Part shown: positions 1 through 64,000 of the stretch, piece by piece
Numbering within the stretch: the stretch's first letter is position 1
Layout of the letters: each line of letters begins with the position of its first letter
Origin: an uncultured Holophagales bacterium
Lineage (GTDB): Bacteria > Acidobacteriota > Thermoanaerobaculia > Multivoradales > UBA5704
DNA length: 64,000 bases
Assembly (NCBI GenBank): GCA_963842525.1
Contig: CAWJGT010000003.1
Location: forward strand, 192,001-256,000
Direction of reading: 5' to 3'
Made by a program: the position numbers and the translations under genes
The notes under the pieces: model-generated
Databases searched by the model: none
The model's input: only the letters and a program-made list of their open reading frames with translations
Told to the model about the DNA's origin: nothing

Positions 1-265
1 TGTAGAGCCGGCGCGACTTCACGATGTCGGTCGCCGAGCCGTTCGTGAGCTGCTTGAAGATGACCGGATCCTTCTGGGCGCTCTTGTCCTCCATCACATC
101 GAACCGGACGTTGTCGGGCTGCTCGGTCTCGGAGACCTCCCAGGCGAACCCGGTGTAGCCGGAGGGAACTTCATCGGTGCTGAAGTTCCCGCTGGAGCGG
201 TGGTCCTGCCCCTTCTGGGGAGAGCCTTCGGAACGGACACTGGCGATTTGCACGCGTTCGGACAT
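1..265 (-). CDS. Small hypothetical protein (runs off the window edge), paralog of 313..636
   Basis: Not in the ORF track. Manual translation from ATG at 265 gives MSERVQIASVRSEGSPQKGQDHRSSGNFSTDEVPSGYTGFAWEVSETEQPDNVRFDVMEDKSAQKDPVIFKQLTNGS..., which aligns directly with the 107-aa ORF. An AAAGGA RBS lies upstream. Confidence 0.8.
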   Translation of the reverse strand, partial: MSERVQIASVRSEGSPQKGQDHRSSGNFSTDEVPSGYTGFAWEVSETEQPDNVRFDVMEDKSAQKDPVIFKQLTNGSATDIVKSRRLY

Positions 266-312
266 GGCTGATTTCCTTTCAGTTCCCTTGAATGTTCGAT
301 TTGTGCGGCGGC

Positions 313-636
313 TCAGTTGGTGGCGTAGACGGTCACGAGGAACGAGCTGCTGGCGCCCTTGGGATTGGCGATATAGAGCTGCCGCTTCTGCTCGATCCCG
401 GTCTGGCTGCCGTCCGTGAGGTTTTCGTAGATGGTGTGGTCCCGCGCGGCGCTGCGGTCTTCCATTACGTCGAAGCTGATCCCGTCGGGTGTGGGGACGC
501 CGGAGATCTCCCAAACGAACTTGCTGAAGCCGCCCGGCACGTCCTCGGTGCTGAAATTGCCGCTGGAGCGGTGGGACTGTCCGTCCTGGGGCTGCTTCGC
601 TGAGGTAACGCTGGCGATCTGGATCCTGTCGGGCAT
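313..636 (-). CDS. Small hypothetical protein, 107 aa
   Basis: ATG with a GAGGA RBS, normal composition, and a tandem paralog (HRSSGNFST, FDVMED motifs). Confidence 0.8.
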   Translation of the reverse strand: MPDRIQIASVTSAKQPQDGQSHRSSGNFSTEDVPGGFSKFVWEISGVPTPDGISFDVMEDRSAARDHTIYENLTDGSQTGIEQKRQLYIANPKGASSSFLVTVYATN

Positions 637-745
637 TTCGTCCTCTCTTTCTTTTCGTTGAGCGCGACCGCTCGTTCGATCAGGTAGTGGGACGAGATCG
701 CGAGCTATCGCACCCGCGGAGGAAGGAAATTTGAGGAAGGTGCGT

Positions 746-1573
746 TCAGCGGCCGGCGACCCGGAAGGGATGGCTTCCGAGATCGGCCGGCGGAGCGCCG
801 GGGCGCAGGCCCTCGACGGCGAGGCGGTAGTCGCCGGGAGGGAAGAAGCCGGCGGGGAAGGAGACCATCAGGACTTCCAGGGCGTTCGGCCGCAGCCCAT
901 CCTGGCGGAAGAGGGTGCGGCCCCGGGCGCCGGTCACGGTCACGCGGTAGCTCGCGAAGCCGGGATCGGCCCCGGCGTCCACGGCGAGGGTGACCGGGCT
1001 GCCGCGGTGGAAGGTAGCGGCCGGCTCGCCGGGCTCGTCGCGGAGGACGCTCAGGAGGAGGACGGTGGGGACCAGGGGCCGGGCCGCCTCGGGAGCCGCG
1101 TCGGTCGGCCTCTGGGCTTGCGCGAGGCGCCGCTCCAGGTCGCGGCGCTCGTCCTGCCGCTGTCGCTCGCTCGCGGCCAGACGGGCCTCGGCGTCGCGGC
1201 GGGCGGCTTCGAGCTGCCGCTGCTGCTCGGTCTGCTCCTGCCGGGCCTGCCGCAGCTCGCGGTTCTCGCCGAGGAGCCAAAGGGCCGGCAGGGCGGCGGC
1301 GGCGAGGAGGACGGCGAGGGTGAGGCCGATCTGGGCGAGCCGGCCGCGACGGGCGAGCCAGGCCAGGAGGCCCGCTCCCACCACGGCGCGGGCCGCGTCC
1401 TCGGCGGCCATGGACTGGAGCCCCCGCTGGAAGCCGCGGGCCATCTCGATCTGCTCCATGCACTGCGGGCAGGCGAAATAGTGCTCCTCGAAGCGCGTCT
1501 CCTCCTCCGGGTCCAGGAGGCCCCGGTGGTAGCGTTCGATCAGCCCGTGCTCCTCGATGTAGGCGTGGTCCAT
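746..1573 (-). CDS. zf-HC2 anti-sigma factor (Zn finger, TM helix, coiled coil, extracytoplasmic domain)
   Basis: HYFACPQC (HxxxCxxC), hydrophobic TM segment, and position directly downstream of an ECF sigma. Confidence 0.85.
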   Translation of the reverse strand: MDHAYIEEHGLIERYHRGLLDPEEETRFEEHYFACPQCMEQIEMARGFQRGLQSMAAEDAARAVVGAGLLAWLARRGRLAQIGLTLAVLLAAAALPALWLLGENRELRQARQEQTEQQRQLEAARRDAEARLAASERQRQDERRDLERRLAQAQRPTDAAPEAARPLVPTVLLLSVLRDEPGEPAATFHRGSPVTLAVDAGADPGFASYRVTVTGARGRTLFRQDGLRPNALEVLMVSFPAGFFPPGDYRLAVEGLRPGAPPADLGSHPFRVAGR

Positions 1574-1577
1574 GGCC

Positions 1578-2243
1578 TCAGCCCTTCAGCTCCCCCTTCC
1601 CTAGTGGGACGAGGAGGGCAAGTATCCCAAGAACCAGGAGGAGAGCTGTGGCGGACCGGCCGAGCCGCTCCAGATACAGCTCCTTGTAGCGCTGGCGGGC
1701 GCGGTGGAGGACGCGGTTGAACTGCAGGCTGGTGAGGCCGAAATCATTCGAGATGCGGTCCTTGTCCTCCTCGGCGATGTAGTAGCGGAGGAGGATCTGG
1801 CGGTCGCGGTCGTTGCCGAGCTCGTGGATGACCCGCCGCACCAGGGAGACGTTTTCCCGCTGGAGGATCTCGCCGAGCTGGCCGGGGAGGCGTGCGGGCA
1901 CGGTTTCGAGGGCCTCGCTGTCCGGCTCGGTCTTGCGCCGCGCGGCCTTGCGGTAGTGCTCGATGGCCAGGTTGCGGGCGATCTGGGCGAGGAAGCCGGG
2001 GAGCCTGGCGGCTTCGCGCAGCTCCCCGGCGCGCAGCTTCTCGAGCACGAGCCGGAAGGTGTCCTGGAAAAGGTCTTCGGCCTCGGGCCGGCCATTGGTG
2101 TGCCGGTCCAGGAGGATGGCCACCGGACGGCCGTACAGCTCCACCAGCCGCCCTTCGGCGTTGCGGTCTCCCGTCCGGATCCGCGCGACCAGCGCCGCCG
2201 GATCGTCCCCAGACGATGTAGTGCCCGTCTCGCGCGTTGCCAG
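1578..2243 (-). CDS. ECF-type RNA polymerase sigma-70 factor (start codon uncertain)
   Basis: Region 2 (AEDLFQDTF...IARNLAIEHYRK) and region 4 (DRQILLRYY...VLHRARQR). The ORF-track N-terminus overlaps the next gene and is probably spurious. Confidence 0.85.
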   Translation of the reverse strand: MATRETGTTSSGDDPAALVARIRTGDRNAEGRLVELYGRPVAILLDRHTNGRPEAEDLFQDTFRLVLEKLRAGELREAARLPGFLAQIARNLAIEHYRKAARRKTEPDSEALETVPARLPGQLGEILQRENVSLVRRVIHELGNDRDRQILLRYYIAEEDKDRISNDFGLTSLQFNRVLHRARQRYKELYLERLGRSATALLLVLGILALLVPLGKGELKG

Positions 2244-2289
2244 AATCGACAGCCCCTGTCGGTTGCGGGGCGCGATTCTAGCACGCGGG

Positions 2290-2745
2290 CTACCCCTCGA
2301 CCTTCGGCGACGGCGTCGTCGGCGGGGTGTCGTCGGCCCCCCAGACGCCGACCTGGTCGGGGTCGCCCCAGACGTTGCTGCCGTAGATCCCCCGGGTCCG
2401 GGTCCCGCCAAGCGACGTGATGTCGTAGCGGGAGATGTAGATCCGGAACGGCTGGTCGTTGAAGAAGCCCTTCCAGACGAGGTTGGATTCGGACAGAGCG
2501 AACTGCAGGGGTTGGCCCGTCTCGTCGCTCGTGGCGAGCACGACTTGGCCCGCGGCGTCCAGGATGGCGAAGCCGACCGCCACGAAGTAGCCGTCCGTCA
2601 GGACCGGCGGCGTGTCGCCGTATGTGCCCGTACCGATAAGGAATTGGCCGCCGACCTGCAGCAGCGGGTCTGGAGCCCCGTTGACGGGAGAGCTGGCGAC
2701 GTTGCGGATGGTGTAGGCGCCGACGAAATCCCCGATGTTGGCCAC
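2290..2745 (-). CDS. Hypothetical protein, 151 aa
   Basis: GTG start with an AAAGGAG RBS, GC3-biased codons, and co-orientation between the CHAT gene and the ECF gene. Confidence 0.75.
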   Translation of the reverse strand: MANIGDFVGAYTIRNVASSPVNGAPDPLLQVGGQFLIGTGTYGDTPPVLTDGYFVAVGFAILDAAGQVVLATSDETGQPLQFALSESNLVWKGFFNDQPFRIYISRYDITSLGGTRTRGIYGSNVWGDPDQVGVWGADDTPPTTPSPKVEG

Positions 2746-2790
2746 GACGATCTCCTTTCTGGTTTCCTGCTGGAGGATGTTTCCTTCCGG

Positions 2791-5700
2791 TCAGTGGGAC
2801 GAGGGTACAGCCTGTCCCACCTCCGGGCCGGCTTTCCAGTCCCCCTGCCAGTCTCCCTGGAGGATGAACCCGGCCCAGAACCAGGGGTCGCGCCACCGCC
2901 GCTCCTGCCGCACCGCGAGCTGTGCAGCCCGCAGCGCCGCGGCCGGAGGCAGGCCGTCCGTCCACAAGGCGCGGTAGAAGCGGGTCATGAGCGCGGCCGT
3001 GGCCCGGTCCTCCACGCGCCAGAGGCTCGCCACCACGCGTGGCGCTCCGGCGTACAGGAAGCCGCGGGTGAGGCCCACGAGCCCCTCCCCCCGCGCCTCC
3101 CGGCCGAGGGCGGTCCGGCAGCCGCTGAGCACCACCAGGTCGGCGCCCAGGCGCAGGCCATAGATGTCGCGCAGGTGGAGGAATCCCTCTTCGGGCTGCC
3201 CGTCCGGGCTTACATTCGAGAGTGCCAGGCCGGACAGGGCCGGGTGCTCGGCATCGATCACGCCGTGAGTGGCGAAATGGACGATCCGGTAGCCCGCCAG
3301 CTCACCGCCGAGAACCCGTGTCCGGCTCGCCGAGGCATCGAGCAGCACGAGAGACTGGCCCTGGGGCGCCAGGGCCGCGATCTCCTCGGCCTCCTGCCGG
3401 GAGGCCGGCAGGCGCTCGAAGCGGGCGCCGTCGTCCTCCCGCACCGCCAAGGTGGCGGGGGAGGCGGGTTGGACGCCGGCGAGCCGGGGATCGCGCGCAT
3501 CGAACACCGGGTCCGCCAGGATGGCGATCTGCCGCGGCGCCGGAGCGCGCTCCCGGAGCGTGCGCCGTTGGACTGCGAGAGCCGAAATCGAGGGCACGTA
3601 CACCACCTCGTGGCTGGCGAGGACGGGAACGCCTGACCCCGGCGCCGGCAGGGCTCCGAAGGGGATGTAGTGAAGGGCGCCATCCGCCTCGACGGCCAGG
3701 CGGCGGAAGCGCGCCAATTGGCTGGCCACGGGAGCGAGCAGCAGGCGTCCCAGCTCCGCGGCCGAGCGCGCCTCGCTCTCCCGGTCGGCGGGGTCGAAAG
3801 CGCTCAGCCCTCCATGCAGCCGGCGGGCGGCCTCCTCCAGGACGGCGCGGCCCGGCAGCTCGTAGCTGTCCAGCGAGCCGGCGGTGACCGCCCAGAGAGA
3901 GCTGCGCTCGTCGCCGAGGGCATAGACCAGGAGGAGCGTCTCCGGATCGAGGAGGGCCTGGATCCCGGCAGCGCTCAGGGGGCGGGGATGGGTGAGAGCG
4001 GCCAAGTCGGGATTGCGCTCGCGGATTTCGGCCTCGACGAGATCGAGGTCACGGAGGAGCGCACCCTGGTCATCCTCCAGGGCCGCACGGGTCTTCGGAT
4101 CGCGCTCCCGTAAGGCCCGCTCGGCCTTGGCGCTCAGGCGCTGCTGAAGAGATCTCTGGCGCTCGACCAGGGCCGCGCCGGCGCCGCTGCGGAGGTCGAC
4201 CCCGGCCTCGCCCAGCAGCTCGAGGAGCGTCCGGGCGCGGGCGCGCTCGCTGCTCTCCAGCGCCTGGCGGTCGTACCCAGCCCCGGGATCGGCCCGGTGG
4301 GCCTCCAGGAGGAGATCGCGGTGCAGATCGTAGACGTGGTAGAGGGAGTCCGAGTAGGAGGTGCGGAGGTCCGGAGCGCCGATCCGCGTCCGCACATCTT
4401 CCAGGAGGGCGAGGGCCTCTTCGGTGTGCACGCGGGCTTCGGCGGAGCGGCCCATCCGGCGCTCCAGCTTCGCCAGCTCTTCGAGCGCTCGCAGCTCTTC
4501 GGCTCGATCGTGGACGCGGCCCGCGGCCTCGCGAGCCGCCGTGAGGCTCGCCAGAGCGGCCTGGGTCTCTCCGAGCTCCCCCTGGGCTCTGCCGAGGCTG
4601 CGCCGGGCGTCCGCCTCGCGCGGCAGGTCGCCGGCGGCCTGCAACCGCTCCAGCGCCTGCGTGAGGGCCGCCTTCGCCGCGGCCGGATCGCCCAGCAACT
4701 GCCGGGTCCGGCCCAGATGGCTGAGAGCGATCCCTTCGCCCCGGCGGTCGCCGGTGGCGCGCGCGATCTCCAGCGCCTGGGTCAGGGGATCGAGCGCGCC
4801 GCGAAAATCCTGGAGCGCGATCCGCAGCTCGCCCAGGCTGATGAGCGTGAAGGACTCGCCGGCGCGGTCCCCGACCTCGCGCCAGAGTGCCAGGGCCTGC
4901 TCGTGGCTGGCGAGCGCCTGGGTGTTCTCGCCCAGCCCCCGGTAGAGCGTGCCGAGGTTGCCGAGCACCCGCGCCTGCCACCGGCGGTCCTCCACGGTCC
5001 GGAACACCTCCAGCGCGCGGCCGTACTGGGCGAGGGCTTCCTGAAAGTCGCCCAGCTCGCGCTGGAGCACGCCCAGGTTGTTGAGCGTCCGTGCCTCGCC
5101 GCGCCGGTCGCCGGTCGCCCGCATCCGTTCGAGCGCCTGTCCGTACGCCGCCAGGGCCTCCTCCGGCTCGCCGAGCACATCCCAGGCGCGGCCCAGGCTG
5201 GTGAGCGCGGCCCCTTCGAGAGCCAGCGCTCCCGCCTCCCGGAGCCGCGGCAGCGCGCGCTGGTAGCAGTCGATGCCGGCCCGCAGCTCGCCCCGGGACA
5301 GGTCCATCAGACAGAGGTTGTTCGCCGATCCCGCCTCGCCGTAGAGATCGCCGATTTTCCGCTGGATCGCGTTGGCGTCCGCGAACGACCCCCGCGCCTC
5401 GGCGACATGGCCCAGGAGCCAGAGGTCGAGCCCGATCTCGTTGCGGGTGGCGGCTTCCCAGAGGGACTCGCCGAGCTGCTGCCAGAGCGGCAGGACCTGG
5501 CGGCCGAGCTCCAGCGCCTCCCGCGTCTCGTTCGTCAGGCGGGAGAGAACGGCCAGGGCATAGAGCGTCCGGGCCTCCTCGCGCCGATCGCCCAGGACGC
5601 GCCACAGGGGGAGCGCCTCACGCCAGGCGGTGAGCGCCTTGCGGCGGGCCTCGGCCGATCCCTCGAAGTAGGCGCGCCCCGCCGAGGTCATGGCCCGCTC

Positions 5701-6123
5701 GGCGTCGCGGCGCGTGCGGTCGTCCTCGGCGGCCTGCGGCAGCTCGTCGAGCCGGATCTCGAAGCGCCCCGGCGGCGCCCCTGTCTCGCGAGCGCGCACT
5801 TCGATCCGGTAGCTCCCGGACGCCGCGGGCTCCAGCACCAGCGATTCGGCCCCCTGGCGATCGACCGGATTGTCCACCGCCACCCGCTCGCCATCCGGCC
5901 CGGTGGCCGCCAGGGCCACGTCGATCCCGCGCTGCTCCACGGTGATCCGCCAGACCCTGCCGCCGGCCAGCTCGGCCGTCCAGGTCTGGGCCTCGTCGTC
6001 GGCCAGCTCGCGCGCCACCGGCTGGCCGGGGCGCAGCGCAGCCGGGTCCGGCGCCGCGGCGAGCAGCGAGAGTCCCAGGACCAGCCGGGTCAGCAGACGG
6101 AGCGTAGGCCGGAGCATCGACAT
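2791..6123 (-). CDS. Signal-peptide TPR + CHAT (caspase-like) protease
   Basis: Many TPRs (EARTLNNLG...), CHAT catalytic motifs VHFATHG and VVLSGCRT, a C-terminal WAGF motif, and an N-terminal signal-like sequence from ATG 6123. Confidence 0.92.
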   Translation of the reverse strand: MSMLRPTLRLLTRLVLGLSLLAAAPDPAALRPGQPVARELADDEAQTWTAELAGGRVWRITVEQRGIDVALAATGPDGERVAVDNPVDRQGAESLVLEPAASGSYRIEVRARETGAPPGRFEIRLDELPQAAEDDRTRRDAERAMTSAGRAYFEGSAEARRKALTAWREALPLWRVLGDRREEARTLYALAVLSRLTNETREALELGRQVLPLWQQLGESLWEAATRNEIGLDLWLLGHVAEARGSFADANAIQRKIGDLYGEAGSANNLCLMDLSRGELRAGIDCYQRALPRLREAGALALEGAALTSLGRAWDVLGEPEEALAAYGQALERMRATGDRRGEARTLNNLGVLQRELGDFQEALAQYGRALEVFRTVEDRRWQARVLGNLGTLYRGLGENTQALASHEQALALWREVGDRAGESFTLISLGELRIALQDFRGALDPLTQALEIARATGDRRGEGIALSHLGRTRQLLGDPAAAKAALTQALERLQAAGDLPREADARRSLGRAQGELGETQAALASLTAAREAAGRVHDRAEELRALEELAKLERRMGRSAEARVHTEEALALLEDVRTRIGAPDLRTSYSDSLYHVYDLHRDLLLEAHRADPGAGYDRQALESSERARARTLLELLGEAGVDLRSGAGAALVERQRSLQQRLSAKAERALRERDPKTRAALEDDQGALLRDLDLVEAEIRERNPDLAALTHPRPLSAAGIQALLDPETLLLVYALGDERSSLWAVTAGSLDSYELPGRAVLEEAARRLHGGLSAFDPADRESEARSAAELGRLLLAPVASQLARFRRLAVEADGALHYIPFGALPAPGSGVPVLASHEVVYVPSISALAVQRRTLRERAPAPRQIAILADPVFDARDPRLAGVQPASPATLAVREDDGARFERLPASRQEAEEIAALAPQGQSLVLLDASASRTRVLGGELAGYRIVHFATHGVIDAEHPALSGLALSNVSPDGQPEEGFLHLRDIYGLRLGADLVVLSGCRTALGREARGEGLVGLTRGFLYAGAPRVVASLWRVEDRATAALMTRFYRALWTDGLPPAAALRAAQLAVRQERRWRDPWFWAGFILQGDWQGDWKAGPEVGQAVPSSH

Positions 6124-6384
6124 GTGGGCCTGGAAAGCCGGAGCACCAGGGCAGCTCGGTTCAGGATCGGGCCGATGATACACCGGACCGCCTGGTAGAA
6201 GGCTTCCGCCAGACGACACGTGGCAGTGAAGCTGTGGCTGAAGCCCCTGGCTCTCCGCCCGTGGCGGAGCCGCAAAAGCAGTGGCGGAGAGCCAGCGCCA
6301 CCTGTCTTTGGCTCAGCGCCCATGGTCGGTCGGCCTCCGGGGCCGGGAGTGGTATAGCCTCTCACCCGCCGATCGCGCGACGCA

Positions 6385-7152
6385 GTGGAGTTTCGGAGGG
6401 CCTGGGACGCCCGCGGGCTCGGCGGGGAGGCGCGAGCCTGGGTGGATCGCTGCCGCGAGGCCCTCGAAGACCGGGACGGCCAGCCGCCGGACTTCGAGAC
6501 GCCGGCTGGTGCGCTGTGGTTGTTCATGGTGGTATCCCAAGCCAATCGATCTCTTCAGGCTGGTGCTTTGGCGGAGGCCGAAGCGGAGTACGACGCGATC
6601 CGGCTAACGCTCGAGAAATCCAGCAGCGAGCAGGCAAAGAGGCGCCTCGCCGTGGCCTACCATCAGCTCGGGAGGGTGGCCGAGGATCATGGAGATCTGC
6701 CGGGAGACGAGTCGTGGTACCGCAAGTCACTGGAGATCACAGAGGCGCTGGGGGATCAGCCTGCGATGTCTATGTCCTACCATCAACTCGGGAGCGTGGC
6801 CGAGGCTCGCGGGGATCTTGAGGGAGCCGAGTCGTGGTACCGCAAGTCCCTGGAGATCGAAGAGTCGCTGGGGGATCGACCCGGTATGGCCTTCACCTAT
6901 GGGCAACTCGGCCTTCTGGCGCTAGCCCGTGGGGACACGACAGGAGCCCTGGACTGGACGGTCCGTTGCGTGGCCCTGTTCCCCGAGTTCCCCCACCCGG
7001 CGACAGGCCCGGGGCCCCACAACCTCGCCCGACTCACGGCCAACTTAGGCATGCCGGCCCTCGAAGCGAGCTGGCAGCGCTGCACGGGCGGACCGTTGCC
7101 CGAGCCGGTATGGGCGTGGGTGGCGGCGCGATTGGAGAAAAGTTCCGCCTGA
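6385..7152 (+). CDS. TPR-containing protein, probably the C-terminal remnant of a larger TPR protein
   Basis: Three TPRs (YHQLGRVAE..SWYRKSLEI repeated). No clear RBS or start, and the upstream sequence looks degenerate. Confidence 0.6.
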   Translation: MEFRRAWDARGLGGEARAWVDRCREALEDRDGQPPDFETPAGALWLFMVVSQANRSLQAGALAEAEAEYDAIRLTLEKSSSEQAKRRLAVAYHQLGRVAEDHGDLPGDESWYRKSLEITEALGDQPAMSMSYHQLGSVAEARGDLEGAESWYRKSLEIEESLGDRPGMAFTYGQLGLLALARGDTTGALDWTVRCVALFPEFPHPATGPGPHNLARLTANLGMPALEASWQRCTGGPLPEPVWAWVAARLEKSSA

Positions 7153-7290
7153 AGCGCCACCAAAGTATTGACAGGCACGACCGGATCAATAGAATCGCGG
7201 TAAGCAGTCAGAAGATCCCGGTCGATCGCAGCTCGCAGGCTGGCCTTTTTCCGGCCAACGAGACGGCGAAACCTCCTGAATTGCCACGTC

Positions 7291-7388
7291 GCCAGCCCTG
7301 AAGGGGCGACAGCATAGAGCCTGGGGCGCAAGCCCCAGGAAAGGGAGATCCCCCACAAACCCAAGCCCTGAAAGGGCGGTAGCAGACC
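7291..7388. repeat. REP-like palindromic cluster, left flank of the transposase
   Basis: agccctgaaggggcgacagcatagagcctggggcgcaagccccagg...agccctgaaagggcggtagcagacc, an inverted copy of 7848-7944. Confidence 0.8.
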
Positions 7389-7841
7389 ATGGCCAGCAGC
7401 CTCACCAATCTCCTCTACCACATCGTCTTTTCCACCAAGGAACGCGTCCCTTTGATCCATGACGATCTTCGGGAATCCCTCTACGAATACGTCGGTGGAA
7501 TTCTTCGTGCCGAACGGAGCATCCTTCTTGAGATTGGCGGCGTGGCGGACCATGTCCACCTGCTGGCGAAGTTGAAGGCGGACCTCGCGGTCGCGTCGGC
7601 GGTGCGACTCATCAAGTCAAATTCCACCGGCTGGATCAACGACAACCGAAAGATCCAAGGACGATTCGAATGGCAGTCTGGATACTTCGCGGTCTCCGTG
7701 AGCGAGTCCCGTGTGGCGGAGGTCCGCCGGTATATACAGACGCAGCAGGAGCATCATGCGCGGATCTCATTTCGGGATGAATTGATCAAGTTGCTCAAGA
7801 AGCACCGCATTGCGTTTGATGAGAAATATTTTTTGGGTTGA
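7389..7841 (+). mobile_element. tnpA: IS200/IS605-family Y1 (HUH) transposase, RAYT-like
   Basis: YHIVFSTKER, the HUH motif DHVHLL, FEWQSGY and YIQTQQEHH. GC is lower than the surroundings. Confidence 0.93.
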
Positions 7842-7847
7842 TGGGGC

Positions 7848-7944
7848 GGTCTGCTGTCGCCCCTTCGGGGCTTTTCGATGTGTGTGGGGCGTGTTCCTGG
7901 GGCTTGCGCCCCAGGCTATATGCTGACGCCCCTTCGGGGCTGGC
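7848..7944. repeat. REP-like palindromic cluster, right flank (inverted relative to the left)
   Basis: The reverse complement reads agccccgaaggggcgtcagcatatagcctggggcgcaagccccagg...agccccgaaggggcgacagcagacc. Confidence 0.8.
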
Positions 7945-7978
7945 TTTCCGGCGGTCTTGTCGCGATAGACTCCTCCTC

Positions 7979-8437
7979 ATGCCCTCCAGGTCCGCTGCCA
8001 AAGGCTGCATCTTCTGCTCGATCGTCCGCGGCGCAACCGAGGCGCTCCGGGTGTACGAGGACGAGCTGACGGTCGTCTTCCTCGACCACCGGCCTCTGCT
8101 GCCCGGGCACTGCCTGATCGTCCCGCGGACCCATGTCGAGACCCTGCCGGAGCTGCCGGACGGGCTCGTGGCGCCCCTGTTCGGCACGGCCCGCCTCCTC
8201 TGCCAGGCCGTGGAGAAGGGGATGGAGGCGGAGGGGTCGTTCGTGGCGGTCAACAACAAGATCAGCCAGAGCGTGCCGCACCTGCACGTCCACGTGGTCC
8301 CCCGCTGGCAGAAGGACGGGCTGTTCTCGGCGAAGCTGATCTGGAAGCGGAGCCCCTACAAGGACGAGGCGGAGCGGCGGGCCGTCCAGGCGAAGATCCG
8401 GCGCGCGGCTGAAGAGATCGCCGGAGAGGAGGCCTAG
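7979..8437 (+). CDS. HIT family nucleotide hydrolase
   Basis: CIFCSIV at the N-terminus and the histidine triad QSVPHLHVHVVPR. Confidence 0.93.
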   Translation: MPSRSAAKGCIFCSIVRGATEALRVYEDELTVVFLDHRPLLPGHCLIVPRTHVETLPELPDGLVAPLFGTARLLCQAVEKGMEAEGSFVAVNNKISQSVPHLHVHVVPRWQKDGLFSAKLIWKRSPYKDEAERRAVQAKIRRAAEEIAGEEA

Positions 8438-8438
8438 C

Positions 8439-11264
8439 GTGGCCGCGGAGCCCAGGAAGACGCCGGACGCCGAGCCCCCGGCGCTCTCGCCCGCGGCGGT
8501 GCTCGGTGTGATCGAGGCGGTGGTGCGCGGGCTCCATCCGCAGCGGCGGGACCTGCGCCTGTCCCTGGACGCGTCCCTGGAACGGGATCTCGGGCTCGAC
8601 AGCCTGGGACGCGTCGAGCTGGTGCAGCGCCTGGAGCGGGCTTTCGGCGTGACGCTCCCCGCAGGGATTCTCGGCTCTGCGGAGACCCCGCGCGACCTCC
8701 TCCAGGCCCTGGCGGCCGGCGGCGCATCCGGCTTCGGCTTCCGGGAGGACCTGCTGGAGCTCGGAGCCGGCGAGCCGGCGCCGGAGCGCACGCGGACGCT
8801 TCTCGAGGTGCTGGACTGGCACGTCCAGCGGCACCCGCAGCGCCGGCACGTCCTCTTCTATCCCGGCGAGGGCGAGCCGGAGGAGCTGACCTACGGCGAC
8901 CTCGACCGGCGGGCCCGCGCCGTGGCCGCCGGTCTGCGGGCGCTCGGCGTTCAGCCGCGGCAGACGGTCGGGCTGATGCTCCCCACGGGCCTCGACTACT
9001 TCGCGGCCTTCCTGGGCACGCAGCTCGCGGGCGGCATCCCGGTCCCTCTCTATCCGCCGGCCCGCCGCAGCCAGATCGAGGACCATCTCCGCCGCCAGGC
9101 CGGCATCCTCGCCACCGCGGAGTCCTGCCTCCTCGTCACCTTCGACGAGGTCCTCCCGCTCGCCCGCCTGTTGCGCGCCCAGCTCCCCGAGCTGCGCCGG
9201 GTGATCACGGTCGAGGAGCTGTCGTCCCTCTCCAGCCGGGACGGGAAAGCTCAGGTCGCCGAGGTGGCGGAGGAGGACCTCGCCTTCCTCCAGTTCACCT
9301 CCGGGAGCACGGGCAGCCCGAAGGGAGTGATGCTGACCCACGCCAACCTGCTGGCGAACCTGCGGGCCATCGCCAAGGGGGCGGACCTGCGGGGGGACGA
9401 CGTGGTGGTGAGCTGGCTGCCGCTCTACCACGACATGGGGCTCATCGGCTCGTGGATGGCGCCGCTCTACTTCGGCATGCCCCTGATCCTGATGTCGCCG
9501 CTGACCTTCCTCGCCCGGCCGGCGCGCTGGCTCCAGGCCATCCACCATCACCGGGCGACCCTGTCGCCGGCCCCCAACTTCGCCTATGAGCTGTGCGCGA
9601 GGAAGGTCGAGGACGCCGAGATCGAGGGTCTCGATCTTTCCTCGTGGCGCTTCGCCCTGAACGGCGCGGAGCCGGTGAGCCCGGAGGCGATGCGGCGCTT
9701 TTCCGAGCGCTTCGCCCCCTATGGGTTCGATCCGCGGGTCATGGCGCCGGTCTACGGCCTGGCGGAATGCTCGCTGGCGCTGGCCTTCCCGCCGCTGGGG
9801 CGCGGGCCGCTGGTGGACGCGGTGGACCGCGAGACGTTCCAGCGCTCCGGCCGGGCCGTGCCGACGGACAATCCGCAGGGCCTGCGGTTCGTCTCGTGCG
9901 GCCTGCCTCTCTCCGGCCACGAGGTGCGCATCGTCGACGAATCCGGCCGCGAGGTGGAGGAGCGGCAGGAGGGGCGGCTCGAATTCTGTGGCCCGTCGGT
10001 CACCAGCGGCTATTACCGCAATCCCGAGGCGACCCGGAAGCTGATCCGCGGCGAGTGGATCGACTCGGGCGACCGCGCCTATGTGGCCGCGGGGGAGATC
10101 TACATCACCGGCCGCGTCAAGGACATCGTCATCCGCGCCGGCCGCAACCTCTATCCCCAGGAGCTGGAGGAGGCGGTCGGCGAGATCCCCGGGGTGCGCA
10201 AGGGGTGTGTGGCCGTCTTCGGCACATCCGACCCGGCCACGGGGACCGAGCGGCTGGTCATCCTCGCCGAGACCCGCGAGCGCGACGCGGCCGCGCTGGA
10301 GAAGCTGCGCGAGGCGATCCAGGACCGCGCGGTCGACCTCCTGGGCGGGCCGGCCGACGAAATCGTCCTGGCGCCGCCGCATGCCGTGCCCAAGACCTCG
10401 AGCGGCAAGATCCGCCGGGCCGCGAGCCGCGACCTGTACGAGCAGGGGCGGATCGGCCGGCGCGGCAGCTCGGTCGGCTGGCAGCTCGCCAGGCTCGCCG
10501 GCACGGCGGCGAGGGCGCAGGCCGGCCGCTGGCTGCGCTCCGCGGGGGACCTTCTCTACGCCGGCTGGTTCTGGACCGTCTTCGTCCTGGCGGCCCTGCC
10601 GGTCTGGACCGCCCTGGCGCTGACGCCCGGGACGGCGCGCCGGCGGCGGCTGGCCCGTTGGGTCGCCCGCGTCCTCGCGTTCCTCACCGGGACCCGGCTG
10701 CGGACCGAGGGGCTCAGTAACCTCTCCAATGGGCTCTCCGGTGGGCCGCGGATCGTGGCCTCGAACCACCAGAGCTATCTCGATGCCTTCGTCCTGACCG
10801 CCGTCCTGCCGCCCGACTTCGGCTATGTGGTCAAGCGCGAGCTGGAAGGGAATGTCGTCGCGCGGGTCCTGCTGCGCGGGTTGGGCGCGGTCTTCGTCGA
10901 GCGATTCGATCCCGCGGTCGGAATGGAGGAGACCCGCAAGGCGGTGGATGCGGTGCGCGGCGGGGATTCACTGGTGATCTTCCCCGAGGGGACCTTCCAT
11001 CGCGCCCCAGGGCTCCTGCCGTTCCGCCTCGGCGCCTTCGTGATGGCGGCCGAGGCGGGCGTGCCGGTCGTCCCGGTGACGATCCGCGGCACCCGTTCCA
11101 AGATGCGCAGCGGCTCCTGGTTCCCCCGGCGGGGCGTGGTGACGGTCACAGTCGCGCCGCCGGTCCAGCCCACGGGGACCGGCTGGGACGCCGCCCGCAA
11201 GCTGCGCGACGCCGTCCGGGCCGAGATCCTCACCCGCTGCGGCGAGCCGGACGCGGGCGGTTGA
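8439..11264 (+). CDS. ACP + fatty acyl-AMP ligase + PlsC-type acyltransferase fusion
   Basis: LGLDSL (phosphopantetheine site); FLQFTSGSTGSPKG, SWLPLYHDMGLIG and KTSSGK (FAAL); NHQSYLD and FPEGT (acyltransferase). Confidence 0.92.
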   Translation: MAAEPRKTPDAEPPALSPAAVLGVIEAVVRGLHPQRRDLRLSLDASLERDLGLDSLGRVELVQRLERAFGVTLPAGILGSAETPRDLLQALAAGGASGFGFREDLLELGAGEPAPERTRTLLEVLDWHVQRHPQRRHVLFYPGEGEPEELTYGDLDRRARAVAAGLRALGVQPRQTVGLMLPTGLDYFAAFLGTQLAGGIPVPLYPPARRSQIEDHLRRQAGILATAESCLLVTFDEVLPLARLLRAQLPELRRVITVEELSSLSSRDGKAQVAEVAEEDLAFLQFTSGSTGSPKGVMLTHANLLANLRAIAKGADLRGDDVVVSWLPLYHDMGLIGSWMAPLYFGMPLILMSPLTFLARPARWLQAIHHHRATLSPAPNFAYELCARKVEDAEIEGLDLSSWRFALNGAEPVSPEAMRRFSERFAPYGFDPRVMAPVYGLAECSLALAFPPLGRGPLVDAVDRETFQRSGRAVPTDNPQGLRFVSCGLPLSGHEVRIVDESGREVEERQEGRLEFCGPSVTSGYYRNPEATRKLIRGEWIDSGDRAYVAAGEIYITGRVKDIVIRAGRNLYPQELEEAVGEIPGVRKGCVAVFGTSDPATGTERLVILAETRERDAAALEKLREAIQDRAVDLLGGPADEIVLAPPHAVPKTSSGKIRRAASRDLYEQGRIGRRGSSVGWQLARLAGTAARAQAGRWLRSAGDLLYAGWFWTVFVLAALPVWTALALTPGTARRRRLARWVARVLAFLTGTRLRTEGLSNLSNGLSGGPRIVASNHQSYLDAFVLTAVLPPDFGYVVKRELEGNVVARVLLRGLGAVFVERFDPAVGMEETRKAVDAVRGGDSLVIFPEGTFHRAPGLLPFRLGAFVMAAEAGVPVVPVTIRGTRSKMRSGSWFPRRGVVTVTVAPPVQPTGTGWDAARKLRDAVRAEILTRCGEPDAGG

Positions 11265-11298
11265 GAGGTGTCTCGAAAGTCTCCGCGAGGTCGCAGCC

Positions 11299-11450
11299 GA
11301 GGGCCCTCACCCCCGGCCCCTCTCCCATCCGCACTCACACCCGCCCGGGAGAGGGGAGCCCCCCACCCAGGAGCCTCCTGATCATGCATTTCTCCCCTCT
11401 CCCGGGGGAAGGGAGTGCGGATGGGATAGGGGCCGGGGGTGAGGGCCCTC
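11299..11450. repeat. Dispersed palindromic repeat (CCCTCACCCCCGGCCCCTCTCCC...GGGAGAGGGG family), intergenic full copy
   Basis: Long imperfect inverted repeat. Related copies lie at about 17369, 18777, 24704, 27051, 28183 and 33616. Confidence 0.85.
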
Positions 11451-11660
11451 GGCGACGCCCCCAGCAGAGTTTTCCAAACACCCTCTGAGAGGCGGGCTCA
11501 GCCGAGCCCGGACGGTGCGAAGATCAGCAAGAAGGTGAACAAGCGGGATGATGCGTGCGGTGTTTCGCGTCATGGCAGCACCTCCGACACTTCCATTGTG
11601 CGCTCCGGGCGCCGCGACTGCAACGCGCACCCGGTCTAAAATGCTCCGAGAGAACTCGCC

Positions 11661-13076
11661 GTGAGCGGACCCGATCCCATTCTCCAGCCTCCGGACGCCG
11701 CAGAGCGGCTCTCGTCCGTGGACTACGCCTGGCTGCGGATGGACGAGCCGGCCAACCTGATGATCATCAACGGGGTGCTGGTCCTGGACGAGCCGGTGGA
11801 TTTCGGCCGGTTGCGCTCGGTCGTCGAGCGGCGGCTGGCAGTGCTGCCGCGGTTCCACCAGCGTGTGGTCCTGCGCAAGCGGAAGCCCTACTGGGAGCCG
11901 GATTCCAATTTCGACCTCGACGCCCACCTCCAGCGCCAGCCGCTGCCGGAGCCCGGCGACGAGGCGGCCCTGCGCCAGGTCCTCAACGGCCTGATGAGCT
12001 CGCCGCTCGATCCGGAGCGGCCGCTGTGGAGCCTGCACCTCCTCGAGGGGTACAACGGCGGCTCCGTCCTCTTCGGCAAGATCCATCATTGCATCGGCGA
12101 CGGCGTTGCGCTGCTGATGGTCGTCCTCTCGCTGACCGATCTGGCGCCGGGGCCGTCGGCGGCGCCCAATCCGGTCACCGGGCTGCTGCGGGGGAGCGAA
12201 GAGGAGGTCCATGCCGCCCGCGAGCTCGTCGAGCAGATCATGCCCGATGCCGTGCGCCTCATGGCGATGCCGGTCGAGGCGCTGCGCCGGACCGCCACCT
12301 GGGTCAAGGGGCTGGGATCGGTGGCGGCCTTCGGCCGGCTCGCCCTCCGCCTGCCGGACCCCAGGACGATCTTCAAAGGTCCGCTCGGGGTCGAGAAGCG
12401 GGTCGCCTGGTCGGACGCGGTGCCGGTGGAGGAGGTGAAGGCCATCGGACGGGTGTTGGGCGGGACGGTCAACGACGTGCTCCTCACCGTGGTGGCCGGC
12501 GGCATGCGGCGCTACCTGGAGCGGCGCGGGCAACCGGTGAACGGCCGGCTGAGCTTCCGCGCGGCCATGCCGGTCAACCTGCGCCCGCTGGAGAAGATGG
12601 CACGGCTCGGCAACGAGTTCGGGCTCATCTTCCTCTCCCTGCCGGCCGGCATCGTCGATCCGGCGGCGCGGCTGACCGAGCTGCGGCGGCGCGCCGCGGC
12701 GCTCAAGCGCTCGCTCGAGCCCCTCGTCGTCTACCGGGTGCTCCAGCTCCTGGGGATGACCCCGCTGGTGGTGCAGAAGATCGTGGTGCGCATCTTCGGG
12801 ACGAAAGCCACGGCGGTGATGACCAACGTGCCCGGCCCGCGCGAGACCCTGTACCTGGCGGGCAAGCCGATCCGGGAGATCTTCTTCTGGGTGCCGCAGT
12901 CGGGCCGGCTGGGGCTCGGCTTCAGCATCTGCAGCTATGCCGGGCATGTCCGGGTCGGCGTCGGCACGGACGCCTGCCTGGTCCCCGATCCCGAGGCGAT
13001 CGTCGAGGGTCTCCATGAAGAGCTCGCGGCGATGCGGGAGCTGGCCGGCCTCCCCGCCGCGCCCTCGCCTGCGTAA
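11661..13076 (+). CDS. Wax ester synthase/diacylglycerol acyltransferase (WS/DGAT)
   Basis: Catalytic HHCIGDG (HHxxxDG), GTVNDVLL, MPVNLR and TNVPGP. Confidence 0.93.
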   Translation: MSGPDPILQPPDAAERLSSVDYAWLRMDEPANLMIINGVLVLDEPVDFGRLRSVVERRLAVLPRFHQRVVLRKRKPYWEPDSNFDLDAHLQRQPLPEPGDEAALRQVLNGLMSSPLDPERPLWSLHLLEGYNGGSVLFGKIHHCIGDGVALLMVVLSLTDLAPGPSAAPNPVTGLLRGSEEEVHAARELVEQIMPDAVRLMAMPVEALRRTATWVKGLGSVAAFGRLALRLPDPRTIFKGPLGVEKRVAWSDAVPVEEVKAIGRVLGGTVNDVLLTVVAGGMRRYLERRGQPVNGRLSFRAAMPVNLRPLEKMARLGNEFGLIFLSLPAGIVDPAARLTELRRRAAALKRSLEPLVVYRVLQLLGMTPLVVQKIVVRIFGTKATAVMTNVPGPRETLYLAGKPIREIFFWVPQSGRLGLGFSICSYAGHVRVGVGTDACLVPDPEAIVEGLHEELAAMRELAGLPAAPSPA

Positions 13077-13126
13077 TGCCCTTTTTCCGCTATGCTTGTG
13101 CCATTACGACGAGGAGACTTCAGCCG

Positions 13127-13678
13127 ATGAGGCTAGAGACCCGGTTCTTTCCACTCGTGATGGCGCTGCTCGCCATACCTGCCAGCTCTCCGGCCCAGGC
13201 ACCCGAAACCAGCCCGGTCCCTGCGGGCGCCCTCAACACCTGGACCTTCAGCACCGACGCCTCCAACAACCTGGTGATCCAGGACCTCTCCTCGTTCAGC
13301 TCGTCGCAGGGCACGGCCGTCGGCCAGTCGATCTGCCTGCAGTTCGTCATGCCCTGCCCGACCGACGCGGTGCGGACGCGACGCCGCTATTCGTTGCGCA
13401 ATCAGCGGGAAAAGGGGGCGGAGTGGAGGATGGAGCTGGGCGAGGCCAGCTTCCAGAACGGCGCCATGACGCTGCCTGTCCAGGTGGGTGTCATCGAACA
13501 GGGAGTCGTGCAGATCCTCAGCTCGCCGGGTCCCTGGACCGCGGACCTGCGGCGGATCCCCGCGGCGGAGCTGCGGGCCGGAGAAGGTAAGAAGTGGAAC
13601 GTGACGCTCAGCCTGGCCGAGGACTCCTCGGGCCAGGGGTGCTGGATCGAGGTCCAGTGCCCGGCCGGCGGAGGCTAG
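13127..13678 (+). CDS. Hypothetical secreted protein
   Basis: Signal-peptide-like N-terminus (MRLETRFFPLVMALLAIPASSPA), four Cys, and coding-like GC3. Confidence 0.6.
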   Translation: MRLETRFFPLVMALLAIPASSPAQAPETSPVPAGALNTWTFSTDASNNLVIQDLSSFSSSQGTAVGQSICLQFVMPCPTDAVRTRRRYSLRNQREKGAEWRMELGEASFQNGAMTLPVQVGVIEQGVVQILSSPGPWTADLRRIPAAELRAGEGKKWNVTLSLAEDSSGQGCWIEVQCPAGGG

Positions 13679-13727
13679 CCGGCCCGGCCCGATCGCGTGG
13701 GGGCGGAGAGGAGTAGAATCGTTTCGT

Positions 13728-14429
13728 ATGACCTCGGCGGTTCCTACCGGCGGGACGCGGCGGGTGGCCGGGTTGGCGGTGTTGGTCTTCGCCGCTGCGG
13801 CAGCCCTCTCGTTGAAGGCGGGGTTTGACCTGGTCCTGCGGCGGGGGAGCTTCCCCGCCTGGTTCGTGCCGGCGTTCGTGGCCGGCCTGGGGGTCCTGCT
13901 CGTCTGGGCCGGCGCGGTCACGGCCCGGATCTGGAAAACCCGCAGCACCGCATTGCCGGCGGGCGGCGGTCTCGCCCGCGCGGTCTGGCTGCTCGTCCCC
14001 CTCTCCTTCGTCTGTACCTCGACGGTCCACCAGCTCTATCCGTTCCGTCCCTCGCTGGCGGCGGCCTGGCCGGAGGCCGGCCCGGTGCTCCGCTTCAACC
14101 TTGTGCTGACAGGCCTGGGCTTCGCCGCCGCGGCGGTCCTGTCGGTCCTCTACCTCGCCGGCCGCCGCCGCACGGCCCTGCTGGGCCTCCTGGCGCTCGG
14201 CCTCGTGCTGCTGGTGCCCAACGACGACTGCGCGAACCCCTTCAACGCCTGGTGGCTGGCGACCGTCGGCGCCTCGCCGCTGATGTTCGTGCCGAACCTC
14301 TACGCCGGACTCTTCGCCGCCGGCGCCCTGCTCGGGGTCTGGCCGCGATGGAACGCACTGGCCGTGGCGGGGGCGTGCGCCGGCGTCGCGCTCCTCGGCC
14401 TCGGGCACATGACCCGGGTGATCTGGTAG
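13728..14429 (+). CDS. Hypothetical multi-pass membrane protein
   Basis: Roughly seven hydrophobic segments and an ATG start with an upstream GAGGAG. Confidence 0.7.
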   Translation: MTSAVPTGGTRRVAGLAVLVFAAAAALSLKAGFDLVLRRGSFPAWFVPAFVAGLGVLLVWAGAVTARIWKTRSTALPAGGGLARAVWLLVPLSFVCTSTVHQLYPFRPSLAAAWPEAGPVLRFNLVLTGLGFAAAAVLSVLYLAGRRRTALLGLLALGLVLLVPNDDCANPFNAWWLATVGASPLMFVPNLYAGLFAAGALLGVWPRWNALAVAGACAGVALLGLGHMTRVIW

Positions 14430-14575
14430 GCGATGGCGGGTATAATGAAGGCATTGGCACGTATGCCTTACAGTCTCTCGCCTCGAAGCCTGGGGCAAAG
14501 TCAGGAGCACCGGGAGCCGCGACCGGAAGGTCGGCCCCGGCGCAGTGCTTTGGTCTACCTTCAAGGAGAAACGTC

Positions 14576-14911
14576 ATGGAGCTTCCGCTCACCATCACAG
14601 CGCACGAAGTGGATCTTCCCGAGTCGGTCGAAGCCGTCATCCGTGAGAAGGCTTCGAAGCTGGAGAAGTTCAACGGCCGGGTCATCGGGTGTCACGTCAC
14701 CGTGGAAGGCCCCGGCCGCCATCATCGCAACGGCGGTCCCTACAACGTGCGCATCGATCTGACCGTCCCGGGCAGCGAGATCCTGGTCAACCACAAGGCT
14801 GCGCCGGAGCTGACCGCCGCGGTCCGCGAGGCCTTCGATGCCGCGCGCCGCCGGCTCGACGAGCACCGCGACCTCATGCTGGCGCGGAGGAAAGAGGCGA
14901 AGCCGGAGTAG
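14576..14911 (+). CDS. HPF/RaiA-family ribosome-associated protein
   Basis: MELPLTITAHEV...IREKASKLEKF...CHVTVE...YNVRIDLTVPG...AVREAFDAARRRL, with an AAGGAG RBS. Confidence 0.85.
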   Translation: MELPLTITAHEVDLPESVEAVIREKASKLEKFNGRVIGCHVTVEGPGRHHRNGGPYNVRIDLTVPGSEILVNHKAAPELTAAVREAFDAARRRLDEHRDLMLARRKEAKPE

Positions 14912-14940
14912 GGCTGCCGCGCGCCGGCCGCGAGGTCCGA

Positions 14941-14967
14941 GGCCCCGGGGGAACCCGGGGCCTTTTC
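14941..14967 (+). terminator. Intrinsic terminator
   Basis: The hairpin ggccccggg-ggaa-cccggggcc followed by tttt. Confidence 0.7.
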
Positions 14968-15000
14968 ATTGGATGAGCGCTTGACCGCCTCTGGAGATCC

Positions 15001-17083
15001 ATGCAACTCTTCGCGGACCCAGAACCGACCCGTCGTCGCGTCTGAAACCGAAGTCGGCCTGCGAGCAAGGAGCTGTCCAGGCGTCGGCTTTTCTGTTGCA
15101 CCGCCTGCGCCTGACGGAGGGGATCAGAGATGGCCTTGATCGAGATAGGCGGGGGTCTTTCCCGCGGATTGGACCCTGCGCGAGGAGGTCCTGCCGGCCC
15201 GGTCGGAGGCCGGGAACCGGAACGGCGCCTCCGAGGTCTTCTGCGATGCCGTCGTCCTCGTGGCCACGGCGCTCCACCTCGATTCCGCGGGGACAGGGCC
15301 TTTCCTCCAGTGGCTGCGCCGGTTCGACCTGCCGACCTTCCTGGTGCTGACCCGCTTCCATCAGATGCGGCGCACCGAAGACGTGATCCACCGCAAGACG
15401 GCGGAGGCCGCGCGGCGCCTCGACGTCCTCCGCCTCCGGGTCTTCGCCTGCTCCGCGGAGCCCGGCCCGGGCCTCGTCACAGTGCCGGAGGCGGCGCGCG
15501 AGATCCGCTCTGCGGTCGAAGCCGGTTTCCCGGAGGTGCGTCCGCGGCACGTCGTTGCGCTCAGCCGTGCCTGGCTCGACCGCTCCCGCGCCGAGGTCCG
15601 AATCCTGCGCGACGGCCTGCAGGAGCGGCGCAGCCACCTCCGGGCCGAGTCGAGGGTGGCCCGCAGCACCATACGCGGGCTCCTGGTGCTCGCCGGGACC
15701 GTGGGGGAGTCGCTGCGCCGCTGGAGCGCCGGCTTCGTCGAGAGCGTCGGAAGCCTGACCTGGGGCGCGATCCGGCCCCAGGTGGAGCTGGACACCGCGG
15801 CTCGTGACGAAGACTGGGCGGCTGCTCTGCAACGAGCCCTGTCCGCGGCCCTCGTCGAGCGCTGGCGCGCGCGATCGGCATCCACCCCCTGGTGCTCCTG
15901 GGCGACGGCTACTTCAAGATCCCCGAAGGAGAGCTCTTCCACTATACGCAGCCGCTGGCCCTGTTGCGGGAGCACTCTGGCCGGAGCCCTGTCGTGGCCT
16001 TCCGCTGCCCGCGCGACATGGCGCCGCTCTCCGGGCGGGCCAGGCAGTACTTCCAGGCGCTCGGCGCTCTTGCCGTCCTCGCCCGTGCGCGCGGCTTGGC
16101 TGAAGGTTTCCGGCATCTGGAGGCGGATCTCGCCCAGGCGTGCGAGGGCGCACAGGCGGCCGGCTCGGCCGGAGGGATGCGCAAAGCGTTCCTGATGCTC
16201 CTGTACGGCCGGCTGGCGGCGATCCGCGAAGCTCTCGCCACCTGCATGAGCCCGGACCCGGGCGCGGGGGCGGCGCGCCTCCGTGCTCTCCGTGATCTTC
16301 ACCGCCCGGCTGAGCCCGCGCCACCAGTTGCCGCGCGAATTTGCGCTCGACAAGGCGGGTTGGGAGCTGTTCCAGGGCGGCGAGGGCCGGCCGCCGCTCG
16401 CCGAGGACCCGATCTGCTACCTCTTCCTCGACAAGGCGCGCATTCATCTGCAGCACGACTTCCTGCGGCTCGCCTCCCTCGTCGATACGCCGGGGCTCGG
16501 CTCGGTCACCGACCGCCACGACGAGATCACGGAGACGTACCTGCGCGGCCGGAGCGGCCTGATCGTCAAGATGGATCACCAGTGGGAGCGCAGGGAGATG
16601 TGGCGCCTCGTCCACCTCATCCGGGCGCTGCCGGAGGAGCGGACGCGTGGCCTGCGCTCGGACCTGAGCCGGCTTGGTGGCGAGCTGCGGGAAGAGATCC
16701 AGGACAAGCACGGCAAGCTGGAGCGGCGGCAGGAGGCCGCGGCTGCCGAGCAGAAGAAGCTCCTGGAATCGATCCTGCGGCAGACGGAGGACGCGCGCAA
16801 GCAGCTCCAGGCCCTCCCCGGCGTGATCTCGGCCCAGGAGAAGAAGCTGACCGGCAAGCAGGACTCCCTGCGAGATGGTCTGGGCGCTTTGCAGAAAGAG
16901 CTCCCCGAGCAGTTTCACAACCGCCGCGAGCTCGGCGAGATCCTCAATCGAATGATCACCGAGCAGCGGTCCCTCTTCCAGCAGAGCGCTCGTACCATGC
17001 AGCGGCAGATCCGCATCGCCCAGGTCCTGGGCGGCCTCGCTGCTCTCCTCTCGCTGATCGCCTGGCTGGCGACCCGCACCTGA
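15001..17083 (+). pseudogene. Fragmented dynamin-like GTPase/coiled-coil membrane protein remnant
   Basis: Pieces in several frames, including LVDTPGLGS (G3-like) followed by a coiled coil and a C-terminal TM. There is an early stop after ATG 15001 and no intact P-loop was seen. Confidence 0.4.
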
Positions 17084-17136
17084 CCGAGCATTGACCGCCT
17101 GCTGCGGATCAAGAGACGCCCGACCGGTTTGGCGAT

Positions 17137-17360
17137 GCCTGTCACGCGGACCTGGCTCCCTGCCAGCGGGACCGTGAAACACGGTCCGGTCTTGCGGTCC
17201 GTGTCACTGGGACCACGCTCCCTGTGACACGGACCCTGGGTCCGGTCACGCGGACCGCGATCCCCGCCACAGGAGGCTCCAAGCCGGACGCCGGACCGCA
17301 GGTCGACCGACAGGCCCCAAGGTCCGCGTGACGCATTTCGCGGTCCCAGTCGTGCGGAGC
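17137..17360. repeat. Degenerate ~21-bp tandem repeat
   Basis: Recurrent cctgtcacgcggacc / ccctgtgacacggacc / ccggtcacgcggacc units at about 21-nt spacing. Confidence 0.45.
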
Positions 17361-17368
17361 CCGGCAGA

Positions 17369-17447
17369 GCCTCACCCCCTGGCCCCCTCTCCCGTGCGTC
17401 CACCACCCGCCACACCCCGAACGGGAGAGGGGTCGGGGGAGAGGGCT
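17369..17447. repeat. Dispersed palindromic repeat copy
   Basis: cctcaccccctggccccctctccc...gggagaggggtcgggggagaggg. Confidence 0.7.
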
Positions 17448-17507
17448 CACAGCGGCGGCCTCGCCACCAGCACTTTCCAGACGTCCTCTGAGGATCTTGG
17501 GGGCGGC

Positions 17508-19739
17508 TCACAGGTAACCCAGCGCCCGCAGCCGCTCGCGCGCCTCTTTGTCGAGTTGCGCGGGCTCGGGCTTGAGGCCTTGCCGGCTGCGCAGGATCTC
17601 GGCCCGGATCTGCGCCAGGAGCCAGCCGGCCCGCACGGGGTTCTGGCGGATCCGGTTCGGGCCCTCCTCGCCACTCCGGTCGAGACGGAAGAGCTGGGGG
17701 CCCGGCGCCAGCGCCCAACTTTGCGGCAGGATGGCCTTCCAGCCGGCGTGGACGATGCTCACCCCCGTCCGGTTGCGGTAGCTCAGGTGGGAGAAGGCCT
17801 TGCGCGCGGTCAAGTCATCCGGATCGGATTCCAGGGCGGCGAGGCGGCGCAGGTCGGTCCCCGGCCGGCCGGCCGGCGGCGCGAGGCCGGCGGCACGGAG
17901 GATCGTCGGCAGGAGGTCGACGTGCTGGGCGAGCTGGCGGACCCGCTCGCCTCGGGTCTGCCCCGGCCACTTCACGATCAGCGGGATGTCCAGGACCTCC
18001 CGGTAGAGGTCGTGGGCGTGGCCGATCTGGCCGTGCTCGCCGAGCTCTTCGCCATGGTCGGACACGAAGACAACGAGCGAGCCGTCGTAGAGCCCACGCG
18101 ACCGGAGGGCGTCGAGGAGCGCGCCGAAGCTGCGGTCGTTGCCGGCGACCTCGGCGTCGTAGAGGGGGATCAGCTCGCGGACCAGCGCTGCCCGGCTCTC
18201 CCCCCGCGCCGCGTAGACCCGCTTCAGGTCCTCGGTCGAGCCGGCCTCCGGACGAAGCCCCGGGGCGAAGCGCACGCGGTCCTCGAAAGCGGGCTCGTAG
18301 GGAGCGTGCGGATCGAGGGTATGGATATAGAGGAAGAAAGGGCTCTGCCCGGCGTGGGCGTCCAGCCAGGCCAGGACGCGCCGGTTCACCGTGCCGGAGC
18401 CTGTCTCTTCCATGTCCAGAGAGAAGTCGTCGAACCCCTGATCCAGGCCGGTCGCCGGGCTGACGTGCCCGTTGGTGCTGAAGGCCGCCGTCCGGTAGCC
18501 GGCGGCGCGCAGCAGCTCGGGCAGGGTCGCGGCCTCCGCAGCGAGCTTGTCATCGAGCGTCCGGACGCCGTGAGCCAGCGGTCCCAGCCCGGTCAGGATC
18601 GAGGCGACCGAGGGCCGGGTCCACGGTGACTGCGCCACGGCGTGCCCGAACAGGGAGGCCGTCCGCGCGAAGGCGTCAATCCGCGGCGAGGTGGGCTGCC
18701 GCGACCCGTAGGCGCCCACCCGGTCGGCACGCAGGGTGTCGACCAGGTAGACGATGACGTTGGGACGTCGTTTTTCTCCCCCTCTCCCGGTACCGGGAGA
18801 GGGGGCCGGGGGGTGAGGGCTTTGGGAGAGGGGGGAGGAGGGACGGGCACGGACCACAGGGCGTTCCAGGACCAGTCCGCCGGCCGAGGAGGGGTTCGCC
18901 GGGACGGCGCGCAGGGTGAGCCGAAGCAGGTGGTGGCCATGTCCGGGCAGCTCGATCGACTGACGGTCGGGGCCGGGCTCGAGGGTCTCGAGAATTCGTT
19001 CCTCCTCGCCTTCTTCCTGGGCGGCGACCACGAGACGCCCCTCTCCCCCGCGCGCCTGGAGCCCGCCGAGCCAGAGGATTCCCTCGGAGGGGACGTCGAG
19101 GTAGTAGACGGCCTCGGTCCCGAAGGGGAGGACCAGCGTTCCCGCCTCCGCGCGCGGCGGCTCGACGGCGCTCGCGCGGGCTGGCCGAAGGCGCAGCAGG
19201 TCCCAGGAGACTGCGAGATCGCGGTGGTCGTATCTGATCACCCGGCGGTAGCGGAAAGCCAGGCGGTTCCTGCCGGCCACCTGGGCCTCTCGTGGCAGCT
19301 CCACCGTGTAGTCGTGGAGCTTGGGGCTCAAGGTCAGCTCGGCCACCCGCTGGCCGTTCAGCTCGACGGTCATGGTCTGGAGGGCTTTGTCCCCAGCTTC
19401 GAACGGGGCGCACCGCAGCTCGGCCCGCAGGTCGCGCGGCGCCGCCAGGAAGATCTCGACGACCGAGATCTTCCCTTTGCTCCAGACGACCGTCGGCCCT
19501 TGGCGGCCTCCCCCCTCGTTGCGGTACCAGCCGCTCGCCAGATGGGTCCGGGCCGCCGCCGTCCCGAAGTCGACCTGCCCGACCTCCCGCCGTGCTTCGG
19601 CCACTGGGAGGAGGGCGGCCAGGTCATGAACCGGCTCCAGAGGGCCCTGCGTCCGCGCGCAGGCTCCAAGGGCGAACGCCAGGGCCAGGGCTGCGGAACG
19701 GGACCTCGGGGCGACCACGGTCCGCGGAAGGTAGCACAA
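17508..19739 (-). CDS. Sulfatase-family hydrolase (Ser-type signature), probable lipoprotein
   Basis: PNVIVYLVDTLRAD, SPWTRPS, DPHAPY and SDHGEE. A lipobox-like LGAC is present; the start is approximate. Confidence 0.88.
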   Translation of the reverse strand: MCYLPRTVVAPRSRSAALALAFALGACARTQGPLEPVHDLAALLPVAEARREVGQVDFGTAAARTHLASGWYRNEGGGRQGPTVVWSKGKISVVEIFLAAPRDLRAELRCAPFEAGDKALQTMTVELNGQRVAELTLSPKLHDYTVELPREAQVAGRNRLAFRYRRVIRYDHRDLAVSWDLLRLRPARASAVEPPRAEAGTLVLPFGTEAVYYLDVPSEGILWLGGLQARGGEGRLVVAAQEEGEEERILETLEPGPDRQSIELPGHGHHLLRLTLRAVPANPSSAGGLVLERPVVRARPSSPLSQSPHPPAPSPGTGRGGEKRRPNVIVYLVDTLRADRVGAYGSRQPTSPRIDAFARTASLFGHAVAQSPWTRPSVASILTGLGPLAHGVRTLDDKLAAEAATLPELLRAAGYRTAAFSTNGHVSPATGLDQGFDDFSLDMEETGSGTVNRRVLAWLDAHAGQSPFFLYIHTLDPHAPYEPAFEDRVRFAPGLRPEAGSTEDLKRVYAARGESRAALVRELIPLYDAEVAGNDRSFGALLDALRSRGLYDGSLVVFVSDHGEELGEHGQIGHAHDLYREVLDIPLIVKWPGQTRGERVRQLAQHVDLLPTILRAAGLAPPAGRPGTDLRRLAALESDPDDLTARKAFSHLSYRNRTGVSIVHAGWKAILPQSWALAPGPQLFRLDRSGEEGPNRIRQNPVRAGWLLAQIRAEILRSRQGLKPEPAQLDKEARERLRALGYL

Positions 19740-19848
19740 CGGTTTGCCGATCTGTGTTGAAGCTCTTCCATGTCGTCGGGAGCTGTGGTATACGTCCGAC
19801 GCACCTTTGTACCCTGGTCGAGACGCACACCCTCAGGAGGTGACCATC

Positions 19849-22800
19849 GTGCTGGACTTCGTCAGGAGCGGACTCGTCCGCTGCATCGCTCTGCTTGCCT
19901 TGCTTGTCTACGTCCCACCCCTGGCTGCCGCCACGGCTCCAAGCCCGAGCGACAGCAGGCCCAAGCTCGGCCGTATGGTCGACGCCCGGGTCAACTTGAA
20001 GGATTCCTACCAGCGGGCCACGGGCGCCCGGTCCGCGGCGGCTGAGGCAGGCCTTGCCGAAGCTCGCCGCAGGGCCCCGGCGATCGGCGCCGCCATCGCA
20101 GAGCTCAAGCGCAGCCTGCCAGGCCTGGAGGTGAAGTTCTCCGGCCTGACCGGCGGCGTCATCTCGGTCCAGAACAAGGGCGGCGCGTTGACCGTCCCGG
20201 CTCCCGGCCGCAGCAGCGAGGAGATCGTGCTCGGCTTCCTGCGCGATCACGCCGGCCTCTACGGGCTCTCGGCCGCCGACGTCGCCGATCTCGCCGTCCT
20301 CGGCGACAGCCCCGGCGGCGAGAGCGGGCTGCGCATGCTCCGCATGGAGCAGCAGATCGCCGGCCGTCCGATCTTCCAGAGCGAAACCCGCTTCCTGCTC
20401 GACCGCCAGGGCCGCCTGGTGAAGAGCGTCGGGTCGCTGGTCCCGCACGCCAGGACGTTCGCGCCGCATCTGCCGTCGGCGCAGCTCCTGCCGCGGCGAG
20501 GCCATGTCGCGCCTGATGGCGGCCCATGGCAGGACCGTGGGTCCCGCCGCCTTCACCGTCACCGGCCAAAGCGGAGTGTGGACCGTGCTGGCGTCGACGG
20601 ACGAGCTCGTGGCCGGCCCGATCCACGCCCGCGAGGTGCTCTTCCCGCTCGCCCCCGGCCTGCTGGTGCCGGCGTGGTCGCTGGTCGTGTTCACCAGCGG
20701 CGACGAGGACTGGTACGCCGTCGTCGACGCCGAGACGGGCGACCTGCTGTGGCGCAAGAACATCCGCAACTATGTTTCGACCCACGACGCGCGCTTCCGG
20801 GTCTATGTGCAGGCCGACGGCGTCACTCCGGCCGACAGCCCGGCGCCGCAGTCGCCGAGCCCGGCAGTCTCCGGGGCCGGCACCCAGTTTGCGGAGATTC
20901 TGCCGTCGCTCGTCAGCATGCATACCGCCATGGACGCCACGGCCAGCCCGGACGGCTGGATCAACGACTGCCCGGGCGGCATCTGCACGGCCAACGAGAC
21001 CCAGACCCTGGGCAACAACGTGCTGGCCTGCCTCGACCGTGAGGCGTGCCGGCCAACACCTGCGATACCGGCGCCAACAGCGTGCTCGACGGCAACGGCC
21101 GGCCGACTGGCAATCCGGACGCCAACACCCGCGACCGCGACTTCCTCGGCACGGCGCCGCGTGACTTCCAGACCAACTACCTGCCCGCCCCGCAAGGCGG
21201 GGCCGCCGGTGCCGAAACCGGCCAGACCCCGACCGGCGTCGGCGTCCCTCAGACGATCTTCCGGCGCGGCTCGGTGACGCAGCAATTCTACGTCTCCAAC
21301 TGGTACCACGACCAGCTCTTCGCCCTCGGCTTCGACGAGGCCGCGGGCAATTTCCAGCAGACCAACTTCAGCGGCATGGGCCTCGGCGGCGACCGCGTCC
21401 TGATCGACGTGCAGGACGCCAGCGGGACCAACAACGCCAACTTCGGCACGCCGCCCGACGGCGTCTCGGGCCGTGCCCAGATGTTCCGCTTCACCGGCCC
21501 CACGATCGACCGCGACGGCGGCCTCGACAGCGAGATCCTGATCCACGAGCTGACGCACGGCACCAGCAACCGGATCGTCGGCAATGCGGCGGGGCTCAAC
21601 TGGGATCCCGCGGCCGGCATGGGAGAAGGCTGGAGCGACTTCTATGCCGTGGCGCTGCTCAACAACACCAACGCCGACGATCCGGACGGGCAGTACGCGA
21701 CCGGCGCCTACGCCACCTACAAGTTCATCTTCCCCACCATCAGCCCCGCCTATGTCGACAACTATGTCTACGGCATCCGCCGGTTCCCGTACAGCACGGA
21801 CAACACGGTCAACCCGATGACCTGGGCCGATTTGAGCGACGTCAGCTATGACTTGAGCGGCGGCATCCCTCCCGACCCGCTCGACAGCTCCTTCGGCGGC
21901 GGCGCGGAGGTGCACAACGCCGGCGAGCTCTGGGCTCTCTCGCTGTGGGAGGTGCGCGGCCGGATCATCGCCGACCCAGCCGGCGCCAACGGCGACGTGC
22001 CGACCGGCAACCAGACGACGCTTGAGATCGTCACCGGCGGCCTCAAGATGACGGCGCCCGATCCGACGTACACCGATGCGCGCGACGCGATCATCGACGC
22101 CGACTGCGCCACCAATGCCTGCGCCAACGAGGAGTCGATCTGGGGAGGGTTCGCCGACCGCGGGCTCGGCTATCGGGCACGGTCCCCCTACTTCGTCGCG
22201 ATCGCCTTCATCTCCAGCCATCAGGGGGTCGAGGAGTCGTTCAACAGCCCCTACCTCGACGTCGTGGACGCGGGGACCGACGTGGCCATCGACGACACCG
22301 CCAGCAACAACAACGGCGCGATCGACCCGGGCGAGGCGGTTGCGCTCACGGTCACCCTGACCAACCCGTGGCGCGCCGCGAGCAAGGCGGTGGCCAGCGC
22401 GACCGCGACGCTCACCACCTCCACGCCGGGCGTGACGATCTTCGACAACACCGCCACGTACGGCGCCATCGCGCCCCAGGGCACGGCCGCCGGCGACGTC
22501 TTCACCATCGCCGTCGACGAATTGGTCCTCTGCGGCAGCGCCATCGACTTCACGGTCACCACCGTGTTCGAACATCGGCACCACGGCGGCCACCTTCCGG
22601 CTGCGCGTGGGCGCGGCGAGCGGCACGGATCCGGTCGTCACCTACACCGGCAATCCCGCTCCGGATCTCGCCGTCCCGGACAACACCCCGCAGGGCGTCT
22701 TCCACACGATGACCATCACCGACGACTTCGAGATCGCCGACATCGACTTCCGCGTCGACGACCTTCCCCATACCTTCGTCGACGATCTGAACGTGATGCT

Positions 22801-24517
22801 GCAGGGGCCTTCCGGCCTCGGGATCGACATGGTGGGCCTCATCGGGCTCATCGGCGCGGGCGGCGGCAGCGGCGACAACCTCCTCAACACGCTGGTCGAC
22901 GACGACCAGCCGTTCGACGCCGCGCACGACATGATCGCGGCACCGAACGCCGGCAACGCACCCGGTTTTGACGGGCCGTGGGTGCCGGAATACAACTCGC
23001 CGTCGTGGCCGGCCGTCGTCGGTCTTGCGGGCGATCCGACCGGCAACCTGACGTACTTCGACGGCCTCAGCACGCAGGGAGACTGGAGCGCGCTCGCCGC
23101 GGACGAGTTCGGTGGCGACATCGGTACCCTCAACGCCTGGTCGATCCTCGTCACCCCGGTCCATTTTGTCTGCTCACCGTTCCTGGGAGGGGTGGCCGAC
23201 GTCTCCGCGACCAAGACGGTGACCGGCACCTTCACGGTCGGCGGCACGGTGACGTATACCGTGACGCTCACCAACGACGGCACGGCAGCTCAGGGTGACA
23301 ACCCGGGCGACGAGCTCACCGACCTCCTGCCGGCCAGCCTGACGCTGGTCAGCGCCGTGGCCACCAGCGGCACGGCGGGGACTGCGGGCAACACGGTCAC
23401 CTGGAACGGCACGATCGCACCTCTCGGCGGCACGGTCACCATCACGATCACCGCCACGATCAACGCCGGGACCCAGTGCACCTCGATCACCAACCAGGGC
23501 ACCGCGTCCTTCGACAGCGACAATGACGGTACGAACGACACCGCTGTTCCCACCGACGACCCCGGCGTGGTCGGCACGGCCGATCCCACGGTCTTCACGG
23601 TCCAGTGTGCGGCCGTCACGGCGACCAAGACCGTGAGCGGCACGTTCACAGTCGGCAGCAACATCACCTACACCATCATCCTTTCAAACTCGGGCTCCGG
23701 CGCCACTCTCGACAACGCCGGCGACGAGCTCACCGACATCCTGCCGGCCAGCCTGACGCTGGTCAGCGCCGTGGCCACCAGCGGCACTGCGGGGACCGCG
23801 GGGAACACCGTCACCTGGAACGGCAGCATCCCGGCCGCCGGCAGCGTGACCATCACCATCACCGCCACCATCAACGCCGGTACCGGGTGCACCACGATCT
23901 CCAACCAGGCGACGATCGCCTTCGATGCCGACCTGAACGGCACCAACGAGTCGGCGGGCGTCAGCGACGACCCCTCGGTCGGAGGCGCCAACGACCCGAC
24001 GACCTTCGAGGTCCAGTGCGTGGACCTCGAGGCCACCAAGACCGTGACCGGCACTTTCGAGCCCGGTGGCATCGTGACCTACACGATCGTGATCGAGAAC
24101 AACGGCAACGCGACCGCGACGGGTGTGGTATTCACCGACGACCTGCCTGCCGGCGTGACCCTGGGACCGGGCGTCCCCACGTCCACGATCGCTCCGCAAC
24201 CCACCAACACCGACCCTGTCACCTGGACCGGCGACATTCCGGCCGGCGGCAGCGTGACCATCACCATCCAGGCCACGATCGACGATGACGCTTCGGGTAC
24301 GATCAGCAACCAGGGAAGCGTCGCCTTCGACAGCGACCTCAGCGGCACCAACGACACGACGATCGATACCGACGACCCGGTTCCCCCCGGTAGCGACGAT
24401 CCGACCGCGTTCGTCGTCGGCGGCACGGTCGCGATTCCGACGGCCTCTGAGTACGGCCTGCTGCTGCTCGGGCTCGGCCTGCTGCTCGCCGCCTGGAGCG
24501 TAATGCGCCGCGCATGA
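19849..24517 (+). CDS. Secreted M36 (fungalysin) metallopeptidase with propeptide, P-domain-like region, three DUF11-like repeats and an IPTL-CTERM tail (frameshifts near 20500, 21045 and 22570)
   Basis: IHELTHG and GEGWSDF, GIRRFPYST, EVHNAGELW; repeats beginning ATKTVTGTF..G..TYTI; C-terminal AIPTASEYGLLLLGLGLLLAAWSVMRR. Confidence 0.85.
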
Positions 24518-24556
24518 CCTGACGGTCCAGAGCGCGTCGCACTCCGCGACACGACA

Positions 24557-24593
24557 ACGCCTCACCCTCTCGGGGGTGGGGCGTTTTTCTTTT
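24557..24593 (+). terminator. Intrinsic terminator
   Basis: The hairpin acgcctcacc...ggtggggcgt followed by ttttctttt. Confidence 0.7.
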
Positions 24594-24646
24594 GTATGGG
24601 AGGATGGCCCGCGAGTGCCCGCACGTACCTGGAGGGAGGAGACCGC

Positions 24647-26052
24647 GTGAGATCCCGATCCTGGTTTTTGTTGGTCGCCTTCGGTCTTGTGGCGGTGCCG
24701 GCAAGGCCCCTCACCCCCGGCCCCTCTCCCATCGCCCCCCCTGCCCCCGGGAGAGGGGAGGAAGACCAACTGTCGCTGTCAGCGGCGGTGGAGCGGGCCC
24801 TCGCCGGGTTTCCCGCGGTCGAGGGCGCGCGCGCCCGGCAGGAGGAGGCGCGCTTGGCGCTCGGCGAGGCCGAGGTCGGCCTGCGGCCCCGCGGCCGGTT
24901 CAACGGCTCGGCCACCCAGTACCAGGAGCCCATGGTGGTCACGCCGATCCACGGCTTCGGCCCGGGGCAGTTTCCCTCGTTCGACGAGACGCTCTTCCAG
25001 GGCACCCTCGGCGTGAGCTGGACGCTCTGGGACGGCGGCGCCAACGGCGCCCGGGTGCGGTCGGCTGTCTCGCAGCTCGAAGTTGCCGGCGCCGCCCTGA
25101 CCGCGGCCGAGCAGTCCCTGGCCGGCCGGGTCGCCGCGGCCTACCTCACCGTGCTCGGCCAGCGCCAGGTGCTGGCAGCCCACAACCTGCGCCTCGCCTC
25201 CCTGGAGGCCGAGCGGTCCCGGGTGCAGCAGCGCTTCGACGTGGGACGGGCGGCACGGCTGGAGGTCCTGCGCGCCGAGGCCGCCCTGGCGAGCGCCCGT
25301 GCCGACCGGGTCCGCCTCACGGCCGCGGTGGACAATGCCGAGCGCGATCTCGCCCGTCTCCTCGGGGCACCGGTGGAGGAGACCCGCGCGGACCGGCTCG
25401 TGCCGGTGGCCCTGGCCGACTTGAAACCGCCGGACCGGGAAGCCCTCGTCGCCGAGGGGATCGAGGCCAGCCCGGCCGTGGCCCAGGCGCGCTCCCAGGT
25501 CGCCGCCGCCGAGGCCGGGATCGCCCTGGCGCGGAGCTCCCTGAGGCCGGAGCTGCGGGCGGTGGCCAACCTGAACGAGTGGGGCTCCAAGGACGGAGAC
25601 TTCGCCACCGAATGGAACGCCGGCTTCCAGGTCGCCGTGCCCCTCTTCGAAGGCGGCGCCACCCGCCGGCGGATCGCCCGCGCCGAGGCGTCCCGGCGCG
25701 CCGCGGCCGAGCAGCTCCGGCTGGCCGAGCTGCAGGTGCGCGAGGACGTGGACCGCGCCGCCGCCCGCGAAGAGGAGGCCCAGGCGCGCGCCGAAAGCCT
25801 CGCCAGCGCGGTCGAAAGCGCTTCGCTGAAGTCGTCCGCGTCCAGAAGCTCCTCCTCGACGAGGGGGCCGGGACCCAGACCGACTTCCTCACCGCCGAGG
25901 CCGACCTGTTGACCGCGCGCGCCAACCTGGCCGAGGCGGGCCACGCCGCGATCCTGGCGCGCGTCGACCTCGCCCGCGCCGCCGGCCGGCTGGGCCCGGA
26001 CTGGCTGCGGAGCAATGTCCTGGATGTGTCGCAGGTGGAGACCAACCCATGA
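24647..26052 (+). CDS. TolC-family outer membrane efflux protein (frameshift near 25820)
   Basis: Signal peptide, LSLSAAVERAL, WTLWDGG and VPLFEGG. The C-terminus continues in another frame (RFAEVVRVQKLLLDEGAGTQTDFLTAE). Confidence 0.87.
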
Positions 26053-27044
26053 GCCCGAAGAAGATCGTGCCGCCCCTGCTGCTGTTGGTCGTTGGCGGAG
26101 CAGCCTTCTGGTTCTACCGCTCCCAGCGGATCGAGCCCGACGAGGACACCCTTGCCGCCTCCGGCACCGTCGAAGCCACCGACGCGCAGCTCGGTTTCGC
26201 AGGGGCGGGCCGCATCGAGTCGATCGACGTCCGCGAAGGGGACGCGGTCGCGGCCGGCCAGGAGCTTGCCCGCCTCGATCGCGCCGAGCTGGAAGCCCGG
26301 CGCGCCCAGGCCGTGGCCCAGGTAGCGGCCGCCCGCGCCGCGCTCGCCGACCTGGAGCGGGGCTCGCGCCGCGAGGAGATCGCGCAGGCCCGCGCCGCCT
26401 TGACCGCCGCCGAGGAGAGGCGCCGCGACGCGCAGCGCGACCTGGAACGCACCCGCCGGCTGTACGAGGGCGGCGCGGTCAGCCGCGAGGCCTTGGACAA
26501 GGCAGAGACCGCCCTCGACGTCTTCACCGCCCAGCGCGACCAGGTCGCCGAGCAGCTCCGGCTGGTCCGCGAAGGGCCGAGCCGCGAGAAGATCGACGCC
26601 GCCCGCGCCCAGGTGGCCCAGGCCGAGGCCGCCCTTCAGGGAGCCGAGGCCGCGCTCGGCAACACTGTGATGAGCGCGCCGTTTGCGGGCCGGGTCACCG
26701 TCCGCAACCGCCAGGCCGGGGAGACCGTGTCTCCCGGGGCGCCCGTGCTCACCTTGATGGACCCGCGCGACCGCTGGGTGCGCATCTACGTCAAGGAAGA
26801 CCGCCTCGGCGCCGTCAAGCTGGGCACCCGCGCCGCCATCACCTCCGACACCTATCCTGGAAAGACCTATCCCGGAGAGGTCTCCTACATCTCCTCCGAG
26901 GCCGAGTTCACGCCGAAGAGCGTGCAGACCGCCGAGGAGCGGGTCCGCCTCGTCTATGCCGTCAAGGTGCGCATCACCGGCGACCCGGGACATGAGCTGA
27001 AGCCGGGGCTGCCGGCGGACGTGCGGCTGGAGGTGGCGCCGTGA
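26049..27044 (+). CDS. HlyD-family membrane fusion protein (YbhG-like)
   Basis: SGTVEAT, a coiled coil, EAEFTPKSVQTAEER and LKPGLPAD. Confidence 0.92.
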   Translation: MSPKKIVPPLLLLVVGGAAFWFYRSQRIEPDEDTLAASGTVEATDAQLGFAGAGRIESIDVREGDAVAAGQELARLDRAELEARRAQAVAQVAAARAALADLERGSRREEIAQARAALTAAEERRRDAQRDLERTRRLYEGGAVSREALDKAETALDVFTAQRDQVAEQLRLVREGPSREKIDAARAQVAQAEAALQGAEAALGNTVMSAPFAGRVTVRNRQAGETVSPGAPVLTLMDPRDRWVRIYVKEDRLGAVKLGTRAAITSDTYPGKTYPGEVSYISSEAEFTPKSVQTAEERVRLVYAVKVRITGDPGHELKPGLPADVRLEVAP

Positions 27045-27050
27045 TGGAGG

Positions 27051-27213
27051 GGCCTCACCCCCGGCCCCTCTCCCATCTCCCACCCGCCCTTTCCCCGGGA
27101 GAGGGGAGAAATTTCGCCAGAAAAGCCTCTGGAAAGAGTCTTCTTGCATTGTTCCCCCTCTCCCGGCGGGGGGTGGAAGGGAGATGGGAGAGGGGGTTAG
27201 GGGGTGAGGTCCC
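27051..27213. repeat. Dispersed palindromic repeat, full copy inside the exporter operon
   Basis: ggcctcacccccggcccctctcccatctccc...gggagatgggagagggggttagggggtgagg. Confidence 0.85.
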
Positions 27214-28146
27214 TTGATCCGCGTCGACAACCTCACCCGCCGCTTCGGCGATCTCGTGGCTGTGGACCGGCTGAGCTTCGAGGTGCGGCGCGGCGAGCTG
27301 TTCGGCCTGGTCGGCCCGGACGGCGCCGGCAAGACCACCACGCTGCGCATGCTGGCCGGCGTGCTCCGGCCCACGGCCGGGGACGCGATGCTCGACGGCG
27401 TCTCGGTGGCGCGCGATCCCGAGCGGGTCAAGCACGGCCTCGCCTACATGTCCCAGCGCTTCGGCCTCTACGCCGACCTCACAGTGATCGAAAACCTCCA
27501 GTTCTACGCCGACCTCTACCGGGTGCCGCGCCGCGAAAGAGCAAGCCGCCTGGAGAGGCTTTTCCAATTTTCCAACCTGGGCCCGTTCCGCGACCGGCTG
27601 GCCGGCAAGCTCTCGGGCGGCATGAAGCAGAAGCTCGGGCTCTCCTGCGCCCTTATCCACCAGCCGGTCATCCTGCTCCTGGACGAGCCCACCTTCGGCG
27701 TCGACCCGGTCTCCCGGCGCGACCTCTGGCTGATCGTCCACGAGATGGTGGCCGAAGGGGTGACCGCGGTGGTGAGCACGGCCTACATGGACGAGGCCGA
27801 ACGCTTCGACCGGCTGGTCCTCCTGCACAAGGGGAGCCTGCTGGCCCTGGATGCTCCCGAGGCGCTGCAGAAGGGCTTCGACGGGCAGGTCCTGGAGCTG
27901 CGGGTGGACCGTCCGCGCGAAGCCCGCGAACGGCTGCTCGGCCATCCGGCGGTACGGCGGGTCGCGCTCTTCGGCGACCGCCTCCACCTCACCGTCGCAT
28001 CGCCCGGGACGGACGGCCCCGCGGTGACGGCGGCCCTGCGTGAAGCCGGCTTCGCGGTCGAAGGCGCGCGCCCGGTGCCGCCCTCGCTCGAAGACGTCTT
28101 CATCGAGAAGATCGCTGCCGCCGAGGCAACTCAGGAGGCAGCATGA
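27214..28146 (+). CDS. ABC transporter ATP-binding protein (YbhF-like)
   Basis: [16 protein letters not shown] and LLLDEPT. Confidence 0.93.
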
Positions 28147-29184
28147 GCCGCGTTCTCTCCTCTTCTGGAGCTGCATTGTCTTCCCCCCTCTCCCGGGGGT
28201 CGGGAGTGCGGATGGGAGAGGGGGGCCAGGGGGGTGAGGGGGCCATCGCCGTCGAGGTCGAGGACCTCACCCGGACCTACGGCGACTTCGTGGCCGTGGA
28301 CCATGTCAGCTTCGCGGTGGAGAAGGAGGAGGTCTTCGGCTTCCTCGGCCCCAACGGCGCCGGCAAGACGACGACGATCAAGATGCTGACCGGCCTGGTG
28401 CCGCCGACCTCGGGCCGCGGCAAGGTGGCGGGATTCGACATCCTGACGGGAGCGGCGGCAGATCAAGCGCCACATCGGCTACATGTCGCAGCTCTTCTCG
28501 CTCTATGCCGACCTCACGGTCGAAGAGAATATTGCCTTCTTTTCCGGCCTCTACGGCGTGTCCCGGGAGCGCCGGGCCGAGCGCCGCGACTGGGTGCTGC
28601 AGATGGCCGGGCTCGTGGACCAGCGGGAGAGGCTGACCGGCGAGCTCTCCCTGGGTTGGAAGCAGCGGCTCGCCCTGGGGTGTGCCGTGCTCCACGAGCC
28701 GCCCGTCCTCTTCCTCGACGAGCCAACCTCCGGGGTGGACCCGATCTCGCGCCGCTCCTTCTGGGACCTGATCTACACCCTGGCCACCGCCGGGACCACG
28801 GTCTTCGTGACCACCCACTACATGGAAGAGGCCGAATACTGCCACCGGCTGGCGCTGATGAACCGCGGGAAGCTGGTCGCCCTCGACACGCCGGCCCACC
28901 TGCGGGAGGGTCTGAAGCAGCCGCTGCTGGAGGTCCGCACCCCCGCGGGAGCCCGGGCCGCCGAGCTGCTGGAGAAAGCCCCTGGAGTGGTCGGAGCCGG
29001 CCTCTTCGGCCGCACGCTGCACGTCACCCTGGAGGAGGGAACGAATCCTGCCGCGGCCCGCCGCGAGATCGAGGAATTCCTGGGCTCCCACGGCGTGCCG
29101 GTCGAGAGCATCGAGGAGATCACCCCGTCCCTGGAGGACGTCTTCATCGCCCTGGTCCAGGAGGCCGGGGGAGCGCCGGCATGA
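28143..29184 (+). CDS. ABC transporter ATP-binding protein (frameshift near 28450)
   Basis: GPNGAGKTT in one frame; [15 protein letters not shown] and TTHYMEEAE in the next. Confidence 0.88.
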
Positions 29185-30305
29185 GCCTCACCCGCCTGCT
29201 CGCCATCGCCCGCAAGGAGCTGATCCAGCTCCGGCGCGACACCCGCAGCCTGATCCTCGCCTTCCTGCTGCCGGTGCTGCTGCTCGTCCTTTTTGGCTAT
29301 GCCATCTCCTGGGACGTGCGCGACCTGCGCACGGCCGTGCTCGACGGTGACCGCTCGGCGCGCAGCCGCGAGCTGATCGAATCCTTCCGCGCCTCCGGCT
29401 ACTTCGAGATCGTCGATCACCTGGAAAGACCTGCCGAGATCGGACCCCTGCTCGACCGTGGCGCCATCCAGATCGCCCTGGTGATCCCGCCCGGCTTCGC
29501 TGCCGACGTGGACGGCGGCCGGACCGCGGCGGTCCAGGCGATCGTCGATGGCAGCGACGCCAACACCGCCACCATCGCCCTGGCCTATGCCGAGGCCGTG
29601 GCGCGGTCCTGGTCCGCGCGGGTGATGCTGCACGGCGCCGCGCTCTCGTCCATTCGGCCGCCGGTCGAGGCCGCCTCGCGGGTCTGGTACAACGAGGAGC
29701 TGCTCAGCCGCAACATGATCGTCCCCGGCCTGGTGGCCGCCATCATGGCGATCATCGCGGCCATGCTCACCTCGCTGACCATTGCCCGCGAGTGGGAGCG
29801 CGGCACCATGGAGCAGCTCGCCGCAACGCCGGTCTCGCGCCTGGAGGTCGTCCTCGGCAAGCTCCTTCCCTATATTGCCATCGGCCTGGCCGACGTGGTC
29901 GTCAGCGCGGTCCTCGGCGTCGTGCTGTTCGACGTCCCTTTCCGCGGCAGCCCGGTCCTCCTGCTGGCGCTCTCGTCCCTCTTCCTGATCGGCGCTTTGG
30001 GGCTCGGCATGTTCATCTCGGCGGCGGCGAAGTCGCAGGTCCTGGCCACGCAGATCGCCATGCTCGCCACCTTCCTGCCGACCTTCCTGCTGTCCGGCTT
30101 CATGTTCGCGGTCGAGGTCATGCCGCGCCCCCTCCAGGCGCTGAGCTTCCTCATCCCGGCACGCTATTTTCTGGTGGTCACCCGCGGCATCTTCCTCAAG
30201 GGCGTGGGCATCGAGGTGCTCTTCGTCCAGGCGCTGCTGATGATCGCCTTCGCCGTGGTGGGCCTCGGCCTGGCGGTGCTCAAATTCCGCAAGGAGCTGG
30301 GATGA
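29181..30305 (+). CDS. ABC-2 permease (YbhS-like)
   Basis: [24 protein letters not shown] and multiple TMs. Confidence 0.92.
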
Positions 30306-31411
30306 GCCCCGAACGGGTCTTCGAGATGGTGCGCAAGGAGCTGCGCCAGGTCTTCCGCGACCCGCGGCTGAAACGGGTGATCTTCGTCGCCCCGATCGTG
30401 CAGCTCCTCGTCTTCGGCTATGCCGTCTCGACCGACGTCCGCAACACCTCGACCCTGGTGGTGGACGGCGACCGGACGCGCGCCTCGCGCGAGCTGGTGG
30501 ACGCCTTCACCGCCTCCGGCTATTTCCGCATCGTGGGGATCTCCGAGCGGCCCGCCGACCTCCTGCGCGCCCTTGACCATGGCGACGCCGCGCTGGGCGT
30601 GGTGATCCCCCCGGGGTTCTCGCGTGATCTATCCGAAAGCCGGGCGCAGGTGCAGCTCCTCTTCGACGGCACCAACTCCAACCTCGCCACGGTGGCCCGC
30701 GGCTATGCCGAGCGGATCGTCCAGAGCTATGGAGCGAGCCGCGCGCCGAGCCCGATATCGGATCAATTGTCTCCGGCTGTGGACCTGCGGTCGCGGGCCT
30801 GGTTCAACCCCGAGCTCGCGAGCCGCACGTACAACGTGCCGGCGGTGATCGGGGCCCTGCTCCTGCTCCTCTGCCTGCTCCTGACCTCGCTGGCGGTGGT
30901 ACGCGAGCGCGAGATCGGCACCCTGGAGCAGCTCCTGGTGAGCCCGCTGGAACCGGGCGAGCTGATCCTCGGCAAGAGCCTCCCCTTCGCCCTGATCGGC
31001 CTCGTCGACCTGGGGCTGGTCACCGCCGTCGCCATCTTCTGGTTCCGCGTGCCCTTGCGCGGCAGCCTGCTCCTGCTGCTGGCGGCGAGCGTCCTGTTCA
31101 TCCTTTCAGCGCTGGGCCTGGGCCTGCTGATCTCCAGCATCTCCAACACCCAGCAGGAAGCCTTCATGGCCGCCTTCCTGGTCTTCCTGCCCGCCATGCT
31201 GCTGTCCGGCTTCATGTTCCCGGTCGGCAGCATGCCGCCGGTCTTCCAGACCATGACCCTGCTGAACCCGCTGCGCCACTACCTGGAGATCGTGCGAGCC
31301 CTCTTCCTCAAGGGCGCCGGTCTCGAGGCGCTCTGGCACCAGTACCTGGCGCTCCTCGCCATGGGCACCGGTCTTCTCTGGTTGGCGGCGCGGCGGTTCC
31401 GGAGCGCGTGA
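30302..31411 (+). CDS. ABC-2 permease (YbhR-like)
   Basis: [23 protein letters not shown] and LSGFMFP. Confidence 0.92.
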
Positions 31412-31446
31412 AGGGGCTGGCTCCGGGACCGGCCGGCAGCGCCAGC

Positions 31447-31614
31447 TCAGTTGAAGGCCAGCATCTCGCCGACACTGATGATCGAAATCAAGGGCGTCTG
31501 GGAGCGACTGTGCAAGCCGAAACGTGCCTCAACCGACCTCCCAATCGGGTTGCCTCGGATGAGGTGGACGAGGATGGTGGTGTCGAGGAGAAGAAGGTCC
31601 GAGTGCCCGATCAC
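31447..31614 (-). pseudogene. vapC: Truncated PIN-domain (VapC-like) toxin, 55 aa
   Basis: The GTG overlaps the antitoxin stop. It encodes the PIN N-terminal motifs LLLDTTILVHLIR...ISIISVGEM and then stops. Confidence 0.65.
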
Positions 31615-31937
31615 GAGAGCTTTTCGAGGGCCGCAAGGATCTCTTCCTCGCTCTCGTCCCCCGGCCAACGGCCCATGATGGCGTTGATGCCGGAGCTTGG
31701 AGTCTGAGGCCGATACAGGGCTCGGCGGTCGAGCTTTCGGAAGGAGGATAGGTAGGAACCCGTAGGCTCATCGGGAGGAGCTTCTCCGGATTCGTCCCCG
31801 TTCCTCCGGGCATGCCGCCGCAGCAGGGGCTCGACACCGCTGTGGATCAGATCGGGAACGGAGCGGCCCTCCTCGCGGGCGGTCTCTTCCAGAGCCTTCA
31901 TTTCTTCGTCCGTCAGCTTGACATGCGCGATCGCCAT
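31611..31937 (-). CDS. Ribbon-helix-helix/CopG-like antitoxin
   Basis: MAIAHVKLTDEEMKALEETAREEGRSVPDLI, acidic tail WPGDESEEEILAALEKLS, and a GGAGG RBS. Confidence 0.7.
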   Translation of the reverse strand: MAIAHVKLTDEEMKALEETAREEGRSVPDLIHSGVEPLLRRHARRNGDESGEAPPDEPTGSYLSSFRKLDRRALYRPQTPSSGINAIMGRWPGDESEEEILAALEKLS

Positions 31938-32264
31938 GGCGCCTCCCTTGGGACCTCATCCAACTCCATCAAAATCATAGCACGTCTTCGTGCGGCATTG
32001 TTTCCTCTTCAGACACCTTCCGGCTCCCTGCCGACCCGGCTTCACGGGGAACGAACACTCCATACTCTTTGTGGAAGACGTACTTGCCGCTGCGGAGCCC
32101 TCTGTATCTCCTCCTCCGAAGCCGGCGGGTTCAGGCTGGCGGACGTGGAGGCTCGGGTGAAGGCGAAAAGCTTGGCGCAGCGCCAAAGACCGTGGCGCTG
32201 GCTCTCCGTCACTGCCTTTGCCGCTCCGCCATGTACGGAGCGCCGGAGGTTTGAGCTGCCGCAA

Positions 32265-32400
32265 TCCCGCGCGCTTCCTCGGCCTCGCCGACCTGGGCAC
32301 GATCGAGCCCGGCAAGAAGGCGACCTCGTCCTCCTCGACGCCGACCCCCTGGCCGACATGGCGGACGTGGAGGCCCGGGTGAAGGCGTCGGCCGGGGGGT
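32265..32400 (+). pseudogene. C-terminal fragment of an amidohydrolase
   Basis: ARFLGLADLGTIEPGK(K)-/-GDLVLLDADPLADM, the typical amidohydrolase C-terminal signature, split by a frameshift. Confidence 0.55.
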
Positions 32401-32449
32401 TGACGGAACAGCGCAGACGGCCTATCCGGAATACCTCCCGGCGGTCTTC

Positions 32450-33755
32450 TTACCTCTCCACGTATCCTTCCTGCACCCGCACCTTGGCCCCTTCGGCGCC
32501 CCGGACGCGGAGCTCGATGCGGTGCCAGGTGCCGCGGCCGTTGTGGATGGAGGGGTAGTAGCCGAGGACGTACTGGTCCCGCAGCTCCTGGAGGATGCGG
32601 ACCAGGGCTCCCTGGACGTCTTCGATGCGGGCGATGGGCTCGATGCGCCCGCCGCTTTCGAGGACGGTGCTGCGCAGCTCGTCCATCTCTTTGCGGTGCC
32701 CTTCGGCGTCGCGCCAGGCGGAGTAGAGGAGCTGGAGGGGGGCCTCTTTCTCCGGGCTTTCTTCCTCGCGGGGGACGCGCAGCCAGTAGACCACGGCCTG
32801 GCTCTGGCGGGCGACGACCCGCACGCGCTCCATGGAGAGCACGCTTTCGACGTCCACGCCGTCGGAGAGGAGGACGACGACTTTGCGGCCGAGCTTGCCT
32901 TCGAGGCGCTTGATCCCCAGGTAGAGGGCGTCGTTGAGCGCCGTGCCGCCCTCGCGCCTCGACCTCGCCCAGGCCGAGGGTGAGGATCGACGGGATGTTC
33001 GTGAACGGGGTCTCGAGCAGGATGTGGTCGGAGAAGAGGACGAGCTTCGCCTCGTCGAGCCGGCTCATGGAGCGGACGAAGGAGCGGGCGCCGTCGAGCG
33101 CCCTCTGGAGCCGCTCGCCGCGCATGCTGGTGCTGGCGTCCAGGAGGAGGGTGGCATTGAAGGGGATGTCCCCGCGCTCGAAGGTGATCATCTTCTGCTC
33201 GACGCCCTCGTCCAGGATGGTGAAGTCGTCGCGCGTGAGGCCGGCCACGGGCCGGCTGCCGGCGTCGATGTTCACGAAGAGCTGCTGGAGATGGACGTCG
33301 ATCTCTTCGTCGACCTGGAGCGGCGCCGCGGTCAGGCTGGCCGAGGTGCTGGCGCCGGCCGCGTCGAAGGCCACGACCTCGATGTGGTGCTCGGCGTTCT
33401 CCTGGCCGGCGTCGACGACGATCCGCCAGGGCGGCTTTTCGAGGACTCCAACCCGCACGCGGTCGAAGTAGACCTCGACCCGCTGGGCCCGCCCGCCGCG
33501 GACGGCGGCCACGATCTCGACCTGGCCGAAGAGGGGCTGGCCGGGCGGCGGGCTGACGATCGACACCTCCAGGGCCGCGTGGGCGGGTGCGGCGAGGAGG
33601 AGAAGCAGGAGGACGAGGCCCCTCACCCCCGGCCCCTCTCCCATCCGCACTCCCGACCGCCGGGAGAGGGGAGCGAAGAGCCTTCCTTTTCCCCCCTCTC
33701 CCGGGGGAAGGGTGTGAGGATGGGAGAGGGGGGCCAGGGGGGTGAGGGTCCTCAC
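32450..33755 (-). CDS. Ig-like + Acidobacterial VWA-domain protein (frameshift near 32955)
   Basis: LLLDASTSM (MIDAS), GGTALNDA after the frameshift, LLSDGVD and QYVLGYYP. Confidence 0.82.
33616..33752. repeat. Dispersed palindromic repeat overlapping the 5' end of the VWA gene
   Basis: ggcccctcacccccggcccctctcccatccgcactccc...gggagagggggccaggggggtgaggg. Confidence 0.85.
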
Positions 33756-35915
33756 GAGCCGCTCCTCGCCGCGCTGCTTCCCAGCGCGACGGCCAAAGCG
33801 GGCAGGTGCTCCGGCACGCTCTCTTCGAGCTCCTTCCGGGTCTGGTCCAGCAGGTCGAAGGGCGGCTGGTTGTAGCGGTGGCGGGCCGCCTCGCTGGAGT
33901 CACCGGGTTGGGTCGAGCTTCCCGGCTTGAAGCGGGCGAGGGCCTGGCGGGCCCGGGTGGGATCGCCGCGCAGGTCGTAGAGTTGGGCGAGTTGGAGAAT
34001 GAGCTTCTCGTCCCCGGGGAGCCGCTTCTGGCTGTCGAGCAGGAGCTTTTCGGCCTCGTCGAGCTGGCCGGCCGCGATCCTTGCGCGCGCCAGCTCATGG
34101 CAGGCCAGGGCGAGCACCCAGGGCTCCGGCTCGGGCGCCTGGACGAGGCCGGCCAGGAGCCGGTCGGCGTCGCGGCCCTTGCCGAGCCGCCGCAGGTTCA
34201 CGGCCAGGCGCAGCCGCGCTTCGCCGTGCTCGGGGTCGGCCTGCAGCAGCTTCTGCAGGTGATCGACCGCCTCGGGATAGCGCCCGGTACGCTCGGCCTC
34301 GACGGCGAGGCAGAGCAGGGCGACGGCATTGGCCTCGTCGAAGGCCAGGATCTGCCGCAGGGTCCGGTTTTTGATGCCGGGCGGCGCGGTGGCGATCAGG
34401 TCGGCGGCGAGAGCGAGCAGGAGGCGCGCCGCGGTCTTCCGGCCGGCCGGGTCGCCGCTCCGTTCGGCGTAGAGCTCGATCAACCGGAAGGTCAGCTCGC
34501 GCGCGTGGGTGGAGAGGAGGCGGTCCCGGCGCGCCTGCGCCTCCCGGTAGAGGGCCTCGTGCAGCAGGATCACGGGGATCAGGCTGCGCGGACCGGCCGC
34601 GGTGAGGTCCCTCGCCACCTCCAGCTCGACCTCGGCCAGGTCCTCGGAGCCGGAGCCGCCGCGCGCCAGCGGGCCTTCGAGCTCGGCCACGGCTCGCCGG
34701 GCCGCGGGGCCGTCTCCGGCCGCGAGGAGCTGGAGGGCCTGGCGATAGGCGCCGCGCACGGGCTCGGCCTTGAATCGGGGCTGGCGTTTGCGCGGGGCCT
34801 CGGCCCCTCCGGACCCCTGGCGCCCCGCGGCCGGCGCCGCTGCAGCGCGGGGGCTGCCGCCGAGGAGCTGAGCCCAGACCTTGCCGCCTCCGCCATCGGT
34901 GAGCAGGACGAACGGCGCCGCGTAGGAAAGGGTGTCCGACGGCGCGGCAAAGGCGAGGCCCTGGACTTTGGGGAGGACGGCACGGATCACGTACCGCCCC
35001 GCCTCGATCCCCGTGGGGACGAAGGTGGCGGTCAGCCGCTCCACCCCGGCGTTCCCCTGCCGCGCCTGCCGCTCCTCGATCCGGGCGGGGAGCTGGATGA
35101 CACGGGCGCCGTCAGGCCGGAGGATCTCTACCTCCAGCTCCCGGAGCTGGCCCACACCGTAGGCCCGCAGCTCGAAACTTGCCTCCTGGCCGATGCCGAG
35201 GACCGGCTGGGCCGCGGGGAGGCCGCCGCCGGCGAGCGCCGCGGGCGAGCCCGGCTCCGGCCGCGCGGCAGACCGGGCCTCCACCCAGGCATCCGGCGCC
35301 GGGTTCGGAAAGACCGGAGGCAGGAGGAGCGCGCTCAGCCCCTGCGGCCGCTCGGGCACGGAGAGGGGAAGGATGCGCAGGCCCACCTCGCCGGTCAGGC
35401 TGTTGCGCACCAGGGCCCGCAGCGAATACTCGCCGGCCGGCAGGTCCAGGTCGGCCAGGTACCGGACGCCGCTGCGGGCGACCTCGTCGCCGCGGCGGGC
35501 GAGGTCGACCTCCACGGTCTCCAGGAGCGATCCCTGGACGCTGTCGTTGTCGGAGAGGGCGTAGAGGCAGACCTCGAAGCGCAGCAGGTCGCCGGTCTGC
35601 CCTTCGAGCAGGGAGGTGCCGTCGATCTCGAGGAGGATCGCGACGCGGGCACGCCTGGGATTGCCGGCGTCTCCGGGAAAGGGGAGGGCGAGGACGGCCA
35701 CGTGGATGCTGCCGCCTCGCTGGCCGCTGACCAGGAGGGCGGCGCTCTCGACGCGCAGGCCGCCGGTGGGGAGGACGCGGACCGGCGGGGTTTCCGGTAT
35801 TGGCAATTCTGGCGCCGCTGCCGGCTCGGACGGGGGCGTCTGTGCCGCCGCGTTGCCGCTCGCGAGGAGGACCAGGAGGAGGGCGGCCGGAACGCGGGCC
35901 AGGCTGAATCGGAAC
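33752..35915 (-). CDS. Secreted TPR-containing protein (start approximate)
   Basis: Signal-like ARVPAALLLVLLASGNAAA, beta-rich domains like those of Acidobacterial VWA partners, and C-terminal TPRs. Confidence 0.75.
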
Positions 35916-35990
35916 ACCGGCGCTGATGGTAGCACTCCGGATTGGCCCAATGCCTGGTAAAATAGCGGGCTGTCTGGAAAGGAGCGCAGC

Positions 35991-37943
35991 ATGAATCGAC
36001 GGGCTCTCTCGATCGGTGTCCTGGTTTTCCTCTCATTCACAGCCGTGTCCCGGGCCGCGGATCCGGAAGAAGCCCGGCCGCTCCTGCGGTTCGTCGAGGG
36101 ACGGATCTGGAAGTCGGCCGACCTGCCCGGGACGGTCGCCGAGCGGGCGGTGAGCCTCGACCCCGGGGCGCTTCATGCTTCCCGGATGAGCCTGCCGTTG
36201 CTGGACGGCCAGACCTACGAGCTGGTGCGGACCGGCCTCGAGCAGCGGAGCGCGGGCGATTTCGCCTGGCGCGGCCAAGTGCTCGACCCGAGCGGAGCGG
36301 AGGAGCCCTTCGGCAGCGTCACGCTGACGATGAAGAACGGCGCGGTCCTCGGGCGGGTCTCGGTCCCCGGCGCCTCGTACCAGATCGCGCCGGCCGCCGG
36401 CGGCGGCTACCGTCTGGTCGAAGTCGACGATACCCAGCTCGATCCCTGCGCGGTGCACAGCTTCGGCGGCGGCTTCGCGCACGAGGTGAGCGAGATGGCC
36501 ACGGCGGTCCAGGTGCCGCTCCGCCCCGAGTTCGCGAAGCCACCCAAGGTCCCGCCGACGACGAACCTGCGGCTGCTGATCCTCTACACCGACCGCGGGG
36601 CGCAGCAGATCGGCGGCCTCAGCGAGCTCGAGAGATGGATCCGGAGCGACGTGGACCTGGGCAACGCCTCCTTCACGAACAGCCGCATCCCGGTCCAGGT
36701 CGAGCTCGTGGGGATGGTGAGGCTCAACTACATGGAGACCGGCGATCCCTATACCGACCTGACCTTCCTCCGGATGTCCAACGACGTCGACCATCTGCGC
36801 CGCGAGCACGGCGTCACCCACGTCATCCTGATCGTGGGACAGATGGACTTCGCCTGCGGCATCGGGGACCTCATGCGCAAGGACAAGTACCTGGACAACA
36901 GCCGGCCGTTCCAGGGCAGCGCTGTGATCCGGGCGAGCTGCCTCGGCGGTTTCACGCTGATCCATGAGATCGGGCACACGCTCGCCGCCGAGCACGACCC
37001 GGCTTCGGGCTCGCCGGTCCAGATCGCGCTCTTCCCCCATGCGTACGGCCATATCGTCGAGGACAACTTCCGCACCGTCATGGCCTATCCGAACTGCTTC
37101 AACTGCCCGACGGCGCCGCACTTCTCGAATCCGGCGGTCCGGTTCGACGGCGTTCCGACCGGCATTGCCGGCAAGCGGGACAACAGCAGGGTCATCGGCG
37201 TTACGCGGGCGAAGTTCACCGGGCCGCCGGACGAGGGCTGCGTGCCCGGCCCCATCACCATGTGCCTGGGCGAGGGCCGGTTCAAGGCCGAGGTCGAGTT
37301 CCTGGATCCGCACGTCTTCAAGCTCGGCTTTGCCAAGGTCCTGAACGGCACGGACACGACGGGCTACTTCGGCTTTGGCGATGCCGCCAGCCCTGCCGTC
37401 GCGCTCCGGGTGGCTCCCGACGGCAACCGCGTGCAGGTCGCGTATGGCCAGCTCACCGACTTCCCGTTCGAGCTCACCATCTCCGACCTGCAGACCGGCG
37501 GCGTGAGCCAGTACTACGATACGCAGAACGCCTGCGGCGGCTCGGATCAGAACGCCTTCGGCGGCCCGATGTTGGTGTCGGCGGCGGCGGTGACCGGCGA
37601 GGCCAAGGCTAAACCCGCTGCCTGCCCCACCACGGCGGAAACGCTCTGTCTCCACGGCCGCTTCCAGGTGACGGTGGATTGGAGGAATTCCACCGGCGAG
37701 GGGCGGGCCAACGTCTCGACGGTCTCCCGCCTGGCGGGCTCTTTCGACTTCGGCGACGGCGGGGACCCCGAGCTGGTGGTGAAGATCAGCCCCGTCGGTA
37801 AGAAGAATTTCGGCGTCTACTACGGTGCACTGAGCAACCAGCAGTACACCCTCACCATCACCGACATCCGTACCAGGGCGGTGAAGACCTACGAGAACCC
37901 CGCCGGCAACCACTGCGGCGGCAACGAGATTCCGGCTTTCTAG
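35991..37943 (+). CDS. Secreted metzincin (reprolysin/M12-like) metalloprotease with two C-terminal Cys-containing repeat domains
   Basis: HEIGHTLAAEHD, Met-turn RTVMAY and a signal peptide; repeats CLGEGRFKAEV and CLHGRFQVTV. Confidence 0.87.
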   Translation: MNRRALSIGVLVFLSFTAVSRAADPEEARPLLRFVEGRIWKSADLPGTVAERAVSLDPGALHASRMSLPLLDGQTYELVRTGLEQRSAGDFAWRGQVLDPSGAEEPFGSVTLTMKNGAVLGRVSVPGASYQIAPAAGGGYRLVEVDDTQLDPCAVHSFGGGFAHEVSEMATAVQVPLRPEFAKPPKVPPTTNLRLLILYTDRGAQQIGGLSELERWIRSDVDLGNASFTNSRIPVQVELVGMVRLNYMETGDPYTDLTFLRMSNDVDHLRREHGVTHVILIVGQMDFACGIGDLMRKDKYLDNSRPFQGSAVIRASCLGGFTLIHEIGHTLAAEHDPASGSPVQIALFPHAYGHIVEDNFRTVMAYPNCFNCPTAPHFSNPAVRFDGVPTGIAGKRDNSRVIGVTRAKFTGPPDEGCVPGPITMCLGEGRFKAEVEFLDPHVFKLGFAKVLNGTDTTGYFGFGDAASPAVALRVAPDGNRVQVAYGQLTDFPFELTISDLQTGGVSQYYDTQNACGGSDQNAFGGPMLVSAAAVTGEAKAKPAACPTTAETLCLHGRFQVTVDWRNSTGEGRANVSTVSRLAGSFDFGDGGDPELVVKISPVGKKNFGVYYGALSNQQYTLTITDIRTRAVKTYENPAGNHCGGNEIPAF

Positions 37944-37955
37944 GGGCAGGGACTC

Positions 37956-37980
37956 GGGCGCCTCCGGAGCGAGGCGCCCC
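37956..37980. terminator. Hairpin between convergent genes
   Basis: gggcgcctc-cggagc-gaggcgccc. Confidence 0.45.
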
Positions 37981-38005
37981 TTGGGGTTGGCGTTCCAGGT
38001 GTCCC

Positions 38006-39778
38006 CTACTGCCTCGCCTCCCCCGAGGGTGCCTGGCCAGGGGTGTAGATGCCGGTGACCGCCGAGTCCACATTGCCGAGCTCGTCGCGGACGGCCACGG
38101 CGATGCGGTGCTCCTCGGGACGGAGGAGGAGGGGCATCTTGTAGCCGGCGGTCTGGCCGAGGGCGGTCAGGATCTGGTCGTTCGGGACCCGGATGGGGAT
38201 GGCGATCTCCTGGACCGGCGAGCTGCGGCCCTTGCGGTCCCGCGCGCTCACGAAGACCGAGACCTTTCCTTCATGGTAGGCCCCCTGCGGCAGGAGGACC
38301 AGCTTCGCCAGCGGGAACTTGACCAGCATCTCCACCTGCATCTGCCCCTTCTTGTCCTTCGTCTCGCGCACCAGCTCGAGCTCCACCTCCAGCGGGTTCT
38401 TCCCCGGGTCGAGCAGCAGCGCGGCGAGCGTCCGGTCGGTCATGCGGTCCCGGCTGGTCCGTTCCCGCCGGCCGTCGCGGTGGCGCACCACCAGGTCGCG
38501 GTGGTTGCGCATGCCGACCTCGATCTTCCGGTTCCTGCCGTCCTTCCGGGCCTGCGGGACATAGCCCAGCGAGTAGTAGGAGTCGAAGTCGTCGCGCATA
38601 CGCGCCAGGATCGGGCCCGGGTTGATGGCGTCCACGGAAGACAGGCCGCCGGTGCCGTCGGCCAGCCGCTGCAGCGATGTGGTCAGGTCGAAGGATTCGT
38701 TCCTCTCGAGCTCCACGTTCCAGGCGAACATTCCGCCGGATTCGGCCGAGAGCCCGGCCAGCTCCTCGGTGGCGCCCAGGGTGTAGATGGTGACCCGGTT
38801 GCCGTTGGCGTGCTCGACCATCTGGCCGAAGAACCGGGTCAGGTCGTTCTGGAAGCTGTCGAGCGGCGAGGCGCCGGCCTGCCGGCTGACCTCGGGGAAC
38901 TTGTTCTGGTAGGCCTGGAAGAACGTTTCTCCCGGCCGCTGCGACAGGCCGCCGCCCACGTAGAGGAGGGCCTTGCGGCCGGGCAGGCCGGCCAGGGCAT
39001 CGGTGAAGCGGGTCAGGGCTTCCAGGGTGGCCCGCGTCTCGTTGTAGCGCTGCTGGGCGTAGAGGCGGATCCCCGCGTAGAGGCTCTCGGCGACCTTGAC
39101 GGAAGCATCCGACCCGTTGTCGGCGCCGCCGGACCCCGCGCCGGCGCTCTCGATGTCCAGGAGGAGCCGCCGCTTGTCCATGGCCCGCTCGACGCCGCGC
39201 GGCGCCCCCTTGGCCACCTCGTCGAGGGCCGCGAGCAGCGCTGCCCGGTCGTCCGTGAGCTCCTGCACCAGGTCGACGTTCGAGCCTTCGTAGGTCCCGA
39301 CCAGGGCGAGGTCGCCCGGCCGCAGCCGCGGGATCACTTCCTCGCGCAACGACTTGAGGAGCCGGTTGCGCGCCGGCGCCGTGAGGCTCAGGTTGTCGAA
39401 GAGCAGGGCCAGGTGGAGCCGCTGCTCGTCCTCGATCGGGGCCGGGGGCGCGGCTGGCGCTTGGGTCGGACCGATCGTTCCGATCGGGCCGGTCGGTCCG
39501 GCCACCGCGGGAGCGGCGGCCTCTCTGGCGACGGCGAAGAAGTTGGTGACCTCCACCGGCTTGCCGTTCTCGAGGACCTCGAAGTCGTTCTGGGTCAGGC
39601 CGGTGACGCGGTTCCCCTGCCGGTCGGTGACGAAGACCTCCAGGTTGACAACCTCGACGTCGATCGATTCGTAGAAGGTCTCGGGCCCGGTCGTCTCCGG
39701 CTCCTGGGCGCCGGCGCCGAAGGACACCAGGAAGGGGAAGAGGACGAGAATCAGGAGAGAGAACGGTTTGCACGGCAT
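38006..39778 (-). CDS. Acidobacterial VWA-domain protein
   Basis: Signal peptide, EVVNLEVFVTDRQGNRVTGLTQNDF, LPGRKALLY, LADGTGG and YYSLGY. Confidence 0.88.
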   Translation of the reverse strand: MPCKPFSLLILVLFPFLVSFGAGAQEPETTGPETFYESIDVEVVNLEVFVTDRQGNRVTGLTQNDFEVLENGKPVEVTNFFAVAREAAAPAVAGPTGPIGTIGPTQAPAAPPAPIEDEQRLHLALLFDNLSLTAPARNRLLKSLREEVIPRLRPGDLALVGTYEGSNVDLVQELTDDRAALLAALDEVAKGAPRGVERAMDKRRLLLDIESAGAGSGGADNGSDASVKVAESLYAGIRLYAQQRYNETRATLEALTRFTDALAGLPGRKALLYVGGGLSQRPGETFFQAYQNKFPEVSRQAGASPLDSFQNDLTRFFGQMVEHANGNRVTIYTLGATEELAGLSAESGGMFAWNVELERNESFDLTTSLQRLADGTGGLSSVDAINPGPILARMRDDFDSYYSLGYVPQARKDGRNRKIEVGMRNHRDLVVRHRDGRRERTSRDRMTDRTLAALLLDPGKNPLEVELELVRETKDKKGQMQVEMLVKFPLAKLVLLPQGAYHEGKVSVFVSARDRKGRSSPVQEIAIPIRVPNDQILTALGQTAGYKMPLLLRPEEHRIAVAVRDELGNVDSAVTGIYTPGQAPSGEARQ

Positions 39779-39955
39779 GATCGCGGCTCCCGGGATAAGA
39801 GTCATGGTAGCAGAAGCCCCCGCGGGGCGGCGGCCTGGTTCTGCTATAGTTCGGGCAAGGGTTTGCCAAGGTCGCCATATGCGCCTGCCGGAGCAGGCTG
39901 AGACACTCAGCGCCACCATGACGAGAGGCCTCCGCGGCTGCTCGGAGAGTCCCGG

Positions 39956-43448
<3,493 letters not shown>

Positions 43449-43624
43449 GGCCTCCCTCCAGCGCTCCCGGCCCAACCCTCTGCTATGCTTGTGTCTTCAA
43501 CAGAAGCAGTGTGTCGAGCCGCCTTCCGCAGGCGGGGGCGGACACAACCGGAGGGTGCCGGCAGGAAGAATATGTGCCGGCTGGCCTATCAGACCCGGGG
43601 GACCTCCCCCGCGCGAGGTGAGAC

Positions 43625-44140
43625 ATGGCTTTCAAGCTCAAGGACCTGATGATCAACCTCATTCCGCCGGGCGTCGGCAAGGGCAAGGAGGGCTGCCTGG
43701 AGGCCTCGGCGCCCGGCCAGTTCTGTGGCACTGCCTCGGCGGGCGCCGGGTTCTGCGGCACGGCTTCCGCGGGTGCCGCAGGCTTCTGCGGAACTGCCTC
43801 GGCGGGAGCCGGATTCTGCGGCACAGCCTCGGCGGGCGCGGGGTTCTGCGGTACGGCGTCGGCGGGGGCAGCGTTCTGCGGGACAGCCTCGGCGGGGGTG
43901 CAGTTCTGCGGCACGGCGTCGGCAGGCGCGGCGGCGGATCCGCGGGCTGCCCTGGAGGGCCTGGTCCTGCTCAAGCAGCAGCTCCTCCAGGCGCTGGCGC
44001 AGGTCGAGGAGCAGGAGAATGCGCTGGAGGCCGCTTGCCGCCCGCAGTCGCTGGAGGAGGCCGAGGAGCTCGAACGCCACCTGCGCGACGCTCTCGAGGA
44101 GCTCGAGCAGCACAAGCGGGAGCTCCGAAAGCCGAAATAG
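43625..44140 (+). CDS. Putative RiPP precursor A (leader, 7x FCGTASAG core, helical follower)
   Basis: GAGGTG RBS, MAFKLKDL leader, repeats with synonymous codon variation, and C-terminal GLVLLKQQLLQAL... Confidence 0.85.
   Translation: MAFKLKDLMINLIPPGVGKGKEGCLEASAPGQFCGTASAGAGFCGTASAGAAGFCGTASAGAGFCGTASAGAGFCGTASAGAAFCGTASAGVQFCGTASAGAAADPRAALEGLVLLKQQLLQALAQVEEQENALEAACRPQSLEEAEELERHLRDALEELEQHKRELRKPK
43721..43927 (+). repeat. Coding tandem repeat, 7 units of 30-33 bp encoding FCGTASAG
   Basis: ttctg(t/c)gg(n)ac(n)gc(n)tc(n)gc(n)gg(n), seven times, with third-position variation. Confidence 0.95.
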
Positions 44141-44168
44141 AACGGCCCGGCCTGCCACCATAGATGAG

Positions 44169-47100
44169 TTGACCACCGCCGGTGCTCTCCCTCGCTTCGA
44201 AATCGTCGGCCGCCTCGCGGCCGGGGATTCACCTCTATGCCGGGCGCAGGATCTGGCGAACGGGCGCCCGGCGCTCGTCCAGCTCCTGACGCCCGACCGG
44301 GAGGGCGTCGAAGCGCTGGCGCGTTTCCGGCGCGCGGCTCTCGCGGCCTCTTCGCTGGGCCACCCCCACATCGCTCGTCTCGAAGAGGTCGGCGCGGCCG
44401 GCGGCGATCTGTGCCTCGCCCTGGCACCCGCCGCGGGGGAGCCCGAGACCCTGGAGAGCCGCCTCGCGCACGGTTCCCTGGCCCGGGACGAGGCTGTCGG
44501 GCTGGCCGCGCAGATCGCCGCCGGCCTCGCCGAGGCGCACGCCGCCGGGATCGTCCATGGCGACCTGCAGCCCGACCTCGTTCTCTTGACGCCCGAGGGC
44601 GAAGCCAGGATCACCGCCTTCGGCCTCGGCGAGCTGGCCGACGCCGCGGCGCATCCCGGGGCCGCCGCCCCCTACCGGCCGCCCGAGAGGCTCCTCGGCG
44701 CTCCTCCCGACCCGCGGACCGATGTCTGGGCCCTCGGCATCATTCTCTACCGCATGCTGGCCGGGGTGCTCCCGTTCCGCGGTCTCGACGAGCGGGAGAG
44801 GGCCGAGGCCATGCTCCACCTGCGGCCCGACCCTTTGCCGAACCGTGCCTCCCTGCCCGCGGGGCTCGAGGCGGTCGTCCTGCGCGCCCTGGCGCGGCGG
44901 CCGGACGACCGCTATCCCGATGCCCGGACGATGGAGGCCGACCTGCGTGCGGTGGCAGCCGGCGCGGCGGTCGCTCCGCAGTCCGGCTCACGGCCCGATC
45001 TGCAGCCCGATTTACAGCCGACCTTGCTGGAGATCCCCGTGTCCCGCGCGCCGGAGCAGCGCCTGGTCCGGCAGCGGAGCTCCCCGGATCGCCCGGCGGA
45101 CCCGGCTCTCCACGGCGCGCCGTCCTACCGCCTGCTCGAAAAGATCGGCAGCGGCGGCACGGCCGTCGTCTATCGCGCCGAGGACACCCTGCTCGGCCGG
45201 TCCGTGGCGCTCAAGTTCCTCGCTCCCGAGCTGAGCCGCGATCCCGAGTCCAAGGCGCGCTTCCTGCGCGAGGCGCGGGCCGCCTCGGCGCTCGACCATC
45301 CCAATCTCTGTACGATCCACGAGGTGGGCGAGGACGAGGAGGGGCGGGTCTTCCTCGCCATGCCCTGCTACGAGGGAGAAACCCTGCGCGAGCGGCTCGA
45401 ACGGGGCCCGCTGCCGGTCGATCAGGCGCTCGCCATCGCGATCCAGGCGGGCCAGGGGCTCGCCCGCGCCCATCGCCAAGGCATCGTGCACCGCGACGTC
45501 AAGCCGGCAAACCTCATGCTCACCACGGACGGGGTGGTCAAGGTGCTCGACTTCGGCCTCGCCAAGCTGGACGGCGCCGCGCGCATCACCCGCGGGACCG
45601 CTGCCGGGGGCACCCTGGCCTACATGTCGCCGGAGCAGGCGCGGGGCGAGGAGGTGGACGCACGCTCCGACCTCTGGTCGCTCGGCGTGGTCCTCTATGA
45701 AATGGTGACCGGGAGCAAGCCCTTCTCCGGCGACACGCTGCAGGCGGTGCTCGCGGCGATCCAGCGGGCCGAGCCGGAGCCGGTCTCGCGCCTGCGGCCC
45801 GAGGCTCCGACGGAGCTCGACCGGATCCTCGCCCGCCTGCTGGCCAAGGACCCTGCCGGCCGCTATCCCGACGGGGAGAGCGCCGTCGCCGCCCTGCGGG
45901 CGCTGCGCGGTCCCGAGACGGTCTCGGGGCGCCGGCTCCAGGCGCCCGTGCCGCGGCGGCGGCGCTTGTGGCGGACCGCTATGCAAGCGGGAGCGGTGGC
46001 GGCCTTCGTAACGGCCGCCGGCCTGCTGCTTTGGAGCTTCGGCCCGCGGAAGCAGGGCGGCCCGGTGCTGGCGGCGACCTTCACGCCGCTCACGCATGGA
46101 GAGGGCCGCGAGACGTTCCCCAGCCTGGCGCCCGGAGGCGAGTTCTTCGTCTATGTGGCCCCCGACGGAGGGGATCTGGACATCTTCTGGCAGCGGATGG
46201 GCGGCGACAATCCGCTCAACCTCACCGAGGGCTCGCCCTGGGACGACACCCAGCCCGCCGTCTCGCCGGACGGCCAGCAGATCGCCTTCCGCTCCGAGCG
46301 GGAGGGAGGCGGCCTCTTCCTCATGGGGGCCACGGGCGAGTCCGTCCGCCGTCTCGCCGACGCCTGCTTCAACCCCGCCTGGTCGCCGAATGGCCAGGAG
46401 ATCGCCTGCGCGACCGAGGGGATCGCCCATCCCCGTGGGCGGCTCGCGCGCAGCCGGATCTGGCGCATCGAGGTGGCCACCGGGACGCGGCGGCTCGTGG
46501 ACACAGAGGACGGCGTGCAGCCGAGCTGGTCGCCCCGGGGCCGGCGGATCGCCTTCTGGGGGCTCTCCGGCGATTCGGCGCGGCGGGCACTCTGGACCGT
46601 TGCGGTCGACGATGCGGAGGAGGCGGAGGCCAGGGGCGAGCCGGTCCTGGTCCTCGACGACGGAGCCCTCAACTGGAGCCCGGTCTGGTCGCCCGACGGC
46701 GTCTGGCTCTACTTCGCCAGCGACCGAGGCGGCAGCATGAATCTCTGGCGGGTGGCGATCGACGAGGAATCGGGCCGCGTCCGGGGAGAGCCGGAGGCGG
46801 TGATGGCCCCGAACACCGCGAGCGTCCTGCCCAGCCTGACGCGGGACGGCCGCCGCATCGCTTTTGCCGGCGAGTCGGAGAGGTCGCAGCTCGTGCGGGT
46901 GGCTTTCGACCCGCAGAGCCGGCAGGCGGCCGGACCGCTCCAGCCGGTGAGCCAGTGGACCCGCGCGGTCCGCTCGGGCGACGTCTCGCCGGACGGGCGG
47001 TGGATCGTCTTCGACATCTCTGCGCCGCAGGAGGACCTCTTCCTCGTCCGCGTGGACGGAGGCGGCCTGCGCCAGCTCACCGACGACGCCTGGCGCGACC

Positions 47101-47708
47101 GCATGCCCCGCTGGTCGCCCGACGGGCAACGCATCCTCTTCTACTCCGACCGCGGCGGCAAGTACGAGGCGTGGGCCCTTCACGTGGACGGCGGCGAGGC
47201 CGAGCAGCTCACGCGCATCCCCGGCCGGCAGCTCTTCGATCCGATCTGGTCTCCGGACGGCCGGCGGCTGATCTGCGCGCTGGAGTTCCGCGGTCCGTAT
47301 GTGATCGACCTCGCGGAGGCGGGCTCCGCCGCAAGCGAGCCGCGGCCCCTCCTCCCCCTGGACGAGGCGGACGATTTCGCGGTCAGCTCCTGGTCGGCCG
47401 ACGGCCGGCGCCTGGCCGGCTTCGACCGCGCGTCGCGGATCGTCCTCTTCTCCTTCGCCACCGGCCGCCGCGAGGTGCTGCCGGAGACGGGTGAGGAGGT
47501 GGCCTGGCTGCCGGACGGCCGGTCGCTGGCCTTCCTGCGTGACGGGGAGGTCTGGATGCTGGAGGTCGCGACGCGTCGGACGACCCGGGTGCTGGCGCCG
47601 CCCCGGGGCTCCGCCTTCAAGCGGCTCGGCGTGGCCCCCGACGGCCGGTCGCTCTATCTCGTGCAGGTGAGCGAGCAGGGGGACATCGGATTGCTGACGC
47701 TGCCGTAG
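44169..47708 (+). CDS. Receptor Ser/Thr kinase 2: pseudokinase + kinase + TM + TolB-like beta-propeller
   Basis: TTG start. Domain 1 has [15 protein letters not shown]. Domain 2 has [21 protein letters not shown] and DFG. A TM and PD40 repeats follow. Confidence 0.9.
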
Positions 47709-47762
47709 GCTATACTTTCCTCGCGATTCATTTCTTCTGTTGGCTTTCGAGGAGGTGGAGCT

Positions 47763-48038
47763 TTGCGCTTCCAGATCCGTGACCTCACGGCCGCTGTCTT
47801 GCCGGCCGACGGCTTGCGCCTGTTTCCCTGCACCTGCCGGGTGTCGGCAGATCCGCCCCCGGAACAGCCCCAGGAAGCGCCAAGACCGCGGCCCCGTCCG
47901 CAGCCGGGTCGCGTTCCGCCCTGCCGGGGCTCCAACGCACCCACCGACGACTGTCCGCACCCCGGGGACGACTCCGAGAGGCAGGCTGGGCTCGCGCTGC
48001 TGAAGCGCCAGCTCCGCGCGGCTCTTGAGGCGCGGTAG
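47763..48038 (+). CDS. Putative RiPP precursor B (91 aa)
   Basis: GGAGGT RBS with a TTG start, MRFQIRDL leader, a core with four Cys (PCTCRVS, PPCRGS, DDC), and follower GLALLKRQLRAAL. Confidence 0.8.
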   Translation: MRFQIRDLTAAVLPADGLRLFPCTCRVSADPPPEQPQEAPRPRPRPQPGRVPPCRGSNAPTDDCPHPGDDSERQAGLALLKRQLRAALEAR

Positions 48039-48083
48039 CCGCCCGCGCCGGAGCGCTCTACTTCCGTCCGGGACACTGGCTCA

Positions 48084-50693
48084 TTGATCGGCAGCACCTT
48101 CTCCCGCTACGAGATCCTCGACGCGCTCGGCAGCGGGGGGATGGGAGTCGTCTGGCTGGCCGAGGACACCCGCCTCGGCCGCAAGGTCGCCCTCAAGCTG
48201 CTGGCGCCCGAGCTGACGCGCGACCCGGCGGCCAAGGCCCGCTTCCTCCAGGAGGCCCAGGCCGCGTCGTCGCTCGACCACCCCAACATCTGCACGATCT
48301 ACGACGTCGGCGAGACCGAGAACTGCCAGGTCTACCTCGCCATGCCCTCCTACGAGGGCGAGACGCTCAAGGCGCGGATCGCGCGCGGCCCCCTCTCCGT
48401 CGACGGCGCCGTGGACATCGCCCTGCAGGTCGCCAAGGGCCTGGCCAAGGCGCACCGGCAGGGGATCGTGCACTGCGACGTCAAGCCGGCGAACCTGATG
48501 ATCACCGCCGACGGGGTGGTCAAGATCCTCGATTTCGGGGTTGCCCGGCTGGCCGGGCCTGCGGGCAGCGGCACGGAGTCCCATCCCACGGGCGCCGTGG
48601 GCACGCCGGCCTACATGGCGCCCGAGCAGGTGCGCGGCGAGGAGGTGGACCCGCGCACCGACCTCTGGTCCCTGGGCGTAGTCCTCTACGAGATGCTGGC
48701 CGGCCGCCGGCCGTTCACCGGCGAGCGCGACCTGATGGTGCTCCATGCGATCCTCACGTCCCGGCCGGCACCGCTCTCCCGCGCCTGTCCCGAAGCACCG
48801 CCGGAGCTGGAGCGGATCGTCGTCCGCCTGCTGGCGCGCGATCCGGAGAGCCGTTACCCCGACGCGGAGAGCTTGCTCGCCGACCTGCGCCGCCTGACGG
48901 GGCCGGACACCGGCGCCTTTCCTGCGCCGTCGTGGCTGCCGCGGGGCCGCACCCTGCGGCGTGCGGCCGGGCTGGCCCTCGCCCTCGCGGTGGTGCTCGC
49001 CGGCGTCTATCTCTCCCTCTGGGGGGAGATCACGCCTCCTCGTGCCGCGCCCGAAATGGGCGTCATCCGCCTGACCAACCAGCCGGGGGTCGAGTCGTTC
49101 CCCAGCCTCTCTCCGCAGGGCGATTTCTTCGTCTACGCCCGGTCGATCGAGGGCGATACGAACATCTACCGGCAACGCGTCGCCGCGGAAGCCATTCCGG
49201 TCGACCTGACCGCGGGCTCCCCGTACGACGACACGCAGCCCGCCTGGTCGCCCGACGGCAAGCGGATCGCCTTCCGCTCGGACCGCGCCGGCGGCGGCAT
49301 CTTTCTTATGGGGCCGAACGGTGAGGAGGTGAGCCGCCTCACCGGCTTCGGCTACAACCCGGCCTGGTCTCCGGACGGCCGGGAGATCCTGTTCACCTCC
49401 GAGCCGGTCGACGATCCGGGCGGACGGATCTCCCGCAGCCACATCTGGCGCGTCGAGGTGGCGACCGGGCTCAAACGGCTCCTCGTCGAGCGCGACGGCA
49501 TGCAGCCGAGCTGGTCGCCCAGTGGAAAGCGCATCGCGTACTGGAGCCTCCGTCCCGGGAGCACGGGCCGGGTCCTCTGGACCATTTCAGCTTCCGGCGG
49601 CGAGCCCGTGGAAGCTATTGCGGACGACTTCATCAACTGGAGCCCGGTCTGGTCGCCCGATGGGCGCTGGCTCTATTTCGCCAGCGACCGCAGCGGCAGC
49701 ATGAACCTCTGGCGGATCCGGATCGACGAGCGGAGCGGCCAGGTGCAGGGGAAGCCTGAAGCGATCACCACCCCTTCGCCTTGGAGCGGTCCACTGAGCA
49801 TCAGCCAGGACGGCCGGCGGATCCTCTTCGCGGTCCGCAACACGGCGCGGAGCCTGGAACGGATCGCCCTGGACCCGGCGGGTCCCCGCGTCGTGGGACG
49901 GCCGCAGCCTGTCGTCCGGAAAGCGCTTCCGATCGCGTTCGGCAAGGCTTCTCCGGACGGCCAGTGGATCGTCTTCAGCACCCTGCCCCCACACGAGGAG
50001 CTGTTCGTCGTCCGGCCGGACGGCAGCGGCCTCCGCCAGCTCACCCAGGACGCCTATCGCAACCGCGGGCCAGGTTGGCTGCCCGACGGCCGGATCGTCT
50101 TCTTCTCGGACCGGGGGGGCCGCTTCGGCGCCTGGGCAGTCCGGCGCGACGGCACCGGCCGCCCGGAGCCGGTCGCCGCCAACCGCGGCGAGCCGATCCA
50201 CAATCCTCTCGCCTCTCCGGACGGCCTCTGGCTCGCCTGTACTGTCAACTTCCTCAATGCGGCCCTCATCGACCTTGCGCTGCCAATGGAGCAGCGGATC
50301 CCGGAGTCGCTCCCCTCGCCGATCCCCGGCACGACCTTCTTCCCCAGCTCGTGGTCTCCCGACAGCGGACAGCTCCTCGGAGAGGTCCAGGGCCGCGGCA
50401 TCTTCACCTTCTCGCTCGCCACCCGCGAGTTCCAGCGGCTGGCCGGCCGCGGCACGCTGCCGGCCTGGACGAGCCAGGGACAGAGGATCCTGTTCACGGA
50501 CGAGGGCAGGATCTTCGCGCTCGACGTGCCCACAGGAGGACGGGGTGCGGCAGGACGCCGGCGCGAGCTGTACGCGCCGCCGGAGTCGTCGACCTTGACG
50601 GCCTTCGACGTGAGCCCGGACGATCGGACCCTCTACGTCGTGCAGAAGCCGGCCGAGGGAGATGTCTGGATGCTCACGTTCGGCGGATTTTAA
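48084..50693 (+). CDS. Receptor Ser/Thr kinase 3: single non-RD kinase + TM + TolB-like beta-propeller
   Basis: GSGGMGVVW, VALK, HCDVKPAN and DFG; TM AAGLALALAVVLAGVYLSLW; PD40 repeats. Confidence 0.92.
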   Translation: MIGSTFSRYEILDALGSGGMGVVWLAEDTRLGRKVALKLLAPELTRDPAAKARFLQEAQAASSLDHPNICTIYDVGETENCQVYLAMPSYEGETLKARIARGPLSVDGAVDIALQVAKGLAKAHRQGIVHCDVKPANLMITADGVVKILDFGVARLAGPAGSGTESHPTGAVGTPAYMAPEQVRGEEVDPRTDLWSLGVVLYEMLAGRRPFTGERDLMVLHAILTSRPAPLSRACPEAPPELERIVVRLLARDPESRYPDAESLLADLRRLTGPDTGAFPAPSWLPRGRTLRRAAGLALALAVVLAGVYLSLWGEITPPRAAPEMGVIRLTNQPGVESFPSLSPQGDFFVYARSIEGDTNIYRQRVAAEAIPVDLTAGSPYDDTQPAWSPDGKRIAFRSDRAGGGIFLMGPNGEEVSRLTGFGYNPAWSPDGREILFTSEPVDDPGGRISRSHIWRVEVATGLKRLLVERDGMQPSWSPSGKRIAYWSLRPGSTGRVLWTISASGGEPVEAIADDFINWSPVWSPDGRWLYFASDRSGSMNLWRIRIDERSGQVQGKPEAITTPSPWSGPLSISQDGRRILFAVRNTARSLERIALDPAGPRVVGRPQPVVRKALPIAFGKASPDGQWIVFSTLPPHEELFVVRPDGSGLRQLTQDAYRNRGPGWLPDGRIVFFSDRGGRFGAWAVRRDGTGRPEPVAANRGEPIHNPLASPDGLWLACTVNFLNAALIDLALPMEQRIPESLPSPIPGTTFFPSSWSPDSGQLLGEVQGRGIFTFSLATREFQRLAGRGTLPAWTSQGQRILFTDEGRIFALDVPTGGRGAAGRRRELYAPPESSTLTAFDVSPDDRTLYVVQKPAEGDVWMLTFGGF

Positions 50694-50820
50694 TATATAA
50701 TACTTCATGGTAACCGCGGCATCGACCTCGTTTCCGTCCCCTTCGCCCGGGTGGGGCCTGGGACGAGGCCCGTGCGCTTCCCACGAGGACATCAGTGACA
50801 AGGAGACAAAGGAGGACACA

Positions 50821-50997
50821 ATGAGCTTCAAGTCGAGAGATCTATCGGTGCAGGTCGGCCCGGACGAGGGTATCGACACACCCTGCTGCCCGTGCCGGAG
50901 CACCGGGGACGAGTGGCTGGGCAGCCCGGGCGGCTCCCAGTTGGACGACCTGCGGCAGCGGCTTCGTGCTGCTGTGCAAGCCGAGTCCCGGCAGTAA
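50821..50997 (+). CDS. Putative RiPP precursor C (58 aa)
   Basis: AAGGAGG RBS with ATG at 50821: MSFKSRDLSVQVGPDEGIDTPCCPCRSTGDEWLGSPGGSQLDDLRQRLRAAVQAESRQ. Confidence 0.82.
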   Translation: MSFKSRDLSVQVGPDEGIDTPCCPCRSTGDEWLGSPGGSQLDDLRQRLRAAVQAESRQ

Positions 50998-51032
50998 CGA
51001 TCGGCGGAGCTCTTCTGGAGATCTAGCGGGCG

Positions 51033-52232
51033 GTGGATATCCTGACGCGCGACTTCCGGGCAAATCCCCGCTTCGAGCTTGTTTTGTTTGACCGCCTTCC
51101 ACGAGAGGAGCGCCGGGCGCTGGCGGACCTGGCGCGAGAGCCTGGTTTCTATGGCGTGTTGCGGCCCGGTGACGGCAGCAGCGGCAGCGGTCTGGGCCTC
51201 AAGTCGGTGGACCGCGACACGGCGCTCCTCTTCCTCACCCTGCGTGAGCCGGGCCCCCTTCCTTCCTACGTCTGCTCCCAACTGGGCGCGGCGGCCTTGC
51301 GGACCGTCGTCGGCCGGCTGGTCGCCGACGGCGTGCTGGAGGTGGAGAGCGGGGGGGCCTTCCTGTCCGGCGCGGCGGCCTTCGAGCTCCTTGCCGAGGG
51401 CGCGGCGCGGTCCGCGACCTCTGGCGGGAGCGGCCGGCTCGCGGAGCTGTCTCTCGCGGCGCTCCGCTACGGCCAGGCGCTCGCCGTGGACGATCCGCTG
51501 CTCCTCTCCTGGCGCCTCTACTGCTTCCACCGCCGGCCCCTGACCCCGGCCTGGAAGCGGCTCCTGCCCGCGGCCGAGGCGGTCGAGGCGCACCTGGGGA
51601 TTGCGCCTGGGGGAGGGGCCCGCCGGCTTCTCGACCGGAGCTGGTCGCGGACGGCCCCGGTCGAGGGGTGGCTGAGCTGGCGCGCGCGCGCCCGGCGGGC
51701 CGCCGGTCCCGCCGCATCCTCCGCTGCGGAGGGACCCACCTGGAAGCTCTATGTCAGCCCGGTGCCCGAGGCCCTGGCCGCGTCCTTCGGGGAGATTCTG
51801 GAGGCCCTCACCGCGGCGCGTGCCGATCAGTTCAAGGTCGGCGCGGATGCGGCCGGGCTGCTCCGCCCGGACAAGATCGTCGCCTATTTCCCGAGCTTCG
51901 AGCGTCTCGCCGCGGCGGCGGAGACCCTCGCCGGGCGGCTCGCGGGAGCCCCGGCCCACGGCGTTCCCTTCACCTCCGAGATTGGCGGCGGAGGCCTCCT
52001 CTCCTGGGGTGTGGACCCGCCGCGGTCGCAGAGGACCTGGAGCGAGGGGGAGAGCTGGCGGCTCTGGCTGACCCACCGGCTGGCGCGGGCGCTGCTGGCC
52101 GCCCGCGTCCAGTCCGCCGATACAAGCGTTGATCCCGCCGCCGAGCCCTGGCGCTTCGCCCTGGAGCGCGTGCGCCTGGAAGGGGTCGACACCGCGACCT
52201 GGACGCCGGGTGCGCTCCTCTGGAAGGGCTGA
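51033..52232 (+). CDS. HopA1/LanY-like phosphoSer/Thr lyase with an N-terminal RRE-like (winged-helix) domain
   Basis: WKLYVSP...FKV...RPDKIVAYF...GVPFT...SWGVDPP...ESWR resembles HopA1-family and LanL-type lyase motifs. The N-terminus ends in RLVADGVLE. Confidence 0.7.
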   Translation: MDILTRDFRANPRFELVLFDRLPREERRALADLAREPGFYGVLRPGDGSSGSGLGLKSVDRDTALLFLTLREPGPLPSYVCSQLGAAALRTVVGRLVADGVLEVESGGAFLSGAAAFELLAEGAARSATSGGSGRLAELSLAALRYGQALAVDDPLLLSWRLYCFHRRPLTPAWKRLLPAAEAVEAHLGIAPGGGARRLLDRSWSRTAPVEGWLSWRARARRAAGPAASSAAEGPTWKLYVSPVPEALAASFGEILEALTAARADQFKVGADAAGLLRPDKIVAYFPSFERLAAAAETLAGRLAGAPAHGVPFTSEIGGGGLLSWGVDPPRSQRTWSEGESWRLWLTHRLARALLAARVQSADTSVDPAAEPWRFALERVRLEGVDTATWTPGALLWKG

Positions 52233-52238
52233 TCCACG

Positions 52239-54606
52239 ATGGCCATCACCGACCCCCTGGTGCTGTCTCCGGACCTGCTCCTGGTGCCGGTTGTCGACCT
52301 GCCGGAGGAGGTGCGCGCCCGCTTCGAGCATGACGAAGGGGACGTCGCGGTCACCCATCCGCGCTCGCGGACGCCCTCCCGCATCCTCGACGCGCGCTCG
52401 GCCGAGCTGCTGGAGCAGTTCCGTACGCCGCGGACGATCGTCGAGGCGGTGATCCACTTCAGCCGCGCGCGCGAGGCCGACCCCGAATCCACGCTGGAGG
52501 AGGCCTTCCCGCTTCTGCAGCGTCTCCTCGATTCCGGGTTCCTGGTCCCCGAGGGGAGCGACGAGGCGGCGGGCGTCCATCCCGCGCTGGCGCCGGGGGA
52601 GGAGGTCGCCGGGTATGAGGTTTTCGAGTGCGTGCAGGGGCTGGAGGACACCGAGCTCTACCAGGTGCGAAGGCCGGCCGGGCTCGCGGCCCTCAAGATC
52701 GAGCGCCCGGCCGCGGCAGGCCGGCGCGCGGAGCTCTTTGCCCGGGAGGAGGCGATCCTGGCGCACCTCGGTGGGGAAGGGACCCCCCGCCTCCTCGCGG
52801 CCGGAGAGCTCGACGGCCGGCGTTGGATCGTGCTCGAGTGGTGCCTCGGCGTCGACGCCGCAACCGCCGCCCTGGAGCTGCGCCAGCGCGGCGAGGCCGG
52901 CCGGCCCGGGTTGCTGGCGCTCTGCCGGGGGATCGCCGCGGCCTATGCGCGGCTCCACGAGAGGGGGGTGGTCCACGGCGACGTCCACCCGCGCAATGTC
53001 CTGGTGGGACGGGACGGCGCCGTGCGGCTGCTCGACTTCGGGTACTCGCTCTGGGACGGCGGCGCCGCGGAGATCGCCCGGCCCGGGCGCGCGGGCGTGG
53101 CCTTCTTCTACGAGCCCGAGTATGCCGCGGCGGTGCGGGCGGACCGGCCGTACCCGGCAGCCTCCACGGCTGGGGAGCAGCACGCGGTGGCGGCTCTCCT
53201 CTACCTGCTTCTGACCGGTGCCCACTACCGCGACTTCTCCCTCGAACGGCAGGAGATGCAGCGGCAGATCGCCGAAGAGCCGCCTCTCCACTTCGCGGAG
53301 CGCGGCGCGGAGCCCTGGCCGGAGGTGGAGGCGGTCCTGGCGCGCGCCCTGCGCAAGGTGCCCGAGGAGCGGTTCTCTTCCCTGGCCGATCTGGCCTCCG
53401 CGCTCGCGGAGGTGGAGGTCCTGCCCGTCCCTGTCCGGGGTCCGGCGTCCGAAAGCCGCGAGGCCGAAGACCTGCTCGACCGCTTCCTGGAGCGCGCGGG
53501 TGAGGGGGGCTCGCTCTTCGTCGCCGGGCTCCCCAGGGCGCCGACCGCGTCGGTCATGTATGGGGCCGCGGGGGTCGCCTGTGCGGTCTACCGGATCGCG
53601 CTGTCCCGGGAGGACGCGTCTCTCCTCGCCCTGGCTGACATCTGGGCGGAGAGGGCTGCTGCAGCTTCCGGCTCGGAGGATGCCTTCTACAACCCGGAGA
53701 TCGGGATCGACTCCGGGACCGTGGGGGAGAATTCCGTCTACCACACCGCTGCCGGGGTCCACGCGGTCCGCGCCCTGGTCGCCCATGCCCTCGGCGTGTC
53801 CGGCATTCAGGCTGCGGCCGTCCGGGCCTTCCTGGCCGAAGCGCGGCGGCCCTGTCCCCAGATCGACCTCGGCTTCGGCCGTTCGGGCTTCCTCCTGGCC
53901 GGCTCCCTGCTGCGCGACACGCTCCGGCCGGACCCTGCCGGCCCGCGCGCCGAGCTGACCGCCTGGGGCGAGGAGGTCCTGCGCGGCCTGTGGCGCGAGC
54001 TCGACCGGCTGCCTCCGGTGGCGGACCCGCGGCGGCCGGCCGGCCTGGGGGTGGCGCACGGCTGGGCCGGCCACGTCTATGCCGCGCTCCGCTGGTGCCG
54101 CTCGGCGGACACGCCCTTGCCCGCCCGTCTCGAAGAGCGGCTCGCCGGCCTTGCGGAGCAGGCGCGTCCCTGGGGGAGAGGGTTGCGCTGGCGCTGGCCC
54201 GGCGCGCCGGACGGGTCCCTCAGCATGCCCGGCTGGTGCAACGGCAGCGCGGGGTTTCGTCTTCCTCGGCACCCTCGCCGCGGAGATGCTGGGGGAGCCC
54301 CGCTACCGCCAGCTCGCCGAAGGGGCGGCCTGGAACGCCTGGGAGGCATCCGACCGCAACTGGAGCCTCTGCTGCGGCCTGGCCGGCCGCGCCTGGTCCC
54401 TCCTCCATCTCGCGCGGCACGGCGGCGGCCCGGAGTGGCTGGAGCGCGCCCGCCTCCTCGCCAACCGCGCGGCCCGTGAGGTCGCCCGCGGCGTCGAATC
54501 GCCCGACAGCCTCTATAAGGGAGAACCCGGCATCGCCGCCCTGGCCGCCGACCTCGCCCGCCCGGAGGCGGCAGCCATGCCCTTCTTCGAGGAGGAGGGG
54601 TGGTGA
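52239..54606 (+). CDS. RRE-like + Ser/Thr kinase + LanC-like lanthionine cyclase fusion (frameshift near 54255)
   Basis: Kinase motifs ALKIE, HGDVHPRN and DFG; LanC motifs MYGAAG, GVAHGWAG, GWCNGSAG, SLCCGLAG and SLYKGEPG. Confidence 0.85.
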
Positions 54607-54613
54607 CCGAGGG

Positions 54614-55612
54614 CTAAGACGGCGGCCGGGAGCCGGGCGGGGCGACGGCGAGGATCTTCTCGATCTTCTTCGGGTCATCCGGCAGCAGGCCCGAGGCGGG
54701 AAGGCGGGGGACCAGCCGGGCCCAGCGCTCCTCGCGGGCGAAGACGTCGCGGAAGATGGCAAGGGCCTTGTCCTCCTGACCGGCCACAAAGAGCGCTACC
54801 GCCTGCCAGAAGGGGAGCTCGGCGATCTCCGGGGCGAGCTCGCTGGCTTTCGTATAGTGCCGCAGCGCCGCCGGGAAGTCGTTTTTCGCCACCGCCTCAT
54901 CCCCCTGGTTCATCTCCTCGTAGGCGCGGTGCAGCGCAAGCAGCCGCCGCAGCTCCACCAGCGGCTGCGGGTTGTCGTCCACCCGCAGGTCGACCAGCTT
55001 GTCGCGCCACGGCTCGCCGGTCGGCTGGGCGCGGACGATGAGCAGCGCCGCGCTCTGCCGGCCGCGGATGTCGCCGCCCTCGGCCTCGGCGGCGTCCAGC
55101 GCCGCCAGCATGCGGTCGGCGAGGTCCCCCTTGGCGCTCTCGAAGGCGCGGGCCATGGCCGGCCAGACGGTCGGCTTGTCCATCAGGTTCGCCTGCACCG
55201 AGTACGCGGCCCCGGTCTGGTGCCCGGCGGCGTGGATGCACTTGGGGCCGGTCCAGGCCGCGACCCGCCCCTGGCGGTCCACCATGGCGACCTGCCGCAC
55301 GTCCTTCTCGGGGTCTTTGGCGAGCAGGGCGTCCAGCGCCTCCTGCGCCGATTTCCCCTCTTTCATCAGCTTCAGGCCGAGCGGCCCGTAGTCGATGCGG
55401 ACGAACGACTGCGTGGCGACCGCCCCCACGCCCGCCTCGGCCCACGGCACGGTCGGCCCGACCTGGAACCAGTGGCTCTGCACCGCGACGCCGAAGTCGC
55501 CCGTCGCCGGGTCGCGGGCCACGATCGAGTAGGTGTGCGCCAGGGGATCACGCGCCAGCAGGGGGAGCGGCAGGAAGGCGGCGGCCAGACAGAGGACGGT
55601 GAGACGCGTCAT
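54614..55612 (-). CDS. DUF1028 (Ntn-hydrolase-like) secreted protein with a C-terminal TPR
   Basis: Signal peptide then TYSIVARDPATGDFGVAVQS, GAVATQS, GGDIRGRQSAAL and DLRVDD. Confidence 0.88.
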   Translation of the reverse strand: MTRLTVLCLAAAFLPLPLLARDPLAHTYSIVARDPATGDFGVAVQSHWFQVGPTVPWAEAGVGAVATQSFVRIDYGPLGLKLMKEGKSAQEALDALLAKDPEKDVRQVAMVDRQGRVAAWTGPKCIHAAGHQTGAAYSVQANLMDKPTVWPAMARAFESAKGDLADRMLAALDAAEAEGGDIRGRQSAALLIVRAQPTGEPWRDKLVDLRVDDNPQPLVELRRLLALHRAYEEMNQGDEAVAKNDFPAALRHYTKASELAPEIAELPFWQAVALFVAGQEDKALAIFRDVFAREERWARLVPRLPASGLLPDDPKKIEKILAVAPPGSRPPS

Positions 55613-55767
55613 CGGGACCTCCTGTTGGACTGCCGGGGAGCGTCGCAGAAAACCCGCCCCGAGGCAATGTACGCAAAAAGCCCTTCCCTCAGCCTCCCGG
55701 GTGACATATCATGCTTGGACTCCGGAACAAGTTGTTGACGGTTCCGTCAAGAAACGCCAACGTACCC

Positions 55768-57506
55768 ATGCAGAGTCTTGCCGACAGAGCGCTCTTTCCG
55801 GCGGTCCGGACGGGCGCGAGCAGGACGCTCCGGGGAGGAGCCTTCCTGGTGCCTCTCGCGCTGGGCGGGGCCTGCACGGCCGCGACGCTGCTGCTCTGGC
55901 GGGAGCTGGGCGCGGAACGGACCGCCTCGGGGCTGAGCTCGCCGTTCCCGGAGTCGGTGCTGGTCTCGGGGCTCCTCGTCTCCTGGCTGCTGGCCCTCTC
56001 GGTCTGGCTGCTGCAGCTCGCCCGTGCCCAGACCCGGGCCGAAGAGGTGGCCCGGCGGGAGCTCGAAGCGCAGATCGCCGAGCGCACCCAGGCCGAGAAG
56101 CGCTACCGGACGCTCTTCGAGCGCAACCCGGCCGGGATGTACCGCAGCACGGTCGAGGGACGGATGCTCGACTGCAACGACGCCTTCGTGCGCATGTTCG
56201 GCTACCCGGACCGCGAGACCCTCCTCGGCCTGCCCGTCTCGGCGCTCTACCATGACCCGGCGGACCGCGCCCGTCTTCTCGACCACTTTTTCCAGGGGGA
56301 GTCGCCGCAGAACGTCGAGGTGCAGCTCCGGCGTTACGACGGCGAGCCGTTCTGGGGGCTGCTGTGCGGTCCGGGCGGCGCGGTCCGGCCGTACCAGGAC
56401 CTCGACGGCGTCGCCGTGATCGAGGGGGCGATCCTCGACATCACCGACCGGAAACGGGCGGAGGAGGCGCTGCGCGAGCGTGAGCACGACCTCGTCCTGC
56501 TCGGCGAGCTCGGGGGGCTGCTCCAGACCTGCGACTCGGTCCAGGAGTCCTACGTCGTCATGTCGCGCCAGGGGAGGAAGCTCTTCCCCCACCTGCACGG
56601 GGCCGTCTACCTGATCAGCCCGTCGCGGACCGATCTCGACCTGGTGGCCTCCTGGGGGGATGCACCGTCCCTGCCCGGCGAAGGCCTCTTCCGTCCGGAG
56701 GACTGCTGGGGCCTCCGCCTGGGGCGGGAACACCTGGTGAGCGATCCGTCGCGGGACCTGGTCTGCCGCCACCTCGGGGCCACGCCGCCTGTCTCCTCCC
56801 TGTGCCTGCCGCTGGTCGCCCTCGGCGAGACCCTGGGCGTGCTCGTGCTGCGGACCGGGGAGCGGCCCGGCGCCGCCGAGGGCCTCGGCCGCGCGCGCTG
56901 CCAGCTCGCCGCCGCGGTGTCCGAGCAGCTCGCCATGGCCGTCGCCAACCTGCGGCTGCGCGAGACCCTGCGCCACCAGTCGATCCGCGACGCCCTGACA
57001 GGGCTGTACAACCGGCGCTTCTTCCAGGACTCCCTCGATCGGGAGCTCCGGCGGGTGCGGCGGCGGGGGGCCACCCTCGGGCTCCTGATGATCGACGTCG
57101 ACGACTTCAAGGTCTACAACGACACCTACGGCCACGAGGCCGGCGACCTCCTCCTGCGCCTGCTGGGCGATCTGCTGCGGCGGCGGGTGCGCAGCGAGGA
57201 CATCGCCTGCCGCTACGGCGGCGAGGAGTTTGCCCTGATCCTGCCCGAGGCTTCGCTGGAGACCACCCGGATGCGGGCCGAGGAGCTGCGCGAGGAGGTC
57301 AAGCGGCTCCGTCCCGTCTACCAGGACGGCCCGCTGGGCGGCATCACCGTGTCGATCGGGGTGTCCGCCTACCCGGAGCACGGGCCCCTGGGCGACGACA
57401 TCGTGCGCGCGGCCGATACGGCGCTCTACCACTCCAAGGCCTATGGCAGGGACTGCGTCTCGCTGGCAACCGTCTCCCCGCCCGACCGCCGCCTCATGAT
57501 CCCCGA

Positions 57507-57510
<4 letters not shown>
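55768..57510 (+). CDS. Membrane PAS-GAF-GGDEF diguanylate cyclase
   Basis: Two TMs, a PAS domain, a GAF domain (CWGLRLG), DALTGLYNRR, I-site RSED and YGGEEF. Confidence 0.92.
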
Positions 57511-58994
<1,484 letters not shown>

Positions 58995-59028
58995 GATCTC
59001 AATCCGGTATGATTTCTGGCGGAGCTCC

Positions 59029-59634
59029 ATGTTCCTCCAGGACATAAGAAACGGCCGCGGCGACACCCCCAAGCTCGACGAGGAGCTCCAGCGCCTCTTC
59101 GACCGGTACTTCCGTTCCATCGTCCATTTCTTCCTGAACCGGGGTCTCGCGCGGGAAGAGGCGCTCGATCTCACCCAGGAGACGTTTCTTCGGGTCTATA
59201 GAAGCCTGCAGGGGTTCCGCGGGGAGGCCGGCGTCCAGACCTGGCTCTTCCGGATCGCGACGAACCTCTGGAACAATGAGGTGCGCCGGCGGAAGGCCGA
59301 GAAGCGGGAGGGATGGGAGGTCTCGCTCGAAGGTGTGGTCGAGGGAGGGCATCCCGTCCGGGCGGACCGCCACTTCGACGGCTGGTCGGAGCCTGCCGGT
59401 CCGCTCGATTCGATGCTGGACGACGAGCGGCGGCAGATGTTGCGCGAGTCCCTGGACGAGCTTCCCCCGCAGATGCGGCGCTGCGTCCTGCTGCGCATCG
59501 ACCAGAACCTGAAGTACCGCGAGATCGCCGGCGTGATGCAGGTCTCGATCGAGACGGTGAAGTCCCAGCTCTCCCAGGCCCGGGACCGGCTGGAGCGGAA
59601 GCTGGGCAGTTATTTCGATCCTGTGGACGTCTGA
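59029..59634 (+). CDS. ECF sigma-70 factor
   Basis: ALDLTQETFLRVY, TWLFRIATN and LKYREIAGVMQVSIETVKSQL. Confidence 0.92.
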   Translation: MFLQDIRNGRGDTPKLDEELQRLFDRYFRSIVHFFLNRGLAREEALDLTQETFLRVYRSLQGFRGEAGVQTWLFRIATNLWNNEVRRRKAEKREGWEVSLEGVVEGGHPVRADRHFDGWSEPAGPLDSMLDDERRQMLRESLDELPPQMRRCVLLRIDQNLKYREIAGVMQVSIETVKSQLSQARDRLERKLGSYFDPVDV

Positions 59635-59649
59635 AGTGACCGAGGTGTT

Positions 59650-60417
59650 GTGGTGGACAACGAGAAGGACCTGAAGATCGGCGTCCGCGCCCTGGCGGCG
59701 GAGGCGCGGCGCAGCCTGGAGCACCCTCTCCCTGAGGAGCTGCTCGACTACCAGGCGGGCGACCTGCGGGAGGCGGAGAGGGAGCGCATCCAGGAGCACC
59801 TGGCCCTCTGCCCGGGCTGCGTGCGGGCGCTGCTGGATCTCGAAGCCTTTCCCGATGTCGAGCCCGTCCGGCCCGAGGACCGGCTTACCGACGCCGAGCT
59901 GTCCCACGAGTGGCAGCGGTTCCGGCAGGCCGTGGCGCCGCTTCCCGCCGCGGAGAGGCCCCGCGTCTCGCATCCCGTTCTCGCTCTCGCGGCGGTCCTG
60001 CTGCTCGCGGTCGTGGGCCTCTCCTTCTGGGTCCTGCGATTGCGGGGCGAGGTGCGCGATCTGTCCGCCCCTCAGGCCGGCATCCTGGTCGCCGATCTGG
60101 TTCCGCGGGATGAGGCGGTCGAGCGGGCAGAGGGCGATGGAGAGGTGGTCCGCGTGCCGGGTTGGGCGGACCGCGTCGTCCTGATCCTCAACCTGGCCGA
60201 TCCCGTGACCCATCCCGCGTACCGGGTGGAGATCGCGCAGGACGGCCGGGAGGTCTGGCGCCGCGCGGGGATCCGGCGTAGCGCGGACGGCACCTTCGCT
60301 CTGGAGGTTCCACGGCGGCTCCTGCCCGCGGGCCGGTACCGCATCCGGCTCTTCGGGATCGAGGGCGGCGCCGAGCTGCCGGTGGCGGAGTACCGGGTCC
60401 GGATCGAGCCCGTGTAG
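59650..60417 (+). CDS. zf-HC2 anti-sigma factor
   Basis: EHLALCPGC, TM LAAVLLLAVVGLSFWVL, and a C-terminal domain similar to that of 746..1573. Confidence 0.85.
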   Translation: MVDNEKDLKIGVRALAAEARRSLEHPLPEELLDYQAGDLREAERERIQEHLALCPGCVRALLDLEAFPDVEPVRPEDRLTDAELSHEWQRFRQAVAPLPAAERPRVSHPVLALAAVLLLAVVGLSFWVLRLRGEVRDLSAPQAGILVADLVPRDEAVERAEGDGEVVRVPGWADRVVLILNLADPVTHPAYRVEIAQDGREVWRRAGIRRSADGTFALEVPRRLLPAGRYRIRLFGIEGGAELPVAEYRVRIEPV

Positions 60418-60429
60418 CGTACCCACACC

Positions 60430-60716
60430 TGTTTCTGCCTGTTCCTGGCCACCTTCTGAGCCGGCTGCGCCGATTTCTGAGCTTCCTGCACCGCGGCGCA
60501 GCCGACCTGCGCCATGGCGTGCGCTGGCCCGCCGAGGTGCAGGCGGACTACGCCGAGGCAGGGCCCACCTGCACCGTGGCGCAGGCCGATCCCACCGTGG
60601 CGTAGGCCGACCCCACCATGGCGCAGGTCACCTGCGCCGCGGCGCGGGTGCTCCCGCCACGGTGGGGCCCACCTACGCCACGACGGAGTCGACCCCCACC
60701 GTGGCGCAGGTGGCCC
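60430..60716. repeat. Degenerate 21-bp tandem repeats
   Basis: ccgatcccaccgtggcgtagg / ccgaccccaccatggcgcagg / tcgaccccaccgtggcgcagg and related units. Confidence 0.6.
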
Positions 60717-60858
60717 CCGTTTCGGCGCAGAACGTCCACAAAACAGCCAGGAAGCCCCCAGAATCGGCCGGCGCAGCCCCCGAACCGGTGCAGCTCGAAG
60801 ACTTTACGGCGCAGAAAGCCCCTGAGCTCGCCCGGCTGGCCGCCGACCCGGTGCAGCC

Positions 60859-61392
60859 CTATCCGCCCGACTCTGTGGACACCTCCGAATACATGGCGTC
60901 CAGTCCCACCCCGGCCAGCTCCAGCGCTACCCCGCCCGCCGCGGCCAACAGCAGCTTCAGCGACTCCGGCGACCGCGCCAGGCAGAGCGCCAGGTGCAGA
61001 CCAGGCGGAATGTCGTCGTTGAACAGCTCCAGGTGCGCCACGACCCCACACCAGTCGCCCCGGCTCTCGATGGCATAGCCGAGGAGGTCCGGCTCGGACC
61101 GCAGCCGGAAGGCCCGGTCGCGGCCCGTGGCCGGCAGGATCGCCGCCATGAGCCGCGCCAGCCACAGCGTCTTGCGCACCGCCACCGGCCGAAAGCCGCG
61201 AGTATAGCTCTCACCCGGCCGGAACAGCCCGTACCCGTGCTCCAGATGCTCTTCGATGTGCCACGGACCGGCCACCTCGGCTTCGGCTGCGAACGGCGGC
61301 TCGTCCTGCTCGCCAACTTTCTCAAGAAAGGAAGGATGAAACGCGTTGCGGGGGGAGGGAACCTCTTTGCTACTATCGGTGTAGCCACGCAT
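60859..61392 (-). CDS. Hypothetical protein, 177 aa
   Basis: ATG start and a globular-looking sequence (AEAEVAGPWHIE...LARSPESLKLLLAAAGGVALELAG). Confidence 0.6.
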   Translation of the reverse strand: MRGYTDSSKEVPSPRNAFHPSFLEKVGEQDEPPFAAEAEVAGPWHIEEHLEHGYGLFRPGESYTRGFRPVAVRKTLWLARLMAAILPATGRDRAFRLRSEPDLLGYAIESRGDWCGVVAHLELFNDDIPPGLHLALCLARSPESLKLLLAAAGGVALELAGVGLDAMYSEVSTESGG

Positions 61393-61803
61393 GGGACTAG
61401 CTCGCCTTTGCGTTGGTCAGGCTCGGGGTGAGGGGCCAACCTCGCTCGGGCCGTCTGTTTGGGATTTTCCTCGAAACGGACAGCGACAACGGGGGTTGCC
61501 GGTTTCGTTCGTCTGGGAGAAGCACCTCCTTTCCGGGAACGTTCCTGCCGAATTACCGCCAGTCTACCGCATCGGTTGCGCTTGTCAATACCCCGGGAAG
61601 GCCTTGCTGGTAGCGCCGGGCGATCCATTTCATGCCGACCGCCATCTGTGCCACCTCTTGCGCGCGCCCGACGGCGACGTGGAACGTCGACCTGAGCACG
61701 CGGCGAGCCGCGCCTGGGCCTCGTCGGCCCGTCTTCGTTCGGCGGCGAGCTCCCGCTCGGCCTACTGCCGGACGACGAGGATGGCCCTGGCGTTCTGAAG
61801 CGC

Positions 61804-61940
61804 GCGCGGACGGCACCTTTGCCCTGGAAATCCCGCGGCAGCTCCTGCCTGCGGGGAGCTACCGGATCCGCCTCTCCTGCCTGCGGGGAGGTGCCGAAGT
61901 GCCGGTGGCGAAGTACGCGGTCCGGATCGAGCCCGAGTAG
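61804..61940 (+). repeat. Diverged duplicate of the last 137 bp of the anti-sigma gene (60281-60417)
   Basis: ADGTFALEIPRQLLPAGSYRIRLSCLRGGAEVPVAKYAVRIEPE* versus ADGTFALEVPRRLLPAGRYRIRLFGIEGGAELPVAEYRVRIEPV*. The two copies are the same length. Confidence 0.85.
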
Positions 61941-61985
61941 AGCAGGACTCCGTCAAAGTCGGTGGATGTCCGCTGCTCCTATGCC

Positions 61986-62717
61986 TCAGCCGCCGGAGCG
62001 CCCTTCGAGCTCGCGCCGGAGCCGCTGCAACTCCTCTTCAAGGGCGCGCCGGGCCGTGGCCTCTCCGGCGGCTCGTGCTTCCGCGGCCTGAGCCTGCGAT
62101 TCCGCAGCTTGGCGCGCCTCGGCTTCTGCGGCTCGGGCCGCTTCGAGCTCATCGTCCCACAGGAGGGGCTCGCCCGTGGCGGTGTCGACCAGCCGCAGAC
62201 GATTGCCCTCGGGCCGCAGCGTCAGGCCCGTCGTCCGGCTGAGCAGCGAGCCGTCGAGATGCCGCGGGATCGGCTGATAGAGCCCGTTCTTGAGGCAAAG
62301 GCCTTGCAGCCGGGGCCGCAGGTATTCCTCATAGGGATCGAAAAGAAAGTACTCTTCAACCCCGATCTCCTGGTAGATCCTCTTCTTCTTGGTCTGGTCC
62401 TTCGACGCGGTCTTGCGGGACGTGACCTCGATCACCAGGCTCGGGGGACACTCTTCCCAGAGCAGGTAGTTCGGCCGTGGCCATTTCTCCACTCCCTTGG
62501 CCAGCAGCACGTCCGGGGCAATGGCCGCCTTCGGGTCGCCCTGTCGATAGCAGAGGAACAGATTGCCTCCCACCCACACGTCCGGCACGGTGGCATACCG
62601 GCGCTTCAGCGCGCCAATGCTGTCCGTCATCACCTCGCGGTGCAGCGTGGTCTCGGCCATGGGCTGGCCGTCGGAGGTGGGATACTCGATCGCCTTCTCG
62701 AGTGGAATCGCGGCCAT
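61986..62717 (-). CDS. Uma2 (DUF820) family endonuclease
   Basis: YPTSDGQPMAET, APDVLL, PSLVIEVTS, GVEEYFLFDP and a coiled-coil tail. Confidence 0.92.
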   Translation of the reverse strand: MAAIPLEKAIEYPTSDGQPMAETTLHREVMTDSIGALKRRYATVPDVWVGGNLFLCYRQGDPKAAIAPDVLLAKGVEKWPRPNYLLWEECPPSLVIEVTSRKTASKDQTKKKRIYQEIGVEEYFLFDPYEEYLRPRLQGLCLKNGLYQPIPRHLDGSLLSRTTGLTLRPEGNRLRLVDTATGEPLLWDDELEAARAAEAEARQAAESQAQAAEARAAGEATARRALEEELQRLRRELEGRSGG

Positions 62718-62939
62718 GGGTGCCTTCCTTTCCCCGACGGGTTGCAGCATCAGAGCACAACACCCTCCGGGGCGCAACGTCTCGCTGTTTCAGGGTAGCA
62801 CGGCAGGGCGTGGAAATGAACCCTCACTAATGGGGGTGAAACACCCTCTTGGGAAGCCTCCAAGAACCCCATGTGCGCGTCCGGCCGCCCCTGGCGGTGG
62901 GCCGTCCGGCTTGTTACGATGGGCTGAACAGGTGCCCAG

Positions 62940-64000
62940 ATGAGCCGGCCCTCGCCTTCACTGGCTGCCGCCTTGACGGTGCTCGCCGTCCTGTCCGTCC
63001 TCCTTGCGGTGGCGGTCCCGCAACCCCGTACGAGCCGGGGCGGTGCGGTCCACTCCTACGGCATCCTCCTGCGTGCCGGAGAGTTCCTCCACGTCGCCGT
63101 CGACCAGCTCGGGGTCGACCTGACCGCCTCTCTCGTCGATCCGGCGGGACGGGAGATCCTCACCGTGGACAGCCCGACCGGCGACCGGGGACCGGAGTCG
63201 CTCGTTGTGATCGCCCGCCGGCCGGGGACCCACGTCCTCGAAGTCCGTGCCCTGGAGGCCGGGGATGCAGGACGCTACGCCGTGCGGATCGTGGCGCGGC
63301 GTCCTGCCACTGGCCTGGACCGGAGCCGGGCGGAGGCGGCGAGGCTCTACGGGATCGGCGAGCGCAGGCGCATCGCGGGGGGCACCGCATCTCTGCGGTC
63401 AGCACGCGATGCCTACGAGGCGGCGCTCGGTAGATGGCGCCGTCTCGGAGACCTTGCCCAGGAGACCGTGGCGCTGCGGCGGATTGCCGAGGCCGATTTC
63501 GTGCTGGGGGACCTGCGAGCCGCCCGGGATCACCGGCAGCAGGCCCTCGGCCTCTGCCGCCGTCTGGGCGACGCGCGCCAGGAGGCCGCAGTCCTCCTCG
63601 ATCTGGGGGTCGCCCAGCGCCTGCTCGGGGACCTGCGCTCGGCGGAGGCCTCCTACGAGCTGGCCCTCCACATCGCCCGCGAGCTCGGCGACCGCTCGAC
63701 CGAGGCCTGGGCCTTCAACAACCTCGGGAAGCTCTACGACAACGGGTCGGAGCCCCAGAAGGCGCTGGACGCTTATGAGAGGGCCCTGGCGCTCTGGCGG
63801 GACCTGGGCGACCGCTCCCGCGAGGCTACGGCCTTGCACAACCTCGCAACGGTCTACAGCCTGATGGGGCGCCTGCCCGAGGCGCTCGACCTCCTCGGGC
63901 AGGAGCTGTCGCTGCGGCGGGCTGTGCAGGACTCGCGGGGCGAGGCCGCCACGTTGATGTCCATCGGCTGGGTCCACACCCTGGCAGGCGATCCGCAGCG
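62940..64000 (+). CDS. Signal-peptide TPR protein, probably TPR-CHAT (partial, runs off the window)
   Basis: Open frame from ATG 62940: MSRPSPSLAAALTVLAVL...VAVDQLGVDL...VDSPTGDRGPESL...EAWAFNNLG. The N-terminal architecture matches 2791..6123. Confidence 0.82.
   Translation, partial: MSRPSPSLAAALTVLAVLSVLLAVAVPQPRTSRGGAVHSYGILLRAGEFLHVAVDQLGVDLTASLVDPAGREILTVDSPTGDRGPESLVVIARRPGTHVLEVRALEAGDAGRYAVRIVARRPATGLDRSRAEAARLYGIGERRRIAGGTASLRSARDAYEAALGRWRRLGDLAQETVALRRIAEADFVLGDLRAARDHRQQALGLCRRLGDARQEAAVLLDLGVAQRLLGDLRSAEASYELALHIARELGDRSTEAWAFNNLGKLYDNGSEPQKALDAYERALALWRDLGDRSREATALHNLATVYSLMGRLPEALDLLGQELSLRRAVQDSRGEAATLMSIGWVHTLAGDPQ

Follow-up and report, generated by a model that had tools for sequence, protein, structure and literature searches.

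Introduction

The closest described relatives of the locus studied here are lanthipeptide enzymes. Class IV LanL proteins (VenL, SgbL and CuvL) unite three domains in one polypeptide, namely a Ser/Thr kinase, an OspF/HopA1-fold phospho-Ser/Thr lyase and a zinc LanC cyclase, and class V/Vb LanK/LanY systems (LxmKY) use a separate APH-type kinase and a stand-alone HopA1-like lyase. One synthetase can also face many substrates: ProcM, a single class II LanM synthetase with a three-Cys zinc site (CCG), serves many hypervariable prochlorosin precursors. Outside lanthipeptides, the Agr and Com systems place peptide pheromone genes beside receptor histidine kinase genes. According to the accessible text of PMC7268733, LanA precursors have two parts, an N-terminal leader followed by a C-terminal core, and class III LanKC enzymes have a LanC-like domain without zinc ligands. 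Class Vb uses a LanC cyclase (stated in the available part of PMC11186320), and "class VI" denotes streptococcal LanKCb enzymes (available part of PMC12328550). The accessible portion of PMC10604976 describes class II–V enzymes as having no identifiable RRE, and the Acidobacteriota clusters treated in the accessible portion of PMC13083261 belong to the usual class III and class II types.

We analyzed a 64,000-nt stretch of a soil Acidobacteria genome (hereafter, the window) in which three small genes (A, B and C) are interleaved with receptor-type kinase genes and followed by genes for a lyase-fold protein and a kinase-LanC protein. Our preferred reading, to which we assign a probability of roughly 70%, is that A, B and C are three-part precursors in which the kinase-LanC and lyase pair installs rings, and that these precursors partner the receptor kinases. 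A literature search returned no description of the cassette or its precursors in the accessible parts of the sources; supplementary tables may hold such clusters, for example among the unclassified ones of the PMC7268733 pipeline.

A Lyase-Fold Protein and a Kinase-LanC Protein

The first enzyme gene (51033..52232, + strand) begins 35 nt after the end of peptide C and encodes a 399-aa protein with an RRE-like domain (approximately residues 1–110) and, over approximately residues 131–394, the fold of HopA1/LanY/OspF-type phospho-Ser/Thr lyases. The protein has no match in Pfam or NCBIfam, and the HopA1 Pfam is absent at E ≤ 0.1. In its AF2 model (pLDDT 84.9) the lyase part matches LxmY (9dk1_B, Z 13.2, 221 residues aligned), the CuvL lyase domain (Z 13.0) and HopA1 (4rsw, Z 12.8). 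Searching the lyase-family profile against PDB sequences gave only a chance-level GGDEF match (E 0.13), and the modeled resemblance is one of fold, without a sequence-level match to a solved structure. At the N-terminus, residues 1–110 resemble the leader-binding regions of MibB, TigE, TbtB and NisB with scores of Z 6–8 (MibB 8.0), a range that the structure-comparison tool itself calls common, and hhalign finds a weak match to the RRE of the kinase-LanC protein (probability 18.5%). We therefore regard this modeled domain as only a probable RRE. The lyase has at least 1534 homologues; in named sources, these and the homologues of peptide A carry almost only the name "hypothetical protein".

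The second enzyme gene (52239..54606, + strand, with a one-base shift of frame) encodes an RRE (residues 1–111), a Hanks-type kinase with HGDVHPRN and DFG motifs, and a LanC cyclase with HG, WCNG and LCCG motifs. The N-terminus models as an RRE fold, a winged helix plus a three-strand sheet, with matches to TigE (Z 11.1), TbiB1 (Z 10.5), lasso B1 (Z 9.7) and PqqD (Z 9.2). The proposal in the initial annotation that the downstream enzymes contain two RRE-like domains is thus borne out for the kinase-LanC protein (Z 11.1) and is only probable for the lyase protein (Z 6–8). Pkinase (4.7e-11) scores better than APH (1e-5), LANC_like matches at 1.6e-5, and the best NCBIfam match, lanthi_synth_IV (NF038150), reaches 93 bits against a cut-off of 650 and covers profile positions 239–731 only. 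The predicted zinc site reads Cys-Cys-Cys, with Cys instead of His at the third ligand position. HG is kept in 20/20 homologues of the kinase-LanC protein, the kinase loop in 5/5 homologues examined and DFG in 4/5.

The shift of frame arises where a GGGGTTT stretch (approximately 54236–54245) has gained one base within the LanC part, which is uninterrupted in 20/20 homologues; either the assembly is in error here or the local enzyme is broken. The intactness of every compared homologue sets this gene apart, as expected if the split in the LanC frame is real, the system is decaying and the three peptides are no longer cyclised in this organism. We consider such decay unlikely: outside the shifted run, base composition is still of coding type and conserved motifs are intact, both in this gene and in the three peptides, and homopolymer indels are, in our judgement, a common error of assemblies.

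The cassette fits none of the lanthipeptide classes with which we compared it (III, IV, V/Vb and VI, the last by description only). It shares its kinase, lyase fold and predicted zinc LanC with class IV LanL, but the lyase is here a separate 399-aa protein, the predicted ligands are C/C/C (WCNG, LCCG, plus HG) rather than C/C/H, both enzymes have an N-terminal RRE-like domain and the precursors have a conserved C-terminal follower. In contrast to class III LanKC, the LanC domain retains its Cys ligand motifs (WCxG in 20/20 homologues; C[CH]G as a separate match in 18/20, the pattern having fallen on the first motif in L034 and L038). The separate lyase-fold protein resembles the stand-alone HopA1-like lyase of class V/Vb by fold only, LxmY being its best structural match; unlike class V, where LanK is a separate kinase of APH type, the kinase here is fused to an RRE and a LanC domain and matches Pkinase better than APH, the lyase has no HopA1 Pfam match, and RRE domains are present. 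ProcM and the prochlorosins resemble the cassette in having one CCG-site synthetase and many precursors with conserved recognition parts, but differ in the dehydratase, a long N-terminal leader and the lack of a follower. RRE-dependent enzymes (lasso B1, TigE, NisB/MibB, PqqD) share their N-terminal domain fold with both enzymes here, probably so in the case of the lyase protein, and none of the structure matches listed combines an RRE with either a kinase-LanC enzyme or a HopA1-type lyase.

Three Genuine Members of a Conserved Peptide Family

All three peptide genes lie on the + strand. Peptide A, of a long type (43625..44140, ATG start, 171 aa), consists of the leader MAFKLKDLMINL (43625–43660), a core of CLEAS plus seven FCGTASAG units (43721–43927), the follower helix LVLLKQQLLQAL (43961–43996) and, from the tail alignment, a second helix and basic tail (43997–44137). 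Peptide B, of a short type (47763..48038, TTG start, 91 aa), has the leader MRFQIRDLTAAV, a Pro-rich core containing CTCRVSA, CRGS and CPHPG and the follower LALLKRQLRAAL (47991–48026). Peptide C is also of the short type (50821..50997, ATG start, 58 aa), with the leader MSFKSRDLSVQV, the core CCPCRST and the follower LDDLRQRLRAAV (50941–50976), and is nested in a longer ORF (50707–50997). On re-reading, the coordinates and the N- and C-terminal sequences match what the initial annotation reported for the three ORFs, and the good ribosome-binding sites that it ascribed to them are visible as purine-rich, Shine-Dalgarno-like sites 5′ of each start (GAGGTGAGAC-ATG for A, GGAGGTGGAGCT-TTG for B and AAGGAGGACACA-ATG for C).

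Several features indicate that these are real genes. Third-position GC content is 0.86 (A), 0.82 (B) and 0.81 (C), and the order GC3 > GC1 > GC2 holds in all three, as in coding sequence. Peptide A contains a 30-nt tandem array (43702–43929) whose seven FCGTASAG units differ at the third position of 7/8 codons and at no first or second position; since the repeats vary only synonymously, the reading frame is under selection. Peptide A has 47 database homologues, six of them at 78–86% identity and with variable repeat number. Public gene sets already call these homologues "hypothetical protein", so they are unnamed rather than unseen, and the description of the precursors as unannotated stands in the sense that no named family covers them. 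In Pfam-A and NCBIfam, B and C have no match at E ≤ 1 and the sole curated-model match of A is a sub-threshold sigma-70 hit (16.8 bits against 42.9); A has no usable match in the ESM Atlas. Scanning positions 40400–55000 for promoters and terminators gave one promoter-like site, overlapping the start of peptide C, and terminator-like sites at chance level.

Open frames are plentiful in GC-rich DNA, B and C are short and B starts with TTG, which is why we considered that both might be chance ORFs. Conservation rules this out: same-position homologues with the same ends occur in many genomes, and B and C have coding-type composition and Shine-Dalgarno sites, leaving the chance reading with practically no probability. 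We conclude that all three peptides are real and belong to a conserved, precursor-like family.

A Three-Part Layout with Variable Cores

As judged from sequence, the family has a three-part layout: a tag of 12 residues opens the peptide, a hypervariable core follows, and an amphipathic helix lies C-terminal to the core. The conserved leader noted in the initial annotation, MxF[KR]x[KR]DL, is found in 53/54 non-redundant members, and the conserved C-terminal helix, LxxL[KR]xQLxxxL, in 52/54. The family thereby departs from the two-part LanA layout, with a helix after the core in those 52 members, which agrees with the view that a follower is unusual for lanthipeptides (LanA layout as given in the accessible text of PMC7268733). 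In the long type, represented by A and known from other classes of the phylum too, the follower continues into a second helix and a basic tail, and this conserved two-helix stretch spans approximately 60 residues.

The cores are hypervariable, as had been claimed, and rich in Cys, Ser and Thr. The link between Cys and a Ser/Thr two to four residues later also stands, in the sharper form C-x3-[S/T], from which B deviates. Across the 54 non-redundant peptides, Ser/Thr occupies position +4 of 271/340 core Cys residues, whereas 1000 shuffles gave 52 on average and never more than 73, and an independent set of new peptides from a tail profile (below) gives 654/1151; these counts take in internal repeats and related sequences and so overstate independence. 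The C-x3-[S/T] unit is lacking in B and in three others among 52 tabulated peptides. Peptide B belongs to a deviant "CTC..SA" subtype shared by two relatives, with same-position peptides reading CTCGPAS (L026, 4709–4933) and CTCAQSA (L054, 12811–13098).

The family extends well beyond the window. A profile built from the C-terminal tail alone reaches 268 cluster representatives (50% identity clustering, E ≤ 1e-10). Its top matches include 143 new representatives, from a library without protein names, of which 93 start with the leader motif; profile scanning does therefore recover further members. Within the 9.95-Mb genome that contains the window, a loose N-terminal pattern matches 50 ORFs, and by eye only three of these, all in the cluster, combine a Cys core with the C-terminal motif. 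Elsewhere in that genome the tail profile has two weak matches (E 0.008 and 0.009).

Peptide Genes Are Linked to the Enzyme Pair

Gene order ties the peptides to the enzymes. The kinase-LanC gene directly follows the lyase gene in 20/20 relatives' loci fetched, and in 16/19 foreign loci the lyase homologue is preceded by small ORFs bearing both motifs; peptide C likewise has positional homologues 5′ of the lyase gene in relatives. The association with lyase and LanC-containing genes asserted in the initial annotation is thus upheld. Precursors upstream of the pair are also present in four genomes outside the window's order, two from the same class and two from other classes. Beyond the lyase, kinase-LanC and STK-PD40 genes, no gene family is common to more than 4 of the 21 loci compared, and no conserved protease or exporter was found in the cluster across these loci. 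Some members lie apart from the pair: L048 and L049 have long-type peptides behind kinase genes and no lyase/LanC pair within 10 kb, and three genomes (77–89% complete) have tail profile matches and no lyase found.

Each Peptide Gene Follows a Receptor Kinase Gene

Three large genes of one kinase subfamily (STK-PD40) alternate with the peptide genes on the + strand. Copy 1 (40707..43448) encodes a receptor-type Ser/Thr kinase with C-terminal PD40 (TolB-like) repeats (Pkinase 5.1e-48, PD40 1.9e-37); its start codon is uncertain. Copy 2 (44172..47708) encodes a kinase-like domain, a Ser/Thr kinase and PD40 propellers (Pkinase in two stretches, 4.8e-70; PD40 1.7e-44). Its probable start at approximately 44172 (TTG) comes from tblastn and frame reading, and by eye AFG replaces DFG in the kinase-like domain. 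Copy 3 (48084..50693) encodes a Ser/Thr kinase, a hydrophobic segment and PD40 propellers (Pkinase 9.6e-51, PD40 1.9e-44), the hydrophobic, membrane-type stretch being placed by eye after the kinase domain.

Each window peptide is the immediate downstream neighbor of an STK-PD40 gene, starting 176 nt (A), 54 nt (B) and 127 nt (C) after the kinase stop. This adjacency is absent from the earlier reading of the window. Elsewhere, a family peptide occurs within 450 nt after 36/48 STK-PD40 gene ends and follows 9/18 kinase ends at loci picked by the kinase alone, and the link persists at loci without the lyase/LanC pair. In this genome, 3/4 genes of the subfamily sit in the cluster; the fourth paralogue, on contig C13, has no family peptide beside it. 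By our own tally of two tables, the lyase and the kinase subfamily occur together in 24 genomes, both are missing from 25 and one of the two is present in 12. Because each precursor gene in this bacterial family comes directly after the gene for a membrane receptor kinase, peptides and kinases probably work together.

The same short spacing (54–176 nt) and recurrent adjacency, together with kinase-peptide modules far from any lyase/LanC pair and cores rich in Ser/Thr, could mean that the peptides work chiefly in the cytoplasm, where they would be partners or substrates of the STK-PD40 kinases (regulators, adaptors or phospho-acceptors), with the lyase/LanC link secondary. This seems improbable to us. 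The four genomes outside the window's order have precursors directly 5′ of the lyase/LanC pair, and at the thresholds used three of them show no PD40 or STK-type match in the fetched stretch; in the fourth, L057, the sole such match is a weak STK-type one that falls within the kinase-LanC gene. Furthermore, the C-x3-[S/T] rule ties Cys to Ser/Thr, whereas a plain kinase substrate needs no Cys, and the lyase and LanC proteins bear predicted peptide-docking domains.

A more specific proposal, which we offer tentatively as doubtful on present evidence, is that each kinase and its peptide form a matched receptor and ligand. A shared split synthetase would mature the different ring peptides, each would be sensed outside the membrane by the PD40 propellers of the kinase whose gene lies just 5′ of its own, and the fixed peptide ends would serve maturation through two RREs while the C-x3-S/T core gave specificity. 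Agr and Com offer an analogy in their small variable peptide gene, membrane sensor kinase gene and several divergent copies per genome; they differ in that the kinases here are Hanks-type with PD40, not histidine kinases, and that no exporter or processing protease is linked.

Proposed Maturation and Docking

From the genes, motifs, folds and gene linkage seen directly, we infer chemical steps, docking of the peptide ends and a role with the kinases. Most likely, the precursors become sulfur-bridged ring peptides through the adjacent two-protein enzyme, a substrate-enzyme relation suggested by synteny. Phosphorylation of core Ser/Thr would fall to the kinase domain of the RRE-kinase-LanC protein. 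Elimination of the phosphate by the separate RRE-lyase protein would leave Dha/Dhb, to which the zinc LanC domain would join the Cys that precedes it by four residues, forming a thioether. The predicted product is a string of small thioether rings, each with its Cys N-terminal to the partner residue, and one enzyme pair may handle several different precursors of the same genome.

It is plausible that the two peptide ends are recognized by the two RREs. Complex prediction of the lyase RRE, the kinase-LanC RRE and peptide C in a single job scored 0.33, against 0.49 in a control with chain 1 replaced, and speaks neither for binding nor against it. The peptides might instead be modified as proposed with only one end docking. 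This might be the N-terminal tag, added as a strand to an RRE, or the follower, lying as an amphipathic helix in a groove of the kinase or lyase in the manner of class III/IV leaders. The remaining end would then have another use, such as export, cleavage, oligomerisation or receptor-kinase contact. The follower has Leu every two to three residues (L..L...L..AL), a pattern described for class III/IV leader recognition helices in the accessible parts of PMC8341899 and PMC10604976. The long-type two-helix tail of approximately 60 residues exceeds the need of a docking motif, and peptides occur behind kinase genes that have no enzyme pair nearby. With two RRE-like domains and two conserved ends, both kept in nearly all members, pointing the other way, we hold single-end docking to be a serious possibility, though the less probable one.

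Implications

If the inferred chemistry is true, the cassette would be a lanthipeptide route outside the classes compared, with a split-off lyase, both enzymes guided by RREs and precursors recognizable at both ends. Its predicted products would be unusual in consisting of tandem arrays of up to approximately 15 small rings, in each of which the Cys precedes its partner. The numbers of lyase homologues and tail-domain clusters make this a large family. If the receptor-ligand reading is true, Acidobacteriota would possess a multi-channel, lanthipeptide-based signaling system. The pairing with receptor kinases gives a testable lead on the roles of ribosomal peptides in uncultured soil Acidobacteriota.

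A Peptide Family with a Conserved Leader and Follower

The peptide family and its gene cassette are real and conserved, and the facts at the gene level are solid. In the window, three small ORFs on the forward strand lie and read as initially annotated: A (43625-44140, 171 aa), of the long form, and B (47763-48038, 91 aa, TTG start) and C (50821-50997, 58 aa), both of the short form. The good ribosome-binding sites claimed for them are also present, as a purine-rich Shine-Dalgarno-like site 5′ of each gene, and all three share the codon-position pattern of adjacent long genes (GC3 of 0.81–0.86 > GC1 > GC2). A 30-nt tandem array inside A yields seven FCGTASAG units whose copies vary at the third position in 7/8 codons and nowhere at first or second positions; because variation is confined to third positions, this is direct evidence that the reading frame of A is under selection. 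A, B, and C match no curated family in Pfam or NCBIfam. A loose N-terminal pattern matches 50 ORFs in the 9.95-Mb genome of the source organism, among which, judged by eye, only A, B, and C carry a Cys core and the C-terminal motif.

Combining the window, 20-kb loci, and database matches gave a set of 54 non-redundant peptides. The proposed architecture of a shared N-terminal leader and C-terminal follower around hypervariable cores holds across this set, with the leader consensus x-F-[KR]-x-[KR]-D-L-[MI]-[IV]-x-[VL] in 53/54 and the follower consensus L-x-x-L-[KR]-Q-Q-L-x-x-x-L in 52/54. Among 52 tabulated peptides, 18 are short forms ending only a few residues past the follower, and 34 are long forms in which a further conserved helix and then a basic tail come after the follower. 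A scan of 1.84 billion cluster representatives with a profile built only from the long tail returned 987 proteins at E ≤ 1e-3 (268 at E ≤ 1e-10). The best 150 matches (proteins of 64–254 aa) all end at the C-terminus or at most about 17 residues short of it. Of the 143 new proteins among these, 123 start with M at all and 93 start with the leader motif; since many sequences recovered by the tail alone also begin with the leader, leader and tail are linked.

Some relatives depart in detail. One locus from another family of the class (L058) has a tandem pair of long-type precursors (6295-6882 and 6892-7599), one with six near-identical CSDCTQQAFSICGTTPGPG units and both with a leader, MPK[IV][KR][DE]L, that lacks Phe. 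In another genome (locus L026), a long-type precursor (1282-2073) reads through into the following gene, reaching 263 aa, and the kinase after it is broken into two frames (2070-2402 and 2404-2886), probably reflecting another indel in that assembly.

Cores Follow a Cys+4 Rule

Cores are hypervariable and often repetitive, with units including FCGTASAG, CPTASA, CGPATR, CTIATIDP, CxxCTGTT, CPNPSKPQ, CPDDSHG, and CTPSPP. The pairing of core Cys with Ser/Thr noted earlier stands, and its offset of two to four residues can be sharpened: the common rule is +4, and B is exempt. In the 54-peptide set, Ser/Thr occupies +4 for 271/340 core Cys, against 26–126 for each other offset from −6 to +6 and a mean of 52 (maximum 73) in 1000 trials with shuffled cores. 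The independent set of 143 tail-profile proteins gives 654/1151, and while repeats and relatedness inflate all these Cys+4 counts, the rule is nevertheless seen in unrelated repeat types. B has no C-x3-[S/T] unit and represents a C-T-C-x-x-S-A subtype that two relatives also have at this position (L026 and a further locus, L054).

An Enzyme Pair Travels with the Peptides

Downstream of C lie a 399-aa protein (51033-52232, +) and an adjoining kinase-LanC gene (52239-54606, +). Neither Pfam nor NCBIfam has a match for the 399-aa protein, which has at least 1534 database homologues (8000 candidates scored); among 120 listed, names where given are "hypothetical protein", bar one truncated name beginning "putative intracel". 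Its AlphaFold model (pLDDT 84.9) has two parts. For residues about 131–394, structural matches include class V lyase LxmY (Z 13.2 over 221 aligned residues), class IV CuvL in its lyase domain (Z 13.0), and HopA1 (Z 12.8), as well as class III lyase domains and SpvC. The initial annotation placed RRE-like domains in both downstream enzymes, and predicted folds agree: residues 1–110 of the 399-aa model resemble the leader-binding regions of MibB, TigE, TbtB, and NisB (Z 6–8), and the modeled N-terminal domain of kinase-LanC (pLDDT 88.5) matches, among others, TigE (Z 11.1), TbiB1 with leader (Z 10.5), a lasso B1 protein (Z 9.7), and PqqD (Z 9.2). The two domains align only weakly over their full length (hhalign E 0.0013, probability 18.5%).

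The middle of kinase-LanC is a kinase with HGDVHPRN and DFG, followed by a LanC domain with HG, WCNG, and LCCG. A GGGGTTT run (54236-54245) contains one extra base, which shifts the frame of the gene between WCNGSAGF and VFLG, splitting the LanC domain, through either assembly error or recent decay. The LanC part is unbroken in 20/20 homologues; HG and WCxG occur in 20/20 and a separate C[CH]G in 18/20; in the remaining two, the search pattern picked up the first motif instead.

The 399-aa protein, a predicted lyase (below, the lyase), occurs in 29/61 related genomes. A small ORF with both peptide motifs lies directly upstream of it in 16/19 foreign loci, and kinase-LanC follows it in 20/20 fetched 20-kb loci. 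Across 21 loci, only the lyase, kinase-LanC, and kinase-PD40 (receptor Ser/Thr kinases with PD40 propellers) families are common to more than four, and we found no conserved protease or exporter. Hosts belong to the Acidobacteriota and include uncultured Thermoanaerobaculia. When 301 genomes sampled evenly across the phylum were scanned with the lyase profile, 7 matched, four of them outside the window's order (two in the same class, two in other classes); these four carry long-type precursors immediately upstream of the enzyme pair, with leaders MPKFKIRDL, MSFEFNDL, or MPKIKDL.

Other neighbors vary. A 957-aa ORF (38006-40879, −) of coding-type composition without any Pfam match adjoins a 650-aa protein (35991-37943, +) whose metallopeptidase matches, of the reprolysin type (M12B), are weak; relatives keep neither beside the cassette. 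Convergent to kinase-LanC is a DUF1028 protein with C-terminal TPR (54614-55612, −), and past it lie a PAS-GAF-GGDEF protein, a DASS-type transporter, and an ECF sigma/anti-sigma pair, all ordinary neighbors whose association with the cassette is not conserved.

Inferred Chemistry and Relation to Lanthipeptide Classes

We infer both chemistry and recognition mode from these features. The kinase domain of kinase-LanC would phosphorylate core Ser/Thr, the separate lyase would eliminate phosphate to give Dha/Dhb, and the zinc LanC domain would add the Cys four residues upstream, producing strings of small rings of reversed polarity. Every precursor in the genome would be served by a single enzyme pair whose zinc site has three Cys; ProcM, which is promiscuous, has a site of this kind. 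The leader could dock on an RRE, and Leu residues in the follower are spaced as PMC10604976 and PMC8341899 describe for the helices through which class III/IV leaders are recognized.

In operation the system would resemble class IV or class V pathways, yet it fails defining features of each class compared. Class IV LanL is one polypeptide, whereas here the lyase is split off, and kinase-LanC scores 93 bits versus the 650-bit LanL cut-off; class III lacks the zinc ligands kept here; and whereas class V LanK is a separate protein, the kinase here is part of a fusion and belongs to the Pkinase type. Class II–V enzymes have no identifiable RRE according to PMC10604976, whereas both enzymes here have predicted RRE-like domains. 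The precursors also depart from the leader-core layout of LanA. We found no published description of the cassette or precursors in the main texts of the literature searched.

Pairing with Receptor Kinases

Each peptide gene also follows a kinase-PD40 gene (about 40707-43448, about 44172-47708, and 48084-50693, all +), a pairing missed in the initial annotation, with 176, 54, and 127 nt from kinase stop to the start of A, B, and C, respectively. Besides a hydrophobic segment, these kinases carry PD40 propeller repeats that span about 550 residues. In the middle one, the first of two kinase-like domains (about 44172-45100) reads HGDLQPD and AFG; active kinases have an HRD..N loop and DFG, and by its motifs this domain is probably a pseudokinase. 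Double-kinase forms occur at the corresponding position in relatives.

Three of the four subfamily genes in the source genome are in this cluster; no family peptide was found beside the fourth (contig C13, 31104-33974). The subfamily occurs in 31/61 relatives and, as a descriptive tally over genomes that are not independent, both kinase and lyase are present in 24, neither in 25, lyase only in 5, and kinase only in 7. Across all loci examined, a family peptide lies within 450 nt after 36/48 kinase gene ends on the same strand. Ten loci picked by kinase alone, away from the lyase, have one after 9/18 ends, and their peptides retain C-x3-T (CTTQT, CTTLT, CTLVT). The boldest reading is a receptor-ligand relation between kinase-PD40 proteins and peptides; alternatively, the receptor kinases may carry out priming phosphorylation or act in cytoplasmic regulation. 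The peptide is thus the hub of the system, paired with the enzymes phylum-wide and, in this bacterial family, with receptor kinases.

Follow-up and report, generated by a model that had tools for sequence, protein, structure and literature searches.

What becomes of a protein in which one octapeptide recurs seven times is the question raised by a short gene in a 64,000-nucleotide stretch of DNA (the window) from an uncultured Holophagales bacterium. An earlier note, made from the sequence alone, read the protein as a precursor that is either cut into many small thioether rings or kept as one polycyclic peptide. Our analysis suggests, with a probability of roughly 70%, that this protein, precursor A, serves as the main substrate of two enzymes encoded 7 kb downstream, which together would form a lanthipeptide-type modification system. 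The gene and its parts are as follows:

43625..44140, forward strand: precursor A, 171 aa, with an N-terminal leader motif, an eight-unit core and a putatively helical C-terminal region (open reading frame and translation)
43625..43666, forward strand: leader motif MAFKLKDLMINLIP, with M1, F3, D7, L8 and I10 invariant in an alignment of 32 members
43694..43927, forward strand: core of one C-L-E-A-S unit and seven F-C-G-T-A-S-A-G units
43937..44137, forward strand: C-terminal region of ~65 aa, rich in L/E/A/Q/K, probably two helices joined at the invariant P140

Translation of the open reading frame confirmed the seven exact FCGTASAG octamers of the earlier note, which start at residues 33, 43, 54, 64, 74, 84, and 94 and are separated by spacers of 2-3 residues (in order AG, AAG, AG, AG, AA, and VQ). 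The sequence GCLEASAPGQ stands ahead of the array. Its CLEASA part had been taken for a degenerate unit; it is indeed present, but it obeys the same Cys+4 rule (C-x-x-x-S/T, see below) as the other units, and we therefore count eight C-x-x-x-S units with a period of 10-11 residues. At the DNA level, Tandem Repeats Finder reported the array at 43702-43929 (period 30 nt, 7.5 copies, 76% matches). Recent slippage or an assembly duplication should leave near-identical DNA, but the FCGTASAG units differ: none of the seven shares its DNA sequence with another, their mean nucleotide identity is 0.84, and codon position 3 holds all 80 pairwise differences, with a mean third-position divergence of 0.476. 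Because identical peptides force such differences to be synonymous anyway, we used a test based on the number of substitutions. The differences among the seven units require a minimum of 13 substitutions, and every one of them is synonymous (P ~6e-8; 20 of 72 single-base neighbours synonymous, uniform mutation model, all seven units included), which bears out the proposed selection at the protein level rather than slippage or assembly error. The GC3 of the gene is 0.86. A promoter and terminator scan of 43300-44400 gave no sites, and the 176-nt spacer upstream of the gene had an RNA fold z of -1.35.

Searches with precursor A yielded 47 homologs, and the precursor family comprises 78 distinct sequences. 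In all of them an F-x-L-x-D-L motif is invariant at the N-terminus, the Cys/Ser/Thr core is hypervariable, and a presumably helical region of ~65 aa is conserved at the C-terminus. The leader motif of precursor A is similar to FxLD, the leader motif to which class I RREs bind (PMC12710340, in part). The long C-terminal region is the best conserved part of the family, with L113, L116, L120, L124, P140, L149, A156, E159, and L167 invariant in the 32-member alignment; it belongs to no Pfam family and gave no usable neighbour in a search of the protein atlas. The second helix described in the earlier note corresponds to PQSLEEAEELERHLRDALEEL, which is present at the C-terminus, and its helical nature is suggested by composition and by invariant Leu residues spaced in a heptad-like manner. 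More than a mere follower, the C-terminal region probably serves as another recognition handle or belongs to the product itself. A weak match of precursor A to an NCBIfam sigma-70 model (E 0.004, 16.8 bits vs. a cut-off of 42.9) was rejected as noise caused by helical composition.

The cores of the family contain 8.3% C, 10.1% T, and 6.8% S, with a median of 7 Cys. In 59 non-redundant cores, 299 of the 458 Cys residues have Ser or Thr at position +4, compared to ~76 in shuffled sequences (z 28.8, a value inflated by the counting of repeated units within proteins and of related sequences). At position +2, Ser or Thr was found 124 times vs. 78 expected, and at offsets upstream of Cys the enrichment reached a z of 3.3 at most. 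All nine Cys residues of precursor A fit the Cys+4 rule. Some 5-mer occurs three or more times in 36 of the 78 members, and the other amplified units include CPTASA, CGPATRTEPA, DCADLQTH, TATPV, and ECART, among others. Units in other loci, picked for identical peptides, also showed third-position divergence. In the closest relatives, the repeat number is either 6 or 7; in other members the units differ within one protein and are spaced 8 to 41 residues apart. Precursor A is the family's clearest natural case of a single unit amplified under selection. It is the only full family precursor in its genome, which also contains exactly one lyase.

The proposal that the units carry thioether rings gained support from the gene context, as precursor, lyase and kinase-cyclase genes are adjacent in most related loci. 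A lyase homolog was present in 24 of 31 related loci and a kinase-cyclase in 23. In 23 of the 24 lyase-bearing loci, the lyase gene starts at most 700 nt from a precursor stop codon, and the linkage of both enzyme genes to the precursor spans three phyla. When the 483 ORFs of the loci were clustered blindly, only precursor, lyase, kinase-cyclase, and STK-PD40 genes recurred in at least 12 loci. Against the substrate reading, no lyase was found beside the precursor of four loci (L004, L006, L026, L030), although the flank downstream of it extends for at least 2.8 kb. In the window, the enzyme genes occupy 51033-54606. Precursor A is set apart from them by a pair of large kinase genes and by the short paralogs B and C, and it is precursor C that stands next to the lyase; both points weigh against the substrate reading as well. 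The genes are:

39956..43448, forward strand: STK1, pseudokinase, Ser/Thr kinase and PD40 beta-propeller (Pfam)
44169..47708, forward strand: STK2, 1179 aa, two kinase domains and PD40 beta-propeller, directly downstream of precursor A
47763..48038, forward strand: precursor B, 91 aa, starting MRFQIRDL, with a CTCxxSA core and an LLKRQLRAAL helix (predicted), without the second helix
48084..50693, forward strand: STK3, 869 aa, Ser/Thr kinase and PD40 beta-propeller, between precursors B and C
50821..50997, forward strand: precursor C, 58 aa, starting MSFKSRDL, with a CCPCRST core, occupying the canonical precursor place immediately upstream of the lyase gene
51033..52232, forward strand: predicted stand-alone phospho-Ser/Thr lyase, 399 aa, RRE-like at ~1-110 and LanY/HopA1/OspF fold at ~125-395
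52239..54257, forward strand: in-frame part of the RRE-protein kinase-LanC-like cyclase, residues 1 to ~673, ending GWCNGSAGF
54253..54606, forward strand: rest of the cyclase domain in another frame, including the LCCG zinc motif (tblastn with the intact orthologs of loci L027 and L023)

The lyase had no match among Pfam (including HopA1), NCBIfam or PDB sequences. Against solved structures, the single sequence gave no matches and the profile two rows at chance level (E 0.22 and 0.34). Its assignment comes from an AF2 model (pLDDT 86.6), which VIA-align superimposed best on the class V lyase LxmY (9dk1_B; Z 14.2, rmsd 3.7, 222 aligned residues), followed by HopA1 (Z 13.7), the CuvL lyase domain (13.2), ThurKC (11.7), SalKC (11.0), and the phosphothreonine lyase 2q8y (8.2). 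Foldseek returned the same set, with an E of 8.7e-6 for LxmY. The N-terminal domain of the lyase matched RREs with Z values of only 6.1-7.0, in the middling range for VIA-align. Clustered at 50% identity, the lyase family comprises 1,589 representatives; the best 150 relatives are all stand-alone proteins of 323-474 aa. Since no Pfam or NCBIfam model covers it, standard genome-mining tools probably miss this family.

The second enzyme combines three domains. Its N-terminal ~110 residues form strands followed by three helices in the model (pLDDT 81.5), as in an RRE fold, and the Foldseek neighbours were TigE, PqqD, TbiB1 with leader, LynD, MccB, ThcOx, and MibB (TMq 0.5-0.6, E from 1.2e-3 upward for RREs). 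The kinase domain matched Pfam Pkinase (E 4.7e-11) with conserved HGDVHPRN and DFG motifs, and the cyclase domain matched LANC_like (E 1.6e-5). The motifs G.AHGW, GWCNG.AG, and LCCG were conserved to at least 90% in aligned orthologs of more than 700 aa; the third zinc ligand position is Cys and not His, and such a CCG motif marks promiscuous ProcM-like cyclases (PMC8524650, in excerpts). In the window, a one-base frameshift at a G4/T3 run splits the cyclase gene. This is probably an assembly error, because a second homopolymer frameshift is found 14 kb away in STK1, which is split near 40680-40700 at a G run (tblastn with the intact orthologs of L001 and L006). If the cyclase frameshift were real, the copy in the window would be without its third zinc ligand region. 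A predicted complex of RRE domain, lyase and precursor reached a median score of 0.19 vs. a mark of 0.32, in a run without controls.

On this basis, a pathway can be proposed in which the short N-terminal F-x-L-x-D-L leader would dock on an RRE domain, and the conserved C-terminal region may dock on a second, RRE-like domain. The protein-kinase domain would then phosphorylate Ser and Thr residues of the core, the stand-alone lyase of the LanY/HopA1 fold would eliminate the phosphate to give dehydroalanine or dehydrobutyrine, and the zinc LanC domain with its three-Cys CCG site would add Cys thiols to form thioether rings. Judged by the sequences of the family, each unit would most likely close a single small ring between Cys(i) and residue i+4; this follows from the conserved Cys-(3 residues)-Ser/Thr spacing, whereas the distance between Ser/Thr and the following Cys is not conserved. 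Precursor A would carry eight such rings, and the Thr at i+2 would stay Thr or be dehydrated. Rings in which Cys lies N-terminal of the dehydro residue represent the less common direction in known lanthipeptides, and the C-x-x-x-S/T rule thus predicts an uncommon ring direction. As eight identical reactions would take place on one chain, precursor A is a good substrate for determining the ring pattern. The sequence features, the family, the linkage of the genes, the folds and the catalytic motifs come from the analysis itself, while all chemical steps, the ring direction and whether the product is cut afterwards are inferred.

Lanthipeptide synthetase classes are defined by the build of their dehydration and cyclisation parts. 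The cassette described here unites a stand-alone lyase in the style of class V with a protein kinase and a zinc cyclase in the style of class IV; each enzyme has a predicted peptide-docking domain (RRE-like in the lyase), and the precursors are conserved at both ends. If it is the substrate of this undescribed enzyme set, as is most likely, precursor A points to a further branch of a natural-product family that is already well known. Class IV LanL enzymes (VenL, SgbL, CuvL; NF038150) also contain a Hanks-type Ser/Thr kinase fused to a zinc-type LanC, and also eliminate phosphate by an OspF-superfamily lyase, a likeness that holds by fold for the lyase studied here. LanL was the best NCBIfam match of the kinase-cyclase, yet far under the cut-off (93.1 bits vs. 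650; LanKC, 53 vs. 575). However, LanL is a single polypeptide with an N-terminal OspF-like lyase, whereas here an RRE is found at that place and the lyase is a separate protein of 399 aa. The zinc motif is CHG in LanL and CCG in the cassette, whose precursors, unlike those of LanL systems, have a conserved C-terminal domain. ProcM is a LanM enzyme whose dehydratase is lipid-kinase-like; unlike the cassette, it has neither a protein kinase nor a separate lyase. The leader of prochlorosin precursors is long, N-terminal and of the Nif11 type, in place of handles at both ends. Common to both systems are the CCG motif and one enzyme set serving hypervariable cores on conserved recognition regions (excerpts of PMC8524650). 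Class III LanKC enzymes have a cyclase without zinc-ligand residues and a fused lyase (PMC7268733, in part), whereas here the ligands are kept and the lyase is separate. The class V systems LanK/LanY (LxmKY of lexapeptide, CaoK/CaoY of cacaoidin), whose lyases are the LanY proteins (PMC9486802, in part), share with the cassette a stand-alone HopA1-like lyase and a separate kinase; the likeness of our lyase to class V is one of fold only. Their kinase is of the aminoglycoside-phosphotransferase type and, in the excerpted parts of PMC9486802 and PMC11186320, they have no LanC, whereas here a Pkinase-type domain is fused to LanC. The name class VI refers to streptococcal LanKCb enzymes, which are distinct from the cassette (PMC12328550, in part). 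In searches of open-access full texts, and in passages of PMC7268733 and PMC12710340, we found no description of the precursors, or of an RRE-kinase-LanC fusion combined with a stand-alone lyase of the LanY type.

The two fates envisaged in the earlier note, cleavage into small rings or one polycyclic peptide, are not separable by computation. Known multi-core precursors carry conserved recognition or cleavage sequences on either side of their cores, and dedicated proteases accompany them. Here, neither was found: in the 31 loci no conserved protease or exporter stands beside the cassette, and the 2-3 residue spacers contain no conserved recognition or cleavage motif, which is why the evidence leans against a cyanobactin-style multi-core precursor. 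That a protease encoded elsewhere cuts the modified chain into seven or eight ring peptides of 8-11 residues, with the identical copies raising the yield as in cyanobactins or multi-core microviridins, we regard as doubtful, though it deserves serious consideration. Seven identical units kept under strong selection, the variable repeat number in the nearest relatives and the independent amplification of different units in several lineages would all fit this view, tandem core units in one precursor are also known from the cyanobactin PatE type and multi-core microviridins (PMC5934393, in part), and unclustered lanthipeptide proteases exist (PMC8960859, in part). It is at odds, however, with the differing and unevenly spaced units within other members, and with a 65-aa C-terminal domain whose conservation exceeds what a disposable follower would require. 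A different ring pattern is also conceivable if unlikely, in which the Cys of unit n+1 attacks the dehydrated Ser/Thr of unit n, so that 7-residue rings would be interlinked in a chain, or double rings like those of labionin would form with the Thr included. Known rings of classes I-IV normally run from N to C, and each unit has the residues that a labionin takes, one Cys and two with a hydroxyl group; moreover, the distance from Ser to the next Cys in precursor A is a regular 6-7 residues. This regularity does not extend to the family, in which unit periods range from 8 to 41 and the upstream enrichment is minor compared to that at Cys+4, and the retained zinc-ligand Cys of the cyclase contrasts with labionin-forming class III enzymes, which are without these ligands (PMC7268733, in part).

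The neighbouring kinase genes raise the question of whether precursor A is a natural-product precursor at all. It might be a signalling or regulatory protein, a partner or substrate of the STK-propellers, whose Cys units would be metal-binding or redox-sensing and whose coiled-coil end would serve to form oligomers. In 13 of the 31 loci a precursor has an STK-PD40 gene as its neighbour, three of the genome's only four full-length STK-PD40 paralogs interleave with precursors A, B, and C (the fourth, on contig C13, has no family precursor beside it), and in L004 and L006 a precursor and an STK-PD40 gene occur with the enzymes absent from the flank. In addition, no signal peptide, exporter or protease is present, and precursor A, with 171 aa, is long for a RiPP precursor. 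Nevertheless, we consider this explanation highly improbable: the tightest and widest linkage is that to the lyase and kinase-cyclase, that to STK-PD40 is confined to acidobacterial loci, both enzymes have predicted peptide-recognition folds, and a hypervariable core between conserved handles is a RiPP pattern. That the precursors are linked to receptor-like kinases hints at a role in signalling. In a speculative version, which we think has little chance of being correct, precursor A would mature not into a small secreted peptide but into a "beads-on-a-string" lanthionine protein with eight reverse mini-rings (Cys to residue i+4) that keeps its C-terminal coiled coil, and each precursor would be paired with a membrane Ser/Thr kinase and sensed by the periplasmic beta-propeller of that kinase. 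If true, the locus would contain a module of RiPP signal and Hanks-kinase receptor three times.

With respect to the two short paralogs, inspection of the sequences showed that the +4 Cys spacing is mostly absent from precursors B and C, which likewise weighs against the substrate reading. Both have syntenic counterparts in related loci, precursor B in L002 and L001 and precursor C in L002.

Precursor A lies in a row of genes with the order STK1, A, STK2, B, STK3, C, lyase, kinase-cyclase, where STK1-3 are Ser/Thr kinase-PD40 beta-propeller genes:

43625-44140, + strand, precursor A, ORF encoding a 171-aa protein
47763-48038, precursor B, short paralog with an F-x-x-x-D-L start and the first helix; second helix absent
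50821-50997, precursor C, short paralog of the same build; second helix absent
51033-52232, + strand, 399-aa protein, putative lyase by fold match
52239-54606, + strand, kinase-cyclase, with an apparent frameshift
54614-55612, - strand, DUF1028-TPR protein, downstream of the cassette
55711-57510, + strand, PAS-GAF-GGDEF diguanylate cyclase, downstream of the cassette
58975-60417, + strand, ECF sigma factor with zf-HC2 anti-sigma factor, downstream of the cassette

Translation of the precursor A ORF confirmed the seven-unit array claimed in the earlier note: FCGTASAG occurs in seven exact copies starting at residues 33, 43, 54, 64, 74, 84, and 94, with the spacers AG, AAG, AG, AG, AA, and VQ in this order. 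Tandem Repeats Finder described the array by a 30-nt period, 7.5 copies, and 76% matches. The DNA sequences of all seven units were mutually distinct, with an average third-position divergence of 0.476. When the array was defined as exactly these seven units, all included, at least 13 substitutions were counted between them and 13 of 13 were synonymous, the only kind by which identical peptides can differ; as 20 of the 72 single-base changes available to a unit are synonymous, this gives P ~6e-8 and upholds the earlier argument for selection at the protein level.

A word-indexed search yielded 47 relatives of precursor A (115-222 aa), all lacking both a Pfam domain and an informative name. When a single genome of each species was scanned, 31 related loci were found; the MAGs that hold them carry the labels Holophagales, Thermoanaerobaculia, Acidobacteriaceae, Bryobacterales, Acidoferrales, Planctomycetota (including Fuerstiella), and Eremiobacterota. 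Search and scan together gave 78 distinct proteins, all with the same three-part architecture. The N-terminus carries a MAFKLKDLMI-type motif, in which M1, F3, D7, L8, and I10 were invariant among 32 aligned members and which resembles FxLD, given in a passage of PMC12710340 as the leader motif of class I lanthipeptides. The middle part is hypervariable and enriched in Ala, Pro, Gly, Thr, Cys, and Ser, with a median of 7 Cys per core (range 2-32; 78 proteins). The C-terminal region of about 65 residues is conserved and abundant in Leu, Glu, Ala, Gln, and Lys; an invariant Pro probably separates two helices. Tandem amplification recurs with unrelated unit sequences (CPTASA, CGPATRTEPA, DCADLQTH, TATPV, ECART, CAWTA, and others), and some 5-mer was present at least three times in 36 of the 78 members.

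In 59 non-redundant cores, which together hold 458 Cys, Ser/Thr was counted at each distance from Cys and compared with shuffled cores.

Ser/Thr around Cys in family cores
Cys+4: observed 299, shuffled about 76, z 28.8 (inflated by units repeated inside proteins; the effect is nonetheless large)
Cys+2: observed 124, shuffled 78, z 5.9
Any offset upstream of Cys: z 3.3 at most

The C-G-T-A-S of precursor A obeys this Cys+4 rule. The sequence GCLEASAPGQ, which contains the CLEASA that the earlier note regarded as a degenerate unit, does precede the array, and its C-L-E-A-S follows the rule as well; since both sequences fit, the core of precursor A has eight units. Its nearest relatives (78-86% identity) have six or seven, with CGTASA or CGTPSA. 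Two loci, L017 (9779-10501) and L019 (9686-10405), encode extremely Cys-rich cores with up to 32 Cys and many C-x-x-C and C-[ST]-x-C motifs instead of spaced C-x-x-x-S/T units, and may represent a chemically different branch of the family.

For the 399-aa protein, no sequence matches were found in Pfam, NCBIfam, or PDB, even with a 20-sequence profile. Its AlphaFold2 model (20-sequence alignment, mean pLDDT 86.6) gave as top Foldseek match the second chain of the lexapeptide dehydratase complex LxmKY (E 8.7e-6), followed among the leading matches by HopA1 effectors, the lyase domains of CuvL, SalKC, and ThurKC, and OspF. In an independent all-against-representatives alignment, residues about 125-395 matched LxmY (Z 14.2), HopA1 (Z 13.7), CuvL (Z 13.2), ThurKC (Z 11.7), SalKC (Z 11.0), and a phosphothreonine lyase (2q8y, Z 8.2); unrelated rows had Z about 7, below the lyase matches. 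HopA1-like LanY proteins are described in a passage of PMC9486802 as the phospho-Ser/Thr lyases of class V lanthipeptides. Judged by its modelled fold, the 399-aa protein is a predicted lyase. RRE-type matches of residues 1-110 (MibB, TigE, TbtB; Z 6.1-7.0) are only suggestive of an RRE-like N-terminal domain. Of 1.84 billion cluster representatives, 1,589 fall into the family at E ≤0.001 (1,115 at E ≤1e-30), and its members go by 'hypothetical protein' in the sources; the best 150 of the 1,589 are all 323-474 aa long and thus stand-alone. The gene is rare and patchy in the phylum, being present in 7 of 301 sampled genomes, the window's own counted (6 of 275 high-quality ones).

The kinase-cyclase matched Pkinase and LANC_like in Pfam, and its best NCBIfam models were LanL (93 bits, cut-off 650) and LanKC (53 bits, cut-off 575). 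Residues 1-110, folded on a 20-sequence alignment (pLDDT 81.5), were arranged like an RRE, with three strands followed by three helices. In Foldseek, their neighbours were TigE, PqqD, leader-bound TbiB1, LynD/TruD, MccB, ThcOx, MibB, and TglHI (TMq 0.5-0.6); as the E-values begin at 1.2e-3, the case for an RRE rests on the consistency of this list. With this modelled fold and the two Pfam matches, the domain order reads as RRE-kinase-cyclase, whereas LanL and LanKC have a lyase domain in place of the RRE. Orthologs of about 800 aa conserve the kinase motifs H.D.HPRN (catalytic loop) and DFG and the cyclase motifs G.AHGW, GWCNG.AG, and LCCG, the last with Cys at the position of His in most LanC domains. 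A passage of PMC8524650 gives the CCG motif as the mark of promiscuous ProcM-like enzymes; its presence fits a system confronting hypervariable cores.

In the window, the kinase-cyclase reading frame changes after GWCNGSAGF near 54253-54257, at a G4/T3 run, and the last 120 residues, including LCCG, run in another frame to 54606. STK1, 14 kb upstream of this junction, is split at a G run in comparison with intact orthologs of 1140 and 1187 aa. Because two extra-base shifts, both apparent one-base frameshifts at G-rich homopolymers (54240-54270 and 40680-40700), occur within 14 kb, a homopolymer indel error of the assembly is suggested rather than decay of the kinase-cyclase gene alone.

A tblastn search with the window's neighbour genes against the 31 loci detected a lyase homolog in 24 and a kinase-cyclase homolog in 23. 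The lyase homolog started within 700 nt of a precursor stop codon in 23 of the 24 loci (≤265 nt in 22). Seven loci lack it: in L008 and L018 the sequence stops at or inside the precursor, in L001 it stops past a kinase gene and a short paralog, and in L004, L006, L026, and L030 a downstream flank of at least 2.8 kb contains no such homolog. When the 483 ORFs of all loci were clustered blind, only four families recurred widely: precursor, lyase, kinase-cyclase, and Ser/Thr kinase-PD40. Minor clusters (TIR, TPR/FecR, patatin, MacB/FtsX, outer-membrane barrel, sigma-54 activator, VWA) covered at most five loci each. No conserved protease or exporter was found among the clustered ORFs of the 31 loci, nor conservation of the three downstream neighbours (54614-60417) with the cassette. 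A single full-length family precursor and a single copy of the 399-aa lyase gene occur in the window's 9.95-Mb genome, so that precursor A and the cassette are each other's only candidates. In several loci, two or three full-length precursors with unrelated cores lie beside one enzyme pair, which fits a promiscuous enzyme set:

L009: 1226-1759, 9506-9901, 10001-10570
L024: 10001-10393, 10431-10811
L027: 9728-10171, 10337-10903

We consider it probable (about 0.72) that precursor A is the substrate of the cassette and acquires thioether rings. The precursor's N-terminal motif would bind the RRE, and its C-terminal domain may serve as a second handle for the other RRE-like domain. The kinase would then phosphorylate Ser/Thr in the core, the lyase would eliminate the phosphate, and the CCG zinc cyclase would close the rings. 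Because of the Cys+4 rule, the most economical reading appears to be a single ring in each unit that joins Cys to the residue at +4; this direction, from Cys to a downstream residue, is the rarer one in known lanthipeptides. Among relatives, the spacing of units ranges from 8 to 41 residues, and therefore the conserved element is the unit and not the link between units. If rings are formed, closure within a unit is about twice as likely as forward closure between units, and a polycyclic product left uncut is somewhat favoured over the release of individual units. As far as sequences and models indicate, the cassette would function like a lanthipeptide pathway, but it departs from defining features of classes III, IV, and V. 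It resembles class V in its lyase type and class IV in its kinase-cyclase type, with recognition domains and two-ended precursors in addition. No published description was found in the openly accessible full-text papers searched.

Precursor B has syntenic counterparts in L002 and L001, its CTCxxSA core being conserved, and precursor C has one in L002; both are therefore real genes. Precursor C holds the canonical place beside the lyase; both mostly do not follow the Cys+4 spacing. STK1-3 each combine an active-looking kinase domain with PD40 beta-propeller repeats, in our reading predicted as cytoplasmic kinase, membrane segment, and outer propeller. STK-PD40 genes adjoin precursors, on the same or opposite strand, in 13 of the 31 loci, all acidobacterial, and in all five Acidobacteriaceae genomes compared, the kinase beside the cassette is the best or second-best of 5-27 matches to the window's STK3. 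The link between STK-PD40 genes and precursors looks real. Upstream of STK1, 38006-39835 (- strand) encodes a large secreted-looking protein with no Pfam match at E ≤0.001, kept in L001, L004, and L006 (41-59% identity); VWA domains lie on a distinct ORF of L004. The STK3 kinase domain has about 52 matches in the genome, only four of them full-length, three being STK1-3. The fourth, the only one outside the window, lies on another contig (L034, 5105-7975, + strand) beside a convergent 78-aa ORF (7950-8186, - strand) whose start is Lys-rich and leader-like (…LRLNRETIRLL…) and whose tail is rich in Cys and Thr, a different peptide with the look of a RiPP precursor.
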